DNA of 64,000 nt from a virus (IMGVR_UViG_3300023263_000001:7896-71895); one strand, 5' to 3'. Positions 1 to 64,000 are shown, numbered from the stretch's first letter. Numbers and translations are program-made. Notes: a model not told the origin generated them from the sequence alone.

Positions 1-970
1 GAACGTTCCGGTCGAAGCTGTAGCCGCTGACGTGGTAGTGGCCCTGCACCAGAATGGCTGGCTTCTCTCCGCCCTGAAAGCTCTCGACCATTTTCTGGCC
101 CTTGTAGCTTCGAGCATACGCGGAGCCGCCGCCCGGGTGCTGAATCTTCATGCGGTTGATGAACTCGCCGCACTTCAGCTCGACGTCGGCTTCTACGTGC
201 CCGATGTATTTCATGTCGAATCGCTGCAGCCGCTCGCAGACCATCTGCAAGTAGGCTCCGAAGTTGAAGCCCTCTTTTTGCCACCAGCCCTCGTGGTCAT
301 CGCCCGTGATGAAGTGCGTGGTGATTCCGTCCCTCTGTGGGTAGTTGCGAGCGCAGTAAAGGGCCTGACCGTCGATGCTGGTCTCGATGACGCTGGCCCC
401 GTTGATGCGCGGGATGTAGCCGTCGACGATGTTGCCCGCATGGAAAACGTCCTTGACGCCCTCCCGCTGAAAAAGGTCATACTGCGCGTGGAGAGCGTCG
501 AGGCGTTCTTCCCGACAGCAAAGGTGCGTGTCGGACACAAGCCCGATTTTGGTCCAAGCGTCGCCATCGAACACGTCGAGCGGGATATTCCCGAACTCCG
601 CCGGAATGGTTTTGGCGGCTTCAATCAAGGGGTCGACCGCTGGGGCAGTAGTGGCGCAGACCGCCGTGGGGTTTTCGGCGTTAACGTTTGAGGTGGTCCA
701 CGCTCCTCCCTCGACTATGGTGTTCCACGGGCTCCCCTTGGAGATGGCGTCCCCCACCTTCGACATCAATTGGGCGGACAGGGCTTTTCCGGCCGCATAC
801 GCCGGGTCCTTCATCCTCTCGGCTTCGAGTGCCGCGGCTCGGGCCAAACGCTGGCGCTGCCCGCGGATTGCGGCTTCACTCCGGTCCAAGGCCACAGCAC
901 AGAATTGATGTGTGTGGCTCGGGTCAGAAACGAGAGAGATGTCTTCAGCTGTCCAAGGGCGGCGGTTCAT
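1..970 (-). CDS. Calcineurin-like metallophosphoesterase with helical N-terminal extension (partial, runs off left edge)
   Basis: Manual minus-strand translation from ATG at 970 (MNRRPWTAEDISL...) stays open to the window edge; motifs GLVSDTH, HAGNIVDG, TGDDHE, KIQHPG, VQGHYH. Not in the supplied ORF track. Confidence 0.8.
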   Translation of the reverse strand, partial: MNRRPWTAEDISLVSDPSHTHQFCAVALDRSEAAIRGQRQRLARAAALEAERMKDPAYAAGKALSAQLMSKVGDAISKGSPWNTIVEGGAWTTSNVNAENPTAVCATTAPAVDPLIEAAKTIPAEFGNIPLDVFDGDAWTKIGLVSDTHLCCREERLDALHAQYDLFQREGVKDVFHAGNIVDGYIPRINGASVIETSIDGQALYCARNYPQRDGITTHFITGDDHEGWWQKEGFNFGAYLQMVCERLQRFDMKYIGHVEADVELKCGEFINRMKIQHPGGGSAYARSYKGQKMVESFQGGEKPAILVQGHYHVSGYSFDRNV

Positions 971-1589
971 TTTTGTTCTTGCGTTTGGGTTTGGTTTTTT
1001 CAAGGTTCTCTGCGACGGCTTCCGCCGCCATGATGATTTGTTCCTGCGAGGTCTTCGCAAAAGCGTCGTCGAAGGCCTGCATTGCGTCCGCGGGAGTTTT
1101 CCCGAGCCCGATGATTGCGTAGCCAGTGCGGTTGATGTCACCGTAGAAGCATATGAACTGCTCGCCGTCGTTCGCAATGGTCGGGTGGAACTGCACGGCT
1201 GGCCGGGCTGCGACTCTCAGGGCCGCGGCCTGTGCGGTTAGGTATTCGGCCTGCGCCTTGTAGGCCGAAGTGACGGCGTCGTAGATTTGGTCGTGCGCCG
1301 AGGTGTCCCAGCGCGACTTGTCCTCGAGGATTGAATCAATGCAAAGACACACGTTGTTGAAGGTCACGGCGGCGCTCGCGGCAACACCGCCCTCGATTTT
1401 CCGCGGCGTGAAATCCTCTTCGAGCTGGAAGAACGGCTTCGGGCACATCAAGAAGGGCTGCAGCACTTGGATGATTTGGTGCAGCGTGGCAAGCTGAACT
1501 TGGGTGAGGGCCTCTCGAGTTGGCACCACGGCTGACTGCTGTTGGTGAGCTCCGGCTATGCGCTTCTCTTTGTTATGGTCGTTGCCCAT
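945..1589 (-). CDS. Hypothetical protein, possible HicB-like C-terminal domain
   Basis: 214-aa ORF in operon; C-terminal FICFYGD...IIGLGKTPADAMQAFDDAF pattern. Confidence 0.5.
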   Translation of the reverse strand: MGNDHNKEKRIAGAHQQQSAVVPTREALTQVQLATLHQIIQVLQPFLMCPKPFFQLEEDFTPRKIEGGVAASAAVTFNNVCLCIDSILEDKSRWDTSAHDQIYDAVTSAYKAQAEYLTAQAAALRVAARPAVQFHPTIANDGEQFICFYGDINRTGYAIIGLGKTPADAMQAFDDAFAKTSQEQIIMAAEAVAENLEKTKPKRKNKNEPPPLDS

Positions 1590-2077
1590 TGTAGTAAGTG
1601 TAGCGCGTCGGCGCAGTTGTCGTCAACTATCGGAACGTTAGGGAAAAGTTTTTGTGCGGCCTCAATCATCCAGTCCTTGTCGGCCGCGCCGGAGCCGGTG
1701 GCCAGCTTCTTCAGGGTCTTCACGTTGATGCAGTCCGTCGAGATGCTGTGCCGATAGCAGAACAGCCACACGACGGCGCGGAAGCTGGACCACAGCTGCG
1801 TCTGCAGGGTGAAGCGGGAAAACTGGACGTCCTCGAACACCACAAAGTCCACGGGCATGCTTGCGCCCTCGGCGGGATGGGCTCGCCAGAACTCTTCCAG
1901 CTTGCGGTTGAGCGCGGGGATGCGGGGGTCGAGACGACGGTCAAGGCGCAGCTTGGCGGCGCGCTTCCGGGAGTCCTCGCTTTGCAGGGTCCAAGTGCCC
2001 GCGGTGATTCCGCCGCCTTGGTTACGGTAAGCCCAGCCGGTGTCAGAGCCCAAGTCAAGAGCGAGGATGGTTTTCAC
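1556..2077 (-). CDS. ruvC: RuvC-like Holliday junction resolvase
   Basis: GTG start overlapping the upstream TGA; ILALDLG, VVFEDV, LKKLATGSGAADK, DDNCADA catalytic motifs. Confidence 0.75.
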   Translation of the reverse strand: MKTILALDLGSDTGWAYRNQGGGITAGTWTLQSEDSRKRAAKLRLDRRLDPRIPALNRKLEEFWRAHPAEGASMPVDFVVFEDVQFSRFTLQTQLWSSFRAVVWLFCYRHSISTDCINVKTLKKLATGSGAADKDWMIEAAQKLFPNVPIVDDNCADALHLLQWATTITKRSA

Positions 2078-2775
2078 TTCTTCACGCCCTTCTTGAACGC
2101 TGCCCTCAGCTTCTCGATGATTTGCCCGTGCGTCTGGTGAATGGCCTGCCTGCTCACCTTCCGCGTGCGGGCGATGTCGGCCATGCTGACCTTCTCGTCG
2201 TAGATAAGCCGGAGCAGTTCTTTTTCCGCCGCCGTCAGCTTCACGCGGCACTTCTTCAGGAGCGAGAGGTTCAGCGTCTGCTCCTCCTGCTCCATCACGA
2301 CCTCGTCGGTGCTAGGAGCCAGCTCTGTGGCCGGGCGTTTCTGGTGATTGAGCGGCTTGAGCTCTCCGTCGCCGCGGTTGTCTTCGACGTAGCTCTGGAA
2401 GGTCGGGAAGGTGTCGGAGTGCGAGGACGGCGTGACCACGTTCTTGTCCTTCCACAGGCCCGCGATGGCTCCGCGAAGAAAAGGCATGAGGTATCGGGTG
2501 AAGCGGTTCCCGCGGCTCGGGTCGAAGCGGTCAATGGCGTTCATCAACGCGGCATTGACGGCAGAAATCACTTCGTCGTCCGGTAAACGGCCACGATTTT
2601 GGCGGCGAGCGAAGCGAGCTGCGTAAAGGAGATGATTTCGGATGAGGAATTCGCGAGCCTCCGCATCGCCTTTCTTTGCTTTGGTGAAAAGCTCAACCTC
2701 TTCTTCGGGAGTCGTGAGCTTGAAGCGGAGGTTTTCGTTTGCACGGTAGTAGTTATTGCTGTTCTCGCTGTTCAT
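2074..2775 (-). CDS. Phage-encoded sigma70-family RNA polymerase sigma factor
   Basis: Region 1.2/2 (PEEEVELFTKAKKGDAEAREFLIRNHL, LMNAIDRFDPSRGNRFTRY) and region 4 HTH (SMADIARTRKVSRQAIHQ). Confidence 0.85.
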   Translation of the reverse strand: MNSENSNNYYRANENLRFKLTTPEEEVELFTKAKKGDAEAREFLIRNHLLYAARFARRQNRGRLPDDEVISAVNAALMNAIDRFDPSRGNRFTRYLMPFLRGAIAGLWKDKNVVTPSSHSDTFPTFQSYVEDNRGDGELKPLNHQKRPATELAPSTDEVVMEQEEQTLNLSLLKKCRVKLTAAEKELLRLIYDEKVSMADIARTRKVSRQAIHQTHGQIIEKLRAAFKKGVKK

Positions 2776-5062
2776 TAGGTTTCTGGTATGGGCTGTCCGT
2801 CCGTTGCTCTGGCACATCCAGAACCGTCAGATTCTTGGGATAGTGGGTGCTGCGGTCGATTGCGTATGTGTGAACTCCAGCCGCGCCGGGCCTCTCTTCA
2901 ATCTTGAAGAGGTTGCCCTTGCTAAGCGTGTGAAGGTCGCGATTGAATTTTGGAAAGGGCATCTGTCGAAGGACTTCCGAGATGCCGGGCACTTGCTGAA
3001 ACTGTTGGTAGAGGTCCAGCGCGCACCCAACCCAGTTGTTGGCGTCAGCGTCGGTCTTCGTGAAATATTCGCGCATCCACACGATTAGAACCTGCGCGAG
3101 GGCCGAGGTCTTGCTGGACCGTTGGGCACTCTTCACCATTTCGGGGTTGTGATAGGCCTTGATGCCTCCGAAGCGGGCTTCGTCCTGCGTCGTTCCGACG
3201 CACTGCGGCGGGATTACGTAATCCAGCAGGAATCGGCAGAACCACGGAAGCTCGCGGGCGAGAATTTCATCCAGCTCTTTCTTGGGCGGGAAAACTTTCT
3301 TGGGAGACTGCGCCAAAAACATCATGACCTTGTCCTTCATGCTGGCGTCCATGTCGGGATGAATCTGAGAATCCGCGTCAAGGTTGCAGGTGACGTGAAT
3401 TCGAGCGGTGCATCCAATGACTCCGCCCACGCGGAACTTTTCGTTGCCCTCCCGCTCATTGTTAGCCGTGCCCTTCTTGATGTTTTCGCTGAAGCGGCGC
3501 AGCATCCGTTCGCTTTCGGTCACCGCGGTGTCATCGACAACATGCAGCCCGTAGTCGAAAAGCTGCGAGTTGAACTGAGTCTCTCCGAGCAGGTGCGCCG
3601 CTGCTTCGGCGAAGCCGCCGACGATGCCGCCGAGAATCCTGCGGCAACCAAAGGTCTTGCCGCAAGCCACGGGTCCGGCAATGTAAACGGCGTGCCCGAG
3701 CTGAAGGTCTCGGTGGTAACAGCCCTTGTAAAGGTAGCTGGCCCAGCTCAGGTAAAAGGGCAGCTGGTCAGGCGTGGCGAAGAAGTTGTCGTAGTATTCG
3801 GAAACCCACGGGAACTGCCCATCGGGACCCCAGACGGCGGTGCCGTTCGCAGGTGTCATGGCGTCGATGTTGTGCGTGTTGATATACCAGTCGTTGTTGA
3901 AAAAGATTTTGCCCTTCTTGAAGAAGGCAAAACTCTTCATGCCCTTCACGCGTTGCTGGTGGTGGATGTAGGCAATGGCGCCCTCGACCTCGGAGAACCT
4001 CTCGCCCTTTTTCTTGCTGACCTCGCGAGTCAGGCCGCGGTTCACGAGTAGCTCATTGATGACGTTGTCTTTGTTAAGAATGTCCCAGCGACCGCAGTCT
4101 CGTCTGACGCCGTAATCTTTTCCGTCGAAGTAGATGTCCTTGACGGCGCCCCCGATTCGATTTTCCTCGAAGCGCTTCACCCAGTCCGCGCCTAACAACT
4201 CATACCAAGAGTAGAAGGGCTTGCTCGCGTGATGCGCGAAGGTCCATATGCCGTTGTCCTGAACGATGGCGGAGGTCTTCGATTCCGAACCCTCCACCCA
4301 GAATGTGGGGCCTTGCGTGCCGGGGGCGAAGTCGCCTTCCCACTCCTTGAAGCGGGGATACTGCGTGGCGGACAGTTCGCGAAAGCGCTCCTCAACCATC
4401 TTCGGTGGAATCTTGCAGCCGGGCTCGTTGTCCTTGAAGTTGTAAGCCCGCACCATCTTCACCAGCCAGCCGGAGAGCAGGCCCCAAGGCACCGGGGTCG
4501 TGTGGATTTGTTTCCACTCGGACCCGAGCTGATAATAGCGCGAGGGCTCCATGTAGCCCTTGTCCAGATTGCTCAGTTGGTGAATCGGAAGAAACTCGTG
4601 CAGACTTTTCAGAATGAAGCAAGCAAAGGTGCGCGAGGAAAACATGATGGGCCGCTCGAAAATCCAGACCAGCCGCCAATTACCGGACAGGGAGCGCTCG
4701 ACCCAGTTCGGCTTGATGTCCATGCGAGCGATTGCATTCTCGATTTCCAGCTCGGTGAACTTTGCGTCGTAGTCACCCGGGAAGCTCGTCATTTCGATGG
4801 GGTAGTTTGCGTTGTCCTTTCCGCCGGACTCGGACACGCGCCCGTTCTCGTTGACGCCCACGAAGCCGGAGTAGAAGCAGTAATTGGTCGATGGCTCGTT
4901 GGCCCAAGCGATGCGGGCGCCCTTGTCGGCGATGCAATTCTCGGGGACCTTGTCAACCTTATTCAGCAGTTCCCACGGATTTCCTTCAAACGTTTCAGAC
5001 GAGGAGAGATTCTTAAGATATCGCACAGGATAAGAGTATCTCGGGTTATGGCTTCCCGTCAA
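2753..5062 (-). CDS. Primase-helicase (C-terminal SF3/DUF5906-like P-loop ATPase)
   Basis: 769 aa; Walker A GPVACGKT, Walker B HVVDD, FNSQL and HVTCN motifs; next to PolA. Confidence 0.7.
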   Translation of the reverse strand: MTGSHNPRYSYPVRYLKNLSSSETFEGNPWELLNKVDKVPENCIADKGARIAWANEPSTNYCFYSGFVGVNENGRVSESGGKDNANYPIEMTSFPGDYDAKFTELEIENAIARMDIKPNWVERSLSGNWRLVWIFERPIMFSSRTFACFILKSLHEFLPIHQLSNLDKGYMEPSRYYQLGSEWKQIHTTPVPWGLLSGWLVKMVRAYNFKDNEPGCKIPPKMVEERFRELSATQYPRFKEWEGDFAPGTQGPTFWVEGSESKTSAIVQDNGIWTFAHHASKPFYSWYELLGADWVKRFEENRIGGAVKDIYFDGKDYGVRRDCGRWDILNKDNVINELLVNRGLTREVSKKKGERFSEVEGAIAYIHHQQRVKGMKSFAFFKKGKIFFNNDWYINTHNIDAMTPANGTAVWGPDGQFPWVSEYYDNFFATPDQLPFYLSWASYLYKGCYHRDLQLGHAVYIAGPVACGKTFGCRRILGGIVGGFAEAAAHLLGETQFNSQLFDYGLHVVDDTAVTESERMLRRFSENIKKGTANNEREGNEKFRVGGVIGCTARIHVTCNLDADSQIHPDMDASMKDKVMMFLAQSPKKVFPPKKELDEILARELPWFCRFLLDYVIPPQCVGTTQDEARFGGIKAYHNPEMVKSAQRSSKTSALAQVLIVWMREYFTKTDADANNWVGCALDLYQQFQQVPGISEVLRQMPFPKFNRDLHTLSKGNLFKIEERPGAAGVHTYAIDRSTHYPKNLTVLDVPEQRTDSPYQKPNEQREQQ

Positions 5063-5399
5063 CCGGGGGTCGGTCTTTTCGACACAGACAGGGTAGCATG
5101 ATGCCGTCCCTCTTGGGGTCGCAGCACGGCTCCGGCAGACAGCCTTGACGTGTTAGAACGTGTGTGGCCCATCGGTTGTGCGATTCGCACCACCACCATT
5201 TTTTGAAGTCTAAAACTCGAAAATACTGTGGCCCTGTGTCGGGCGAGGGTTCCAATGCAAGCAAGACCGCCTCTTGGTTAGAAATCTCCACGCCACAGGC
5301 AGGTCGGCACTCCCAGATGCCCTTCACGCCCTTCTCATTCACCCGGTGGAAGTAACCGCCGCATTCATCGAGCGAGCATCCGCAAAGTCGGCAATTCAT
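5046..5399 (-). CDS. Small Cys-rich hypothetical protein
   Basis: CRLCGC, CRPAC, WCESH, LCRK; fills the gap between pol and primase. Confidence 0.5.
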   Translation of the reverse strand: MNCRLCGCSLDECGGYFHRVNEKGVKGIWECRPACGVEISNQEAVLLALEPSPDTGPQYFRVLDFKKWWWCESHNRWATHVLTRQGCLPEPCCDPKRDGIMLPCLCRKDRPPVDGKP

Positions 5400-5402
5400 A
5401 GG

Positions 5403-7412
5403 TCACTTGAGATAATGTGGGACTTCCTTCGCCTCCGCCGCAATCGGGCAGCCCTTGAGCCACTCGGGGCACTGGGACATGACGTGCTCGACGTCCTTCG
5501 CCGTGACCGACTGGTCCACCTCGTTGATGGCTTCGTCGTGCGCCGAAAAAAGCACCGCACCGTCGCCAAACTCTCTATCCAAGGCTAGGCAATGTTCACC
5601 AAACACGTCACGCGCAATCGCCTGAATCATATTTTCCGTGAGCATGCCGCCGTAGTAGGCGATGCGAACAAGGCGCCCCAGCTTAATCCCCTCGGCGCGG
5701 CACTGAAGACGATTTCGCCACTGGTCCTTTTCCTCGTCATACACCTTGGTCCACTCTTGGGCAACCTTGCGATACGTTAGCGCACGGCCGGAAGGAAGAC
5801 CGATGGAAAACTCTCCATCTAGCACCGAATTCTTGAATGCCTTGTCGAGGTGCTTCCACAGCCCCACAATCTTCGGGTTGTTGGCGCGGAACTCCGCCAC
5901 GCACTTCTTCGAGAAACGTCCGTAGCCCGACTCCATCTTGGGCGTTCCGTCCTTCTCGAGCATGGGTTCTCCTTCGTCGTTCAACAGTGGGATGAACTCC
6001 GGGTCGTCCTTGGTGATGTCAATGCCCGCATTCGTTTGAGCCATCTGGATGAACTTTTCCCAAGCGGCTTGGTAGCCAAGACTGAGCACCTGCGCCTTGC
6101 TGAGCGCGTAGCGGTCCTTGTCCTGTTTTTTCAGTTCGCCGCCGGTCCAGCCCATGTGCTGGCGAGCGAAGGCTTCATAGGGACTTTGCCCCGCCGCCAT
6201 CATGTCGAGGAGCTCTTGGTTGCCGGTGACCCAAGCCAAGCAGCGCGGCTCAATCTGGGAGAGGTCCGCGACAATCATTTTCTTTCCGGCCCGCGGAATA
6301 ATCAGGGAGCGGATGTCGAGGGCGGCGGTCACCCAACTGGGGAGCTTGCCCTCCTTGTAGAGGCTGTATTCAATCTCCTTAAGGCGGTCGGGCTCGGTGA
6401 CGAGAAAACCTTTGTCATCGCGATACAGCGGTTCCTTGCGGAAGTTCTGGAAGTTGATGCCGCCGTCGCCGGACCATCGGCCCGTGTGCGCTCCGAAATA
6501 CTTCAGGCGAAACTGGAGGATGCCGTCCGGGGTCAGGCGTTCCTTGATGGTCTCGAGGTCACCCAAAAATTTGTTGATGGAGCGACGCTTGGCGACGTTG
6601 GCCACCCACTCGAACCGCGGAGAGTAGAGTGCTTCCCACTCGTCGAAGGCTTCCTCGCCCTCGTGGGCCTTCACTGGCGGCGAGGGAATGCCTTCCTTGC
6701 GGCAGCGCTCCGCAATCGCAATGGTCGACGTGGGCTTGAAGCCCTCCTTAATCCAAGGCAGCGTGTTCTCGCAGTCGAGGAGCATCGTGTGCGCCGTCTT
6801 GATGTAGTCGGTGAGCTTCTCGACGTCGATTTGCACCCCGCGCTTTCCCTGTCGACTCGTCTGCCGGGCTAACGCCCTTTCGAACTCCGGCCACTTGTCT
6901 CCGTGCTTGACCCACAGCTCGCGAGTTGTGACGGCGTCACGTCGGCCATACTTCAGCATTTCCGGCCAGAGCCCGTCGGCCTTCATCATGTCCGGCGTCT
7001 TGCCATTCGCTTTGTCACGCACGGTCTTGTCCAGCTCGACGCCTAACAAAAACTTGGCGGCTTCATCGAGGCTCCGTCGGTTACAGAGGTAGGCCGACAT
7101 GTTCGCCGTGCAGAACCAGTCCTTGGGGAAAATCTTGGGGGCAATGCCGAGCTCGACGTTGCGTTCATACACCCCGCTGTCGAAGTGTTCGTTGTGAGAG
7201 ACCAGCGTGTGCCCGTCCAGAGAGTTCCAATTGAAGTCCCGCGGGTGCCCGGCCCAAGTCTGCGTGTCATCGGCCACGGTTATCAGGTAATTGTCGAACC
7301 GCGGGCTGTGCATGTATTGGTAGTCCCCCATTTCGGTGATGGAGTAACCGCCGCCCTTCTTGGCCTTGTGGTAGAAAGTCTCTGTGTCGAATCCAATGAT
7401 GCGGTGGGACAT
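5403..7412 (-). CDS. polA: DNA polymerase family A with 3'-5' exonuclease
   Basis: Exo motifs GFDTET, HNEHFD, YGRRD; pol motif A ADLSQIEPR, motif B KAQVLSLGY, motif C HDEA; ATG at 7412. Confidence 0.95.
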   Translation of the reverse strand: MSHRIIGFDTETFYHKAKKGGGYSITEMGDYQYMHSPRFDNYLITVADDTQTWAGHPRDFNWNSLDGHTLVSHNEHFDSGVYERNVELGIAPKIFPKDWFCTANMSAYLCNRRSLDEAAKFLLGVELDKTVRDKANGKTPDMMKADGLWPEMLKYGRRDAVTTRELWVKHGDKWPEFERALARQTSRQGKRGVQIDVEKLTDYIKTAHTMLLDCENTLPWIKEGFKPTSTIAIAERCRKEGIPSPPVKAHEGEEAFDEWEALYSPRFEWVANVAKRRSINKFLGDLETIKERLTPDGILQFRLKYFGAHTGRWSGDGGINFQNFRKEPLYRDDKGFLVTEPDRLKEIEYSLYKEGKLPSWVTAALDIRSLIIPRAGKKMIVADLSQIEPRCLAWVTGNQELLDMMAAGQSPYEAFARQHMGWTGGELKKQDKDRYALSKAQVLSLGYQAAWEKFIQMAQTNAGIDITKDDPEFIPLLNDEGEPMLEKDGTPKMESGYGRFSKKCVAEFRANNPKIVGLWKHLDKAFKNSVLDGEFSIGLPSGRALTYRKVAQEWTKVYDEEKDQWRNRLQCRAEGIKLGRLVRIAYYGGMLTENMIQAIARDVFGEHCLALDREFGDGAVLFSAHDEAINEVDQSVTAKDVEHVMSQCPEWLKGCPIAAEAKEVPHYLK

Positions 7413-7416
7413 ATTT

Positions 7417-7590
7417 TTATCGGTCTGGACCGTCGCTGTAAGCGCAGAGCCAGCCAACCAGTAGCGACATAGCCACAATCGCCGTGACCACGAACCCAAA
7501 CGCCTTGGCCGCGATGGCGAAAATACCCCCGAGACAAAGAATGAATGGCACTATCAAAAGGCCCAGTAAGAATCGTTGGAGTCGGCTCAC
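7417..7590 (-). CDS. Small two-helix membrane protein
   Basis: GTG start overlapping the upstream TGA; two hydrophobic segments. Confidence 0.4.
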   Translation of the reverse strand: MSRLQRFLLGLLIVPFILCLGGIFAIAAKAFGFVVTAIVAMSLLVGWLCAYSDGPDR

Positions 7591-7928
7591 AGCGTGATGC
7601 CGCAGGACGGCGTTGACTGCACCTTGTTGCGGATGATTTTTCGGATGGCTGCCTCGAGGCGTTTGTGCGCGCACTCCGCGGCGTATCCGGTGATTAAGCG
7701 CAAATCATTTTCAGTCGCGTGAGGGGCCGGGTAAAGGGGCTCGCGGACCTTGCTTTCGATTTGCCGAATGAGACAGTCAACCTCGGCTTCGATATCGTCA
7801 AGGAACTCTTGCGAGACCCTTTTGAACTTACCCGCACGATTCACTTTGGAATACATGAGAGCATGTTCTTTGACGTTGCTGGCGACGGTGAGGTTGGTTC
7901 TTTGGTTGTTTTGTTTGTCGTTGTTCAT
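7587..7928 (-). CDS. Candidate prokaryotic/phage histone-fold protein
   Basis: LTVASNVKEHAL...KFKRVSQEFLDDIEAEVDCLIRQI resembles alpha1-L1-alpha2 of bacterial DUF1931-type histones; C-terminal IRNKVQSTPSCGITL. Confidence 0.55.
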   Translation of the reverse strand: MNNDKQNNQRTNLTVASNVKEHALMYSKVNRAGKFKRVSQEFLDDIEAEVDCLIRQIESKVREPLYPAPHATENDLRLITGYAAECAHKRLEAAIRKIIRNKVQSTPSCGITL

Positions 7929-7949
7929 AAATTGGAAGCTGCAAAAGAC

Positions 7950-8120
7950 CCTCTCACGACTAACTCCTCCTGAGCATGAGATTTCTGTGTGGTGTTACTG
8001 GCTCCACTGGTCAGTAGGCGGGAGCCACAGCTATTACAAGGAAAAAGGCCCGGCGGATGGTATGCCAAGTGCGCTTTCGCGCAATGTCGGCCACATTTTC
8101 CTAATGCCGGGAAAGTCATT
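7950..8120 (-). ncRNA. Structured RNA or leader upstream of the histone-like gene
   Basis: On the minus strand: CCCGGC/GCCGGG stem enclosing TGCGC-GAAA-GCGCA followed by a U tract; CTGTG-GCTCC/GGAGC-CACAG stem; TCTCATG/CGTGAGA stem; downstream of a sigma70-type promoter. Confidence 0.45.
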
Positions 8121-8298
8121 GTGGTATTCTCGCACAGCAACCTGTCGGTGTCAAATCGAGCGCCAGCAAGCAGGCCGCTTCCATCTCGTCGCGTCGTCGC
8201 TCCCACTCTCGTCGCACCTCGGAGGTCTGGTTGAAGTCCAGAGCCATCTGCCACGCCTCCTTGTAGTTTATCCAAGCTGCGAGGGCAAGAGAGTTCAT
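8116..8298 (-). CDS. Small hypothetical protein
   Basis: ATG after terminator U tract; MNSLALAAWINYKEAWQ... Confidence 0.4.
   Translation of the reverse strand: MNSLALAAWINYKEAWQMALDFNQTSEVRREWERRRDEMEAACLLALDLTPTGCCARIPQ
8126..8154 (-). promoter_or_regulatory. sigma70-type promoter
   Basis: TTGACA-17-GAGAAT with TG extension. Confidence 0.6.
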
Positions 8299-8345
8299 AA
8301 AAAGAGGGCGCGAGAATGGAGAAACAACAAACCACTCTCGCGCCC
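8299..8345 (-). terminator. Intrinsic terminator
   Basis: GGGCGCGAGA/TCTCGCGCCC stem followed by TCTTTTT. Confidence 0.6.
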
Positions 8346-8359
8346 GAGGCAAACGGGTT

Positions 8360-9199
8360 CTAGCTGCCCGTAATCTGTTTGATGAAGGCCCGGAAGGTGT
8401 CCGAGGTCTTGACTCCGGCCTTGAGCACCGGCACGTAGGCCGAGTTGCCCGTCCCATAAATCTTCAGCTTGGTGCCGAAGGTGTAGGTGAATGACGAGTA
8501 ACCGCCCGCGGCGAGATGCCCGTTCTTCTTGTCGCTGCGGATGACGCAGGCGCCTTCAGTGAAGAGACCGCCCTTCATGTCCATCGTGGCGAGCGCATAC
8601 TGCTTGTCCTCGCACAGGAACGGAAAAAGAATCCGGTCCGGGTCAGCGACGTCGTTCGGCTTCTGCACCAAGAACAGTGCGGTCGCCAGCGTCTTGAATT
8701 CCTTGGAGGGAATCCCAGCGGCTTTCTTTTCCTTGTGCTCCTTGGAGTTCAAGGTGCCGTTGACCTTCGCCAACTCGGCGAGGCTGTTGCAGAACAGGCC
8801 CTGCTCGTCGCCTCCGTAGGGAACCACTTCGGTGTAGCGGTCCTTGCGGAATCCGATGCACACGATGGTGACCGGCTCGCTGCCAGCCTTCAGCAAGGAA
8901 CCGTCCTTGATGACCGGCGGCGTGTAAATCGCCACTTGGTCCTTGAACACGATTTCACCCAGAGCGAAGGCAACCGCGAGGCTGCTGGACTTCTGGACGA
9001 CCTTGAGCTTCGGGAACTTGATGCCATCGAAGCCGAGGTTCTCCTCGTTGTAGGGGAAAGCAGGGGCGGGAGCCGCTACGTCGTAGGAGACGGGGTTGCC
9101 GTGCTCGTCGCACTGGACGGGCTTGGCAGGCTGTTCCGGGGCGATAGGTTCCGTAGCGTCTACGGGCACACCGGGTTTGGAGAAGTTTACGTTACTCAT
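8360..9199 (-). CDS. Putative ssDNA-binding/annealing protein
   Basis: 279 aa between nuclease and polymerase; FPKLKVVQKSS and aromatic beta-rich pattern; mainly positional inference. Confidence 0.4.
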   Translation of the reverse strand: MSNVNFSKPGVPVDATEPIAPEQPAKPVQCDEHGNPVSYDVAAPAPAFPYNEENLGFDGIKFPKLKVVQKSSSLAVAFALGEIVFKDQVAIYTPPVIKDGSLLKAGSEPVTIVCIGFRKDRYTEVVPYGGDEQGLFCNSLAELAKVNGTLNSKEHKEKKAAGIPSKEFKTLATALFLVQKPNDVADPDRILFPFLCEDKQYALATMDMKGGLFTEGACVIRSDKKNGHLAAGGYSSFTYTFGTKLKIYGTGNSAYVPVLKAGVKTSDTFRAFIKQITGS

Positions 9200-9230
9200 G
9201 TTTGGTTTTTGGTTTTGGTTGTCTTGTCTA

Positions 9231-10424
9231 CTATCTCGCAGCTTTATTGCTCGAGTCTTTGTCCGTTTTCATGCGGAGAACATTAAAGGAAGGTCCCACC
9301 TCTGCGGCACCCTCGTCAACTATTGCCTGACGAAAAGCTGCAACAGTTTTTTCCTTGTGGTTCCGAGGTGCGGCCAGCTGAATCAGCTCGTCGAGGTTGG
9401 TGATGGCAACGTCATAGAGGGCCTCGACCTTCTCGCGGTGCTCTTCGGGCAGAAAACGCTTGGCAATCTCGCCGACCTTCTTCGGATGCGAGAGCTTGAT
9501 TCGCGACATGGGCACCATTACGTAGCCCTCGGGGATGAACTCCTCGTCGTTCGCGGCCTTGGTCGTGGCGTTCTTGCGAAAGGACTCGGCCCACAGCTTG
9601 ACCACTTGGGCCAGCTTCATTCCTTGGCTCACCTTCACCGGGTCCTCGAGGCTCACGGTGTTGATGTCATCGGGCACAACGAGCGGCGCGTATTTCTTTG
9701 CTACTTGGATGGCGAGCTCGGCGACCTTGGGGCAAACACCAACCAGCGAACAGAAAAGACAAGTGCCAACCGTGGCCCGCGCCATAGAGAAATCCTGAGG
9801 ATTCTTGCTTGCCTCAATGGCTCGGGCAACCACGGTCCGCACTCTAAGGTGAAACGCTTCGGGAACCGAGATGTCAAAAACGAAATCAGATTCATGGTCA
9901 ATGTGGGGCTGGAAAAACAGGACTCGACAGGTCTTCAGCTTGGGAAAGCGACGCTTGAGCCCGAGCATGTATGAGATACCCTGCAGGTTGTCCTTGGCGT
10001 CGGTGACAGCATTCTTGCCAAACTTCCAGTCGATGATTTCCGCGTGGGTCTGGTCGGCGTTGACGATGCAGAAGTCCGCGTATCCCCCGGTGGTGCCCAT
10101 CCAGTAGACTCCGTCCGGACCTTGGATTTGTTCGTCGTCGCAGGGCAGATATTCCTCGCGGATGACCGTGGACCCGATGCCAAACTCGGCAATACGCTCT
10201 GCCACCAGATTGCGGCACTGCTCCACGACTAGGGCCTTGTAGTCTGGGATTCGGTTGTTGTCCTCGCCAGACTCCACGGCGTCATGCTGCAGCGTGCCCA
10301 TGATGGATGCCTCGCTCTCGGTGTGAGTCGGGCTATACTTGGCACAGGCCTCTCGGCATTGAAGAGTAGAGGGCGAGTAGGGATGGTGCGGACGAGGAGT
10401 GACTTGTTCGACTTGGTTGCTCAT
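9231..10424 (-). CDS. PD-(D/E)XK exonuclease (DUF2800/Cas4-like)
   Basis: YSPSTLQCREAC, GTLQH, GGYADF, IIDWKFG, NLQGISY, CLFCSLVGVCP. Confidence 0.8.
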   Translation of the reverse strand: MSNQVEQVTPRPHHPYSPSTLQCREACAKYSPTHTESEASIMGTLQHDAVESGEDNNRIPDYKALVVEQCRNLVAERIAEFGIGSTVIREEYLPCDDEQIQGPDGVYWMGTTGGYADFCIVNADQTHAEIIDWKFGKNAVTDAKDNLQGISYMLGLKRRFPKLKTCRVLFFQPHIDHESDFVFDISVPEAFHLRVRTVVARAIEASKNPQDFSMARATVGTCLFCSLVGVCPKVAELAIQVAKKYAPLVVPDDINTVSLEDPVKVSQGMKLAQVVKLWAESFRKNATTKAANDEEFIPEGYVMVPMSRIKLSHPKKVGEIAKRFLPEEHREKVEALYDVAITNLDELIQLAAPRNHKEKTVAAFRQAIVDEGAAEVGPSFNVLRMKTDKDSSNKAAR

Positions 10425-10585
10425 TTGATTTAGTCCACCAATCACATGCTGAACTGAGAGCCGTCGACCTTTTCTTCGACGACGACGGGACCGTCGAGCA
10501 GGTCACCGAGGTATCGGTGGCCGAGGTTGTAGATGGATGGGTAGGAGCCGAGGTGGTTGTCGGTGTTCATTGCACGCGTTGGTTT

Positions 10586-11352
10586 TTAATTTTCGAGTTT
10601 GATTCTTCCGCAATCGCAGCCCATGGGCACAAAAGAATGCTCCGGGCTGTGATGAAGTCGAGTGTCGCCACACCAGCACACTTCGAGGTCCACCTCATTT
10701 TTACAGTCGGGACAAACGTCCCTTGGCGGTTCCTCCGGCTGGTGATGGAGATTCATTTCTTCCTCGGTTTGAAGTTCGGGTTGTGCTTGATGGCGGCGAG
10801 GAGCTGCTTCTGGTCTTCGGCGTTGCCCTTGCTGCTGTGCTTGGCCATGACGCGCCCGGTGTCTTTGTTGACCGTGCGGTAGCCGCCCTTCACTTTTGTG
10901 GTCTTGTATGGCATAAATCAATGCTTGAGTTCTTCGTAGAATCGGTCCACGGCGGCGCCCGCGAGCCAGCCCTCGCACCATGCTGCTTTCGCACGGCCCG
11001 AGATGGGGCAGGCCTCAAAGCGGGTGCCCTTGGCTTGGGCATCAAAGCCCTCTTCCCAGCGGGCGAAGACGGCTTGCTGACCTTTCGTCAAGGCCAGCTC
11101 GGAGCTGTCGGGGACGGTGATACGTTTGTTTTCGGAGCTTATGTTCATTTATTTGATTTGGTGAGTTCCGGTGAGTTCCACTATGCCGCTTTCGAGCTTC
11201 TCGACTTTTGGCGTCAATCCCGCCAGCCCAAAAAGGTAGTGGGCGCGGGCGATGGCTTCCCTCTTGGTCTTATACCACTCCTTGCAGCCCTCGACGTAGT
11301 CCATGGCCCAGCGGAGCGAGCCGCTTCGATATTTCCAGACTCGAATCTTCAT
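10586..11352 (-). other. Four small hypothetical CDSs (10586-10756, 10753-10914, 10918-11148, 11149-11352)
   Basis: Contiguous ATG-started ORFs with stop/start overlaps; one Cys-rich, one very basic. Confidence 0.5.
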
Positions 11353-12836
11353 AGCACCGAGAAAATATCACTGAGCTCGCCCTCTGTCAAATGGAGATTT
11401 GAGGCCAGCAGGTCCCCGTCATTCAGGGCGTCTTGCTGGTTCAGGCGGGTCACAAGGCGACGATGCACGGCTTCCTCCCGGGTGCCCGCGGCGAGGATTA
11501 GCCGGTAGAGGCTTTTGGACTTGGCACCGATGCGGGGCAGGCGACCGAACACCTGCCGGATGTTGACCGCCGAGTTGCAAGGCGAAACATGGCCAACGCG
11601 AGGAAAATTCCCGTCGAAATCAGCAAGAGTGATACAAATGCCACCAGCAGCAGAGTTGCAGTTGATAACACGGTTCCGGTTAGCTTGAAAAGAGTCAATG
11701 TGCGCGTCGCGCCTTTTCTTACCCGCTGGCCCCACTTGGGAGCCGTCGATTCGGCATTCTGTTTTGAGTCGTCTGCAGAGTTCATCCAGCGTCTGAGTGA
11801 AGGTCACGAAGTTGACCACGCTGTAGCCTTGGTCGTTCGCGTCCTCGGTGAGTTGCACGAAGATGGGAACCTTCAGCAGCTCGATTTCTTGGAGAGCCCG
11901 GATGATTACCGTCAGGTGTGATTCCTTGTCTGCGGCGGCTCGGTCTCGCAGGGCGCGAATGGAGTCGTCCATTTGTTCGTAAAGCTTCTCGATGGCTCCG
12001 CCCTCGGCTAGGTCATACAGCTCCGCGGTGATTTGGCTTTCGGGAAAGTCTGGCAGGTCCTTGATGCGGACGCGCACACCGTGGTCTGGGAAAATCTTTT
12101 CGTTGAGCTTGGCCATGGTCTGCTTGCGTTCCTGCTCGTTCCCGGCGAAGCGAAATCCACCGTGCGGCGAGGGGCGACAGTTCCAGCGGCGCACCCATGT
12201 CCAGAACCGCACGCCGTGGTCCAGCTCGTGCAGGTCCAGCACGTAGCCAAGGGCCTTGAAGTCGAGCGGGCTGTCTCCGGCTGTGGCTGACAGGCCCAGC
12301 GTCTTGAGGCCCTGACGGCGCGCAGCAATGAGGATTTCCGACTGCAGAGAGTCCGTGGCCTTGCAGCGATGCACCTCGTCGAACACCGCCGCCTTGACCG
12401 CCGGATGAAAAATGAAGCTGCCGTAGTTGTGCGGGATGGACTTCACTTCCACGCAATGGACCGGCCCGTAGGGACACTTCGGCGTTTTGTCTTCAACCCA
12501 GCACTGGCACTGCGTGCATTTCAGGCGGGTCTTCAGGGGTCCGGTCTTGGGAAATTGCCAGCGTCCGTAAGGGGTGCGCCCCGTGCGGAGCATCTCGTAG
12601 CCGATGACGTCATAGGCCACGTTGAGTGACGCCCCTGCCCTAATCCAGCCCGTCCGTGCGACATCTGGGCAGACTACGACTGTGGGAAGGTCCAGCTCTC
12701 GCAACACGGCAGCGGCAACGTAGGTCTTGCCGGTGCCCATGTCGGAGCCGTCGAGGGCCGCGCCATCACGCCGGATGCAGCTGAGCAGGTGCTCCGCTGC
12801 GGCTGGCTGGTGAGGTTTGAGCCCTTCAACGTTCAC
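11349..12836 (-). CDS. Superfamily 2 (SNF2-like) helicase
   Basis: DMGTGKT, FDEVH, LSATAG, RIDGS, AGGICITL, QVFGRLPRIG. Confidence 0.85.
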   Translation of the reverse strand: MNVEGLKPHQPAAAEHLLSCIRRDGAALDGSDMGTGKTYVAAAVLRELDLPTVVVCPDVARTGWIRAGASLNVAYDVIGYEMLRTGRTPYGRWQFPKTGPLKTRLKCTQCQCWVEDKTPKCPYGPVHCVEVKSIPHNYGSFIFHPAVKAAVFDEVHRCKATDSLQSEILIAARRQGLKTLGLSATAGDSPLDFKALGYVLDLHELDHGVRFWTWVRRWNCRPSPHGGFRFAGNEQERKQTMAKLNEKIFPDHGVRVRIKDLPDFPESQITAELYDLAEGGAIEKLYEQMDDSIRALRDRAAADKESHLTVIIRALQEIELLKVPIFVQLTEDANDQGYSVVNFVTFTQTLDELCRRLKTECRIDGSQVGPAGKKRRDAHIDSFQANRNRVINCNSAAGGICITLADFDGNFPRVGHVSPCNSAVNIRQVFGRLPRIGAKSKSLYRLILAAGTREEAVHRRLVTRLNQQDALNDGDLLASNLHLTEGELSDIFSVL

Positions 12837-13378
12837 AGGTTAATTTTCACGACCTCCACTGAGCCCTCTTCCAAGGCGAGCTCAACGGGCTCGAGCTTTC
12901 CGTTCTGTGGCTCATAGAAAAACCACTGCCCATCGTTTCGGCGGATGACGTTCATAGCGTGGTATCCCAGAAGCCACTTGTCTCCTTCCGGGAACACCAT
13001 GAAAATCTTGACGTAAGCAACGCCCACGCTGACCGCAGCTCGCGAGTTGCGGTAGTTTCGCAAGGCCCACACGTCCATCCAGTGCTTGGCTTCACGTGCG
13101 AAGTTGTCGCAGTCCCAAGACTGCTCCGTGTATGGCGTCCACTCCTTGTGCGCGACGGCGAAGGCAACCATGGCCTCGAGGTCTTCCTGCGTGGGAGAAA
13201 TGTAGAAGGCGTCCTCCGGACCGAGAAGCAGGTCGGTGGGCATGACCCAATGGAGGCATTGTTCAATTGCACGAGACATATCCCACCAAGTGAGGATGGA
13301 GTAGGAGGTGAGTGATTCAGCTGACGTGCTGAGCGCTAGTGTGAGTGCAAGCAACAGGCTCGCGATTTTCTTTTTCAA
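12833..13378 (-). CDS. Secreted papain/transglutaminase-like protein (MOA agglutinin C-terminal-like)
   Basis: Signal peptide MKKKIASLLLALTLALSTSA; WDCDNFA, YHAMNV, FYEPQ Cys-His triad pattern. Confidence 0.6.
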   Translation of the reverse strand: MKKKIASLLLALTLALSTSAESLTSYSILTWWDMSRAIEQCLHWVMPTDLLLGPEDAFYISPTQEDLEAMVAFAVAHKEWTPYTEQSWDCDNFAREAKHWMDVWALRNYRNSRAAVSVGVAYVKIFMVFPEGDKWLLGYHAMNVIRRNDGQWFFYEPQNGKLEPVELALEEGSVEVVKINL

Positions 13379-14009
13379 ACTGGTTAATCCAGCCTTTCAA
13401 CACGCAGGGTGAATATCGCAGGAGAAGATGTTGGCGGAAAGCAGTGTTGTTCTCTCGGAGGAACAGCACCTCGGCCGAGGACTTGACCTTGGCGCAATAC
13501 CAACGGTGCCACTGCAGATTGGTGGTGCCCTCGGGCAGGTTCCCCGACTTGACCGCATTGTCCACAAATTCCTTAGCCTCTCCGGACAGCCACGTGCGGA
13601 AAAGGTAGAACCACTCGGGTTCCACACAGACCACATACTTGTCGGCCCAGCAGATGTCGGAGGGCTGCATCTTGGTCTGCATCGCCACAGAGCGGCTGTG
13701 CAGCAGGCAGCGCTCGGCGGACTCGGCGGCATACAGCTGGGAGGCGAGCTTCGACTCCCGGCAGAACATGCGGCGCCAGCGATACACAATCCGGCCGACC
13801 CACTTCGCACCGACCACGGGGTGCAGCTTGCCCTCAGGTCCGTCGATGTCCGCGCAACCCCAGTAGCCCACGTCGTGCAGGGCGATGCAGAGAAAGCCGA
13901 CCGCATCGGGCCAGCGACGAAAAAGCTTTCGGTAGGCGAGAGCCACGGTTAACGGGTGCCAGAGAAACTGGTGGCATCCGAACAAGAGTGACTTGGTTCC
14001 GATTTTCAT
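13317..14009 (-). CDS. HD-domain-like protein
   Basis: H..(WHP), LHDVG, HPVVG, LLHS, WADK metal-ligand spacing. Confidence 0.5.
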   Translation of the reverse strand: MKIGTKSLLFGCHQFLWHPLTVALAYRKLFRRWPDAVGFLCIALHDVGYWGCADIDGPEGKLHPVVGAKWVGRIVYRWRRMFCRESKLASQLYAAESAERCLLHSRSVAMQTKMQPSDICWADKYVVCVEPEWFYLFRTWLSGEAKEFVDNAVKSGNLPEGTTNLQWHRWYCAKVKSSAEVLFLRENNTAFRQHLLLRYSPCVLKGWINQFEKENREPVACTHTSAQHVS

Positions 14010-14260
14010 CGCAATCTTTTTAAGAGCCACTGGCCGTTGACGGCAATCCACTCTCGCGCCCCCTCTTGGCGCCCGTTCAAGTGGGAATAGCGCGCTTCAA
14101 GAAACCACTGTCCATCCATGAAAGGCGGAGGCGGGAAAGACAGTTCCGGGTCGACCACCAGCCCGTAAGGGTTGTGGCGAAGGCTCAGCTGTGCCTGCAC
14201 CAGTTCGTAGTTGGCGAGAACCTCGGCTTCCTGTCGTTCGCTGGGGATGTGTGCGCTCAT
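14006..14260 (-). CDS. Hypothetical protein
   Basis: ATG with coupled overlaps on both sides. Confidence 0.45.
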   Translation of the reverse strand: MSAHIPSERQEAEVLANYELVQAQLSLRHNPYGLVVDPELSFPPPPFMDGQWFLEARYSHLNGRQEGAREWIAVNGQWLLKRLR

Positions 14261-14832
14261 TGCAGGCTGGCAAGGGGGATGGCTGAAAAGGTGCTCCACA
14301 GGTAAAACTTGGACTCGCGGAAAAGCTTCACGGTTTCCTCGGTGCGTTTCAGCGGGAGGTGATTGTCCACTGCCCACTCGAAAAGCTTACCGTGATACTG
14401 TGCGAGGTCGCCGTCGTTCATAATCGTTTCGTGGCAGTCCTCGGGTCCGAAGGTCACGGTCGGGTCAACCGGTGTCCCCGGTCGGTCTATCCACACGATG
14501 CGGTCGAATAATCCCTCGGCCTTCACGGCGTTGATTTCCACGATGTCCCGGATGCCCGCGGCGATGTCACCGGATGCGATGACTAGGCGAGCGAGACAGC
14601 ACTGGTCGACCAGCCGGATGTGGTCCAGCTCGTCCTTCCACAGCTGTCGATTCTTGTGGCGCTCTTCCCATGCTTGGCAAGGATGCACCCCCAGAAATTC
14701 AGCCATGTGTGGAAGCCCGGCCCACGAGAAGGAGCCAGCGTAGCGCAGCTTGGTGATTCGACCTAAGAAGATGGCGGCTTCGTCTTTGCCAGCACGTCCG
14801 TATCCGGCGAAAAGAATCTTTTTATAGTGCAT
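14257..14832 (-). CDS. Nucleoside monophosphate kinase-like P-loop protein
   Basis: ILFAGYGRAGKD Walker A; GIRD..E, IVWIDRPG, IMNDGDL as in phage dNMP kinases. Confidence 0.6.
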   Translation of the reverse strand: MHYKKILFAGYGRAGKDEAAIFLGRITKLRYAGSFSWAGLPHMAEFLGVHPCQAWEERHKNRQLWKDELDHIRLVDQCCLARLVIASGDIAAGIRDIVEINAVKAEGLFDRIVWIDRPGTPVDPTVTFGPEDCHETIMNDGDLAQYHGKLFEWAVDNHLPLKRTEETVKLFRESKFYLWSTFSAIPLASLQ

Positions 14833-15245
14833 AGGAGGTCTTGTCTTTTGTGTGCGAGGGCAAGCCATGTCAGGTATTGCTCGGAGTCATGCCATGCCGA
14901 GTGGCAGGCGGACCTTGAGTGATGCCGTCGGGGTTCTGACCCCGGTGCAATCTCTTCTCGGATTCTGGCGGCAAACGATGTGAGAGGTTCCATTCAATGC
15001 TCAGGTCGTGCGTCTCTGCCACGTTCCGGAAAAAGGAATCGCGGTGGTCTTGGAGCTGTGGCGAGACGTTCACGAAGGGTTTTGGGTTGGCACTTTTGAG
15101 TCCTGTTCGCAAAGCTGTTGCTGCGCGAGCAAAAGAATTTCCAAGAGCTGGTCTTGGTCGAGGCCTCTCACCACGATAGCTCCACCGCAGAGCATGGTGT
15201 TCTGGATGGTGACCGTGCGAACAATCTCGCGAATCTGCTCGAGGT

Positions 15246-17344
15246 TCACAGTTCCTCCCGGGGCGCGACGCGAAATTCAATCTCGCACTTGAGGCGCGAG
15301 TAGCACATCAAGGCGTGGTTGTGCATGCGGCGAAATTCCATCGCGGCCTTGGGCCGGTTGGGCACGCTGGCCTCGAGGTGCTTGAACTTCGACGCGTAGC
15401 GCGCAGCCTGCTTCAGCCGACGAATCAGCTGGTGCATTGTGAAGGTGCCAATCTTCTCAATGTATTTGTCGTCGGCGTTCTTCGGGGGCTGTCCCACGAG
15501 AACGACCTTATGGCGTCGTCGCATCTCCCGCTTACGTTCTCGGTTGGTGAACTTGGCCTTGGGGTCGAAGATGTCTTTCTCCACCTCAAGGCAGAGACTG
15601 GTGTCGTTGATTGCTGGGTCTTGTGTCGGGCTCATTTTATTTTCCCGAGTGTATCATCGCCACGGCGTGAGCGCAAATATCACAGAGCGCCCAAGTCGGG
15701 CCGGGATTGCCCTTATCGGCAAGGATGAATCGGCGAGCCCGGACCTTCTTGCCATTCGCCTCGACGTATTCGCAGACATCAATCTGCGGCCCGTCAATCT
15801 CCACGGAGTGCAGGCGGCACAGCTTGTTGTCGCAGAACTTCACGGCTTGGCTGGCTCACCAACGACTGACTTGGCGGCTTTGGGTTCCTTCGGTGCGGGC
15901 AGGTGCTCGGGCGGAGTGAACACGGGCGCCGTGGACTGTTTCTTGCGGGGCGCGATGGGCTTAGCAACTTGGTCCTGCGGGTGAGACTTCAGGCGGATGT
16001 TCAGCTCCCGGCCTTCGCTGCCGAAGATTTCCTTGAGCAGTTCGGGCAGCCGTTCAACAGGCAGGCTCGCGTTCAGCTGATTGGAAAAGCGCGTGGCGTC
16101 GCGTGTCATGCGGTCCTTGAGCGTCACGCCCACCATGCCCTTGTCTTGGAGGTAGCGGAGCAGAACGTCCTGCGCGGCGCCCTCGAAAAAGACTGTGCCA
16201 ATCTCGCGGAAGCATTCCGCTCCGCTGCCATCGGCCGAGGCGTTGTCGATGAACAGCTGTCGCAGCGTCATGCCCGGGTGCGGGTTGATGAACTGAGGCA
16301 CGTCCTCGCGGGTCTCGATGGTCGAGCCAACACGCTTCGCGTCGCCCGGTGCGAGCTTGGGATAAAGCTTTTTGAGTTCGACGTAGAGGTTATCGTAGTC
16401 ACGCTTCGCGATACCGGTGAGCGGGGCTTCGACGATGACTGTCTCCGGGACACCCGGGACCTTATATGAGCCGATGATGAACGTAGGCATACACAGAAAA
16501 GGTCCGGGTTCCGGGGCGATGTCAAGCCGCTCTTTTGGAGATTGCGAACTGTATCCGGGCGCGTTCCCGGATGGTCTGGCCGGGGCGCGTGTGGCACAAC
16601 CTAAGCCGGTCCTCGAGGCTCAGCGCGTCGTATCGCGCCTGCCGGGCGTCGGCCTCGCGGCGCCTCTGGTCTCGCTTCGCGTGCAGCCTGTCGCTGCAGT
16701 AGCCAGCCGTCTTCTTGCGGCTGTTGGGGGTGGATGTTGAGGAGGTTTTACTGGAACCGGTCTGGGGGTATTTTTGTTTACTCATATTCGATTTCGGTTT
16801 CGAGCAGGTCGATGATTTCAGCGCGACGCCTCCCGATACTCGTCGAGGAAATCGAACACGAGCACCAGCTCGTAGCCGAGGAGCTTTGCTGCCGCCTCGA
16901 GGTTGCGGGTCGACACGCCCTTCACGGGCCGGTGTCTACAGGTCACATTGCGTGCCTGCTTGATGGCTTGGTGAATCACGGACGTCGGCAGCCCCGTGGA
17001 CGTGCTGAGCGCGCTGGGGCCGCACCAGAGCTTGCCGGGCAGGTCGTGCTTGATTGGGTAGAGGTTCATTATTCGCAGGGGTTGCCGACGGGCATTTTGG
17101 TTTCGACCCGCGTCCATCGCGTGGCCAGCGGAAAGGGCTTCGCGTTCAGGAGCTCCGTGAGCAGGTCCAGCGCGGCCACCGCGGTGCGGACCTCGGTCAG
17201 GTAGACTCGCAGTCCCTCGTAGGTGTCCTGCACGTGTTCCACGGTCACCGAGCCGTCCATGTGCGGGGTGAACCACTTCTCGGAGCGGAACACGCGGGTG
17301 CCCACGCTCCGCTCCATCCAGATTTTGAAAGGTCGAATCATCAT
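15246..17344 (-). other. Run of small/medium hypothetical CDSs (15246-15635, 15637-15843, 15840-16490, 16522-16785, 16818-17069, 17069-17344)
   Basis: Contiguous co-oriented ATG ORFs; 16818-17069 has a WCGPSAL peptidase-C39-like Cys motif but is short. Confidence 0.55.
15648..15676 (-). promoter_or_regulatory. sigma70-type promoter
   Basis: TTGCGC-17-TACACT, 12 nt upstream of ATG 15635. Confidence 0.6.
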
Positions 17345-17349
17345 GGTGA

Positions 17350-17378
17350 AATGTGCCACAGTTGTGAGGTCAGCGCAA
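17350..17378 (-). promoter_or_regulatory. Promoter, probably leaderless transcript
   Basis: TTGCGC-17-(TGTGG)CACATT, 5 nt from ATG 17344. Confidence 0.5.
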
Positions 17379-17388
17379 GTCCGTAGTG

Positions 17389-17643
17389 TTACGTATTCGA
17401 GGGCTGGCGGCAGATGCGCGCCACGTTAGTGCTGGCCTTGAAGGCGCACGTCAGGGTGTCGCTGTTCCAAGACATGAAAACGTAGGTGCGGCCCTCGAAG
17501 CTCAGGACCTTCTTGCAGATTTTCTTCACGTCGTCCCAGCCGTTCGGCACGTCGAGGCGGAGCCACAGGCTGCCGTCGTCTTCGCGGGTGATGGGCGTGA
17601 CGCCCACGAGGGTTGTTTCGATTTTGGCTGATATGTTGCTCAT
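17389..17643 (-). CDS. Small hypothetical protein ending RQPSNT
   Basis: ATG directly after promoter. Confidence 0.6.
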   Translation of the reverse strand: MSNISAKIETTLVGVTPITREDDGSLWLRLDVPNGWDDVKKICKKVLSFEGRTYVFMSWNSDTLTCAFKASTNVARICRQPSNT

Positions 17644-17648
17644 GGTGT

Positions 17649-17676
17649 AAGGTGCCACAGGGCGGCGCGCATGCAA
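17649..17676 (-). promoter_or_regulatory. Promoter, probably leaderless transcript
   Basis: TTGCAT-16-CACCTT, 5 nt from ATG 17643; shares CTACGGACTTGC with the 17350 promoter. Confidence 0.5.
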
Positions 17677-17686
17677 GTCCGTAGTT

Positions 17687-18223
17687 CTACCGACGGGTTC
17701 GGCGCAGACGGTAGAACAGGGCTGGCTGGTCAAACAGCACGGGGAAAATGTAGCGGCCCCCGCGCTGTGGGCAGTCGAAGCAGGCCTCGCCCCAAGTGGT
17801 CAAGTCGGTGCTGACCTCCAGCACGTCACGATAGGCGCCTAGCAGGGGCCAAGACACGAGGCCCTTCTCCTTGCTTATGGCGATGGGTCCCGGCGGCGGT
17901 AACGCAGCCAGCGGGTCAGGCGGCTCACCGCTGGTGGTGTAGACCACCTCCGCCGAGTATTCAGACTCGAGGCCCTCGTCCGTGAAGGCGGTCACGGCGA
18001 AAAAGTATGTGGTGCCCGGCTCAAGGCCCGGGATGGTGGCTTGCGTGGTCGGAGCCGCGACCTCGAGGAAGCCGCCGTAGATTCGAGAGGCCCCGCCCCA
18101 GTAAAGACGGTAGCCCACGACCTCCGGCTCCGGACTGGGGTCCCAAGCCAGCGTGACAGATTGGGTCGCCGAGGCAGCGAGAATGGAACCCAGCAAAAGG
18201 ATGGAAGCGATTGATAGTTTCAC
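17687..18223 (-). CDS. Secreted fibronectin type III domain protein
   Basis: Signal peptide; VTLAWDPSPEPEVVGYRLYWG...LEPGTTYFFAVTAF FN3 signature; C-terminal LEVSTDLTTW...LFYRLR motif. Confidence 0.8.
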   Translation of the reverse strand: MKLSIASILLLGSILAASATQSVTLAWDPSPEPEVVGYRLYWGGASRIYGGFLEVAAPTTQATIPGLEPGTTYFFAVTAFTDEGLESEYSAEVVYTTSGEPPDPLAALPPPGPIAISKEKGLVSWPLLGAYRDVLEVSTDLTTWGEACFDCPQRGGRYIFPVLFDQPALFYRLRRTRR

Positions 18224-19058
18224 GCCACGTCCCTCCAAACGAAGGTGCTGGGCTCGTCGGAGTAAGAAATTTTAACCCACTCTTGAAGCACGGCTCTCAC
18301 GTTTGCGTTGGTGATTTCACCGGTCGCGTATTCGTCGAGGTCGTCCTGTTGGTTGTCGAGCGCGGCCTTTGCAGCCTTGAGGTTCTTCGCTTCAAGGGGC
18401 TCGGAGGTGACGGTGTAAACGATTCGGAATTTTCGTGATTTGTTAGGCATACCAAGAGTTATAGGTGGTGGAGTCGGCGGACACGCGGCGCGCAAAGTAG
18501 CGGCCCTCGAAGTTGAACCCGGGCGTGTCCCGGTAAAAGGAAATCTTGCGGAAGGTTTCCACGTTGACCCGGTCTGAGCTCCCCTTCGGTCGGCACCACG
18601 AGGCGCGGTCGAGAAACTTGTCCTTCACGGGGCGGACCGTGGCGCACATGAAGCCCTGCGTGCCGGGCACCTGCTCGGCACCAATCTCGCGCACGTAAAC
18701 GCCCTTTGGCGTGAGGCGGACCACTTGGAAGTAGTCCACGTTGGTCTGGTCGTAGCCCCACGACATCTCGAAGATGTCGCCGACGGCGACGGTGGGTTTG
18801 ATTTGGGTTTGGGGGGTGGCGGTGTTCATGTTGTTAGGCAATGACTGAGGTCGCGGCCGTGGGAGTGGTTAACTCGAACTGCTCGCGCTTCAGGAAAAGC
18901 GACATGGGCTCGGTGCTGAACCAGCGGCCGCAGTAGAGGGTGTGCGTCACGAGCCAGAAGTTGTTGCCCGTGTCCTTAACGCGCACCACCGCGTCCTTGC
19001 GGATGATGGCGCCGTCGACCGTCACTCGAACCTTCAATGTGTTCTTAATCATGGTGAG

Positions 19059-19087
19059 AGTATAAGCCCGCGCAAGCGGAAATGCAA
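19059..19087 (-). promoter_or_regulatory. Strong sigma70-type promoter, leaderless
   Basis: TTGCAT-17-TATACT, 6 nt from ATG 19052. Confidence 0.7.
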
Positions 19088-19097
19088 CAACTCAATT

Positions 19098-19114
19098 TGC
19101 CTAATTATCAGGCA
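19098..19114. promoter_or_regulatory. Near-perfect palindrome (operator-like)
   Basis: TGCCTAATTATCAGGCA just upstream of the 19087 -35 box. Confidence 0.35.
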
Positions 19115-19967
19115 GTTAGGTATTTGACGGCTGACGGGCTGGTTTACTGCAGGGATTGGCCGCGGCTGCCAGAAACCGGCGAAGTTCTGCGGGGTCCTCG
19201 ATATACTCAGGGTCCGGGTCAGTGGAGTTGGGTCCGTCGACTTCGCCAGCACGGGATAACGCCCCTGCGAGGCCTGCCAAATCAATCCCGGTGTCGCGGG
19301 CTGTCCGGGATGCACGGGCCAATCGGTCCGCGTCTTCGCGGCTTGAAAAATAGATGGTTACGGAATACATGTTAGAGAAGTGTTAGGAACGTTGCGTTTC
19401 CAAAAGGCGTGATGCGTGCCGCGGCCTCGGTCTTCGGCACCTGCTCGACTTGGGTCCTGCCCGGCGCCGAGACCCACGCCACGTAGATGTGGCTGCGGTT
19501 GACGTAAGAAACCTTGCCGCTGACGGACGAGCCGTCCTTGGTGCGACACACAACGGAGTCGCCGACCTTGAAGTTGGGTGTGGACATATCAATTAGCGTT
19601 TGATGTAGGGGTTGGGCTTCGTGGGCTGAGGCACGTTGCACCACTTGTCGTAGTGCGCGTTGGTCACGGCTTCGATGTGGTCCGTGCCCTCACCGATGGG
19701 CAACGTGTAGTCGGAAACGATGACGCCGGGCTCGTTGCCAAGCACGAGGAAAAGAGTGCGCTTCTTGCCGCTCGGGTCCTTCACATATAGCTGGGCCTCG
19801 TCGCACGCAATCAGGTTCTCGATGAAGTCGTCCAGCTTGCCCTCCCGAAACTTGAAGCCCGCTTCGCCATCGTCGCCGCCGAGGAGCGTGAAGCCCGCCG
19901 CCACGAGGGACTCGAGCAGGGACTTGGTTTCGGGGACCCAGTCGTTGATGATATCTTTCATACGGGA

Positions 19968-19995
19968 AGGATACACCCACCCGGCATGAATGCAA
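19968..19995 (-). promoter_or_regulatory. Promoter, leaderless
   Basis: TTGCAT-16-TATCCT, 6 nt from ATG 19961. Confidence 0.55.
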
Positions 19996-21563
19996 GTCAG
20001 TAGTGATACGGACAGGCAGGCGGGCTACTACGGAAGGGACAGCTGCAGCCGCTCTCGAAGGTCGGCGTTCCAATAAATCCTGTGCGCGTGCGGGCAGTGT
20101 TCGCTGTCGCACATCAAGCCCTCGTGGCCATCCCACATGATGTCCTCGCCGCACTTGGCGCAGCGCACACCGGGCACACGGCGCCAGCTGTCGAAAATGT
20201 TGGCGCCGTTTTTCAAAAGGGCCAGATGTAATCGAGAAGCTTGCACACGAGCCACACGCCCGCAATAGCTCCGAGGCTAACAGAAGCGAGGACAATTACG
20301 AGTGTGAACATGTGCTGTCTTTCGAGATGTCGGTTTTGGTGAGGCGCGCAATCTCCGCCCGGAGCTCGGCGTTCTCAGCCTCCAGCTTTATCTGGTGGAC
20401 TTGATACTCACCCTGCACGTCGCGGACCTTTTGGGTCAACTGGCGCACTTCGAAGCGGAGCTTGCGTTCCTCGTCGCTCATGTTATTCGGGTCCCGGCGG
20501 CGGAGGCGGCGGCGGGAGTGGTGGCAATGGAGGCAAGGGCGGCAGCTCGTGTCCGCCAGAACTTGAACTGGAGGAGCTGGATGTTGATGTGTTTTCGTCG
20601 CTCATGGCTTGGTTCAGTCTGTCAGCGAGGGCCGACTTGACCTCTCGCTGGATGTGATGTGGGATACCATCCCACCAGTGGTCAAAGCCCGCTCGGGCCT
20701 TGAAAAATTTGATGACTTCGTATGCCAGTTGATTAGCGTTCATAGCGGTTCAGGTATCAAGTGGTCGGGGCATCGGTAGACGTAGACCTTGCCGTCGGCC
20801 CCAACAACCTTACGAGGGGCGATGGCTTCAAGCCTGTTGATTTCACGCATGAACAGCTTGAACTGCGCAGTCTTCTCTCGTGATAGTTGCACCACGATTT
20901 CCTCCATGGAGTGGCCCGCCCTCAACATGAGGTTCACGGTAGTGTCGTTAAAAAAGGCCTCGAGAAAAGCCGGGCTGACCTGTTCGAAGATGATTTCCAG
21001 CTGTGCTCGGTTTCTCATGAGTATTTCTTCACGAGGCGTGCGCCCTTGCCCTTCACGAAACCCTTGGTATCATTGGGGAAAATGACGTCCTTGAAGTTCT
21101 CATTGAACTTTTTGCGCGACGAGGTCCTGTCCTTGTCTCCCTTGCCCGGACCGGTGAGTCCGAAGTCGCGTTGATTGCCCATCATGCCGGTGTTGTGCGC
21201 CATATTAGAAAAGGGGGATGTTCGGTGGTTTGAGCGGCGGAGGTTTCGCCGAAATGTCCAGCCTCACTTGAATGTGATGCAAGGCTGTGAGCTGCTCCTT
21301 CTGAAAGGCAATGACTGTCTCGAGCTTCTTGGCTATGTCCACCAGCGTGTCAGTGACCACGGCCAATTGGTTAGGCGCAGCGGGTCCCGGGTAGGGCACC
21401 CAGTCCATCCCGTTCCATCGCTTGGCGGTGCCGTCGCTGGCAACCCAGATGGTGTCAGAGTGCGGAGGCGGGGTCATCTCACTCATCATTTTCGTGAGAG
21501 TGTCGTCGGTCTTGCCCAGCTGTTTCACGGTGCTGAACACGTTGTTAACTTCGCCTGTGTCGC

Positions 21564-21824
21564 TCATGTGATTTTGTTTTGGTCGCTGCCCTCTTCGGAC
21601 CGGCCCACGTCCTCGATGTCATACGCCGATGGGTCGTCATAATCGTAGGTGTTGCAGTCCACCCCATCTACGCCGTCGCGCCCATCCTTGCCCGAGAGCC
21701 CCACTGGCCCCGGGAATCCTCGTGAGCCGGGCTCGCCTCTGTCGCCCTTCGGCCCGCGGCGACTGACCAGCGCACCGAAAATGCAGCCCAGCATGAAGAA
21801 GACGATGTAGTGCTCGAGGTTCAC
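21564..21824 (-). CDS. Membrane-anchored mini collagen-like protein
   Basis: N-terminal TM helix then about 9 Gly-X-Y triplets (GPKGDRGEPGSRGFPGPVGLSGKDGRDGVDG). Confidence 0.6.
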   Translation of the reverse strand: MNLEHYIVFFMLGCIFGALVSRRGPKGDRGEPGSRGFPGPVGLSGKDGRDGVDGVDCNTYDYDDPSAYDIEDVGRSEEGSDQNKIT

Positions 21825-22738
21825 GTGGCCTTTGTTTTCGGGTCGTGATACGCCACCGTGAAAAGCGTGCCCATCGGGATGACAGCGACCACGCGTTTGT
21901 GTTCGTCATAGCACACGGTGGAACCGTAGTCCGGCTTCATGTCGAAGGACTGACACTTGACGTGTTGAAGCCCACCAGACTCGGAGAATATTGCGACTAG
22001 CAGATAGGATTTCATTCTGCTGCACCATTCCCCGACTCAGGCGCTAGGTCAACTTTCACTGGCGGAAGAATCGTGGGTTGCACCACCTCGCCCGCGCCGA
22101 CCTGCTCCATTTGCTTCTGGCACTTGTAGAGGAAGTTGATGCCGTCGCAAATCATCTGCGCCGTCTCGGACTGGCGCGTGGTGGCAAAGAATCCGGGATG
22201 CACTGGCTTGCTCGGGTCGCTCTCGATGTTGACCACGACCACGAATATTCCCGGGCGCGTGGGGTTCTGCACATACTCGCAGATGTTTCCGCTCTCGGGA
22301 AAGGGATAGAAAGGAATGTTCTTGCGCTCCTCGGCGAGCTGCTCCTCGCTCACCTCTTGCTCAGGCGCCTTGGAATAGTTGGCGCCCTGCACCACTACCT
22401 TGTTGGAGGCGTGCTGCGCGAACTGCGCCTTGATGTTGTCGATGTTCTTCGCCGTCGGATGTAGAGGGCGAAATTGCTTTGGGTCGTGGTCGTGAGGTCT
22501 GGGTGTGTCGTGGCTCATATGGTTTGTTATTGGTTAGGCGGAAAACCTAGGGCAATCAGCCACAGGTTGTGGAACTCTTGAAGCATCTGCTCGGCGCCCA
22601 CTTCGTTGGTGGCGCGAACCAGCACGCGGTCGCCATTGCGAAGCGACACGTAAAGGCCGAAGCGTGGTCCGACCGTGTCGCGTTCAGCAAACAGGATTTC
22701 GGCTGGGTTGAAAAGCAGGTATGCGAATCGGAATGGTT

Positions 22739-22999
22739 TCATGATTGAGGCTTGTTTTTGGATTGGGCGAGTGCTAGGAAAACGAACTCGCGTCGACTAA
22801 TTTCAGTGGCGCCGAGCTGCACCGCGATTGCACGCTTGGCCTTGCAAATGTCATAGTGAGGATATCGGTCGTTCTGAAACCAGCGACGCGACACGCCGAG
22901 ATGGTCGGCCATGGCATGCAGCTCCTCCACCGTGTCCGCCAACAAATGACACATCATCATTCGGCCATAAGGCCAGACTGCTGCATCGACGTAGGTCAT
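22739..22999 (-). CDS. DUF4031-family protein
   Basis: MCHLLADTVEELHAMA..LG..RRWFQ...PHYDI.K.KR..A signature. Confidence 0.75.
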   Translation of the reverse strand: MTYVDAAVWPYGRMMMCHLLADTVEELHAMADHLGVSRRWFQNDRYPHYDICKAKRAIAVQLGATEISRREFVFLALAQSKNKPQS

Positions 23000-23929
23000 A
23001 ACATTGGGGGTCGTTCGTTCAGCAGCTTGCTGAGGTTATTGGTTAGGCCGGTGCGGGTCGCGATGATGTCGGACAACAGCAGGTCGCACTCGGCCTTGGT
23101 TGCGCGAACGTTTTTGTTCAGGCCACTGACACGCGCACCGAAAACATAGTTCTTTGTGGGCACCTGCACGTTATCCACGTCGAGCTTCTTGGATAGTCGG
23201 GCCAGCTGGGCTTCGGTCTTGCCGGACATGGACGCGTAAAAGCTTTCGAGGTCATCCTGTGCGGAGCGCACCTGCTCAACCCAAGTGCGGAGCTTGTGGT
23301 TGTTCGTGGCCTTCGCAATTTTCATCCACTGGTCTAGGTCAACCTCGGGCTTGTGTGCATCGCGGTGCGCAAGCAGCTGTGATTGGTGTTGGTCGATGAA
23401 GTCGAGGAGTTCATGAGACCACTTGGTTTCATCATCTAGCTCGGCCACCGGGTCGCGTTGCGCCTGCTCGGCAGCATAGATGAAGTCCTCGTAGGTCGCA
23501 TGTGACCAAGGGATTTCCAAATAATACTGGCGACGCAGCACCAGCTTCCAAAAGTCGCCCTCAATGGCCGCCGCTTCGCGTGTGGTGAAAGCAGTGGCGC
23601 AGGGAAAACGTCGTGCCGTGTTAGGGTCCTCGGATATCTTGACCTTGGTGCGTTCGTCACTCGCGTCCTGTGGCGTGATGCCGTAGCAGTCCGCGTTGAA
23701 CACACCGACCGGTCGGCCGAAAGCAGATGGGTCACGAAAGACGTCAGAGCCCACGGAAAAACGGAAGTGGTATGGCGTGAGCGAGCTCTGGCACCAGTAG
23801 ACGTGACGGAACTTCTGGTGGCTGCCGTATTTGGAACCGGCGTTGAACGTGTTGTGTGTTTGCACGCACGGAATATATGTGAGGACCCGCCACGGCGTCA
23901 ACTAATGGAGTTGCGGAGCGCGTCCATGA

Positions 23930-24054
23930 GTCCAAAAACGGGTAGTAACTCTATGGAACCCCAAGAGTCAAGTCCACACACGTCACAATCAATACATATA
24001 TATAGATATGATATGAGTCGTGGGGTTTATAGGAGTTACATGCCGTTTTTGGAC
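23930..24054. repeat. Imperfect inverted repeat with AT-rich core at the transcription divergence point
   Basis: GTCCAAAAACGG/CCGTTTTTGGAC (12 bp perfect), GTAACTC/GAGTTAC, AACCCCA/TGGGGTT arms around ATACATATATATAGATAT. Confidence 0.7.
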
Positions 24055-24369
24055 TTGTGACTTGGTGGCTCCATGGCTTACGGAAACACGGGACCGACGC
24101 CGGGCCTTCGGCCTGTTTTCTTTTTGACCAGCGCGTGGCGAGTTAATTGACGCGGGCCGCGGGCGCACACTTATTCAGCGTGCAAGACCCCAAAGACAAG
24201 CCCAAGGACCACGAGGCCGAGCTGTTCGACAAGTCCAGCGAGAAGGCCAAGGAGCTATTCGCTGAGGCCAAGAAGGTGCGGCGCCAAGCGGAGCGTCGGA
24301 CGTGGTGGAATGAACACAAGCCGAAAGCGGATTGACATTGGACGAACAGGCCACACTTCTTTTGTCACC

Positions 24370-24849
24370 ATGACAGAAGCTGAGAAGGCCTATCAACGAG
24401 AGTATCGACTCCGAAACAAGGAGCGGCTCAAAGCCCAGCGTGCCACGTATCGAGCCCGGAACAGCGCAACCCACCGCGCATGGCGCGCCAAAAACAAGGA
24501 GCGGATAAATGAGCTTCGCCGAGCTCGGTATCAACGCAACCCGGAGAAACATATCGCGGCGACACGCGCCCATTACGCCAAGAACGCGGACCGCATCAGG
24601 CGTCGGACGCAGCTTAAGCGGTATGGGATGACCGAAGAGCAATACACCGTGCTGGCTGTGGCACAGAACAGCATGTGCGCCATTTGCGGACGAGAGTTGG
24701 TTCGGCCACATATCGACCACGACCACGACACCGGCAAAATCCGCGGGCTCCTTTGCACTCAATGCAACACTGCAATTGGTTTGCTTCAAGACAGCTCGAA
24801 GGTGGCGTTCAACGCAGCAAATTATCTCCTTTCACATGGCAAATCCTAG
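24370..24849 (+). CDS. Endonuclease VII-like (HNH) endonuclease
   Basis: CAICG...HIDHDHDTGKIRGLLCTQCNTAIG. Confidence 0.85.
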   Translation: MTEAEKAYQREYRLRNKERLKAQRATYRARNSATHRAWRAKNKERINELRRARYQRNPEKHIAATRAHYAKNADRIRRRTQLKRYGMTEEQYTVLAVAQNSMCAICGRELVRPHIDHDHDTGKIRGLLCTQCNTAIGLLQDSSKVAFNAANYLLSHGKS

Positions 24850-25480
24850 ACCCATTGACAAGAACAAAGTGGACGTGGCTCAAGCCTTCTTGGTTTTTAT
24901 GTCGCTGCTGGGCGACTGTGACAAGGCTGCAGTGGCTCTCGACCTTGAGCCCGAGCAGGTCAGGTCGCTCGCCGAGTCCGAAGGATGGCAGGACAAAATC
25001 AGACGAGTGTCCTTGATGAGTAAATCAGGGCGCCCGGGCGACTTCGAACGCTCAGTTAATCGAGCGATGAATTTCTGCCAAGCTCAGTGCCTTCGCAACC
25101 AAGTGGACCGGCTGCTCAGCGAGGTCACTGCCATGACCAACGACGAGCTTTTGGCGCGTGCGTGCGTGCGGACCAAGACCGGCGACTTGCAGCTGAGTGC
25201 CAAGTTTTTCGTGGACCTTGCCAACGCAGCTGAGGCGGCTCAGCGGATGAGCTACGCAGCCCTTTCTGACACTGCTGGGGAGAGAGCGGACCGCGAATCT
25301 GGTGGCTCGCCCAACTCAAGCAGCAATGACCTGCACGCAGCTATCATCGCCAGCCTTTCGAACCCGAGTGCTGACCCCGGACCAATCACGCAACGCCTTA
25401 TTGTGGAAGCAAATGAGAAAGCACGAGAGCGTGCATCAGTGAGACCACAACAAGGCCAATCCGTAGAACCGCTGGACTAG
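24836..25480 (+). CDS. Putative terminase small subunit
   Basis: N-terminal HTH-like segment (DKAAVALDLEPEQVRSLAESEGW), helical middle; followed by a non-coding tract; largely inference. Confidence 0.4.
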   Translation: MANPRPIDKNKVDVAQAFLVFMSLLGDCDKAAVALDLEPEQVRSLAESEGWQDKIRRVSLMSKSGRPGDFERSVNRAMNFCQAQCLRNQVDRLLSEVTAMTNDELLARACVRTKTGDLQLSAKFFVDLANAAEAAQRMSYAALSDTAGERADRESGGSPNSSSNDLHAAIIASLSNPSADPGPITQRLIVEANEKARERASVRPQQGQSVEPLD

Positions 25481-25803
25481 GCAGATTCTGCCCAGCAGTG
25501 AGCGAAAAGCGAGCGAGGGTCTCGGGGTCGACTCGAGGCCTTCGGCATCCTGAGTATCCTAAGTGATTCACTTATGATGGGTGAATACACCCAATCCCGT
25601 TATACCCTGAGTCGCATAGCCTGATACTCAGCACGTTACGCGTTGCCTAACTGCCCACACCCGCAACGCGGACCGCTAAGCAGAATTTGCCGGGCAAAAT
25701 GCAGGGGTGGCCACGGGGGAATCGAGGGGGGCGAGCTCGGCTCAGGTGTCCGGGCGCGGCATAAAATTCCGGTTCACCGGGCCAACGGGGTAAAACTTGC
25801 CAG

Positions 25804-25833
25804 TTGACAATTCCCCCGTATGCCTCACCTCTT
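25804..25833 (+). promoter_or_regulatory. Phage-type promoter TTGACA-16-CACCTCTT
   Basis: Matches the motif recurring at 30138, 31890, 36500, 38969, 42344, 44169, 63555. Confidence 0.55.
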
Positions 25834-25840
25834 GTTTGAC

Positions 25841-26344
25841 ATGAAGACTTGCAGGTTCTGCGGGGCGACCCGGGACGACAAAGAATTCCACTCGAAAGGG
25901 CGGGGTCAGCGTGACACCCTTTGCCGGGGGTGCCGACAAGAGAGGGAGCGCGCTGAATACGCTTTATCGCTTTCTCCCGACGAGCTTAACCGGTTGACTC
26001 AGCTCCGCGAAGCCCGGGGCCTTTCACCTGCGGAAAAAGAAAAGCGGCGTCAACGCTGGTCCCGAGAGCTGAAGGCCATGCGGGTAAGACGACTGAATGA
26101 CTACAAGAGAGCCCAACCCTGCAAGGACTGCGGACAGCACCTTATTCCAGAGGCCATGGATTTCGACCACCTCGGGGACAAGTCCTTTGATATATCCAAA
26201 GGAAACCGCAAGCGCTCGTGGCCAGCAGTCCTTTCCGAAATCGCCAAGTGCGACCTCGTGTGCGCCAACTGCCACAGGGTCCGCACCGCTCGACGTCGCG
26301 AAGGTCTTCCGGCAGTGCAACCTCCCGAGGACTACTGCATTTGA
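25841..26344 (+). CDS. HNH endonuclease
   Basis: CKDCG...MDFDH...EIAKCDLVCANCHRVRT. Confidence 0.85.
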   Translation: MKTCRFCGATRDDKEFHSKGRGQRDTLCRGCRQERERAEYALSLSPDELNRLTQLREARGLSPAEKEKRRQRWSRELKAMRVRRLNDYKRAQPCKDCGQHLIPEAMDFDHLGDKSFDISKGNRKRSWPAVLSEIAKCDLVCANCHRVRTARRREGLPAVQPPEDYCI

Positions 26345-26415
26345 GCGGTCAGAAAAACGCACCCGTATTTCTGACAAGACTTGACAGCCGCCACAACGGT
26401 GCGACTTTTCCCCGT

Positions 26416-27781
26416 ATGACACATGAAACCCAATCGTCGTTCGGTGGCTTCCGGCCAGCGGCGCCCAAGTTCCCGCCACCTGTCCCCGCTCCCGCGGCGC
26501 CCGCCATCACCCCCGAAAACCCATGGGGAAACTGGTGGGTGTTTGCCGTGTTTGTCGCCATCTTCGGAGGTCGCTGATACCATGATACCCGCCGCCCAAG
26601 TCGAAGCTGCTTTTCGCGCCGAGCTCAAGGCCCTTCTGAACAAGTGGGGCGCGGAGCTCGAGGCCCGCGACCACTGGCAGGGATACGCCGAGTGCGGCGA
26701 GGACGTCCGCATGACCGTGACCATACCGGGCCACTGGGACAAGGAAACGGGCGACACCGTGCGCGAGTTCACCGAGGTGGACCTCGGCACCTTGCAAGAC
26801 GGAACCCCACCCAAATCATGAAACTTACCTTCGTTGTCCAACGCAAGAGCTGGATTTTCTGGCGTAATTTCGCGCTATACAACAAGCTGTCCGACGCCCT
26901 CGACATCTTGAGGTGGATGCGGACCCACAGCAGCAGCGGCGCGAAGTGGCGCTTGCACATTCTCGAAAAATAGTTTTTGACAGGGGCGAAGCCCAGTGCG
27001 ACCTTGCGTCATGAACATCAACGTCACCCACATCTCCGAACCGGCCAACCCCTTCGAAGTGCGACGACCCATCGAGCTCGCCTTCGACATGGGCGCCCGA
27101 CCCCTCAAGCTGAACCTCACCATCGAAGAGGCCTACCAGCTGCGCTACGCGCTGGACGGCGCGCTCAGTGTGGCCATGGACCGAGAATCTTCGGGTTGGA
27201 ATTTGACACCGTTCGAAACTGTGCGATAGGTCTGACATGAAACGCTACCTGCTGTTTTTCTACGAGCGGTTCTACCCGAGGGGCGGATGGCACGACCTCA
27301 CTGGACAGTTTCACACTCTCGAGCAGGCCAAAGAAGTAGCGAAGGCCAAGTCCTGCGGTGTGAGACACGACGACTACTATCAAATCGTCGACATGGCCAC
27401 TCGGACCGTGGTCGACACGAACGACCGCAACGCACCTACACCAGAATGAAAACCTACGAAGAAATGCGCGCCCGGCTGGCTGAACAGCAGAATATCTTTG
27501 CTCGACTCAAGATGGAGCAGCGCGACGCATATACCAACCAGTGGATGGAAGCCATCGAGACAAAGCTGGAAGCGGCCCACGCTTCAGTTGGCGCGGTGGA
27601 CAGCGTGGCGGTGTCCTCCAACTCCCTCCCCATCTCGAACCAGAACGTGGTTGAGGGGGCCCGGGAGGAGGCAGCGTATGAAGTGCAGTGTCGCGTTCAG
27701 AGGCTGGGATATCACGCTCGAGTGGACGGGATTTCCAGCAGTGCATCTGTCTGGGTCCATGTATATTGGTGCGATGAATAA
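26416..27781 (+). other. Small hypothetical CDSs (26416-26577, 26582-26821, 26818-26973, 27011-27229, 27237-27449, 27446-27781), three with TTGACA promoters a few nt upstream
   Basis: TTGACA at 26381, 26977 and 27203, each followed by GTGCGA and an ATG 5-7 nt after the putative -10. Confidence 0.55.
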
Positions 27782-27787
27782 CACCCC

Positions 27788-28459
27788 ATGAAAGTCTTCG
27801 CATACCTACGGGTCAGCACCAAGGAACAGCTAGACGGCGGCGGCTTCGACCGCCAGCTGGACACCATCACCACCTTGACCGGGGCGCGTGGTTGGCCCAT
27901 CGCCCGCGTGTTCAAGGACCAGCAGTCCGGAGGCACCGAGTTCGATGGGCGCGCTGGGCTGCAGGAAATCTTGTCGCTGGCTGGCGAGTGCAACGCGCTG
28001 GGCATCGACACCGTGGTGGTGGAGAACGCCTCGCGAATTGCGCGTGACCTGATTGTGCAGGAGCTTTTCCTGACGGAGTGTCGCAAGAAGGGAATTAAGG
28101 TTTACGCCGCTGACACCGGCGAGGAGTTGGTCATGGCTGACGCCGACCCCTCTCGCGTGCTGATGCGCCAGATTTTCGGCGCACTCGCGCAGTGGGAAAA
28201 ATCCCAAACGGTCCTGAAGCTCCAAGCCGGTCGGCGCAAGAAGGCCCGTGAGACCGGGGAGCCGTGCGGTGGCCCGAAGCCCTACGGGCAGACTGAGCAG
28301 GAGAAAATGGTAATTGCGGAGATATTGAAACTTCGAAAGCTGGGAAAATCTCTTCAGTCCATCGCCCACTATCTGGCGGGAATGGGGTTCCCCGCCCCGG
28401 GCGGAGACTACTGGCACAAGGCCACGGTCCACACCATCATCTTGAGACATTCAAAATGA
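27788..28459 (+). CDS. Serine recombinase (resolvase catalytic domain plus short C-terminal DNA-binding domain)
   Basis: YLRVST..Q...RQ, SGG, VVENASRIARD, QIFGALAQWEK. Confidence 0.9.
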   Translation: MKVFAYLRVSTKEQLDGGGFDRQLDTITTLTGARGWPIARVFKDQQSGGTEFDGRAGLQEILSLAGECNALGIDTVVVENASRIARDLIVQELFLTECRKKGIKVYAADTGEELVMADADPSRVLMRQIFGALAQWEKSQTVLKLQAGRRKKARETGEPCGGPKPYGQTEQEKMVIAEILKLRKLGKSLQSIAHYLAGMGFPAPGGDYWHKATVHTIILRHSK

Positions 28460-28791
28460 AGCGCGACAAAAAACTTTTCGGCTTCGTGGAGTGCATGCTG
28501 CACTTTTACGCAGTAGAGTTCGGGCTGAGGCTCAAGAAGGTCCGGCCGCTCTCTCTGAAGAAAAACTTTTACGGCGACTGTGTCAAGAAGACCGGCCGCA
28601 TCCGGATTCAGGTGAGGCGCCGAGGCGTGGGCAAGCTTCTTGCCTATCAAATAGCGGACACCATGGCCCACGAGCTGGCGCACCTGAAGTATATGAACCA
28701 TGGAGAACGTTGGTTCCGATTCTACACGCAGGTGCTCCATCGAATCGGCCGCGGCAGCTTTTACAGCCAGCTGCAGGGGAGGTTGAAGTGA
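28456..28791 (+). CDS. Zincin-like metallopeptidase (YgjP/WLM-like)
   Basis: TMAHELAHLKYMNHGERW. Confidence 0.7.
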   Translation: MKRDKKLFGFVECMLHFYAVEFGLRLKKVRPLSLKKNFYGDCVKKTGRIRIQVRRRGVGKLLAYQIADTMAHELAHLKYMNHGERWFRFYTQVLHRIGRGSFYSQLQGRLK

Positions 28792-28816
28792 AAAATCCAA
28801 AGCCGAAAAAGAAGAC

Positions 28817-29547
28817 GTGGGGCGGCAAATATCTGAAATCCTGAATCGCGCACGACAGCGTAACAAGTCCGCATATCGAATTATTATGTGCGGGTGGGGC
28901 AACGAATGCTATCTTAGGTTGAAGATAGACCACCAGCAATTCACCATTGCGGGTGAGGGAACAAAGAAAGAGGCCCTGTGGCTGAAGAAACAGCTGAAGG
29001 TCGCGCTCGACCGCATGCTCGCCAACTGGTGACCTATGGGATACAACGCCGCAAAACAAATCGAGCAAGAGTTTGACCGACTCTGCAAGACCAACTCCAT
29101 GTTCAAGGAGTTCGTGGAGTTCTGCCCCGAGGCCTCGATGGAACAGAGCCTCGAGAGCTGGAAGTGGGTGCAGGCCCTCGTCGAGAAGGCCATACACCGA
29201 ACCATCCGTGATTTGACCACGCACGGAAAACCTGCGACGTTGGACCAACCGAAAGACCGATGAATAGCAAAATAATCACAGCACCAAACGGGGTTCTTTT
29301 CCGGGCCGAGCACATCCTCTCCGTGTCCCCTGTGTGCAAACCGGACGAAGCGGGAGAGGTGGGCTACTTTGCAGTTTACGTGATTGGATGCGACGAGCCA
29401 TACCTTCTCTGCGCGCAGCATCCGGGAGGAGACCTGCACGACTTCGAGAATGAAGTTGAACAGGCCGAGGCCACCGAGAAGGCCCAGAAAGAATTTGTGC
29501 AGGCATGGGCCGACGCGCTTAAAGAGCACAATTTTCAAAACAACTAG
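28817..29547 (+). other. Three small hypothetical CDSs (28817-29032, 29036-29263, 29260-29547)
   Basis: Contiguous ORFs with coupled starts. Confidence 0.5.
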
Positions 29548-29674
29548 GTATGTTCTCACTCGCAACCATCCAAAGAATGAATAATGCCGTCGAGTCGGGC
29601 AAAGCTCGACGCCGCGCACGCGCACTCAACGCCAAAAACAAGAAACACCCGAAGAACGCGGAGAAAACTGGGAA

Positions 29675-30106
29675 ATGAAAATCGCATACGTCGCCGGTCC
29701 CTTCCGCGCCAAGAATTCTTGGCTCATCGAGCAAAACATTCGCCGGGCCGAAGAGCTTTCGCTCGAGGTCTGGAACATCCCGGGATGGTGCGCCATCTGC
29801 CCGCACACCAACACGCGTTTCTTCCAAGGTGCGGCGCCGGACCAAGTGTGGCTCGAGGGCGACCTCGAGATACTTCGTCGTTGTGACGCCGTGGTGCTCA
29901 CGTGGGACTGGCGAATTTCGAGCGGAGCCCGCGCCGAGGTGGAAGAGGCCCTGCGTATCAAGCTTCCAATTTTTGACTGCGCCGGGAGTCTGAAAGAAAA
30001 TCACCACCTGAATCCACATTGGTTGAGGCTGGCGTTGGACAACCACGGTCGCGACATCGTTCCTGCAGTTTACGAGGACTTTGACGGCTTCGGACGCACG
30101 GATTGA
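29675..30106 (+). CDS. Nucleoside deoxyribosyltransferase-like (DUF4406/DUF1937-type) protein
   Basis: AYVAGP, CPH, DLEILRRCDAV, W..SSGARAEV. Confidence 0.7.
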   Translation: MKIAYVAGPFRAKNSWLIEQNIRRAEELSLEVWNIPGWCAICPHTNTRFFQGAAPDQVWLEGDLEILRRCDAVVLTWDWRISSGARAEVEEALRIKLPIFDCAGSLKENHHLNPHWLRLALDNHGRDIVPAVYEDFDGFGRTD

Positions 30107-30172
30107 TTTGCAGTCACATTCATTTTCTGTCCGCGAATTGACATTCCGGAAAAATGCAAATCTCTTTGGTGA

Positions 30173-36541: not shown

Positions 36542-38656
36542 ATGACCACTCTCAACTCCACAACCCCTGACTATAAAGGCGACACACAGGGCGCCGTCTC
36601 TCCGCCGAACGTCAGCCCTAGCCTCAAGCCGCGAAATCGCGCCATCAAGGACTCGACACAGGCCAAAAACATCATCGTCTCGCTCGAGACCAACAATCGC
36701 CAGCGCAACATCAAGAATGCGCGCATCATGGCGAAGTATAATTCGGAGCGGCCATACTCAAATGACGCTCTGAAGCAGGACGGACTCGACTGGAAGAACA
36801 ACTTTACGACCAAGCCACTGCCGATGCTCATCGACAAGGTGGCGCCGAGGTTCGTTTTGTCGATTCAGTCGATGAAATACCTAACCAACGCACATTTTCC
36901 CGATGACATGCCGGGCGCGGACAAGAAGACGGAGATGTTCCGGCGTGAAATCACGAATCTGTGTCGTCAGAAGGCTGGTTGGAACAACCTGCTCACCGAA
37001 ATCTTCCAAGAGGACGCACTTTTCGGATACTGCGCGACCGGTTGGCTGAATCGCTTCGAGTGGTTCCCGAAATTCGTGCGTCAGGACGAGTTTTTCGTCC
37101 CCACGGGCACGAAGCAGCACGCGAACAGCGCGCAAATCGTCGTGATGAAGGAGCGCTACCTCATCCACGAGCTTTTTCAGCTGATTGAGGACCGAGAGGC
37201 CGCGGAAGTCGCCGGTTGGGTCATCAAGGAGACGGTGGAAGCCATCAACAACGCCACCCCCGAGGACCGGCGCGCCCAATACTCGAATTGGGAGAGACTT
37301 TACGAGGATTTGATTCGCGAAAGCAACGTCGGCATTTCCCACGAGCAGGGCGCACGCGTTATCGAGACGTGGCACCTTCTGGCGCGTGAAACTACGGGAA
37401 AAGTCACGCACTACATCTACACGGCGAACCAGTTCAAGGAAATTTACTGCAAGGAGGACAAGTTCGAGAACATGGCGGACGCCTGCTCGTTCTACACCTT
37501 CCAGCATGGCAACGGAAACATTCACGGGTCGAAAGGAATTGGCCGCGAGATTTATTCCATGGCCGCGATGTTGGACCGCACGCGCAACGAGGTGGTGGAC
37601 CGCTTGAACCTGAGCGGAAAGCTGGTCATCCAAGCCGACGAAAAAATGCTGAAGAAATTCCGCATGAGTGTGGTTGGTAACACGATTCTAATCGGCAAGG
37701 GCTACGAGGTCCTCGACCGTCCCATTGAAGCCGCCGTCGAACCCTTCCTTCAGCTCGACCAATTTCTGACCAGCCTGCTCGACCAGATTGCCGGAGCGAC
37801 AACGCCCCGCGTGTTTGAAGGCGAACGCGTGACCAAAGCGCAGGTCGACTTTTTTGCCCAGCGCGAAAGCGAGTCCAAGGACAACATCATCGGCCGAGCC
37901 CTCAATCAGTTCGCCGACATGATGACGACGATTCAAAAGCGGGCCTGCGACGCGAACAGCAACGAGCCCGACGCACTCGACATGCAGCGGCGCCTGCTGC
38001 TCGTGATGACTCGCGAGGAACTCGACTTCATCGCCAACCAGCGCGTTGCCGAGACGGTCCGAGACTACACGGACATGGAGCGGCAGCAAATCATTCTCAT
38101 CGCGCAGGAAGCTCGTGGCAATCCTCTCTATAACGCGAAGGAGCTTGAGCGCCGGAAACTCACCGCGCAGATTGACGAGGAGTTCGCCAACGCCGTGCTT
38201 TTGCCGGACAACGACCCGGGCGAGACAGCGGAGCAGACCCGCACGCAAATGTTCGAGCTCGACTTGATGACCCGTCAGGCCACGATGGTTCCGGTGGCTC
38301 CGCGTGACAACCACATGATTCACCTGCAGACCGTGATGCCCGCACTCGAAGCCGTGGCTCAGGGCGCCGTGCAGGACCCGTCGCAAGTCGAAACCCTCAA
38401 GGCGATTCTTTCCCACGCTGTCGGCCACTTCCAGATGGCGGAGCAGGCGGGAACTGACAAGAACGAGCTCGCCCCAATCGGACAGATTCTCGACCAATTG
38501 ACCAAGGCTCTCCCCGAGCTCGAGGCCAACGTGCAAGAGCAGGCTGCAACTGCTGACCAAACCGGCGCCAACCAACTCCAAGCCGGTATCGACCAGACGG
38601 GAGCACTCCCCGCGCAGGCGGGAGGCGCGCCCCAGATGGCACCTCCTACGCTATGA
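36542..38656 (+). CDS. Portal protein
   Basis: About 704 aa after TerL, helical, Q/A-rich tail; position before scaffold and capsid. Confidence 0.7.
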   Translation: MTTLNSTTPDYKGDTQGAVSPPNVSPSLKPRNRAIKDSTQAKNIIVSLETNNRQRNIKNARIMAKYNSERPYSNDALKQDGLDWKNNFTTKPLPMLIDKVAPRFVLSIQSMKYLTNAHFPDDMPGADKKTEMFRREITNLCRQKAGWNNLLTEIFQEDALFGYCATGWLNRFEWFPKFVRQDEFFVPTGTKQHANSAQIVVMKERYLIHELFQLIEDREAAEVAGWVIKETVEAINNATPEDRRAQYSNWERLYEDLIRESNVGISHEQGARVIETWHLLARETTGKVTHYIYTANQFKEIYCKEDKFENMADACSFYTFQHGNGNIHGSKGIGREIYSMAAMLDRTRNEVVDRLNLSGKLVIQADEKMLKKFRMSVVGNTILIGKGYEVLDRPIEAAVEPFLQLDQFLTSLLDQIAGATTPRVFEGERVTKAQVDFFAQRESESKDNIIGRALNQFADMMTTIQKRACDANSNEPDALDMQRRLLLVMTREELDFIANQRVAETVRDYTDMERQQIILIAQEARGNPLYNAKELERRKLTAQIDEEFANAVLLPDNDPGETAEQTRTQMFELDLMTRQATMVPVAPRDNHMIHLQTVMPALEAVAQGAVQDPSQVETLKAILSHAVGHFQMAEQAGTDKNELAPIGQILDQLTKALPELEANVQEQAATADQTGANQLQAGIDQTGALPAQAGGAPQMAPPTL

Positions 38657-38988
38657 TAATCCATGCCCCGAAAAATGTTGAGTGGTCTTCCGACGATGCC
38701 GCTCGACTCGGTGAGTTCATCAACAGCCCCACGGGCCAGCGCGTGCTGCAGACGTGGGCGATTGGTCTCCCCGCGCTCCTCGACGGCAGCCATAAAACCA
38801 AAACACTGGTGGCGTCTGGAAAGCACGAGGGGTATCAAGAGGCAATCGACGTTTTTCTCCGGCTGACATACGAGAATCCCAACGCGCCCATTGTGCCGGA
38901 AGTAACAACCTCGAATTACCCATCGCTGGACGACGACTCCACGTGGGTTGAAGAAGACAAAGCAGCGCTTGACAAATCACCGAAATAG
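38653..38988 (+). CDS. Hypothetical protein (portal-adjacent)
   Basis: ATGA-coupled; WSSDDAARLGEFINSPTGQR. Confidence 0.6.
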   Translation: MIIHAPKNVEWSSDDAARLGEFINSPTGQRVLQTWAIGLPALLDGSHKTKTLVASGKHEGYQEAIDVFLRLTYENPNAPIVPEVTTSNYPSLDDDSTWVEEDKAALDKSPK

Positions 38989-38998
38989 CCAACCTCTT
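38969..38998 (+). promoter_or_regulatory. Promoter TTGACA-16-AACCTCTT upstream of scaffold
   Basis: Recurrent motif. Confidence 0.6.
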
Positions 38999-39024
38999 CA
39001 ACGCAGTAAACTACGAACCGTGCT

Positions 39025-40323
39025 ATGGCCGACAATAACGTTCCCGAACTCTCGTCTATCCCTCCCGGGGTAAGCCTCAACCCAGACCCCGCCGCCGTCG
39101 CTGACACAGGCACCGCGCTGGACAACCTTTTCAAGGCAGTCGAGGAGCCACCCGCCGCCCCGGCTCCCGCAGTCACTCCTGACCCCGCGGCGTCGACGCC
39201 TCCGGCTGCCGAGCCGAAGCCCGATGCCGGAGTCACTCCTCCCGCCGCGGCCGTGGTCCCCCCGGTGGTCCCACCGGTCACCCCGCCGGTCGCAGACGCA
39301 CCCGTGAAGGACGACTTCGACGCCGTCCAGCTTCCGCCGCACACCAAGTCGGAGGTCGCTCAGTCTTTCGACACGCTGAAGAAAACCTCCCGCGAGAAGC
39401 TCGCTGCGGTCGCCAAGGAGCGCGACGAAGCGAACGCACGCGCCAAGGAACTGGAGAGCCGCCCCGCCGTCGACCCGAAGCTCGAAGCCGAGCTCAAAGA
39501 GCTGCGAGATTTTCGCGCCAAGATGGACGTCGAGGCCGACCCGACCTTCAAGGAATATTTCGCTGAAGCCAAGGCGAATGACGAAGCCATCTGGGCCAAG
39601 CTGAAAGAGGCCGGAGCCAAGGACGACACGCTCGCGAAGATGAAGGAAATCGGGACGAAGGACCTCGATTGGGAACTCGTCCTCGAGAAGCTTCCGCCGG
39701 TCACTCGCAGATACGTCGAGAACAAGCTAGCGGTGAACGAAGACCTGCACGACCAGCGCACCCGCGCCATCGCCACGGCGAAGCAGAACGCCACTGAGTT
39801 TTTGGCAGAGCGTCAGAAATCCTCAACGCAGGACGAGCTGGCCCACTACGCGAAGGCTGAAGAACACTTCGGCAAGGTGTCAGTTCAGCTGCCGTGGTTC
39901 AAGCTGCAAAAGGCCGAAGCCAACGCGACGCCCGAGCAGAAAGCCGCCATCGAAACAGAGAACAAGTTTTTCCTCTCGACGCAGGACCTTGTCACGAAGA
40001 TGTTGAAGGACCCGTCGCCCGAGATGCGCGCAGTCGCTTCCGTCGGCTACGCGCAGATGCTTCGGCTTCAAGCCGAGATTCCTGCTCTGCAGGCCGAGTT
40101 CGAAGCCGAGAAGAAAACTCTCAGTGACGAAATCACGAAGCTCAAGGCGACCATCAAAGAGCGAGATGACTTCATCGCTCGCGTGAAGGGTGCCTCGCGC
40201 ACCAACCCGAGAGATGGTAGCGCCCCCTCAAATTCCGGAGCTGTTGCGAGTCAGCCCACGTTCGGTGAACACGGCAGCGTCGCGATTGACCGACTGCGGG
40301 CCGAACAAAACGCTGGCGCGTGA
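39025..40323 (+). CDS. Putative capsid scaffolding protein
   Basis: P/A-rich N-terminus, long charged coiled coils, position. Confidence 0.6.
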   Translation: MADNNVPELSSIPPGVSLNPDPAAVADTGTALDNLFKAVEEPPAAPAPAVTPDPAASTPPAAEPKPDAGVTPPAAAVVPPVVPPVTPPVADAPVKDDFDAVQLPPHTKSEVAQSFDTLKKTSREKLAAVAKERDEANARAKELESRPAVDPKLEAELKELRDFRAKMDVEADPTFKEYFAEAKANDEAIWAKLKEAGAKDDTLAKMKEIGTKDLDWELVLEKLPPVTRRYVENKLAVNEDLHDQRTRAIATAKQNATEFLAERQKSSTQDELAHYAKAEEHFGKVSVQLPWFKLQKAEANATPEQKAAIETENKFFLSTQDLVTKMLKDPSPEMRAVASVGYAQMLRLQAEIPALQAEFEAEKKTLSDEITKLKATIKERDDFIARVKGASRTNPRDGSAPSNSGAVASQPTFGEHGSVAIDRLRAEQNAGA

Positions 40324-41156
40324 ACACCACCCTCCACGAGGGAAAGCAAGTTGAAATTTTGTTGCCGTGGTATCGGGAGGTCGCGCCTCAAGTTGCTTTC
40401 ACAGTCATGCGTCTCATGCGGAAGGCCTCTGCCAGCATCGGGGTCCGAGCTCGCTGGGGCGACGCCTGCATCTATCACACCCGAAACATTCTTGCCGAGG
40501 AATTCCTGCGTTCCGGAATCGAATGGAGTTTCTGGATAGATGGAGACGAAATCCTTCCTCATGGCGACGCGAAGTTTTTTAATGCAACTGCTGGGATGCA
40601 CCTCCCAGATGATTTTGCCGGACTTAATGCTATTGACCGGCTTCTTTCTCATGGCAAAACTTTGGTGGGCGGTGTGTATTGGGGTCGTCATCCGAACAGC
40701 AAGCCGATTTATGCGGAGGCGATGAACAACGCCAAGGAGGATGCCTACGCTCGCAAGGGTCCGTATGACCTCGTGAAGCCGACGGCATGGGTGGGGTTCG
40801 GGGCGGTGCTCGTTCACCGCTCTGTTTTTCTCGACATCGAAAAGCGCTACCCGCATCTGGGCCGGAAAGAAGACGGCACCGGGGGCAATTGGTTTTCGCC
40901 TAACGAACAGGACATCCGCCGCAACTTCGACATGTTCGGCGACATACTCAAGGAGGGCTGCGACTCGACCACCAAGCTCGCCAAGCTGCAGGCGCACTAC
41001 GACACCGCGGTGCGACAGAGCGCTCGCCTGCCCGTGGGGGCGGGAGAGGACGTCTCCTTCTGCCAGCGCGCCGCGGATTGTGGACACACGCCGCACGTTG
41101 ACCTTGGCCTGTTCTGCGGACACCTCGGGGACAAAGTCTACGGAAAGACCACGTGA
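40320..41156 (+). CDS. Glycosyltransferase family 2-like protein
   Basis: TRNILAEEFL, FWIDGD, GFGAVLVHRSVF, GEDVSFC, HVDLGLFCGHLG. Confidence 0.75.
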   Translation: MNTTLHEGKQVEILLPWYREVAPQVAFTVMRLMRKASASIGVRARWGDACIYHTRNILAEEFLRSGIEWSFWIDGDEILPHGDAKFFNATAGMHLPDDFAGLNAIDRLLSHGKTLVGGVYWGRHPNSKPIYAEAMNNAKEDAYARKGPYDLVKPTAWVGFGAVLVHRSVFLDIEKRYPHLGRKEDGTGGNWFSPNEQDIRRNFDMFGDILKEGCDSTTKLAKLQAHYDTAVRQSARLPVGAGEDVSFCQRAADCGHTPHVDLGLFCGHLGDKVYGKTT

Positions 41157-41611
41157 AGAAGTCCTATCAGTATCCCGAATACCTTAAGGCGTGGCGCGCC
41201 CGCAATCCCGAAAAACAAAAGGCCATTTCTGACCGGGCGAGAGCAAAGAGGGTAGCTTCCGGCAAGAGACGTGTTGAAGGCCGACTCTATCGCAGGAAAG
41301 TTCTGGCCACGCCCGAGGGTCGATTGATAAGCAATCTGCGTCGCCGGGTCAACAAAGAAGTCCACGGGATTTTGAAATCCGCTCGCACGTTAGAGCTTAT
41401 TGGTTGCCCGGTCAAGCAGTTGAAGGCTCATCTTGAGTCGCACTTCAAGCCCGGCATGAGTTGGGAAAACTACGGCATGTGGGAGATAGACCACATCACC
41501 CCGTGCGCCCGATTTAACCTCTCCGAGCCCGACCAACAGCGAACCTGTTTTCATTGGTCGAATCTTCAACCCCTGTGGATGACTGAGAACCGGAGAAAAG
41601 GTGATGACTAA
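41153..41611 (+). CDS. HNH-type homing endonuclease
   Basis: LIGC...GMSWENYG.WEIDHITPC...CFHWSNLQPLW..ENRRKG. Confidence 0.85.
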   Translation: MKKSYQYPEYLKAWRARNPEKQKAISDRARAKRVASGKRRVEGRLYRRKVLATPEGRLISNLRRRVNKEVHGILKSARTLELIGCPVKQLKAHLESHFKPGMSWENYGMWEIDHITPCARFNLSEPDQQRTCFHWSNLQPLWMTENRRKGDD

Positions 41612-42347
41612 GATTTTGCTGAACATGCAGTTTTGGCACGGGGATAAAGAAGCCGCGATGCGTAATTCCCGGTTCATCGCCGACCTTGAGCCGAAACACA
41701 GTGAGCTGGCCGATTTTCTTTTTTCCGCACGCCACGACTGCACCCACGACACTTCGACCATTGAATACGTCGCTCGAAAGTTCAATACCTTTTCCTTCAT
41801 CAACAAACATCGACGAGCCGAGGGATGGCCGTTTGCTTGTAACGAGCTCTTCTTTGGCTCGACTGACTTCGTCTACACGCAGGTGGAGGCTAAGAAAATG
41901 CCGCAATACAAGGCAGTCATGGCGATTGAAGCCGACGGCAGCCCAATGTCCCCGGATTGGCTTTCTCGTCTACACTCCGAGTGGGACCGACTCCATGCGA
42001 AGGGCGCGAACATGATGGGGGCGTTGATTCCTCCCGGGCCGCCGGAGACGGACGGCAAGCACATCAACGGCAACTGCCTCGTGTCCGCCGAGAAAGAATA
42101 TCTGCACTGGATTGCCCGGAAGATTGGCGGCTGCCGACCGACTGCCGGGTGGGACTGGGTGCTCGCGCCCCTGTTCAAGAAGCAGGGATGGGCCAACTGC
42201 CCCGGCATGCGCTCCTTCTGGCGCTCGCCCGCGATGCCCAAGGAGATTTTCGACAAGCTTCGCAAGGAGGGCGTTTTCTTCGTCCACGGGGTCAAAGACG
42301 ACTCGATTCAGCAGCTGGTTCGCGCTTCCCTTCAGAATCCAGCTTGA
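41601..42347 (+). CDS. Putative glycosyltransferase-like protein
   Basis: AIEADG (ExD) motif, HINGN, WD.., terminal FFVHGVK. Confidence 0.45.
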   Translation: MMTKILLNMQFWHGDKEAAMRNSRFIADLEPKHSELADFLFSARHDCTHDTSTIEYVARKFNTFSFINKHRRAEGWPFACNELFFGSTDFVYTQVEAKKMPQYKAVMAIEADGSPMSPDWLSRLHSEWDRLHAKGANMMGALIPPGPPETDGKHINGNCLVSAEKEYLHWIARKIGGCRPTAGWDWVLAPLFKKQGWANCPGMRSFWRSPAMPKEIFDKLRKEGVFFVHGVKDDSIQQLVRASLQNPA

Positions 42348-42374
42348 CAAACCCGGGTTTCCTCCAACACTCTT
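42344..42374 (+). promoter_or_regulatory. Promoter TTGACA-17-ACACTCTT upstream of major capsid
   Basis: Variant of the recurrent motif. Confidence 0.55.
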
Positions 42375-42377
42375 CCC

Positions 42378-42523
42378 TGACCATACCCGCGCCCGGTCAA
42401 CGCGACTGAGCCAAATCTCCTTTGGTGGCTCGCAAAGGCGGCTGTCAGCTTCCCGAAAAGCTGAGAGAAGCTCCACGCTTCAAATTCGTGGAAATTTGTG
42501 AGTTAACCCGCTACGTAAGTAGC
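42378..42523 (+). ncRNA. Structured 5' leader of the major capsid gene
   Basis: TGACC/GGTCA, GAGCCA/TGGCTC, TCAGCTT/AAGCTGA, CCACG/CGTGG, GCTAC-GTAA-GTAGC hairpins. Confidence 0.5.
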
Positions 42524-42539
42524 ACCATTACAGTATTTT

Positions 42540-43823
42540 ATGGCAGGAGACTGCATCACCCCAGCTCAGGTTTCTGACATTGCTCAGAAAGACACTCAGC
42601 GTCTAGTCGGCGCTATTGCGAAGACCCTCGCGGCCAACGCACCCTTCATGAACGTCATCGGCGGCGGAGTTTTTCCGTCCGGCGTGTCTGACGAAATCCG
42701 AACCTCCGTCCAGCTTCAGGCCGCGCCCGGCGATTCTCTGGCTTTGCCCGAGTTCGTCTGCGACACCGACCTCTGTGGAACCCAAGGTCATCAGGACCTG
42801 ACGGACGCCATCAATTTCGTCACCAAGCTCGAATCGAAGCGCGGCTTCGGTCCCCGAGTCTGCGTGAAGAAAGGCTATGCGGCCTTCAAGACGAGCTACC
42901 TCGCCTCCGAAGACTCGCTCAAGAAACTGGTCACGCAGTATATCAACTCCGACATCCGCGCTCAGCTCTACCTGCGCTCGGCCTCGAAGTTCACTGCTGT
43001 CGCCGGTTACGACTTCAACTCGCTGTTTACCGGCGGGACCGAGACTGACATCGGTGTGAAGTTCGCTCCGCTGTTGCCCACGGGACCCATGTCCTTCAAG
43101 GCCCTTCACTACATCGCCCGCTACATCAAGGAGAATCTTTTCGCCGAGATGTTCGACGCTGGCGACAAGGGCAGCCCGCACTTCCGCGTCATCGCCTCCG
43201 CCGACCAGATTGAACTGTTCCGCGCCGAGTCCGGTGTCAAGGACATCCTCCAGTCGTATGTGACCGGTGGATACAAGCAGGGTGAACTCTCCCTCGCTGG
43301 CTACAGCTGGGAAACGGCGCCCGCGTATCGCGGCCTCGCCTTTGGTATCGACCAGCGGCCTCTGCGCGCCACCGGCTTCAAGGCCAATGGCACGTTGAAC
43401 CTCGTCGACCCCGTCACCATCGTCACGAACGCGACGAAGAACACGGCGTATGCCAAGCCCAACCCCTCGTGGTTGACGGCTGACTACGAAGTGCTGTTCC
43501 TTCTCGCCGACATGAGCTTCGAGCGCTTGGTGCCCGAACGCTACGTCGGTGAAGGCTCGTTCAAGTTCGCGCCTCAGTTATACATGGGCGAACTCGAGTG
43601 GCACTACCAAATCGACAACGACTGCAACGTCTACGGCGATTTCGGCTGGCACAAGTATCAAATCATCCGCGCTTACAAGCCGATTCGGCCCCAGTTCGTG
43701 GTCCCGATTCTGTATCGCCGATGCACGGCCGACCTCGGTCTCCCGGACTGCACGGTGCCGACCAGCTCCAGCTACACTGGTTCTGACGCGTTCACCACGG
43801 TTGGTGTGACCTGCGAGGCGTAA
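42540..43823 (+). CDS. Major capsid protein
   Basis: 427 aa, strongly biased codons, own promoter and strong terminator, after scaffold. Confidence 0.75.
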   Translation: MAGDCITPAQVSDIAQKDTQRLVGAIAKTLAANAPFMNVIGGGVFPSGVSDEIRTSVQLQAAPGDSLALPEFVCDTDLCGTQGHQDLTDAINFVTKLESKRGFGPRVCVKKGYAAFKTSYLASEDSLKKLVTQYINSDIRAQLYLRSASKFTAVAGYDFNSLFTGGTETDIGVKFAPLLPTGPMSFKALHYIARYIKENLFAEMFDAGDKGSPHFRVIASADQIELFRAESGVKDILQSYVTGGYKQGELSLAGYSWETAPAYRGLAFGIDQRPLRATGFKANGTLNLVDPVTIVTNATKNTAYAKPNPSWLTADYEVLFLLADMSFERLVPERYVGEGSFKFAPQLYMGELEWHYQIDNDCNVYGDFGWHKYQIIRAYKPIRPQFVVPILYRRCTADLGLPDCTVPTSSSYTGSDAFTTVGVTCEA

Positions 43824-43834
43824 GCCTTAAATCT

Positions 43835-43875
43835 GAGTGCGCTGGAATAAGCCCCAGCGCACTCTTTCCCTTTTT
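43835..43875 (+). terminator. Intrinsic terminator
   Basis: GAGTGCGCTGG/CCAGCGCACTC plus TTTCCCTTTTT. Confidence 0.8.
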
Positions 43876-43879
43876 CTTT

Positions 43880-44086
43880 ATGGCTGAATTTGTTGAACAC
43901 GGACTGCACGACCAAGAGTGGCCGACGCTCGCGAAGGCGGCGAACACACTTTTCTCGCTGAGCCTGTCCCCCTACAACGACCCGAAAGACGTCCTTGTAG
44001 CCGTCCTTGCCAAGGTTGGTGAGGACGCGAAAAACACCGAGACTCTCGACAGCTTGCTCGTCAAGCTACTCGCGCACGTCTCGTAA
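43880..44086 (+). CDS. Small protein with diverged copies of the GDSDNxLLxKI motif
   Basis: AKNTETLDSLLVKLL aligns to PRLGDSDNTLLRKIL. Confidence 0.6.
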   Translation: MAEFVEHGLHDQEWPTLAKAANTLFSLSLSPYNDPKDVLVAVLAKVGEDAKNTETLDSLLVKLLAHVS

Positions 44087-44132
44087 CCAATGTCGGTGTT
44101 GCTTTGCACGCAGCAACGCCGGTTCGTAGGAG

Positions 44133-44166
44133 AGGGTTGCGGAACAAATCCGCAGCCCTTTTTGTT
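44133..44166 (+). terminator. Intrinsic terminator
   Basis: AGGGTTGCGG/CCGCAGCCCT plus TTTTGTT. Confidence 0.7.
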
Positions 44167-44202
44167 CGTTGACGGAGCTGTGTATGTCGAACTTATTCAG
44201 AT

Positions 44203-44373
44203 ATGTCACCCTTTGCTGACCCAACCCCCAAACTGGGAGACGAGAACAACGTTCTGCTCTCGAAGATTTGTCAGGTTCTGAACGACGCGGGCTCGGGTGA
44301 CCACCCTCCGGAACCCGGCGACTCGGACAACAATTTACTTTTCAAAATCTGCCTGCTCGTTAACGAGCCATAA
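44203..44373 (+). CDS. 56-aa protein with two PxxGDxxNxLLxKI motifs
   Basis: Manual translation MSPFADPTPKLGDENNVLLSKICQVLNDAGSGDHPPEPGDSDNNLLFKICLLVNEP; promoter-like TTGACG-15-AACTTATT upstream. Confidence 0.7.
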   Translation: MSPFADPTPKLGDENNVLLSKICQVLNDAGSGDHPPEPGDSDNNLLFKICLLVNEP

Positions 44374-44375
44374 AC

Positions 44376-44450
44376 GTGGACACGACCCCACAACTCGGAG
44401 ACTCGGACAACACCTTGCTGAAGAAAATTCTTCAAGCGCTGCTCGAATAA
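44376..44450 (+). CDS. 24-aa microprotein consisting of one motif copy
   Basis: GTG-started MDTTPQLGDSDNTLLKKILQALLE. Confidence 0.6.
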   Translation: MDTTPQLGDSDNTLLKKILQALLE

Positions 44451-44452
44451 CC

Positions 44453-45013
44453 ATGGACACAATCCCGCGTCTCGGCGATTCCGACAACACCTTACTGAGG
44501 AAAATTCTTCAGATTTGGTCGGCTGCGCCCACGCCGGAGCCCCCCGGGGACGATTATTACGAGGCGGCTCCCCTCGCCAATGCCAATGAAGGTTCTTTCA
44601 GCCCGGGGCCAACAATCATGATTTGGAGCACGGTGATTATCGGCGAGGGTGGCACTGCGGACTCGTTGGAGATTTACCAGTCTTCTTGCTTCGGCGCTTA
44701 CAACCTTAAGCTGGCTCTTTACGACGTGGGGGGCAATCGTCTTGCAGTGGTGACGACGTCTTCACCGGGGGTCCTCGCCAATGACAGTTACATCGTGGGC
44801 GTGATAAGCGCGCCGGTTTCCGCGGGCACTCATTACATCGCGGCCATCGACGACACCGGAAATCCGATTTGGGCCGCGGATAATGGGACTGTGACCTTGA
44901 TTCACGATGCAAGCATCGGCCTCGTTGCGTATGCCGCCGGTCCTCCGGCCACCCTTCCCAGCCCCACTACCTTTGACGGACAATTTGTCATGCGAGTGCA
45001 TGTGACCCATTGA
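44453..45013 (+). CDS. Motif-anchored beta-rich (decoration/lectin-like) protein
   Basis: MDTIPRLGDSDNTLLRKILQ then a PTPEPP linker and a beta-strand-rich domain. Confidence 0.65.
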   Translation: MDTIPRLGDSDNTLLRKILQIWSAAPTPEPPGDDYYEAAPLANANEGSFSPGPTIMIWSTVIIGEGGTADSLEIYQSSCFGAYNLKLALYDVGGNRLAVVTTSSPGVLANDSYIVGVISAPVSAGTHYIAAIDDTGNPIWAADNGTVTLIHDASIGLVAYAAGPPATLPSPTTFDGQFVMRVHVTH

Positions 45014-45261
45014 TGAATCCCTCGACCATATTCTCAATCCCACCAGCCTCAGAACTGACGAATACTTCAGTTCCGATTCAACTGGCATTGATGCTCTGGA
45101 GAGTTTCCTTGGCTCGTCAATCTGGAAGGACCCAGTTTTCATTTCCCATAAACCCCAAATTTTCTAGCTCTGGTGTTAGGACATCGTTAAAAACTTTTCT
45201 GGAGGTCCGGAACTATCAGGTAGTGTTGGGACCCACGGAAACTATCGTCTCTTGGAACTAA
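45010..45261 (+). CDS. Small hypothetical protein
   Basis: 83-aa ORF overlapping the upstream stop; lower GC. Confidence 0.4.
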   Translation: MMNPSTIFSIPPASELTNTSVPIQLALMLWRVSLARQSGRTQFSFPINPKFSSSGVRTSLKTFLEVRNYQVVLGPTETIVSWN

Positions 45262-45262
45262 G

Positions 45263-45451
45263 ATGCAAATCCCGGACAACATCAAAGTGGGCGGAGCCAG
45301 CCTCCTCGGAGTGGGTGCGCCCCTCATGAATCTGGCGCTCACCGACGTGGAAAGCGTGCTGAAACTGTTTTTGCTGCTGGCACAAATCGCCGTCGCCGTC
45401 ACCTCCGCGCTCTACGTCTATTCGAAGTGGAAGAAAAATCGCAAAGAATGA
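45263..45451 (+). CDS. Holin-like small membrane protein
   Basis: Two hydrophobic helices, basic C-terminus KWKKNRKE. Confidence 0.5.
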   Translation: MQIPDNIKVGGASLLGVGAPLMNLALTDVESVLKLFLLLAQIAVAVTSALYVYSKWKKNRKE

Positions 45452-45993
45452 AACTGCTTTTCCCAATCATCGCTCTCGCCGCCATGCTCTGTGGCTGTTC
45501 GCTCATGCCGCTCAAGCCCGGCAAGGCTTCCATTCTCACTGAGAGTGGCAAGGTCATCTCGGTTCAGCAATCGCAGAACCCGAAGAACGACACGGTGCAA
45601 GATTACAAGCGAGTAACCGACTCGAGCGGTGCCACGACCGAAGAGGTTCACACCAAAATCGGCGCAGCCCAGAAGGACGTGGCTCGCGAGATGGCAGCCA
45701 AGCTTGGCTCACTTCGCCCCGTAATGTGGGTCGGCATACTCGTCTTGCTTTTCGGAATTGCCAGCTTCCATCCCTACCTCCGCGTTATCGTGGGGAGCGT
45801 GACCACGAGCGTCATCATCGTCGTGGCAGGCCTCGGGATGATTGTGCTTCCGTCCCTGATTGTCGGAAATGAGATTCTGATTCTGGGTGTGGGAGTGGGA
45901 GCGATTGTGCTCTACTGGTTCTCCCACCGTCACGGAAAACTTCAAGGCCTCGTGGACGCCAACAAAGATGGCATCGACGACCGAAATCAATGA
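45448..45993 (+). CDS. Lipoprotein with C-terminal TM helices (spanin-like)
   Basis: Lipobox LAAMLCGC; three hydrophobic segments near the C-terminus. Confidence 0.5.
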   Translation: MKLLFPIIALAAMLCGCSLMPLKPGKASILTESGKVISVQQSQNPKNDTVQDYKRVTDSSGATTEEVHTKIGAAQKDVAREMAAKLGSLRPVMWVGILVLLFGIASFHPYLRVIVGSVTTSVIIVVAGLGMIVLPSLIVGNEILILGVGVGAIVLYWFSHRHGKLQGLVDANKDGIDDRNQ

Positions 45994-47117
45994 GCTGCTC
46001 CAACTGTAATCAATCCTGCTGCTCGGGAAACTGCACCTCGGTGTCGAGCTGCAACCCGGGATGCTGCACTCCGTGCAACACCAACTGCGACGCCAACAGC
46101 GCCGCATGCGAGACGCTGCCGAGCGCGCTCGACAATTTCATTCGGTCGTTCTACGGCACGCTGGAGAAGACGGAAGTCGACGGTCAGGTCCGATGGATTC
46201 TTCCCTGTGACCTCGACACCGGAGTCCCCGGAAATCCGAAGGGCACGGACGAAGGTCTGGCCTGCTATTTCAAGCGGCTGTTCGAAGAGGGCCTCGTTGG
46301 TCTGCTCGGTCCTAAAGGCGACACTGGCGCAACCGGTGACGCGGGCAACAACGCCTACACGGTGGCCACGTCGAGCTTCGTCCCGGTGACCATTGCCGGG
46401 CAGTCGGTCCAGTTCAGCATCATCCCGAGCCCGGTAGTCTCGGTCGGCCTGACCATTTTCATCCCCGGCTCCGGCTGGTATGTCATCACGGAAGTTTTTC
46501 AGAGCTCCGTCATTTTCGCGACTCTCCTCGAGTCGATTCCCTCCCCTTCCGCACTCATCACGCCGGGCGCTTTGGTCCTTCCGACTGGTCCCCGCGGGCT
46601 GAGTATCACGGGTCCGCAAGGGCTGCAGGGCGCCAAGGGCGACACGGGAGCGCAGGGCGCAACCGGCGCAACCGGCGCAACCGGCGCAACGGGCGCAACG
46701 GGCGCGCAGGGCTCGACGGCGACCACCACGAACTCGAAAATCATTCCGTCTGGCACCGACTATCCATTGACGAATGCCTACGCGCATGTGGTGTTCGGGA
46801 CGGATGAGCTGGACGCGACGCTCGCGACGGCTGGCACATACCTTTTCTTCGTCACGCTTTTTTGCACCAATGGAACGGGCGCGCCGAAACAGTGGTCCTT
46901 CAAGCTGGTGAACCAGAGCACGGCGGCTGACATCGCCGACTCGCAGTTCAGCGTTGAGATTCCGACCACCTCGAGCACGAACATCACGTGGCCCGTGCTG
47001 GTCACCACGGCAGTCGACGGTCACATCATCGAGGTCCAAGGATTTTCCGCAGTGGGCGGAGCCACGGAAGTTGTGGTCGCGGTTGATTCACGAATCATGT
47101 ATGTCAAACTGTCGTAA
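45990..47117 (+). CDS. Collagen-repeat tail fibre-like protein with Cys-rich N-terminus
   Basis: MSCSNCNQSCCSGNC...; Gly-X-Y runs (GATGATGAT). Confidence 0.7.
   Translation: MSCSNCNQSCCSGNCTSVSSCNPGCCTPCNTNCDANSAACETLPSALDNFIRSFYGTLEKTEVDGQVRWILPCDLDTGVPGNPKGTDEGLACYFKRLFEEGLVGLLGPKGDTGATGDAGNNAYTVATSSFVPVTIAGQSVQFSIIPSPVVSVGLTIFIPGSGWYVITEVFQSSVIFATLLESIPSPSALITPGALVLPTGPRGLSITGPQGLQGAKGDTGAQGATGATGATGATGATGAQGSTATTTNSKIIPSGTDYPLTNAYAHVVFGTDELDATLATAGTYLFFVTLFCTNGTGAPKQWSFKLVNQSTAADIADSQFSVEIPTTSSTNITWPVLVTTAVDGHIIEVQGFSAVGGATEVVVAVDSRIMYVKLS
46656..46700 (+). repeat. Five tandem 9-bp repeats GGCGCAAC(C/G)
   Basis: Encodes GAT x5. Confidence 0.85.
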
Positions 47118-47334
47118 CCCAATTATTCGAGACCCGAATGGGACGTTCAGTGGAAACTGTAACCGGCCCGCGGGAATCAAACGTCTCGACAAGGTGCCGC
47201 GCACGTTGCCGCGTCGCGTCATCAACACGGCTTGCGAGTCGGTGCTTCAGGACGAGGCTGGATTCGCCATCCTGAACGAGGCGGACGGAAGTTTTATTCA
47301 CGACGACTTGATGCAGAACCCGGAGTGTCCTTGA
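47101..47334 (+). CDS. Small hypothetical virion protein
   Basis: MSNCRNPIIRDP...VLQDEAGFAILNE. Confidence 0.5.
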   Translation: MSNCRNPIIRDPNGTFSGNCNRPAGIKRLDKVPRTLPRRVINTACESVLQDEAGFAILNEADGSFIHDDLMQNPECP

Positions 47335-47338
47335 TTTT

Positions 47339-48775
47339 ATGGCAAAAGTTTCTGATTACGTAGAGGCCGAAGAGTCGCTGACACCAAACGGTGGCTGGCT
47401 TTTCGTGGCCGAGCTGCAAGACGACGGCTCCTACATCACGAAGAAAATCGCCCCACACAACGTGGGTGCGGTTGGTCCGGCCGGACAGCAAGGTCCGCAA
47501 GGTAACCAAGGGGCAGACGGAGCCGCTGGCGCAAACGGCGCCGCCGGGACCAACGGCACGAACGGCACGAACGGAACCAATGGCGCGAACGCTGAGATGA
47601 CGCGAGGCTCTACCACGTCCGTCGCGGTGGGCACGGGCTCCAAGGTGTTCAATTTTTCGGTGATTGCCGCGAACCTCGGCTGGGCCATCGGCACGCGAGT
47701 GCGCGCCGCCAGCACGGGCACACCCGCGAACTACATCGAGGGCCTTATCACGGCACTGAGCGACTCTCAGGTCACCGTCAACTCCGACAACTTCGGCGGG
47801 GCGGGCTCGAGCGCAGACTGGAATATTTCCATCGCTGGTGATGTTGGCGCGACCGGTGCAACCGGAGCCACGGGCGCAACTGGAGCCACTGGCGCGAGCG
47901 GAACCCCCGCGGCGAGTGAGCTGCAGTCGAGCGATACGTTTGTCTTCGAAGACTTCGGGAATTATTCGGTGGGCGCCATCTCCACGTTAGACCAAGGATT
48001 CGCGTGGGCTGACGATGGCTCAGTTACGGATGCCGAGATTGTGTCGAGACTCGCGGGTAACTACACGGCGAACCGTCTTGAAATTGGGAATGGCGAGCTG
48101 ATTCGAAAGATGCCTTGGGCTGGCAAGTGGCAGCGAATCTGGATTGGGCTCCTGCTCCGCATCAACGCGAGTGCGACCTTCACATCGGCTTGGGCACTGG
48201 GAATCTGTTCGGGCCAGACCAACACGTTGGGCGCCGGGTCTTGCGACAACTTCATCGGAATGTGTGGCTCAGGTTACGCCGCGGGCGGAACGAATGACCA
48301 CGTTCACACAGCGGGAACCCGTGGAAACTACTTCGTTGACAACCCGTCCATTCGATACGTCACCAAGCGGACCACGGTGAAAACGGACCGCACTGGCGGC
48401 TCGGGCACAACCGGTCAGGCTTTTGCTGGCGCCACTGAAGGTCTCGTGGCACTGACCTTTTTCGAAATCTCTCGGCCCCTATTTGCGCTGGACTCGACCT
48501 CGGTGACATACAACATCGCACGCCACACGACTACTTCTACGGGCATCGAGTTTTACCCGGGCAAGAAGGCTCTCTGGCAGGGTCTCCTCGACGCTCCTTC
48601 CACCACCATCGGTGGACAGGGTTCTTGGTCCCTATTGTGCGGAAGCTCCGCCAACAACACCCTCTCTTTTTCGTTCGACCAATCAACCGGTGTGCTGGAC
48701 ACGTTCAATCTCCTGTGGCCGCACGCATCTCAACCACTCGAAATTCTCGCCTACGGAATTCGGCGAGTGTTCTAA
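47339..48775 (+). CDS. Collagen-repeat tail fibre protein
   Basis: Two Gly-X-Y tracts and a beta-rich C-terminal domain. Confidence 0.7.
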   Translation: MAKVSDYVEAEESLTPNGGWLFVAELQDDGSYITKKIAPHNVGAVGPAGQQGPQGNQGADGAAGANGAAGTNGTNGTNGTNGANAEMTRGSTTSVAVGTGSKVFNFSVIAANLGWAIGTRVRAASTGTPANYIEGLITALSDSQVTVNSDNFGGAGSSADWNISIAGDVGATGATGATGATGATGASGTPAASELQSSDTFVFEDFGNYSVGAISTLDQGFAWADDGSVTDAEIVSRLAGNYTANRLEIGNGELIRKMPWAGKWQRIWIGLLLRINASATFTSAWALGICSGQTNTLGAGSCDNFIGMCGSGYAAGGTNDHVHTAGTRGNYFVDNPSIRYVTKRTTVKTDRTGGSGTTGQAFAGATEGLVALTFFEISRPLFALDSTSVTYNIARHTTTSTGIEFYPGKKALWQGLLDAPSTTIGGQGSWSLLCGSSANNTLSFSFDQSTGVLDTFNLLWPHASQPLEILAYGIRRVF

Positions 48776-48780
48776 AATTT

Positions 48781-49110
48781 ATGCCTGACTATCCAATTGA
48801 TTTAGGAAAAGGAATGGGGGACTACCCCATCTCCGCACCCTCGAAGCCATCCATGGACAAGAAGCACTACCCGTGCCTCTATCTGGACTGGGACGAGAAA
48901 TACAACCTGCCCGAGTCGGGCACGATGACCGTGACGTTCCGCAAGAAGAGCGAGACGAATCGTGAGGACGACCACGGCACGCACCAAACTGTCGAACTCG
49001 AAATCCGTGAAATCGTGGACGTCGAGGCCCCGAAGAAAAAGCGTGGTATCAAGGCCGACCGTGAGGAAGGCGAGAGCGCGCTCGACAAGTATAAAGAGGA
49101 GCTCGAATAA
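48781..49110 (+). CDS. Hypothetical protein
   Basis: ATG 48781, TAATG-coupled to the next gene. Confidence 0.6.
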   Translation: MPDYPIDLGKGMGDYPISAPSKPSMDKKHYPCLYLDWDEKYNLPESGTMTVTFRKKSETNREDDHGTHQTVELEIREIVDVEAPKKKRGIKADREEGESALDKYKEELE

Positions 49111-50069
49111 TGTTCCTCGTGCGTGAAGTCTGGTCCGACGCGAAGAAGATTTTTCGTAACTGCGACGAAACGTTGCTCTACGAGAAAATCGGAGACGCTT
49201 ACGAGCTGCTCGCCTCCAAGGGAGAGACGGACGCCCTCGTCGGCTACGTCGACATCTGCGTTGACTGCGCGCAGTGCATCACGCTGCCTCGAGAGGTCGA
49301 GACCATCCTCGCCGTGAACATGGACGGGCATCCGACCATCGGGCGAAACCCGCTACACACTTTTCACCTGAACGGACCGGGCGACTTCATCACCGTGTGG
49401 CGCTCTTGGACCGACCTCGGAAACTTTCCGACCTACCGTGACCTCCCCTGCCCGGGAAAGCTCGTGGCATACTTGGACAGCCAAGCGGACGAGGGAACGG
49501 AATTGCGTGTGTTTGGACATGACAGCCAGAACCGCCCCCTCCGCACGGAAGTCGGCGGAGTCTGGAGCGACGGATATCTGGTGCCCACCGTCTTCGGGTT
49601 TGCTTTACCGGACACCAATGCCCCCATCATCAGCCGTATCAGTCACATCGTGAAGGCGAACACGGTCGGTGACGTGCGCCTGTCCAGCTTCGACAACTCG
49701 AGCACGGTGAACAGCTCCACGGGCACCCTGTTAGGCATTTTCGAGCCAAACGAGACGAAGCCCATGTATCGCCGAATCAAGCTCTGGCGAAGCGCTAATT
49801 GGGTTCGCATCTGCTATCGCAAGCGCAGCTACCGGCTGTTCAGCCAGTATGACCGAATTCTTTTGCACAGCCGTCTCGCGCTGATTATGGCGATGCGCGC
49901 CGTGCAGTTCTATGATGACACCGACCTGTCGAACGCGACAAGTTACGAGGCACATGCGGTTCGAATCCTGACGGAGAAAGAAGCGACCCTCGAAGGCCCG
50001 GCTCTCACGCCCATTCAGGTCGACGACCGCAACAGCATCAAGAATAACGGCTACGACGACGTTGACTAA
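49110..50069 (+). CDS. Putative head-tail adaptor / tail tubular protein A-like
   Basis: 319 aa preceding a large beta-rich protein; positional inference. Confidence 0.45.
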   Translation: MFLVREVWSDAKKIFRNCDETLLYEKIGDAYELLASKGETDALVGYVDICVDCAQCITLPREVETILAVNMDGHPTIGRNPLHTFHLNGPGDFITVWRSWTDLGNFPTYRDLPCPGKLVAYLDSQADEGTELRVFGHDSQNRPLRTEVGGVWSDGYLVPTVFGFALPDTNAPIISRISHIVKANTVGDVRLSSFDNSSTVNSSTGTLLGIFEPNETKPMYRRIKLWRSANWVRICYRKRSYRLFSQYDRILLHSRLALIMAMRAVQFYDDTDLSNATSYEAHAVRILTEKEATLEGPALTPIQVDDRNSIKNNGYDDVD

Positions 50070-52069
50070 TGGCCACTGCACCTTTTCTTGAAGATGGCGA
50101 CATCAGCTTCGAGGTGGGAATGGATTCAAATTCCCACCCCATCAAGCTGCCGCCCGGAAAATACGCTCGCGGCGAGAACATCGTCAACCGCGGTGGCATC
50201 GTGCAGACTCGCCCCGGCTATCGCTGCCTAACAGCCCTCGCTGAAGGTCGCCTCCAAGGTTTCTGTCTTTTCAAGCCGAAGGTCGGCGCGGAACAACTGG
50301 TTTTCATGGTCGACGGACTCCTCTACGTCGCCGATTTCCCGTTCGACACCGCCCGGCTTCTCGGTGATGTTACTTTTTCTTCGTCTGCGCGGCAGGCTTA
50401 CTGGGCTCTGGTCGAGCAGGCCGTGGAGATGCACACCGACGGCAGCCTCGAGCTCATCGAGCCGAAAAACCTTCTGATTATTCAGGATGGTGGTTTCACT
50501 CCGCCGGTCATCTATGACGGAACTCGTGTCACGCAATCCCGCGGCTTCGGTGGAATCCCAATGGGCGGACCGATGCGTTGGGTGGGCGACCGGCTCTGGG
50601 TAGCGCGCAGCGGACTGCTTTTTGCGTCCGACATCAACAACCCGACCTCTTTCATCGAAGACGTCTATCTCGCGACCGTGCGAGCCTTCGTGCTGCCGGG
50701 AGAAATCACCGCGCTGGCGCGCAATCCTTCGAATGCGATGGCGCAGCTGATTGTTTTCACCGAGAACAGCACGACCGTAATTCAGGCGGGCATTCGTGAC
50801 CGCACGCAGTGGCCAATCACGCCCGACATGCAGCGGGAAATCCTTCCTAAGATTGGCTGCAAGAGTCAGCGCTCGGTGCTTGACCAGTCCGGCTTGCTTT
50901 GGTGGTATTCAGCCAGTGGTCTCGTATCTCTTGACTCCGCCCTCAGCGTCAACGTCTCCAATAAACTCCCGTATCGTGACAGCGAGATGATTGAGAGCAA
51001 GTCTCGTCTTTCCGAGGACTTGTCCGGAGTGGCCTGCGGCACCTTCGAGAACTACATTCTGTGCAGCGTGCCCTACGGAGATATTCTCAACCGGCACACT
51101 TGGGTCATGGACAATTCGGTGCGTCAAAACTATCTGGAGGACGCTCCCCCTACGTGGAACAGCTTCTGGACCGGCACGCGCCCCGTCGAGTGGATTACGG
51201 CGGAGGTCCACGGCAAACAGCGGGTGTTCTACATCTCTCCGGACTATGATGGCGTCAACCGTCTGTGGGAAGCATTATGGCCCGACCGTCGCGACGAGGG
51301 CTGCCCGATTTCGTGGTGGTTCGAGACCCGCGGATACTTTGGGCCACCGGGCGCAATTCTGACGCGAAAGAAATTTCACTACGCAGACGTCCACCTCTCG
51401 GAGATGGTCGGTGACGTGGACATCGGAGTTTTCTGGGCGGGCGCACGCAGGGGAAAATACAAAAAGATTTTCGACAAGCGAATGAAGGCGACCGAGGGCT
51501 GCTTCCGGCCCGACATGGTCATCAACATGAACACGGAGCTGTTCGCGTTTAAGAAACAGTCCCGAGTCGTCCGCACTGAGGACGCCTTGGCGTTGAGTTC
51601 CAATCAGACCGAGAGCTCTTGCGGGATTGAGTCGCCTTGGGAAGAGTTTTTTGACGAGGGCTTCCAGCTTATTGTGGCTGGTTCCGGTCCGTGTGCAGTG
51701 GACGCCGTCAAGATTGTCTATGAGCCGCCTGTGAGCCGTGACGACCTGCTTCGTCAGGACACCTGCGACAATGAGACCGAGAGCAACGTTGTCCGCTTCG
51801 ACGGCGCCGCGGCCGAGTCCCAAACGAGCACACAAGTCGCGCAGGACGCCCTGAGCCACGACGTGCTGGAATTTACGTCAACCATCTCGGCTGCCGTCAC
51901 CAACCAAGGCTTCACCGAGGTTGCCGTTGGCGAGGGCCGCAGCATCATCTCTCAATCGGACGCCGACAAAATCGCCCTCGCGGTTGCCGTCCGGAAGGCC
52001 TCGAGCAAGATTGAGCAGGACCTGCCCTTGGTCGTAAGTCTGGGAGCCGCAGCCAATGAACAATCTTAA
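50069..52069 (+). CDS. Putative tail nozzle / tubular protein B (packaged-DNA stabilisation) beta-propeller protein
   Basis: 666 aa beta-rich, ENIVNRGGIVQTRPG start, RLWVAR..LFASD. Confidence 0.55.
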   Translation: MATAPFLEDGDISFEVGMDSNSHPIKLPPGKYARGENIVNRGGIVQTRPGYRCLTALAEGRLQGFCLFKPKVGAEQLVFMVDGLLYVADFPFDTARLLGDVTFSSSARQAYWALVEQAVEMHTDGSLELIEPKNLLIIQDGGFTPPVIYDGTRVTQSRGFGGIPMGGPMRWVGDRLWVARSGLLFASDINNPTSFIEDVYLATVRAFVLPGEITALARNPSNAMAQLIVFTENSTTVIQAGIRDRTQWPITPDMQREILPKIGCKSQRSVLDQSGLLWWYSASGLVSLDSALSVNVSNKLPYRDSEMIESKSRLSEDLSGVACGTFENYILCSVPYGDILNRHTWVMDNSVRQNYLEDAPPTWNSFWTGTRPVEWITAEVHGKQRVFYISPDYDGVNRLWEALWPDRRDEGCPISWWFETRGYFGPPGAILTRKKFHYADVHLSEMVGDVDIGVFWAGARRGKYKKIFDKRMKATEGCFRPDMVINMNTELFAFKKQSRVVRTEDALALSSNQTESSCGIESPWEEFFDEGFQLIVAGSGPCAVDAVKIVYEPPVSRDDLLRQDTCDNETESNVVRFDGAAAESQTSTQVAQDALSHDVLEFTSTISAAVTNQGFTEVAVGEGRSIISQSDADKIALAVAVRKASSKIEQDLPLVVSLGAAANEQS

Positions 52070-52466
52070 TTCTCTCCGCCCAGTCACGCGCCGCGCTGTC
52101 CCGCTCTTCTACCAGAGCCCGGGAATCTGCGAGCTGCCGGTGCCCTTGAGCGGGTCCGCGGTGGCGGCGGACGCCGACATCGACATCGAGCCAGTGGAAC
52201 GCCGGGCGGGACCTGACAGTCTCGAGATTTTCTCGGCTGGCAGCGACGTTCACCTGAGCTGGCCCAATGTCAGCTACATCTTCTCCTACGTGGTCTACCG
52301 GGCCACTAATTCAGAGGGGCCTTTTGTCCTCCTGACCAGCAATTTAGGGGAGAATTCGTTCGTTGACGCCGGGCTGGAACCCGGGACCTATTATTACAAG
52401 GTGACGGGCATCGAGCCGAACTTCGGCGAGACGTTCCCGACGCCTGTTGTCTCTGTGACCATTTAA
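52056..52466 (+). CDS. FN3-like virion protein
   Basis: VHLSW..YVVYRA...FVDAGLEPGTYYYKVTG. Confidence 0.7.
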   Translation: MNNLNSLRPVTRRAVPLFYQSPGICELPVPLSGSAVAADADIDIEPVERRAGPDSLEIFSAGSDVHLSWPNVSYIFSYVVYRATNSEGPFVLLTSNLGENSFVDAGLEPGTYYYKVTGIEPNFGETFPTPVVSVTI

Positions 52467-52939
52467 TGACGTCTTTGCTCTATGCCCTTCGCGACCCCCG
52501 GTCCGGGGAATACCGATACATCGGTAAGACGGACCGGACGGCTTCCGCACGTCTTGCTGAGCACATTTATCAGTCGAAATCCAAGCGGTCTTACGTGAAC
52601 TGTTGGGTCTCCTCGCTTATCAGCGCGGGAGTTCGTCCGGAGTTAGAAGTCCTCGTAAAGCTCCCCAAAAATGTGATTGCCTTCTGGGAGCGAGCCTATA
52701 TTGCCGCGGCCCGGAAAGCAGGAGTCCGATTGTCGAATCTCTCCGATGGTGGCGAAGGACCCTCCGGAGTTAAGCACACTTTGGAGACGCGAAAGAAAAT
52801 GAGCGCGTCTCACACCGGAAAGCCAAGCCCAATGTTGGGCAAGACGCACTCCGAAGAGACTAAAAAGAAAATCGGCCTCTCATTGGTCGGACGGATTCGC
52901 GGACCATACCGCAAGAAAGGTTCCCATCAGCCTGTTTAA
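52466..52939 (+). CDS. GIY-YIG homing endonuclease with NUMOD3 repeats
   Basis: LLYAL..EYRYIGKT..R..EH; NLSDGGEG; KHTLETRKKMS, THSEETKKKI. Confidence 0.9.
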   Translation: MTSLLYALRDPRSGEYRYIGKTDRTASARLAEHIYQSKSKRSYVNCWVSSLISAGVRPELEVLVKLPKNVIAFWERAYIAAARKAGVRLSNLSDGGEGPSGVKHTLETRKKMSASHTGKPSPMLGKTHSEETKKKIGLSLVGRIRGPYRKKGSHQPV

Positions 52940-53024
52940 GACAAATCTAGTCATCGTCGCCGCGCAACTGCCGCCCGACTTCACGGGAAACCCACAGGAA
53001 TTTTTTGAGGCCCTCGTCGAGCGG

Positions 53025-53987
53025 ATGGAAATCCAGTCCCCGCAGGGAACCAGCTTTTTCGTGGTCGGTGACGTCGAGCCCAGCTCGAACGCCGGGCCTT
53101 GGCTCAAGAACGGAACACAATGGTGGGTGTTCGACATCGACCAAGGGGTGTATGTCCCTCTGGACATCTCCGCCTCTCTCAACCTTTTCGTCGTCGGCCC
53201 CGAAGACCCCGGAACCCCGGAGACCGGAGACCCCACACTGTGGCTTCGGACCTTCGAGACCCGCGCTGTTGGCTGGTATGGATGGGACGGAGTCATCTGG
53301 CGACCTCTGGTCAACCCTCCTCCGAGCGGCACCACGGCCCAGCGGCCCACCAACCCCATAGACCTCGAGCAATTTTTCGACACGGACATCCACACCCTGA
53401 TTCAATGGGAGCGTGGAGCGTGGCGCACCACCTCCGGCAGTGTCGGCGACATCAAGTTCACGGCGCACGCAATCCTTTCGGACGCGTTGCGATACAATCC
53501 CGGATGGAGCTACCTTGGTCAAGACGACCAAAGCATCCGCGGAAAAGTTCTGGGAGTGGCGACTCAGGACATCACGGCTGGAGGCTCGGCCTCATTTTCT
53601 ACGGACTCCGGAATTACTCCTCGTGACGCAGGCGACCAAGCCGGTGCGGAAACGGTCGTTCTCACGTCGTTGCAGATTGAGCAGCACACCCACTTGATGG
53701 GTCACGCCACGGCGCTGCACTCGAACAACGACATTCAGCTGCACCGCGGCCAGAATTCCGACACCATCAACATCCCGCCCATCGTTCCCCCGAATTATTT
53801 TGAGGTGAAGGGCGAAGGCGGAACCGATGGCACCCACGACGGCACCGCAGGCGACGGTCCAGCGGGCACGCAGCTTATCACGAGCCGCCAACTCACTCTT
53901 GCCAACTGGCCCGACTACACGGGCGCAGCCGAGGCGCACCCCAACATCCAACCCACGACGTTCCTTTGGGCTCTTGTAAAAGTATGA
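53025..53987 (+). CDS. Tail/baseplate-associated structural protein (reading frame extends upstream to about 52926)
   Basis: P.GTTAQRP and AHPNIQPTTFLWALVK tail-collar-like motifs. Confidence 0.6.
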   Translation: MEIQSPQGTSFFVVGDVEPSSNAGPWLKNGTQWWVFDIDQGVYVPLDISASLNLFVVGPEDPGTPETGDPTLWLRTFETRAVGWYGWDGVIWRPLVNPPPSGTTAQRPTNPIDLEQFFDTDIHTLIQWERGAWRTTSGSVGDIKFTAHAILSDALRYNPGWSYLGQDDQSIRGKVLGVATQDITAGGSASFSTDSGITPRDAGDQAGAETVVLTSLQIEQHTHLMGHATALHSNNDIQLHRGQNSDTINIPPIVPPNYFEVKGEGGTDGTHDGTAGDGPAGTQLITSRQLTLANWPDYTGAAEAHPNIQPTTFLWALVKV

Positions 53988-54562
53988 ATCAGATTAGCGT
54001 GCAAACTCTGGACGACTTCCTCCCCAATTTTGAGGAGTTCCGTGCTGACGCACTCTCGCGTCGATACTTCACCATGCGCGGCCCCGACGGCGAGCGCTAC
54101 CCGAATCTCCACGTGCTGCCGAGCGACGAGTTCGAGCCCGCGATGTCCGAGCGGCTCGGGCGCAAGGTCTCGATTGACCACTGTTTTCTCCGGCTCAACC
54201 CGAGCGGAGACAACCACCGCATTCACGCGGACATCGCGCACTCGCCATACGCGTTTGTGCTGTATCTCAACGCCCCCGAGCAATGCCAAGGCGGCACCGC
54301 TTTCTGGAGGCACAAGCGGACAGGTCTGGCGTCTTTTCCTCCAATCACCGACCTCAAGAAAGCGAACCGATTCGCGAAAGAGATTTTCGAGACGCATCAG
54401 GACCTCGACAAGTGGGAGATGATTCACCTCGAGGAGATGAAACCCAATAGAATGATTTGCTACCCCACAGTGCAGTTCCACAGCCGCTGGCCCCTCGAGG
54501 GCTGGGGCGAGGGCTCGTCGGGTGCGCGTTTGGTCGCAGTGGGATTCTTTGGAGTCGAATGA
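53984..54562 (+). CDS. 2OG-Fe(II) oxygenase-like protein (DUF6445-type)
   Basis: IHAD, VLYLN, GGTAFW, NRMICY, FHSR. Confidence 0.7.
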   Translation: MNQISVQTLDDFLPNFEEFRADALSRRYFTMRGPDGERYPNLHVLPSDEFEPAMSERLGRKVSIDHCFLRLNPSGDNHRIHADIAHSPYAFVLYLNAPEQCQGGTAFWRHKRTGLASFPPITDLKKANRFAKEIFETHQDLDKWEMIHLEEMKPNRMICYPTVQFHSRWPLEGWGEGSSGARLVAVGFFGVE

Positions 54563-55017
54563 AACTCATCGAACTCAATCGTCACGACCTGTCGCTGGCC
54601 TATCCGATTGGCCACGCCTTCTTGAAAGAGGCGGGACGAAGGCCCTTCAACGAAGAGAGCTTTTACCAGTTCTGGCGATTTCTCCTCGAGAACAACATCG
54701 GGAAAATTTACGGGCTCGTCGAGTATGACACTGACGCAAAAGCTTTTCGTGCCATCGGTTTGTTAGGCGCCACGTTTTCTCCGGACCCCTACACCGGATG
54801 CAAGGCTGCCGCGGAGCAGTTCTGGTATGTCACTCCGGAGCACCGGAAGAGTGGCGTCGGGCTTCAGCTGCTCGACCAGTTCGAGAAGGACGCGAAAGAA
54901 AGCAATTGCGAAGAGCTGGTCATGTGTCACTTCCTGCACATGGGCGCGGGACTCGAGAGGGTTTTTGAAGCGCGGGGATATTACGCCTTCGAGAAGATTT
55001 ACAAAAAAGATTTATAA
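54559..55017 (+). CDS. GNAT-family acetyltransferase
   Basis: EQFWYVTPEHRKSGVGLQLL acetyl-CoA loop; typical position before ejection proteins. Confidence 0.8.
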   Translation: MKLIELNRHDLSLAYPIGHAFLKEAGRRPFNEESFYQFWRFLLENNIGKIYGLVEYDTDAKAFRAIGLLGATFSPDPYTGCKAAAEQFWYVTPEHRKSGVGLQLLDQFEKDAKESNCEELVMCHFLHMGAGLERVFEARGYYAFEKIYKKDL

Positions 55018-55018
55018 T

Positions 55019-55984
55019 ATGGCCGTTATCACTGCACTCGTAATCGGGGGAATCGCCGCGGCTTCTGTCGCGGGCGCCGCCGCCGCAAAGAAAGCCGCCG
55101 CCGACAAGGCAGCCGACGCCCAGTCCAAGGCTCTTAAGGGCCAGAAGAAAATTCTCGGCGAAGAGCTCGGCTACGACAAGGTGCAGCAGGCCAACGTCAC
55201 GGCGGAACGCAACCGCGCACTCGAGCGCATCCGCCTGCAGGAAGAAATCGACCCCGAGTTGGCCGAGATGCGAAAGCTCGGCAAGCAACAGCTTTTAGCC
55301 GAGGCCCAGAAGCCCGGAGCGAGCCGTGAATCGGTGCAGGTTGCCAAGCAGCTTTTCACCGAGAACATCACTCCCGACAAAAATCTCGAAGCCCTCAAGG
55401 ACAGCATCATCGCGAAGGCTCAGGAGAAGCTCAATCAAGGAGCCACCCTGCCACCCGAATTTCAAGCGGAGCTGGTCCGTGCAGGCGTGAGCCAAGGTGC
55501 GCAGGCTGGGCTCAAGCCCACGAAGACCACCATCGGAGGAAATCTTTATCAGGCCCTCGGCAGCGCGGGCGTTGCCCTCGAGGCACAGCGCAATCGCGAG
55601 GCACAGGAACTCGCACAGACTGCTACAGGCCTGCAGGAGTCGCGAGCTAAAATCCTGTCCTCGATTTTCCCGACCATCAGTCAGAGCGAAGCCACGCAGC
55701 GACAGGTCGCCGCGGGCACGTTCGGAATCGGGGAGCAGACGCTGCCACAGGCTGGCCTCACGGGGGCGGAAGCGGCAAACCTGCAAATCAACCGGGGCAA
55801 CACGCTCCTGAAGATTCGCGGACAGAAGGGCCAGATTCAAGCGAACAAGGCCCTCGCCGCGGGCGAAGCCAATGCTGCCTACATCAAGGCGGGTGGACAG
55901 TTCGCAACCAGTGCCCTCGGGGCTTATGGTGGCGGAGGTGGAGGTCTTCCCACGGCCGGTCTGACTGGTCAAACCGCCGCCTAA
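55019..55984 (+). CDS. Internal virion / DNA ejection protein
   Basis: MAVITALVIGGIAAASVAGAAAAKKAA Ala/Gly N-terminus, Q/A-rich helices. Confidence 0.65.
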   Translation: MAVITALVIGGIAAASVAGAAAAKKAAADKAADAQSKALKGQKKILGEELGYDKVQQANVTAERNRALERIRLQEEIDPELAEMRKLGKQQLLAEAQKPGASRESVQVAKQLFTENITPDKNLEALKDSIIAKAQEKLNQGATLPPEFQAELVRAGVSQGAQAGLKPTKTTIGGNLYQALGSAGVALEAQRNREAQELAQTATGLQESRAKILSSIFPTISQSEATQRQVAAGTFGIGEQTLPQAGLTGAEAANLQINRGNTLLKIRGQKGQIQANKALAAGEANAAYIKAGGQFATSALGAYGGGGGGLPTAGLTGQTAA

Positions 55985-55996
55985 CAAATCACTTTT

Positions 55997-57412
55997 ATGC
56001 CCGGAATCGCAGACCTAGTCCCAGCACAAGTTCAAGCCAACTCGCTTGGCGCAGTCGCTCAACCGATTGTCGACCCGTCCTCACTCGGCACGCTGCCGGA
56101 GTTCAAGGACTTCATGGACGCGTATCGTCAAGGCGTCATCACCGTCGAGGACATCAAGCGGCGTCAGACCGTGGGCACCACTGGCTACGAGGCCGAGCGC
56201 GCACAGAACGTCGCGGCCAAGGGTCAAGCGGAACAGGCTGCACTGGACCTCGAGGTGCGTCCAATCCAGCGCGAGCTCGCGAAGGCGCAGGCTCAAGGCG
56301 GAGTGGAGCAGCAGACCATTCTCAATCAGATGAACAGCGAGGACCCGGCGATTGCCATCCCCGCGCAGGAAGCTTTCGTCAAACGCGCCCGCCAGAAGGA
56401 AGCCATCTTAGTTTTCGGCACCGCGACTCCGGAGTTGAAGGTGAAGCAAGAGGACGTCAAGCCCGCGCCTTTCGAAGAGTGGGTGCTGGGTGAGGTGAAT
56501 AATTTTCGGCCCGGAGACAACTCGGAAGAAGCCAACCGAGCTCGCGCCGTCTACAAAACCAATCTGGAAATCGCGGGAGAGAAGGGTCCGGAATACGGGC
56601 TCTACAAGAAAGAGGTCAAGGAGCGCACGCGCACTCTCGAGCCCGGCACTCCCGAATACGACAAGGAACTCCGTCACCAGCTCAGCGAGCGGCTCACGCA
56701 CGAGAAGCTGCAGGAGATTCAGTTTGAGACGATGAAGGAGCTCGGCAAGGCACAGGCGCAAGCCGTGGCTAAGGGGCCAGAGCAGCGCTCAGCCGACGTC
56801 GAGAAAATCGCCAAGGAATACAACGCGCTACCGGCGTTGCATGATTTCGACAAGGTCGATGCCGCCTACAACAAGTTAATTACGGCCACGGACCCCGCAG
56901 TCAAGCCCACGCCTTTGCGCGACCAAGCGGCGATTTTCCAGTGGATGAAAATCCTCGACCCCGGCTCGACGGTTCGAGAGGGCGAGTATGCCTCCGTGAA
57001 GAACGCTCGTGGAGTTCCGGACACCATCATGAACTGGTATAACCAAACCTTGACGGGTCAGATTCTCACCCCCGAACAGCGCAAGGAATTGCGCGAGGCG
57101 GCGGTTCCTGTTTATCAGGGGCAGGTGCAGAACCTAACCCCGCGCATCAAGCAATACGTGGAGCGAGAGCGCTCGGCGGGGTTGCCTCCGGGCTCAGTGG
57201 TTCCTCTGGAACATCGTGCCTTGCTGGAGAGTGGCGGACCGGAAATTCCCGGTGCGGCACCCGCTCCTTCACAGGCCCCGCGCCCGACGGTGGAGCAGGC
57301 GAATGCCGCCCCAGTCTACTCCAGCCTAGCAGAAATCCCGGCGACCGTTCAATTCTTCAAGAAGCCCAACGACCCGAAGAACGTTTGGGTTAATCCTAAC
57401 TTCCAACCATAA
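55997..57412 (+). CDS. Internal virion / ejection protein
   Basis: Helical; AIFQWMKILDPGSTVREGEY motif. Confidence 0.6.
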   Translation: MPGIADLVPAQVQANSLGAVAQPIVDPSSLGTLPEFKDFMDAYRQGVITVEDIKRRQTVGTTGYEAERAQNVAAKGQAEQAALDLEVRPIQRELAKAQAQGGVEQQTILNQMNSEDPAIAIPAQEAFVKRARQKEAILVFGTATPELKVKQEDVKPAPFEEWVLGEVNNFRPGDNSEEANRARAVYKTNLEIAGEKGPEYGLYKKEVKERTRTLEPGTPEYDKELRHQLSERLTHEKLQEIQFETMKELGKAQAQAVAKGPEQRSADVEKIAKEYNALPALHDFDKVDAAYNKLITATDPAVKPTPLRDQAAIFQWMKILDPGSTVREGEYASVKNARGVPDTIMNWYNQTLTGQILTPEQRKELREAAVPVYQGQVQNLTPRIKQYVERERSAGLPPGSVVPLEHRALLESGGPEIPGAAPAPSQAPRPTVEQANAAPVYSSLAEIPATVQFFKKPNDPKNVWVNPNFQP

Positions 57413-60400
57413 TGGCAACTCCTACGCTGCCGACCGTGCCCACCGTCACGAAGTCGGGCGACCCCTTTGCAGGGGCGACGCTCGCAGGGAATCCCTACGT
57501 TGCTCAGGCAATCACGCCGGGCGCGCCGCTGATTCCGTCCTTTGAACAGGCGCGGGCTAATCCACCAGCTGCGGTCCCGGAACCCGTTGCGGACCCTTTT
57601 GCGGGCGCAATCCCGACAACCGTGGCTGACCCATTCGAGGGAGCGACTCCCGCGGGCGACATGCGCGGGTATGACATGGACAAGCTCCGGTCCACAAAGA
57701 TTGAGGACTTGCTGAAAGACAAAACTGAGTTCAACCCGGTGGAGTTTTACGCGAAGAACACGGACGCACTTTTGGCTGACCCGACTGCGCTGCAAAAGGT
57801 AGAGCAGGCCTTCGAAGAGCGCGAGAAGGAACGCATGGGTGTGGGCGGGCTCGCGAAAGCGATTGCCACCGCGCCGCTGCATCCAATAGAGACGGCCAAG
57901 ACCGTTGGAAAAGCCGCCGCAGGCGGTGTGGAATTTCTCAAGACGCTCGCATCGGGTGTTGGACAAGTTTTTGAAACGGGCGGACAAGTGGCTGGCCACC
58001 TTTCCGAGGGCGACCTTCCTGCTGCGGCCAAGGGACTCTCCGAAGCCATCGGCGCCGCGGACACTGCGCAGCAACGCTGGGTCACCATCGTCACGGACAA
58101 GGTCGGCCCTGCTCTCGGAGTTGTTCCTCGCGGAAAAACTGCACGAGAGCGTTTGGCCTTCGACGCGGACTTTAAGCGCGCCGAAATCAACGCGGGCAAG
58201 GGCAACGGAGAGCTCGCGAAAGTGTTAGGCACGGACCAAGACGGGCTCAAGGCGGCTGGCGTCCAACTGGACCCGAACGCCATCGAGAAGCTGTCCATCA
58301 TCACGGACCCCGTGAACCTCGTTCCCATAGGCGGCGTTGTCGGAGTGGTCGGCCGGAGCGGAAAATTTATTCTCGGCAAGGCAGTCTCTCCGGCAGCGGC
58401 AGAGCTTTTTGCGAAGACGGTGAACGGCGCCATGGAAAAGGCCGCGGCTTGGCCCGTGGCGAAAGGTGGCGCAGCCGTCGAGAAAATCGGTGAGACTGTG
58501 GCCACGAAAGGCCCGGCGCTTGTTCGTTCCGGCGCGGCCCGGGGATACGGCGCGATTCACGCGGCAATGAGCGGCGACATCTCGCCACTGGTTGCGGCTC
58601 TCGCGGCTCCCACGGTGGCCAAGGTCGGTGGGCAGGCAATTGCGGCCACCGGTCGCGGAATTCAAGCCGCGGCACCCGCTGTTGGGCGCGTGGTTTCGGA
58701 AGGCGTGAAGGGCGCGGCGGAAGGCGCCGTCATCGCAACGCCTCTTTTCCTCGGCTCGACTGAGGAGGAACGCGAAGGCCTCGGCGGCATGATTGCAGGC
58801 GCGGGTTTTCTGCGCGCTGGTCTCGCGGGCGCGGGCGTCGCAAAGAACGTCGCGGAACGCGGAGAGCAAGCCGTTGGTCGCGCTGTCCAGAATCAGCTGG
58901 CCAAGAAAGTTTTTGAGACCGTGGACCAAGGTCCCGTGGTGGACTCTCCGGCCTACGGCACGGACACCAAGCTGGACATCGCGCACCAAGAGCACCTGCC
59001 CAATCTGCCGAAGGGCGAGCAGGCCCTGCTCAGCCAAGCCCGGGAGTTTTTCCGGGATGCGGGCGTTGAGTTTTACGGGGTCGACCAGAACACCTTCGTC
59101 AACAACGTCCCGAACGTGGCGGGCTCGTCGGCCGCGGAGGGCTTCTATGTCAAGCGGGGCGAGCAGCTGCTCCCGGACGGCACCACGAAGCCGGTCATAC
59201 AGATTCTCCTGAACAAGGACACCAACGGTCTCGGGCACGAGCTCTATCACGCCTTCAAAAGCCTTGACCCTCAAGCATCTAAGGCCCTTGAGTCCCACAT
59301 CGCGAAGACTTGGACTCCGGAAGAGAAGGCTTGGCTGTCAGACACTTACAACTCCGCACTCAATGGCGGAAAACCGAAAGAACAGTGGGTCGCACACCTA
59401 AATGAAAACCAAATTCTTGAAGAGGCTGCCGCCGAAGTCTTTGGGCGTATTGTCAACGCCTCCGACCTCAGCGGAGTCCGTCCCAGCATCGTCAAACGTG
59501 GCGCCACCTTCGCCAGCTCGGTCCTCGACAAAATGGGCTATTCGCTTGGAGGGAAAGCCCTTCCACAAGGACCGGGTGTCTCTGCTCTCGGCATTCGCCC
59601 AAGCACGGCTGAAGCCCGAGTAGCGCAGGATTTTCTCGGTGACATGACCAAGCGGGCCAAGGAAGGCCGATTGGGCACCGCGACGCCCGGCAACCCGCTC
59701 GAGGCGGCGCCCTCAGGACCGATTTCTAGGCGCCCGGCGGCGGAACCCACCCCGACACCCCAGATTCCGGCTGCGGCAGCCCCAGCGGCTCCCAGCGCAA
59801 AGCCCGCCCCCGCCCCGGCTCCCGCGGCCCCGGCGCCCCAAGCCCCCAATATCCGGGTCACTCCGAAGGAACAGGCCGACTTTGCCTCCGAACGAGCTGC
59901 GGTGACCAACACCGACCAAGCAGCGGCTGCCGCGGTGAAGGCGGACAAGGTCCCACAGGTGACCGCCATCAACGACGCCATGAACGCCGGTCACGCCGTG
60001 GAGATTGTCCACAAGGGCGTCATCCGCGAGGGCGGGCCGAGCCCCGAGAAACCGGTGGCCCGGGGCGAGCGACGCGCAGAGCAGGAAGCGGCCTACATCG
60101 CCGAGGCCATGGGCGCCGTGCCCGACTCCGTCCGGGAACCGCACCAGAAACTTTTCTTCGGCACGCGCTGGATTAAGGGTGGCAAGCAGCTGACCGCCCG
60201 GAGCGTGGACAAGGCCCTCGCGAACATCAAGAACGCCGTGGACATGGCGGCAGACAAAAAAGTAGCCCTCCCCTACGAGGTCGACGCGTCTGGAAAACTC
60301 ACCGAGGCCGGTTGGACCGAGGCAGTGCAGGACCTCAAGGATTACTGGTCCAATCAGGACCGAGGCTTCCGTGGCGACGGTCAAGCGCTCGCGCCCGAGA

Positions 60401-63400
60401 CGCGCACGCGTGACGTTGGACAGAGCATTCCGCCTCAGGACCCGGCCGGACCGGCGGCGATTATTTCCCCGGAGCGCATGGACTTTTTGAATCTGGTGCA
60501 GGGCCTCAACATCCCCGCGACGGTCAAGGGCCAGCAGGCCGGAAAGGTTCCCGGCAACATCAAGGGACAGATTCTGGCTGAGATTCAGGGCAAGCGACCC
60601 GCGACCCCTGCAGGCTTCACGGCCGCGGACGTCCAGAAGGCGACCTTCAAGCCCATCGAAGGCGAGCTCGCCGCCCGCAGCATCATGGAAGTGAACCCGC
60701 TGCGAAATGATTTGCGTGCCAAGGGCGCGCCCGTCGAGAATCTCATTGAGGTCACCGAGAACATCAAGCAGGAGAACATCGAGTCCGTCACCCCACGACC
60801 CGACGTCACTGGCCGCGGTGGCTCGACGGACATTACACGCGCTGGCTTCTCCGTGAAGAACGTGGCCGACGCCGCGAAGATTCTCGACCAGTCCCCGCAG
60901 GAGTGGACCGACACAATCAAGACCACCATGGGTGGAAAGCTCACGCCCGCCGCATACCGGCTCGGGCTCAGCCTAACAGATAGGGCGGACCTCGCCAAGC
61001 TCGCCACGATGCGCGACAAAGCGGAAGCGCAGGGCAAGGAGTTCATGGCGAAGGGTGATTTCGAAGCCGCGATGCCCACCATCATGAAGGCCCAGTTCTT
61101 CCGCGAGGCTTGGGAAGCCGCACAGGGAACGGGCAGCGCACGTCGAGGCCTGAAGCTCGTCGACGAGTTCAAGGACGCAGTGCCGCCCTTCTCGGAACCG
61201 CAGCAAAGCTTTTCTGTGGCGGCAGACTTCGAGAAGAGTCTGGACCCAGTCAAGATGGCAGCCATCCGAACCAAGGGTGGAAACATTTACACGGGTTCGT
61301 GGCACGGCGAGGCTTACTTGAACATGGCGGATGCCGTGGGCCGCGGTGAAGGTCCCAAAGAAGCTCTGCCGGAAGGATTCAAAAGCCTCACGGAATTATT
61401 GGACTCCGTCATGGGTGGAGAGAAGATTGATTTCATCGAAGACGGCTTCGTGACCGAGAGCGGAAAGTTCCTGAACCGCCAAGAGGCCTTCGAGCACGGC
61501 AAGAGAATTGGCCAGCTCAAGGAGGGCTACGGTGAGAAGACCCGCGGTGGAAACATGGAAAAAGAGGGGATGCTAGAGAGCGACGAGTTCAATCGCGGCA
61601 AAAGTTTTTCTCCTGTCGCCAAGCCCAGCCCGGAAATCCGGGACGTGGCGGCGAAGGCAGCAGCGGAGCGAGCCCCCAAGACTGGCCCCACAAAAATCCA
61701 GCAGGCCCGCGCCATGGGTGGGGGTGAGGAATCTTTTTCTCCAAGTGTCCCGACCGACAAGGAAGTCACCGCTGCCCTCAGCGAGGACAAGAAGCCTTTC
61801 GTCGGCGCGCACCGAGACCTCGAGCCCGGCACGCCTGTCGGTCTCCGCATCGACATTCCCGCGTTCACGCGCAACGGCACCTACGTGGTGACCGTTCACG
61901 AGAAAGCCAAAGGCGGCGCAGTCGGAAAACGCATCGGCTACGACAGCGTGGCCACTGTGGACAACCCGACCTTTTTCTCCAACGAGAAGGGCGCTCTACA
62001 AATTAAGGAGGGCCGCGCCAAGTTTCCGATTGCGACGGTCGAGGGCGAGTTCAATCCGTCCCGTGAGGTCCCCGAGGCGGGTGGAGAGTGGACCGAGGTG
62101 GGTTACAACCCGACCAGACACTCCTACTTCTTCGAGAAGGGCACCGAGGAGCCCGTGGTCAGCGGTTCTCAAGCCGTGAGCGCGGGCAACAGCGTGTTCG
62201 TGAAGGACGCCGTGTTCGGAAATAAGGAGGACTTCGCTTTCAGTGCCGCACCGGAAGAACGCGTGGCCAAACCGGCAACCGGAGCTCACGTCACCCAGAA
62301 AAAGGTGGCGGGCACCCCCGAGTTCAATGCCTACGTTCAGAACAAAATCGAGAAGAGCCAGAATTTTCCTGAGGCCTTCCCGCTCGAGTTCCGTCAGGAC
62401 AAGGACGGCAACTACGAGGCCCAGTGGGACGGAGAGCCCTTGCCCAAGGCGAAACCCTACAACCTGCTGAAATCTGACCTAGCCCAGAAGCTTGGCGACG
62501 AAGACGCGTTCGCGAGCGCACTTGCGGACAAGCTGGAGCGAGAATACCAGAAGGCCAAAGAGAACCCGGTGATTTCGGAGGGTGAGTTTTGGTATTCCAC
62601 TTTCCGAGACAAGGTCGGCAAGGTTCTGGGCGACGACACGAAGCTGTTCGCCGAGTTGTTAGGCGCCACGTCTCCACAGCAAGCCGTCGGCCCCAACTTC
62701 AAGGATGCCCTTGGAGCTTACAACCAATACAAGAGCGGAGCCTACGACGCCATGCTTGCCAAATATCAAGAGGGCAAGCACAAGTTTGCAGCGGGTGACA
62801 TCGCCGAGTTCACGGAAGAGACGGGCAAGACCGGCAAGAAGGCGACTAAGGAAGCCTTTCTGAACTGGTGGCAGAAGAAGCACGACCTGATTCCCAAGAA
62901 AGCCAATGGCAAAAAGTTTGGTATGAACTCTCGAGCGGTGCTCAAGGTTCTCGATGGCTCTTGGCTCGAGGGAGTGCAAGGACCAAAGACCCCAAACTTC
63001 ACAGGCAACCTCGCGGGCACCACTTTCAAGGCTACCATCGACGTGTGGGCCATGCGCGCCCTGTCGCGTCTTGCCAACGAGGAGTCTGGCAAGCCTTGGC
63101 GAATCCAGAATGCGAACGAGTCCGGAGTCGCGGACCCTGAGTTTTTCTTCGGCCAGAAAGCATTCCAACAGGCGGCGGACAATCTGGGCATCAAGGCCGA
63201 TGCGCTCCAAGCCATTCTCTGGTTCGCCGAGAAAGACCTGTGGGAGAAAAACGGATGGACCGGTGCAGCCGGAAAAGCGAAGTCAGATTACAACACGCTC
63301 CTAGACCGAACTGTCAAATCCCCAGAGGGCCAGTTGATTTTCACGCCAGAAGAGGTCAAGCCCAAGGCCAAGAAGCCAAAGGCCCAGCTGGAGCTCGACA

Positions 63401-63426
63401 TCAAACCCAAAAAATATGCCGCATAA
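57412..63426 (+). CDS. 2004-aa polyvalent internal virion protein
   Basis: Hydrophobic Ala/Gly N-terminal region; HELYH metallopeptidase motif; several discrete domains separated by QSFS-like linkers; C-terminal LGATSPQ..GPKT.NF..NL..TIDVW domain. Confidence 0.75.
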   Translation: MATPTLPTVPTVTKSGDPFAGATLAGNPYVAQAITPGAPLIPSFEQARANPPAAVPEPVADPFAGAIPTTVADPFEGATPAGDMRGYDMDKLRSTKIEDLLKDKTEFNPVEFYAKNTDALLADPTALQKVEQAFEEREKERMGVGGLAKAIATAPLHPIETAKTVGKAAAGGVEFLKTLASGVGQVFETGGQVAGHLSEGDLPAAAKGLSEAIGAADTAQQRWVTIVTDKVGPALGVVPRGKTARERLAFDADFKRAEINAGKGNGELAKVLGTDQDGLKAAGVQLDPNAIEKLSIITDPVNLVPIGGVVGVVGRSGKFILGKAVSPAAAELFAKTVNGAMEKAAAWPVAKGGAAVEKIGETVATKGPALVRSGAARGYGAIHAAMSGDISPLVAALAAPTVAKVGGQAIAATGRGIQAAAPAVGRVVSEGVKGAAEGAVIATPLFLGSTEEEREGLGGMIAGAGFLRAGLAGAGVAKNVAERGEQAVGRAVQNQLAKKVFETVDQGPVVDSPAYGTDTKLDIAHQEHLPNLPKGEQALLSQAREFFRDAGVEFYGVDQNTFVNNVPNVAGSSAAEGFYVKRGEQLLPDGTTKPVIQILLNKDTNGLGHELYHAFKSLDPQASKALESHIAKTWTPEEKAWLSDTYNSALNGGKPKEQWVAHLNENQILEEAAAEVFGRIVNASDLSGVRPSIVKRGATFASSVLDKMGYSLGGKALPQGPGVSALGIRPSTAEARVAQDFLGDMTKRAKEGRLGTATPGNPLEAAPSGPISRRPAAEPTPTPQIPAAAAPAAPSAKPAPAPAPAAPAPQAPNIRVTPKEQADFASERAAVTNTDQAAAAAVKADKVPQVTAINDAMNAGHAVEIVHKGVIREGGPSPEKPVARGERRAEQEAAYIAEAMGAVPDSVREPHQKLFFGTRWIKGGKQLTARSVDKALANIKNAVDMAADKKVALPYEVDASGKLTEAGWTEAVQDLKDYWSNQDRGFRGDGQALAPETRTRDVGQSIPPQDPAGPAAIISPERMDFLNLVQGLNIPATVKGQQAGKVPGNIKGQILAEIQGKRPATPAGFTAADVQKATFKPIEGELAARSIMEVNPLRNDLRAKGAPVENLIEVTENIKQENIESVTPRPDVTGRGGSTDITRAGFSVKNVADAAKILDQSPQEWTDTIKTTMGGKLTPAAYRLGLSLTDRADLAKLATMRDKAEAQGKEFMAKGDFEAAMPTIMKAQFFREAWEAAQGTGSARRGLKLVDEFKDAVPPFSEPQQSFSVAADFEKSLDPVKMAAIRTKGGNIYTGSWHGEAYLNMADAVGRGEGPKEALPEGFKSLTELLDSVMGGEKIDFIEDGFVTESGKFLNRQEAFEHGKRIGQLKEGYGEKTRGGNMEKEGMLESDEFNRGKSFSPVAKPSPEIRDVAAKAAAERAPKTGPTKIQQARAMGGGEESFSPSVPTDKEVTAALSEDKKPFVGAHRDLEPGTPVGLRIDIPAFTRNGTYVVTVHEKAKGGAVGKRIGYDSVATVDNPTFFSNEKGALQIKEGRAKFPIATVEGEFNPSREVPEAGGEWTEVGYNPTRHSYFFEKGTEEPVVSGSQAVSAGNSVFVKDAVFGNKEDFAFSAAPEERVAKPATGAHVTQKKVAGTPEFNAYVQNKIEKSQNFPEAFPLEFRQDKDGNYEAQWDGEPLPKAKPYNLLKSDLAQKLGDEDAFASALADKLEREYQKAKENPVISEGEFWYSTFRDKVGKVLGDDTKLFAELLGATSPQQAVGPNFKDALGAYNQYKSGAYDAMLAKYQEGKHKFAAGDIAEFTEETGKTGKKATKEAFLNWWQKKHDLIPKKANGKKFGMNSRAVLKVLDGSWLEGVQGPKTPNFTGNLAGTTFKATIDVWAMRALSRLANEESGKPWRIQNANESGVADPEFFFGQKAFQQAADNLGIKADALQAILWFAEKDLWEKNGWTGAAGKAKSDYNTLLDRTVKSPEGQLIFTPEEVKPKAKKPKAQLELDIKPKKYAA

Positions 63427-63586
63427 AGAAGTCACTCTCGAATCCTTCGGCCTGACGCCGGAGGAAATGGCCGCTCTGGTCAAGGGCTCTCAACGTTACC
63501 TGCCTGTCCGCGACGAAGAGGGCGCGCTGGAAGATATCACACCAGATTCCAGCCTTGACATCGAACCAAAACGCCGAACCTCTTAA
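63416..63586 (+). CDS. Small hypothetical protein
   Basis: Manual translation MPHKEVTLESFGLTPEEMAALV..., 56 aa. Confidence 0.45.
   Translation: MPHKEVTLESFGLTPEEMAALVKGSQRYLPVRDEEGALEDITPDSSLDIEPKRRTS
63555..63584 (+). promoter_or_regulatory. Promoter TTGACA-16-AACCTCTT
   Basis: Recurrent motif, 7 nt from ATG 63592. Confidence 0.6.
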
Positions 63587-63591
63587 CCACT

Positions 63592-64000
63592 ATGGCAGAC
63601 CTAAATCTCGCTCCCGCCGACATTCAAGCCGTAGGTGCGGCCCCAGCACCTGCGCCCGCGCCCGAAGCCGCTGCACCTGCGGCACCATCGCGCACCAACC
63701 CGGCCGCAATGCTCGAGCTCCTTCCGGCCGACGTGCTGGACAACCCGATGATTTTTGCCGTCGCCAAGGGCAACCCCGGAGCGGTGAGCGCGCCCAAGTT
63801 TTCCAAGGACCCATTCGTCAAGTCAGTCATCAAGCACGCTGAGCCCCTCGTGGCCGCGGGCTTCGGTATCTATGAAAGCATCGACAAGAAAACCGACGTG
63901 CTGTTCAACACCGCGGTGGTCGACGCCGGAGACTTGCAAGAAGCAGACCAGCAGGGCCGCTTGGCGGAACTGGCGCCGAGCTTTGACACCGTGAAGACTG
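63592..64000 (+). CDS. Hypothetical protein (partial, runs off right edge)
   Basis: Open from ATG 63592 to the end; P/A-rich N-terminus. Confidence 0.65.
   Translation, partial: MADLNLAPADIQAVGAAPAPAPAPEAAAPAAPSRTNPAAMLELLPADVLDNPMIFAVAKGNPGAVSAPKFSKDPFVKSVIKHAEPLVAAGFGIYESIDKKTDVLFNTAVVDAGDLQEADQQGRLAELAPSFDTVKT

Follow-up and report, generated by a model that had tools for sequence, protein, structure and literature searches.

Histones of bacteria and bacterial viruses have come to light only recently and, so far, mostly by computation, and the literature searched contains no experimentally characterised phage histone. A 113-codon open reading frame (ORF) next to the gene of a family-A DNA polymerase (PolA) in a phage genome raises the questions of whether a phage carries a histone in its replication module, how such a chain would be built and what it would do beside a polymerase. 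The DNA analysed here (the window) is a stretch of 64,000 nucleotides from a 71,895-bp complete IMG/VR virus record with direct terminal repeats and a GC content of ~58%. For most of its structural proteins, PHROGs offer no match. Since most of the large late-region ORFs (those of 644, 718, 432, 427 and 666 residues) are without a PHROG match, the source phage belongs to a poorly known clade very distant from cultured phages. A 2004-residue ORF (57412-63426, plus strand) has a weak C-terminal match only, to a PHROG without an assigned function.

Gene, protein family and relation to short histones

The ORF occupies positions 7587-7928 of the minus strand, begins with ATG, ends with a stop codon at 7587-7589 and is present in a single copy in the 71.9-kb genome. 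Two earlier candidate starts, GTG 7957 and ATG 7977, are both out of frame. The encoded 113-residue protein (P0001; the window protein) is basic, with a pI of 9.1. The initial annotation had proposed a histone here from three sequence strings, all of which lie where it placed them. LTVASNVKEHAL spans residues 13-24 and is followed, after nine residues, by KFKRVSQEFLDDIEAEVDCLIRQI (residues 34-57), and EAAIRKIIRNKVQSTPSCGITL covers residues 92-113, but the spacer between the last two strings is 34 residues long instead of the claimed ~40. The ORF is a real gene with invariant key motifs and homologues in 28 clusters (103-116 residues) in a word-indexed first search and, in an exhaustive profile search, in 323 representative clusters (50% identity), of which 90 scored an E-value below 1e-10.

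The 185 proteins retrieved comprise 127 long forms, 38 singlets of ~60 residues and 20 partial sequences. Every form is basic, the median pI being 9.2 for the long forms and 10.6 for the singlets. The 60-residue relatives have the layout α1, RAGKFTRVS, α2 and HPSxGKTL. An extra N-terminal segment is present in 26 of the 127 long forms. This extension of ~100 residues, found in about a fifth of the long forms (P0037, P0050, P0053, P0066, P0085, P0122, P0175), contains a conserved LTPxEATxxMDxYRRxYP motif and a basic Pro/Ala-rich linker and has no Pfam match. Among the best 150 profile hits, no fusion to a replication protein was found.

The family is in effect phage-specific, given its near absence from 185,579 cellular species genomes, in which a relative was found on two MAG contigs only, one of them with the same phage gene order. 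A 20.9-kb contig (L039, JABFSS010000028.1) in a 'Candidatus Peribacteraceae' MAG carries the same replication module of DUF2800, orf279, the histone-like gene, PolA and the 769-residue protein; the bin probably includes a phage contig here, and a host assignment from it is unreliable. A tblastn search with the long and minimal forms against 50,697 deposited GenBank phage genomes returned no match.

Homology to histones was computed by profile comparison. The window family was aligned by hhalign with a family composed of the histone HTkC of Thermococcus kodakarensis (9F2C segment) and its Thermococcales homologues, and matched with a probability of 93.0% and an E-value of 3.4e-7 (window residues 13-55 on HTkC residues 4-40). 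The minimal (60-residue) family aligned with the HTkC family end to end (probability 96.9%, E 1.8e-10). When the PDB was searched with the minimal-family profile, HTkC (9f2c) was the sole significant match (E 4.8e-5, profile positions 3-60 of 61), in a register that places RVS on RVS and G-KTL on GRKTL. The first family profile, that of the window family, gave a non-significant result against the PDB (0.55). A single-sequence phmmer search of the PDB with the window protein found nothing significant, with 9f2c at E 0.82 as a lead only; its top matches, ankyrin-repeat designs, were non-significant and were rejected as spurious.

The profile comparisons support the histone fold that had been claimed for this ORF. 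The window family is very probably a histone-fold homologue of the short, α3-truncated type represented by HTkC and HBb. The accompanying label 'DUF1931-type' is a loose one: a Pfam scan of the window protein gave no match even at E 10, including CBFD_NFYB_HMF (PF00808) and DUF1931 (PF09123). The PHROGs scan of the window protein likewise gave nothing usable (E above 0.2). The silence of Pfam is uninformative, because the crystallised histone HTkC itself scores 18.8 bits against a gathering cut-off of 21.4. If the assignment is right, the family constitutes a large phage-restricted histone-fold clade of 323 clusters that escaped Pfam, PHROGs and the 50,697 phage genomes.

HTkC, a face-to-face α3 histone (PMC11390915), is the best sequence, profile and local structural match to the window protein. 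HTkC and the window family share (V/I)xSxVK in α1, RVS at the start of α2 and G-x-T-L in L2, and both have a unit of ~60 residues arranged as α1-L1-α2-L2 with α2 helices of similar length. The window protein differs from HTkC in its longer L1 loop, in having no α3 and in lacking the R and D of the RxTxxxxD motif. Moreover, HTkC assembles into a symmetric homodimer or tetramer, unlike the phage-encoded window protein, which is probably a degenerate doublet within one chain. HBb/Bd0055 (8CMP) and HLp (9QT0), bacterial histones with which the initial annotation had compared the protein, also have short α3-truncated folds that superpose on the window model, but the PDB sequence searches did not match them significantly, and they are symmetric dimers or tetramers of cellular chromatin.

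Structural comparison plays a supportive part, and the histone case rests on the profile comparisons, given weak Z-scores and the silence of Foldseek. AF2 models the window protein (pLDDT 83.7) as three helices (residues 16-30, 40-59 and 81-105), with a pLDDT below 50 for C-terminal residues 111-113. The model superposes on HTkC with an rmsd of 1.9 Å over 48 residues at 35% identity (VIA), and its residues 11-64 superpose on HBb and HLp with Z-scores of 4.6 and 4.4, respectively, and rmsd values of 1.9-2.2 Å. The top of the VIA list is largely occupied by TAFs, SAGA histone-fold subunits and histone doublets at Z-scores of up to 6.4, a range that the tool describes as common for helical proteins. 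Foldseek, which the initial annotation had named as a check, found no significant match in the PDB for the AF2 monomer model or for a related doublet model described below. The nearest named ESM Atlas clusters all belong to histone Pfam families and provide a weak independent lead. An unrelated small helical phage protein that resembles histones by chance would be in keeping with the absence of Pfam and PHROGs matches, the empty Foldseek result and the weak VIA Z-scores. Such a coincidence is hardly credible in view of the two profile-profile E-values and of HTkC as the single significant PDB match, aligned end to end and motif on motif; the missing Pfam match does not help it, as HTkC itself falls below the thresholds.

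Architecture of the long forms

The window protein contains two helical segments that align with histones, a linker and a C-terminal helix followed by a short tail, all encoded on the minus strand. The α1 segment (residues 13-30, 7839-7892) begins with LTVASNVKEHAL, aligns with the HTkC α1 sequence MLVKSKVKEF in hhalign, falls within the 48-residue VIA superposition on 9f2c and corresponds to AF2 helix 16-30. The SKVK lysines of α1 are partly kept, as N18 and K20. The following L1 loop, RAGKFKRVS (residues 31-39, 7812-7838), harbours the invariant F35 and R37 columns and is 6 residues longer than that of HTkC (RAGKF insert). R37 falls on the arginine of RVS in HTkC, where the L1 'sprocket' arginine lies. 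The α2 helix (residues 40-61, 7746-7811; AF2 helix 40-59) overlaps the first domain matched by the minimal-family hidden Markov model (HMM). It is ~22 residues long, similar to that of HTkC; α3-truncated histones have been described with an α2 shortened by 4-5 residues.

The linker (residues 62-80, REPLYP...LRLITG, 7689-7745) was delimited by alignment with the doublets P0185, P0169 and P0136 and stands where these natural doublets have L2 plus α1′-L1′. It is non-helical in the AF2 model, with a pLDDT of ~78-86. The C-terminal helix, α2′ (residues 81-105, 7614-7688; AF2 helix 81-105), contains a second α2 core in the second minimal-family HMM domain and leads into the L2′ tail STPSCGITL (residues 106-113, 7590-7613), in which P107, G110 and T112 are invariant. 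T112 aligns with the DNA-binding threonine of the histone RKT motif. The L1 sprocket arginine and the L2 threonine are DNA-contacting residues in histones (PMC11390915). The threonine is the only residue of the RxTxxxxD motif that is kept; an invariant glycine lies two residues before it, and no aspartate follows. An α3 helix is absent, as the window protein ends 0-2 residues past the L2-like PSxGxTL motif, a loss more extreme than in the described α3 histones, in which α3 retains 3-4 residues. DSSP assigned no strand in the AF2 monomer model of the window protein.

The middle of the protein had been interpreted as an internal insertion, an interpretation that calls for amendment. The minimal-family HMM matches two domains in all long forms of the first search (28/28), with overlapping HMM ranges of 2-48 and 36-60. 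In the window protein, these domains cover residues 10-56 and 89-113, the second with an i-E of 1e-8. Because the HMM coordinates overlap, the α2 core occurs twice, as DDIEAEVDCLIRQ and as KRLEAAIRKIIRN, and a simple insertion into α2 was rejected for this reason. The long forms instead have two α2-like helices, and the C-terminal helix together with PSxGxTL represents a second α2-L2.

Natural doublets display less reduced arrangements of the same elements. The 140-residue protein P0136 is a tandem doublet with both units intact. The proteins of loci L031 (113 residues) and L037 (125 residues) are asymmetric doublets, in which unit 1 has L1 and lacks L2, and unit 2 has a recognisable α1′, a decayed L1′ and a preserved α2′-L2′. 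The doublets P0185 and P0169 keep only the L1 of unit 1 and the L2 of unit 2. In an alignment of 37 singlets, doublets and long forms, just four residues never vary: the F and R of L1 and the G and T of L2. The handshake of a histone pair brings the L1 of one unit against the L2 of its partner. The asymmetric doublets would therefore have retained a single composite site.

The AF2 model of the L031 doublet (P0185; pLDDT 84.6) contains α1, α2, α1′ and α2′, with β residues in L1 (30-31) and L2′ (107-108 and 111-112). Its best full-length matches are the Melbournevirus doublet (Z 6.1, 79 residues) and the Methanopyrus kandleri histone (Z 5.9, 85 residues), followed by a fused H2A-H2B (Z 5.6, 85 residues) and DUF1931 (Z 5.1, 84 residues). 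The top row of its Foldseek output, a single-chain Cse4/H4 pair, is non-significant, and unit 2 of L031 has a sub-threshold Pfam match to the CENP-T histone fold. Known doublets and pseudodimers, namely HMk of M. kandleri (1F1E), the Melbournevirus histones (9CVT/7N8N) and the DUF1931 protein 1WWI, hold two handshake-paired units in each chain and are the top full-length structural matches of both the window and L031 models, at Z-scores of only 5-6. These doublets keep both complete folds, whereas unit 2 of the window protein has lost α1′ and L1′ and neither of its units has an α3.

On these grounds, the window protein is likely a degenerate doublet in a single chain, with one L1-L2 site left. 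Unit 1 would retain α1, the extended L1 loop (RAGKFKRVS) and α2, and unit 2 would have lost α1′ and L1′, now a ~20-residue linker, while retaining α2′ and the L2 loop PSCGITL, without α3. Histone doublets align to the window model from residue 13 to 113 (VIA), and these alignment ranges place helix 81-105 where the α2 of a partner would lie. Since a handshake pairs the L1 of one unit with the L2 of its partner, the chain may double back, or two chains may exchange segments, and either arrangement would create one composite L1-L2′ site. From the doublet alignment ranges and the doublet model, we infer intramolecular L1-L2′ pairing in the window protein; a domain-swapped dimer is equally possible, because AF2, when modelling a monomer, can satisfy within one chain contacts that belong between two. 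The composite site would comprise R37, T112 and a cluster of conserved Lys/Arg residues and is predicted to bind dsDNA. The forms of the family could then be arranged in an evolutionary series from a symmetric singlet through a tandem doublet and an asymmetric doublet to a three-helix chain with one composite L1-L2 site, and this series would illustrate a possible reduction of a histone dimer to a minimal DNA-binding module.

The C-terminal helix is also the point at which the window family can be compared with published phage histones. A small 'phage histone' category has been described, with an N-terminal α3 fold and a C-terminal helix for which a role in tetramer formation is predicted (Schwab et al. 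2024, PMC11390915). This category is without RxTxxxD, and its logo-conserved residues are K10, G17, R30 and K49 (K19, G26, R39 and K58 in A0A2E7QIQ9) (PMC11390915). The category was extended to the VTTHFP and VHHHFP clusters of Caudoviricetes (Liu et al. 2025, PMC13681535). Phage-encoded α3-type histones are thus a known, predicted kind (PMC11390915, PMC13681535), and a search for later literature on phage α3 histones found none. The window family resembles these proteins in being phage-encoded, α3-type, known from metagenomes and without RxTxxxD, and the long C-terminal helix after a loop in some of them recalls the layout of the window model.

A window protein of the described 'phage histone'/VTTHFP type would pair with a second chain in a handshake dimer through its N-terminal α3 fold and tetramerise through its C-terminal helix, and the tetramer would bridge two DNA duplexes. 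The AF2 order of α1, α2, loop and long C-terminal helix fits the published description (PMC11390915, PMC13681535), as do the missing RxTxxxD motif and the origin in tailed-phage metagenomes. Membership in this type is nevertheless improbable. In the published type, L2 directly follows α2, and the C-terminal helix is an extra element for tetramerisation; in the window family, that helix is a second α2, homologous together with its tail to the minimal-family α2-L2, and it ends in the invariant L2 motif at the very C-terminus. The L1 and L2 residues are, in addition, jointly invariant. The published positions imply a short L1 and an L2 right after α2, whereas L1 is 6 residues longer here and L2 is C-terminal; the spacing of conserved residues in the window family misfits the published one, in a comparison made from the published descriptions. 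Neither PMC11390915 nor PMC13681535 contains the polymerase linkage described below or the series from singlet to doublet to degenerate doublet.

Linkage to polymerase genes and proposed role

The gene directly downstream of the histone gene encodes PolA (698 residues, 5403-7499, minus strand; likely start ATG near 7412), which includes a 3′-5′ exonuclease domain. PolA matches phrog_17 (DNA polymerase, E 1.1e-75) and, weakly, the Pfam DNA_pol_A and 3′-5′ exonuclease families, and it lies on the same strand ~90-175 nt downstream of the histone gene. Upstream, the replication module contains a 279-residue protein without an assigned function (orf279, 8360-9199, minus strand) and a DUF2800/PD-(D/E)XK exonuclease (9231-10445, minus strand). 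Downstream of PolA, a 769-residue protein (2753-5062, minus strand) with a Walker-A-like GPVACGKT motif is syntenic in all related phages; neither Pfam nor PHROGs matches it, and only its position suggests a primase/helicase-like protein. The same-strand module also holds a helicase (phrog_62).

This gene order is conserved. The order DUF2800 nuclease, orf279, histone gene, PolA and 769-residue protein was found in 30 of 32 full-length IMG/VR loci and on one MAG contig, and the histone gene lies upstream of PolA on the same strand in every locus with both genes (31/31), with a median gap of 145 bp between the histone gene and the first PolA match. The order is kept even where the histone-like proteins share 35-40% identity and the PolA proteins 42-50%. 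The placement of the gene beside PolA in a replication module, as originally proposed, is thereby substantiated by the phrog_17 match and by the synteny. The minimal form of 61-62 residues occurs in unrelated AT-rich phage contigs, where its gene sits among clamp-loader-like genes and follows that of an 867-911-residue polymerase with a YSDTDS motif, read as family B from this motif only.

The proposed co-transcription of the histone gene with PolA is plausible, given the shared strand and a scan that found no terminator-like site on the minus strand. A promoter-like TTGACA-17-GAGAAT sequence (8126-8154, minus strand) lies ~200 nt upstream of the start codon. It is a consensus match only, from a scan that found 1 site against 0.6 expected.

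The reading favoured here, with moderate confidence, is that the window protein is a basic, phage-specific degenerate doublet that binds DNA and assists phage replication as an accessory or architectural factor. Both the DNA binding and the coupling to replication have the balance of probability slightly on their side. A DNA-binding role coupled to replication is suggested by the basic charge, the invariant DNA-contact residues and the linkage to two kinds of polymerase, and the strictness of this linkage favours the coupling to replication; adjacency of the two genes is no proof of a functional link between their products. The phage φ29 protein p6 is a small DNA-binding protein encoded in a replication operon. 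The window protein may play a comparable role, as an analogue in function with no sequence relationship to p6, rather than that of a nucleosome-type packaging histone; a single L1-L2 site in each chain makes nucleosome-like wrapping by the long form less likely. The coupling to polymerase genes of two families offers a concrete hypothesis for what a phage histone does.

The basic histone fold and the phage-restricted, conserved distribution of the family would also suit an abundant, genome-wide phage chromatin protein along the lines originally proposed, one that coats replicating DNA non-specifically and thereby compacts it or shields it from host nucleases and defence systems, or that displaces host nucleoid proteins. 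The Bdellovibrio histone HBb is reportedly an abundant constituent of chromatin, which counts in favour of this possibility. A general coat or shield of this kind is nonetheless unlikely, since a chain with one L1-L2 site lends itself less to wrapping or polymerising than symmetric dimers do and a tight, deep linkage to polymerases of two families would be needless for it.

The preferred reading of an accessory replication factor can be taken further. The histone-fold pair Dpb3-Dpb4 (POLE3-POLE4) of DNA polymerase ε binds dsDNA next to the polymerase. Like the members of this pair, the proteins of the window family are small, are predicted to bind DNA and are tied to a polymerase gene, and by analogy they may contact PolA physically. 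The window protein might, tentatively and with the odds against it, be a dedicated histone-fold accessory subunit of phage replicative polymerases, a viral counterpart of Dpb3-Dpb4. As such, it would grip the duplex through its single L1-L2′ site and tether or load the polymerase, and the subunit would have persisted through exchanges of the polymerase between families A and B. A physical link to the polymerase, if there is one, would make a parallel to the histone-fold subunits of eukaryotic Pol ε.

A histone fold could, alternatively, act without DNA as a protein-protein adaptor, for example as a bridge between replisome components. Some prokaryotic histone-fold categories lack DNA-binding residues (PMC11390915), an adaptor function has been proposed for DUF1931 proteins and many TAF-type folds, and in the window protein RxTxxxxD is incomplete and the SKVK lysines are only partly kept (N18, K20). 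This possibility is very improbable, as the invariant L1 arginine and L2 threonine are two histone DNA contacts and all forms are basic, up to the pI of 10.6 of the singlets.

Neighbouring open reading frames

Several small ORFs were observed around the histone-like gene and its relatives. A possible 60-residue ORF (MNSLALAAWINYKEAW...) lies between orf279 and the histone-like gene (8116-8297, minus strand). The TTGACA-17-GAGAAT sequence overlaps the 3′ end of this ORF and is followed by ~190 nt of non-coding DNA before the histone start. The 174-nt gap from the histone stop to the likely PolA start (~7417-7586, minus strand) holds an open frame that encodes a strongly hydrophobic sequence of ~50 residues (LLGLLIVPFILCLGGIFAIAAKAFGFVVTAIVAM...), possibly a small membrane protein. 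In the close relatives L001 and L002, the gap between the histone gene and PolA is only 2-19 bp.

Further upstream in the window, a 181-residue ORF (12833-13378, minus strand) matches ricin-type β-trefoil lectin and agglutinin C-terminal domains just above the Pfam cut-offs (29.0 and 27.7 bits), an odd content for a replication module. Among the loci with the minimal form, the B-family-like polymerase of L038 (1943-5769) is split into ORFs of 526 and 457 residues by a 193-residue ORF, possibly a homing-endonuclease-type insertion. In L036 (2777-5939), a 140-residue ORF that appears Nudix-like by eye lies between the polymerase and the minimal histone gene.
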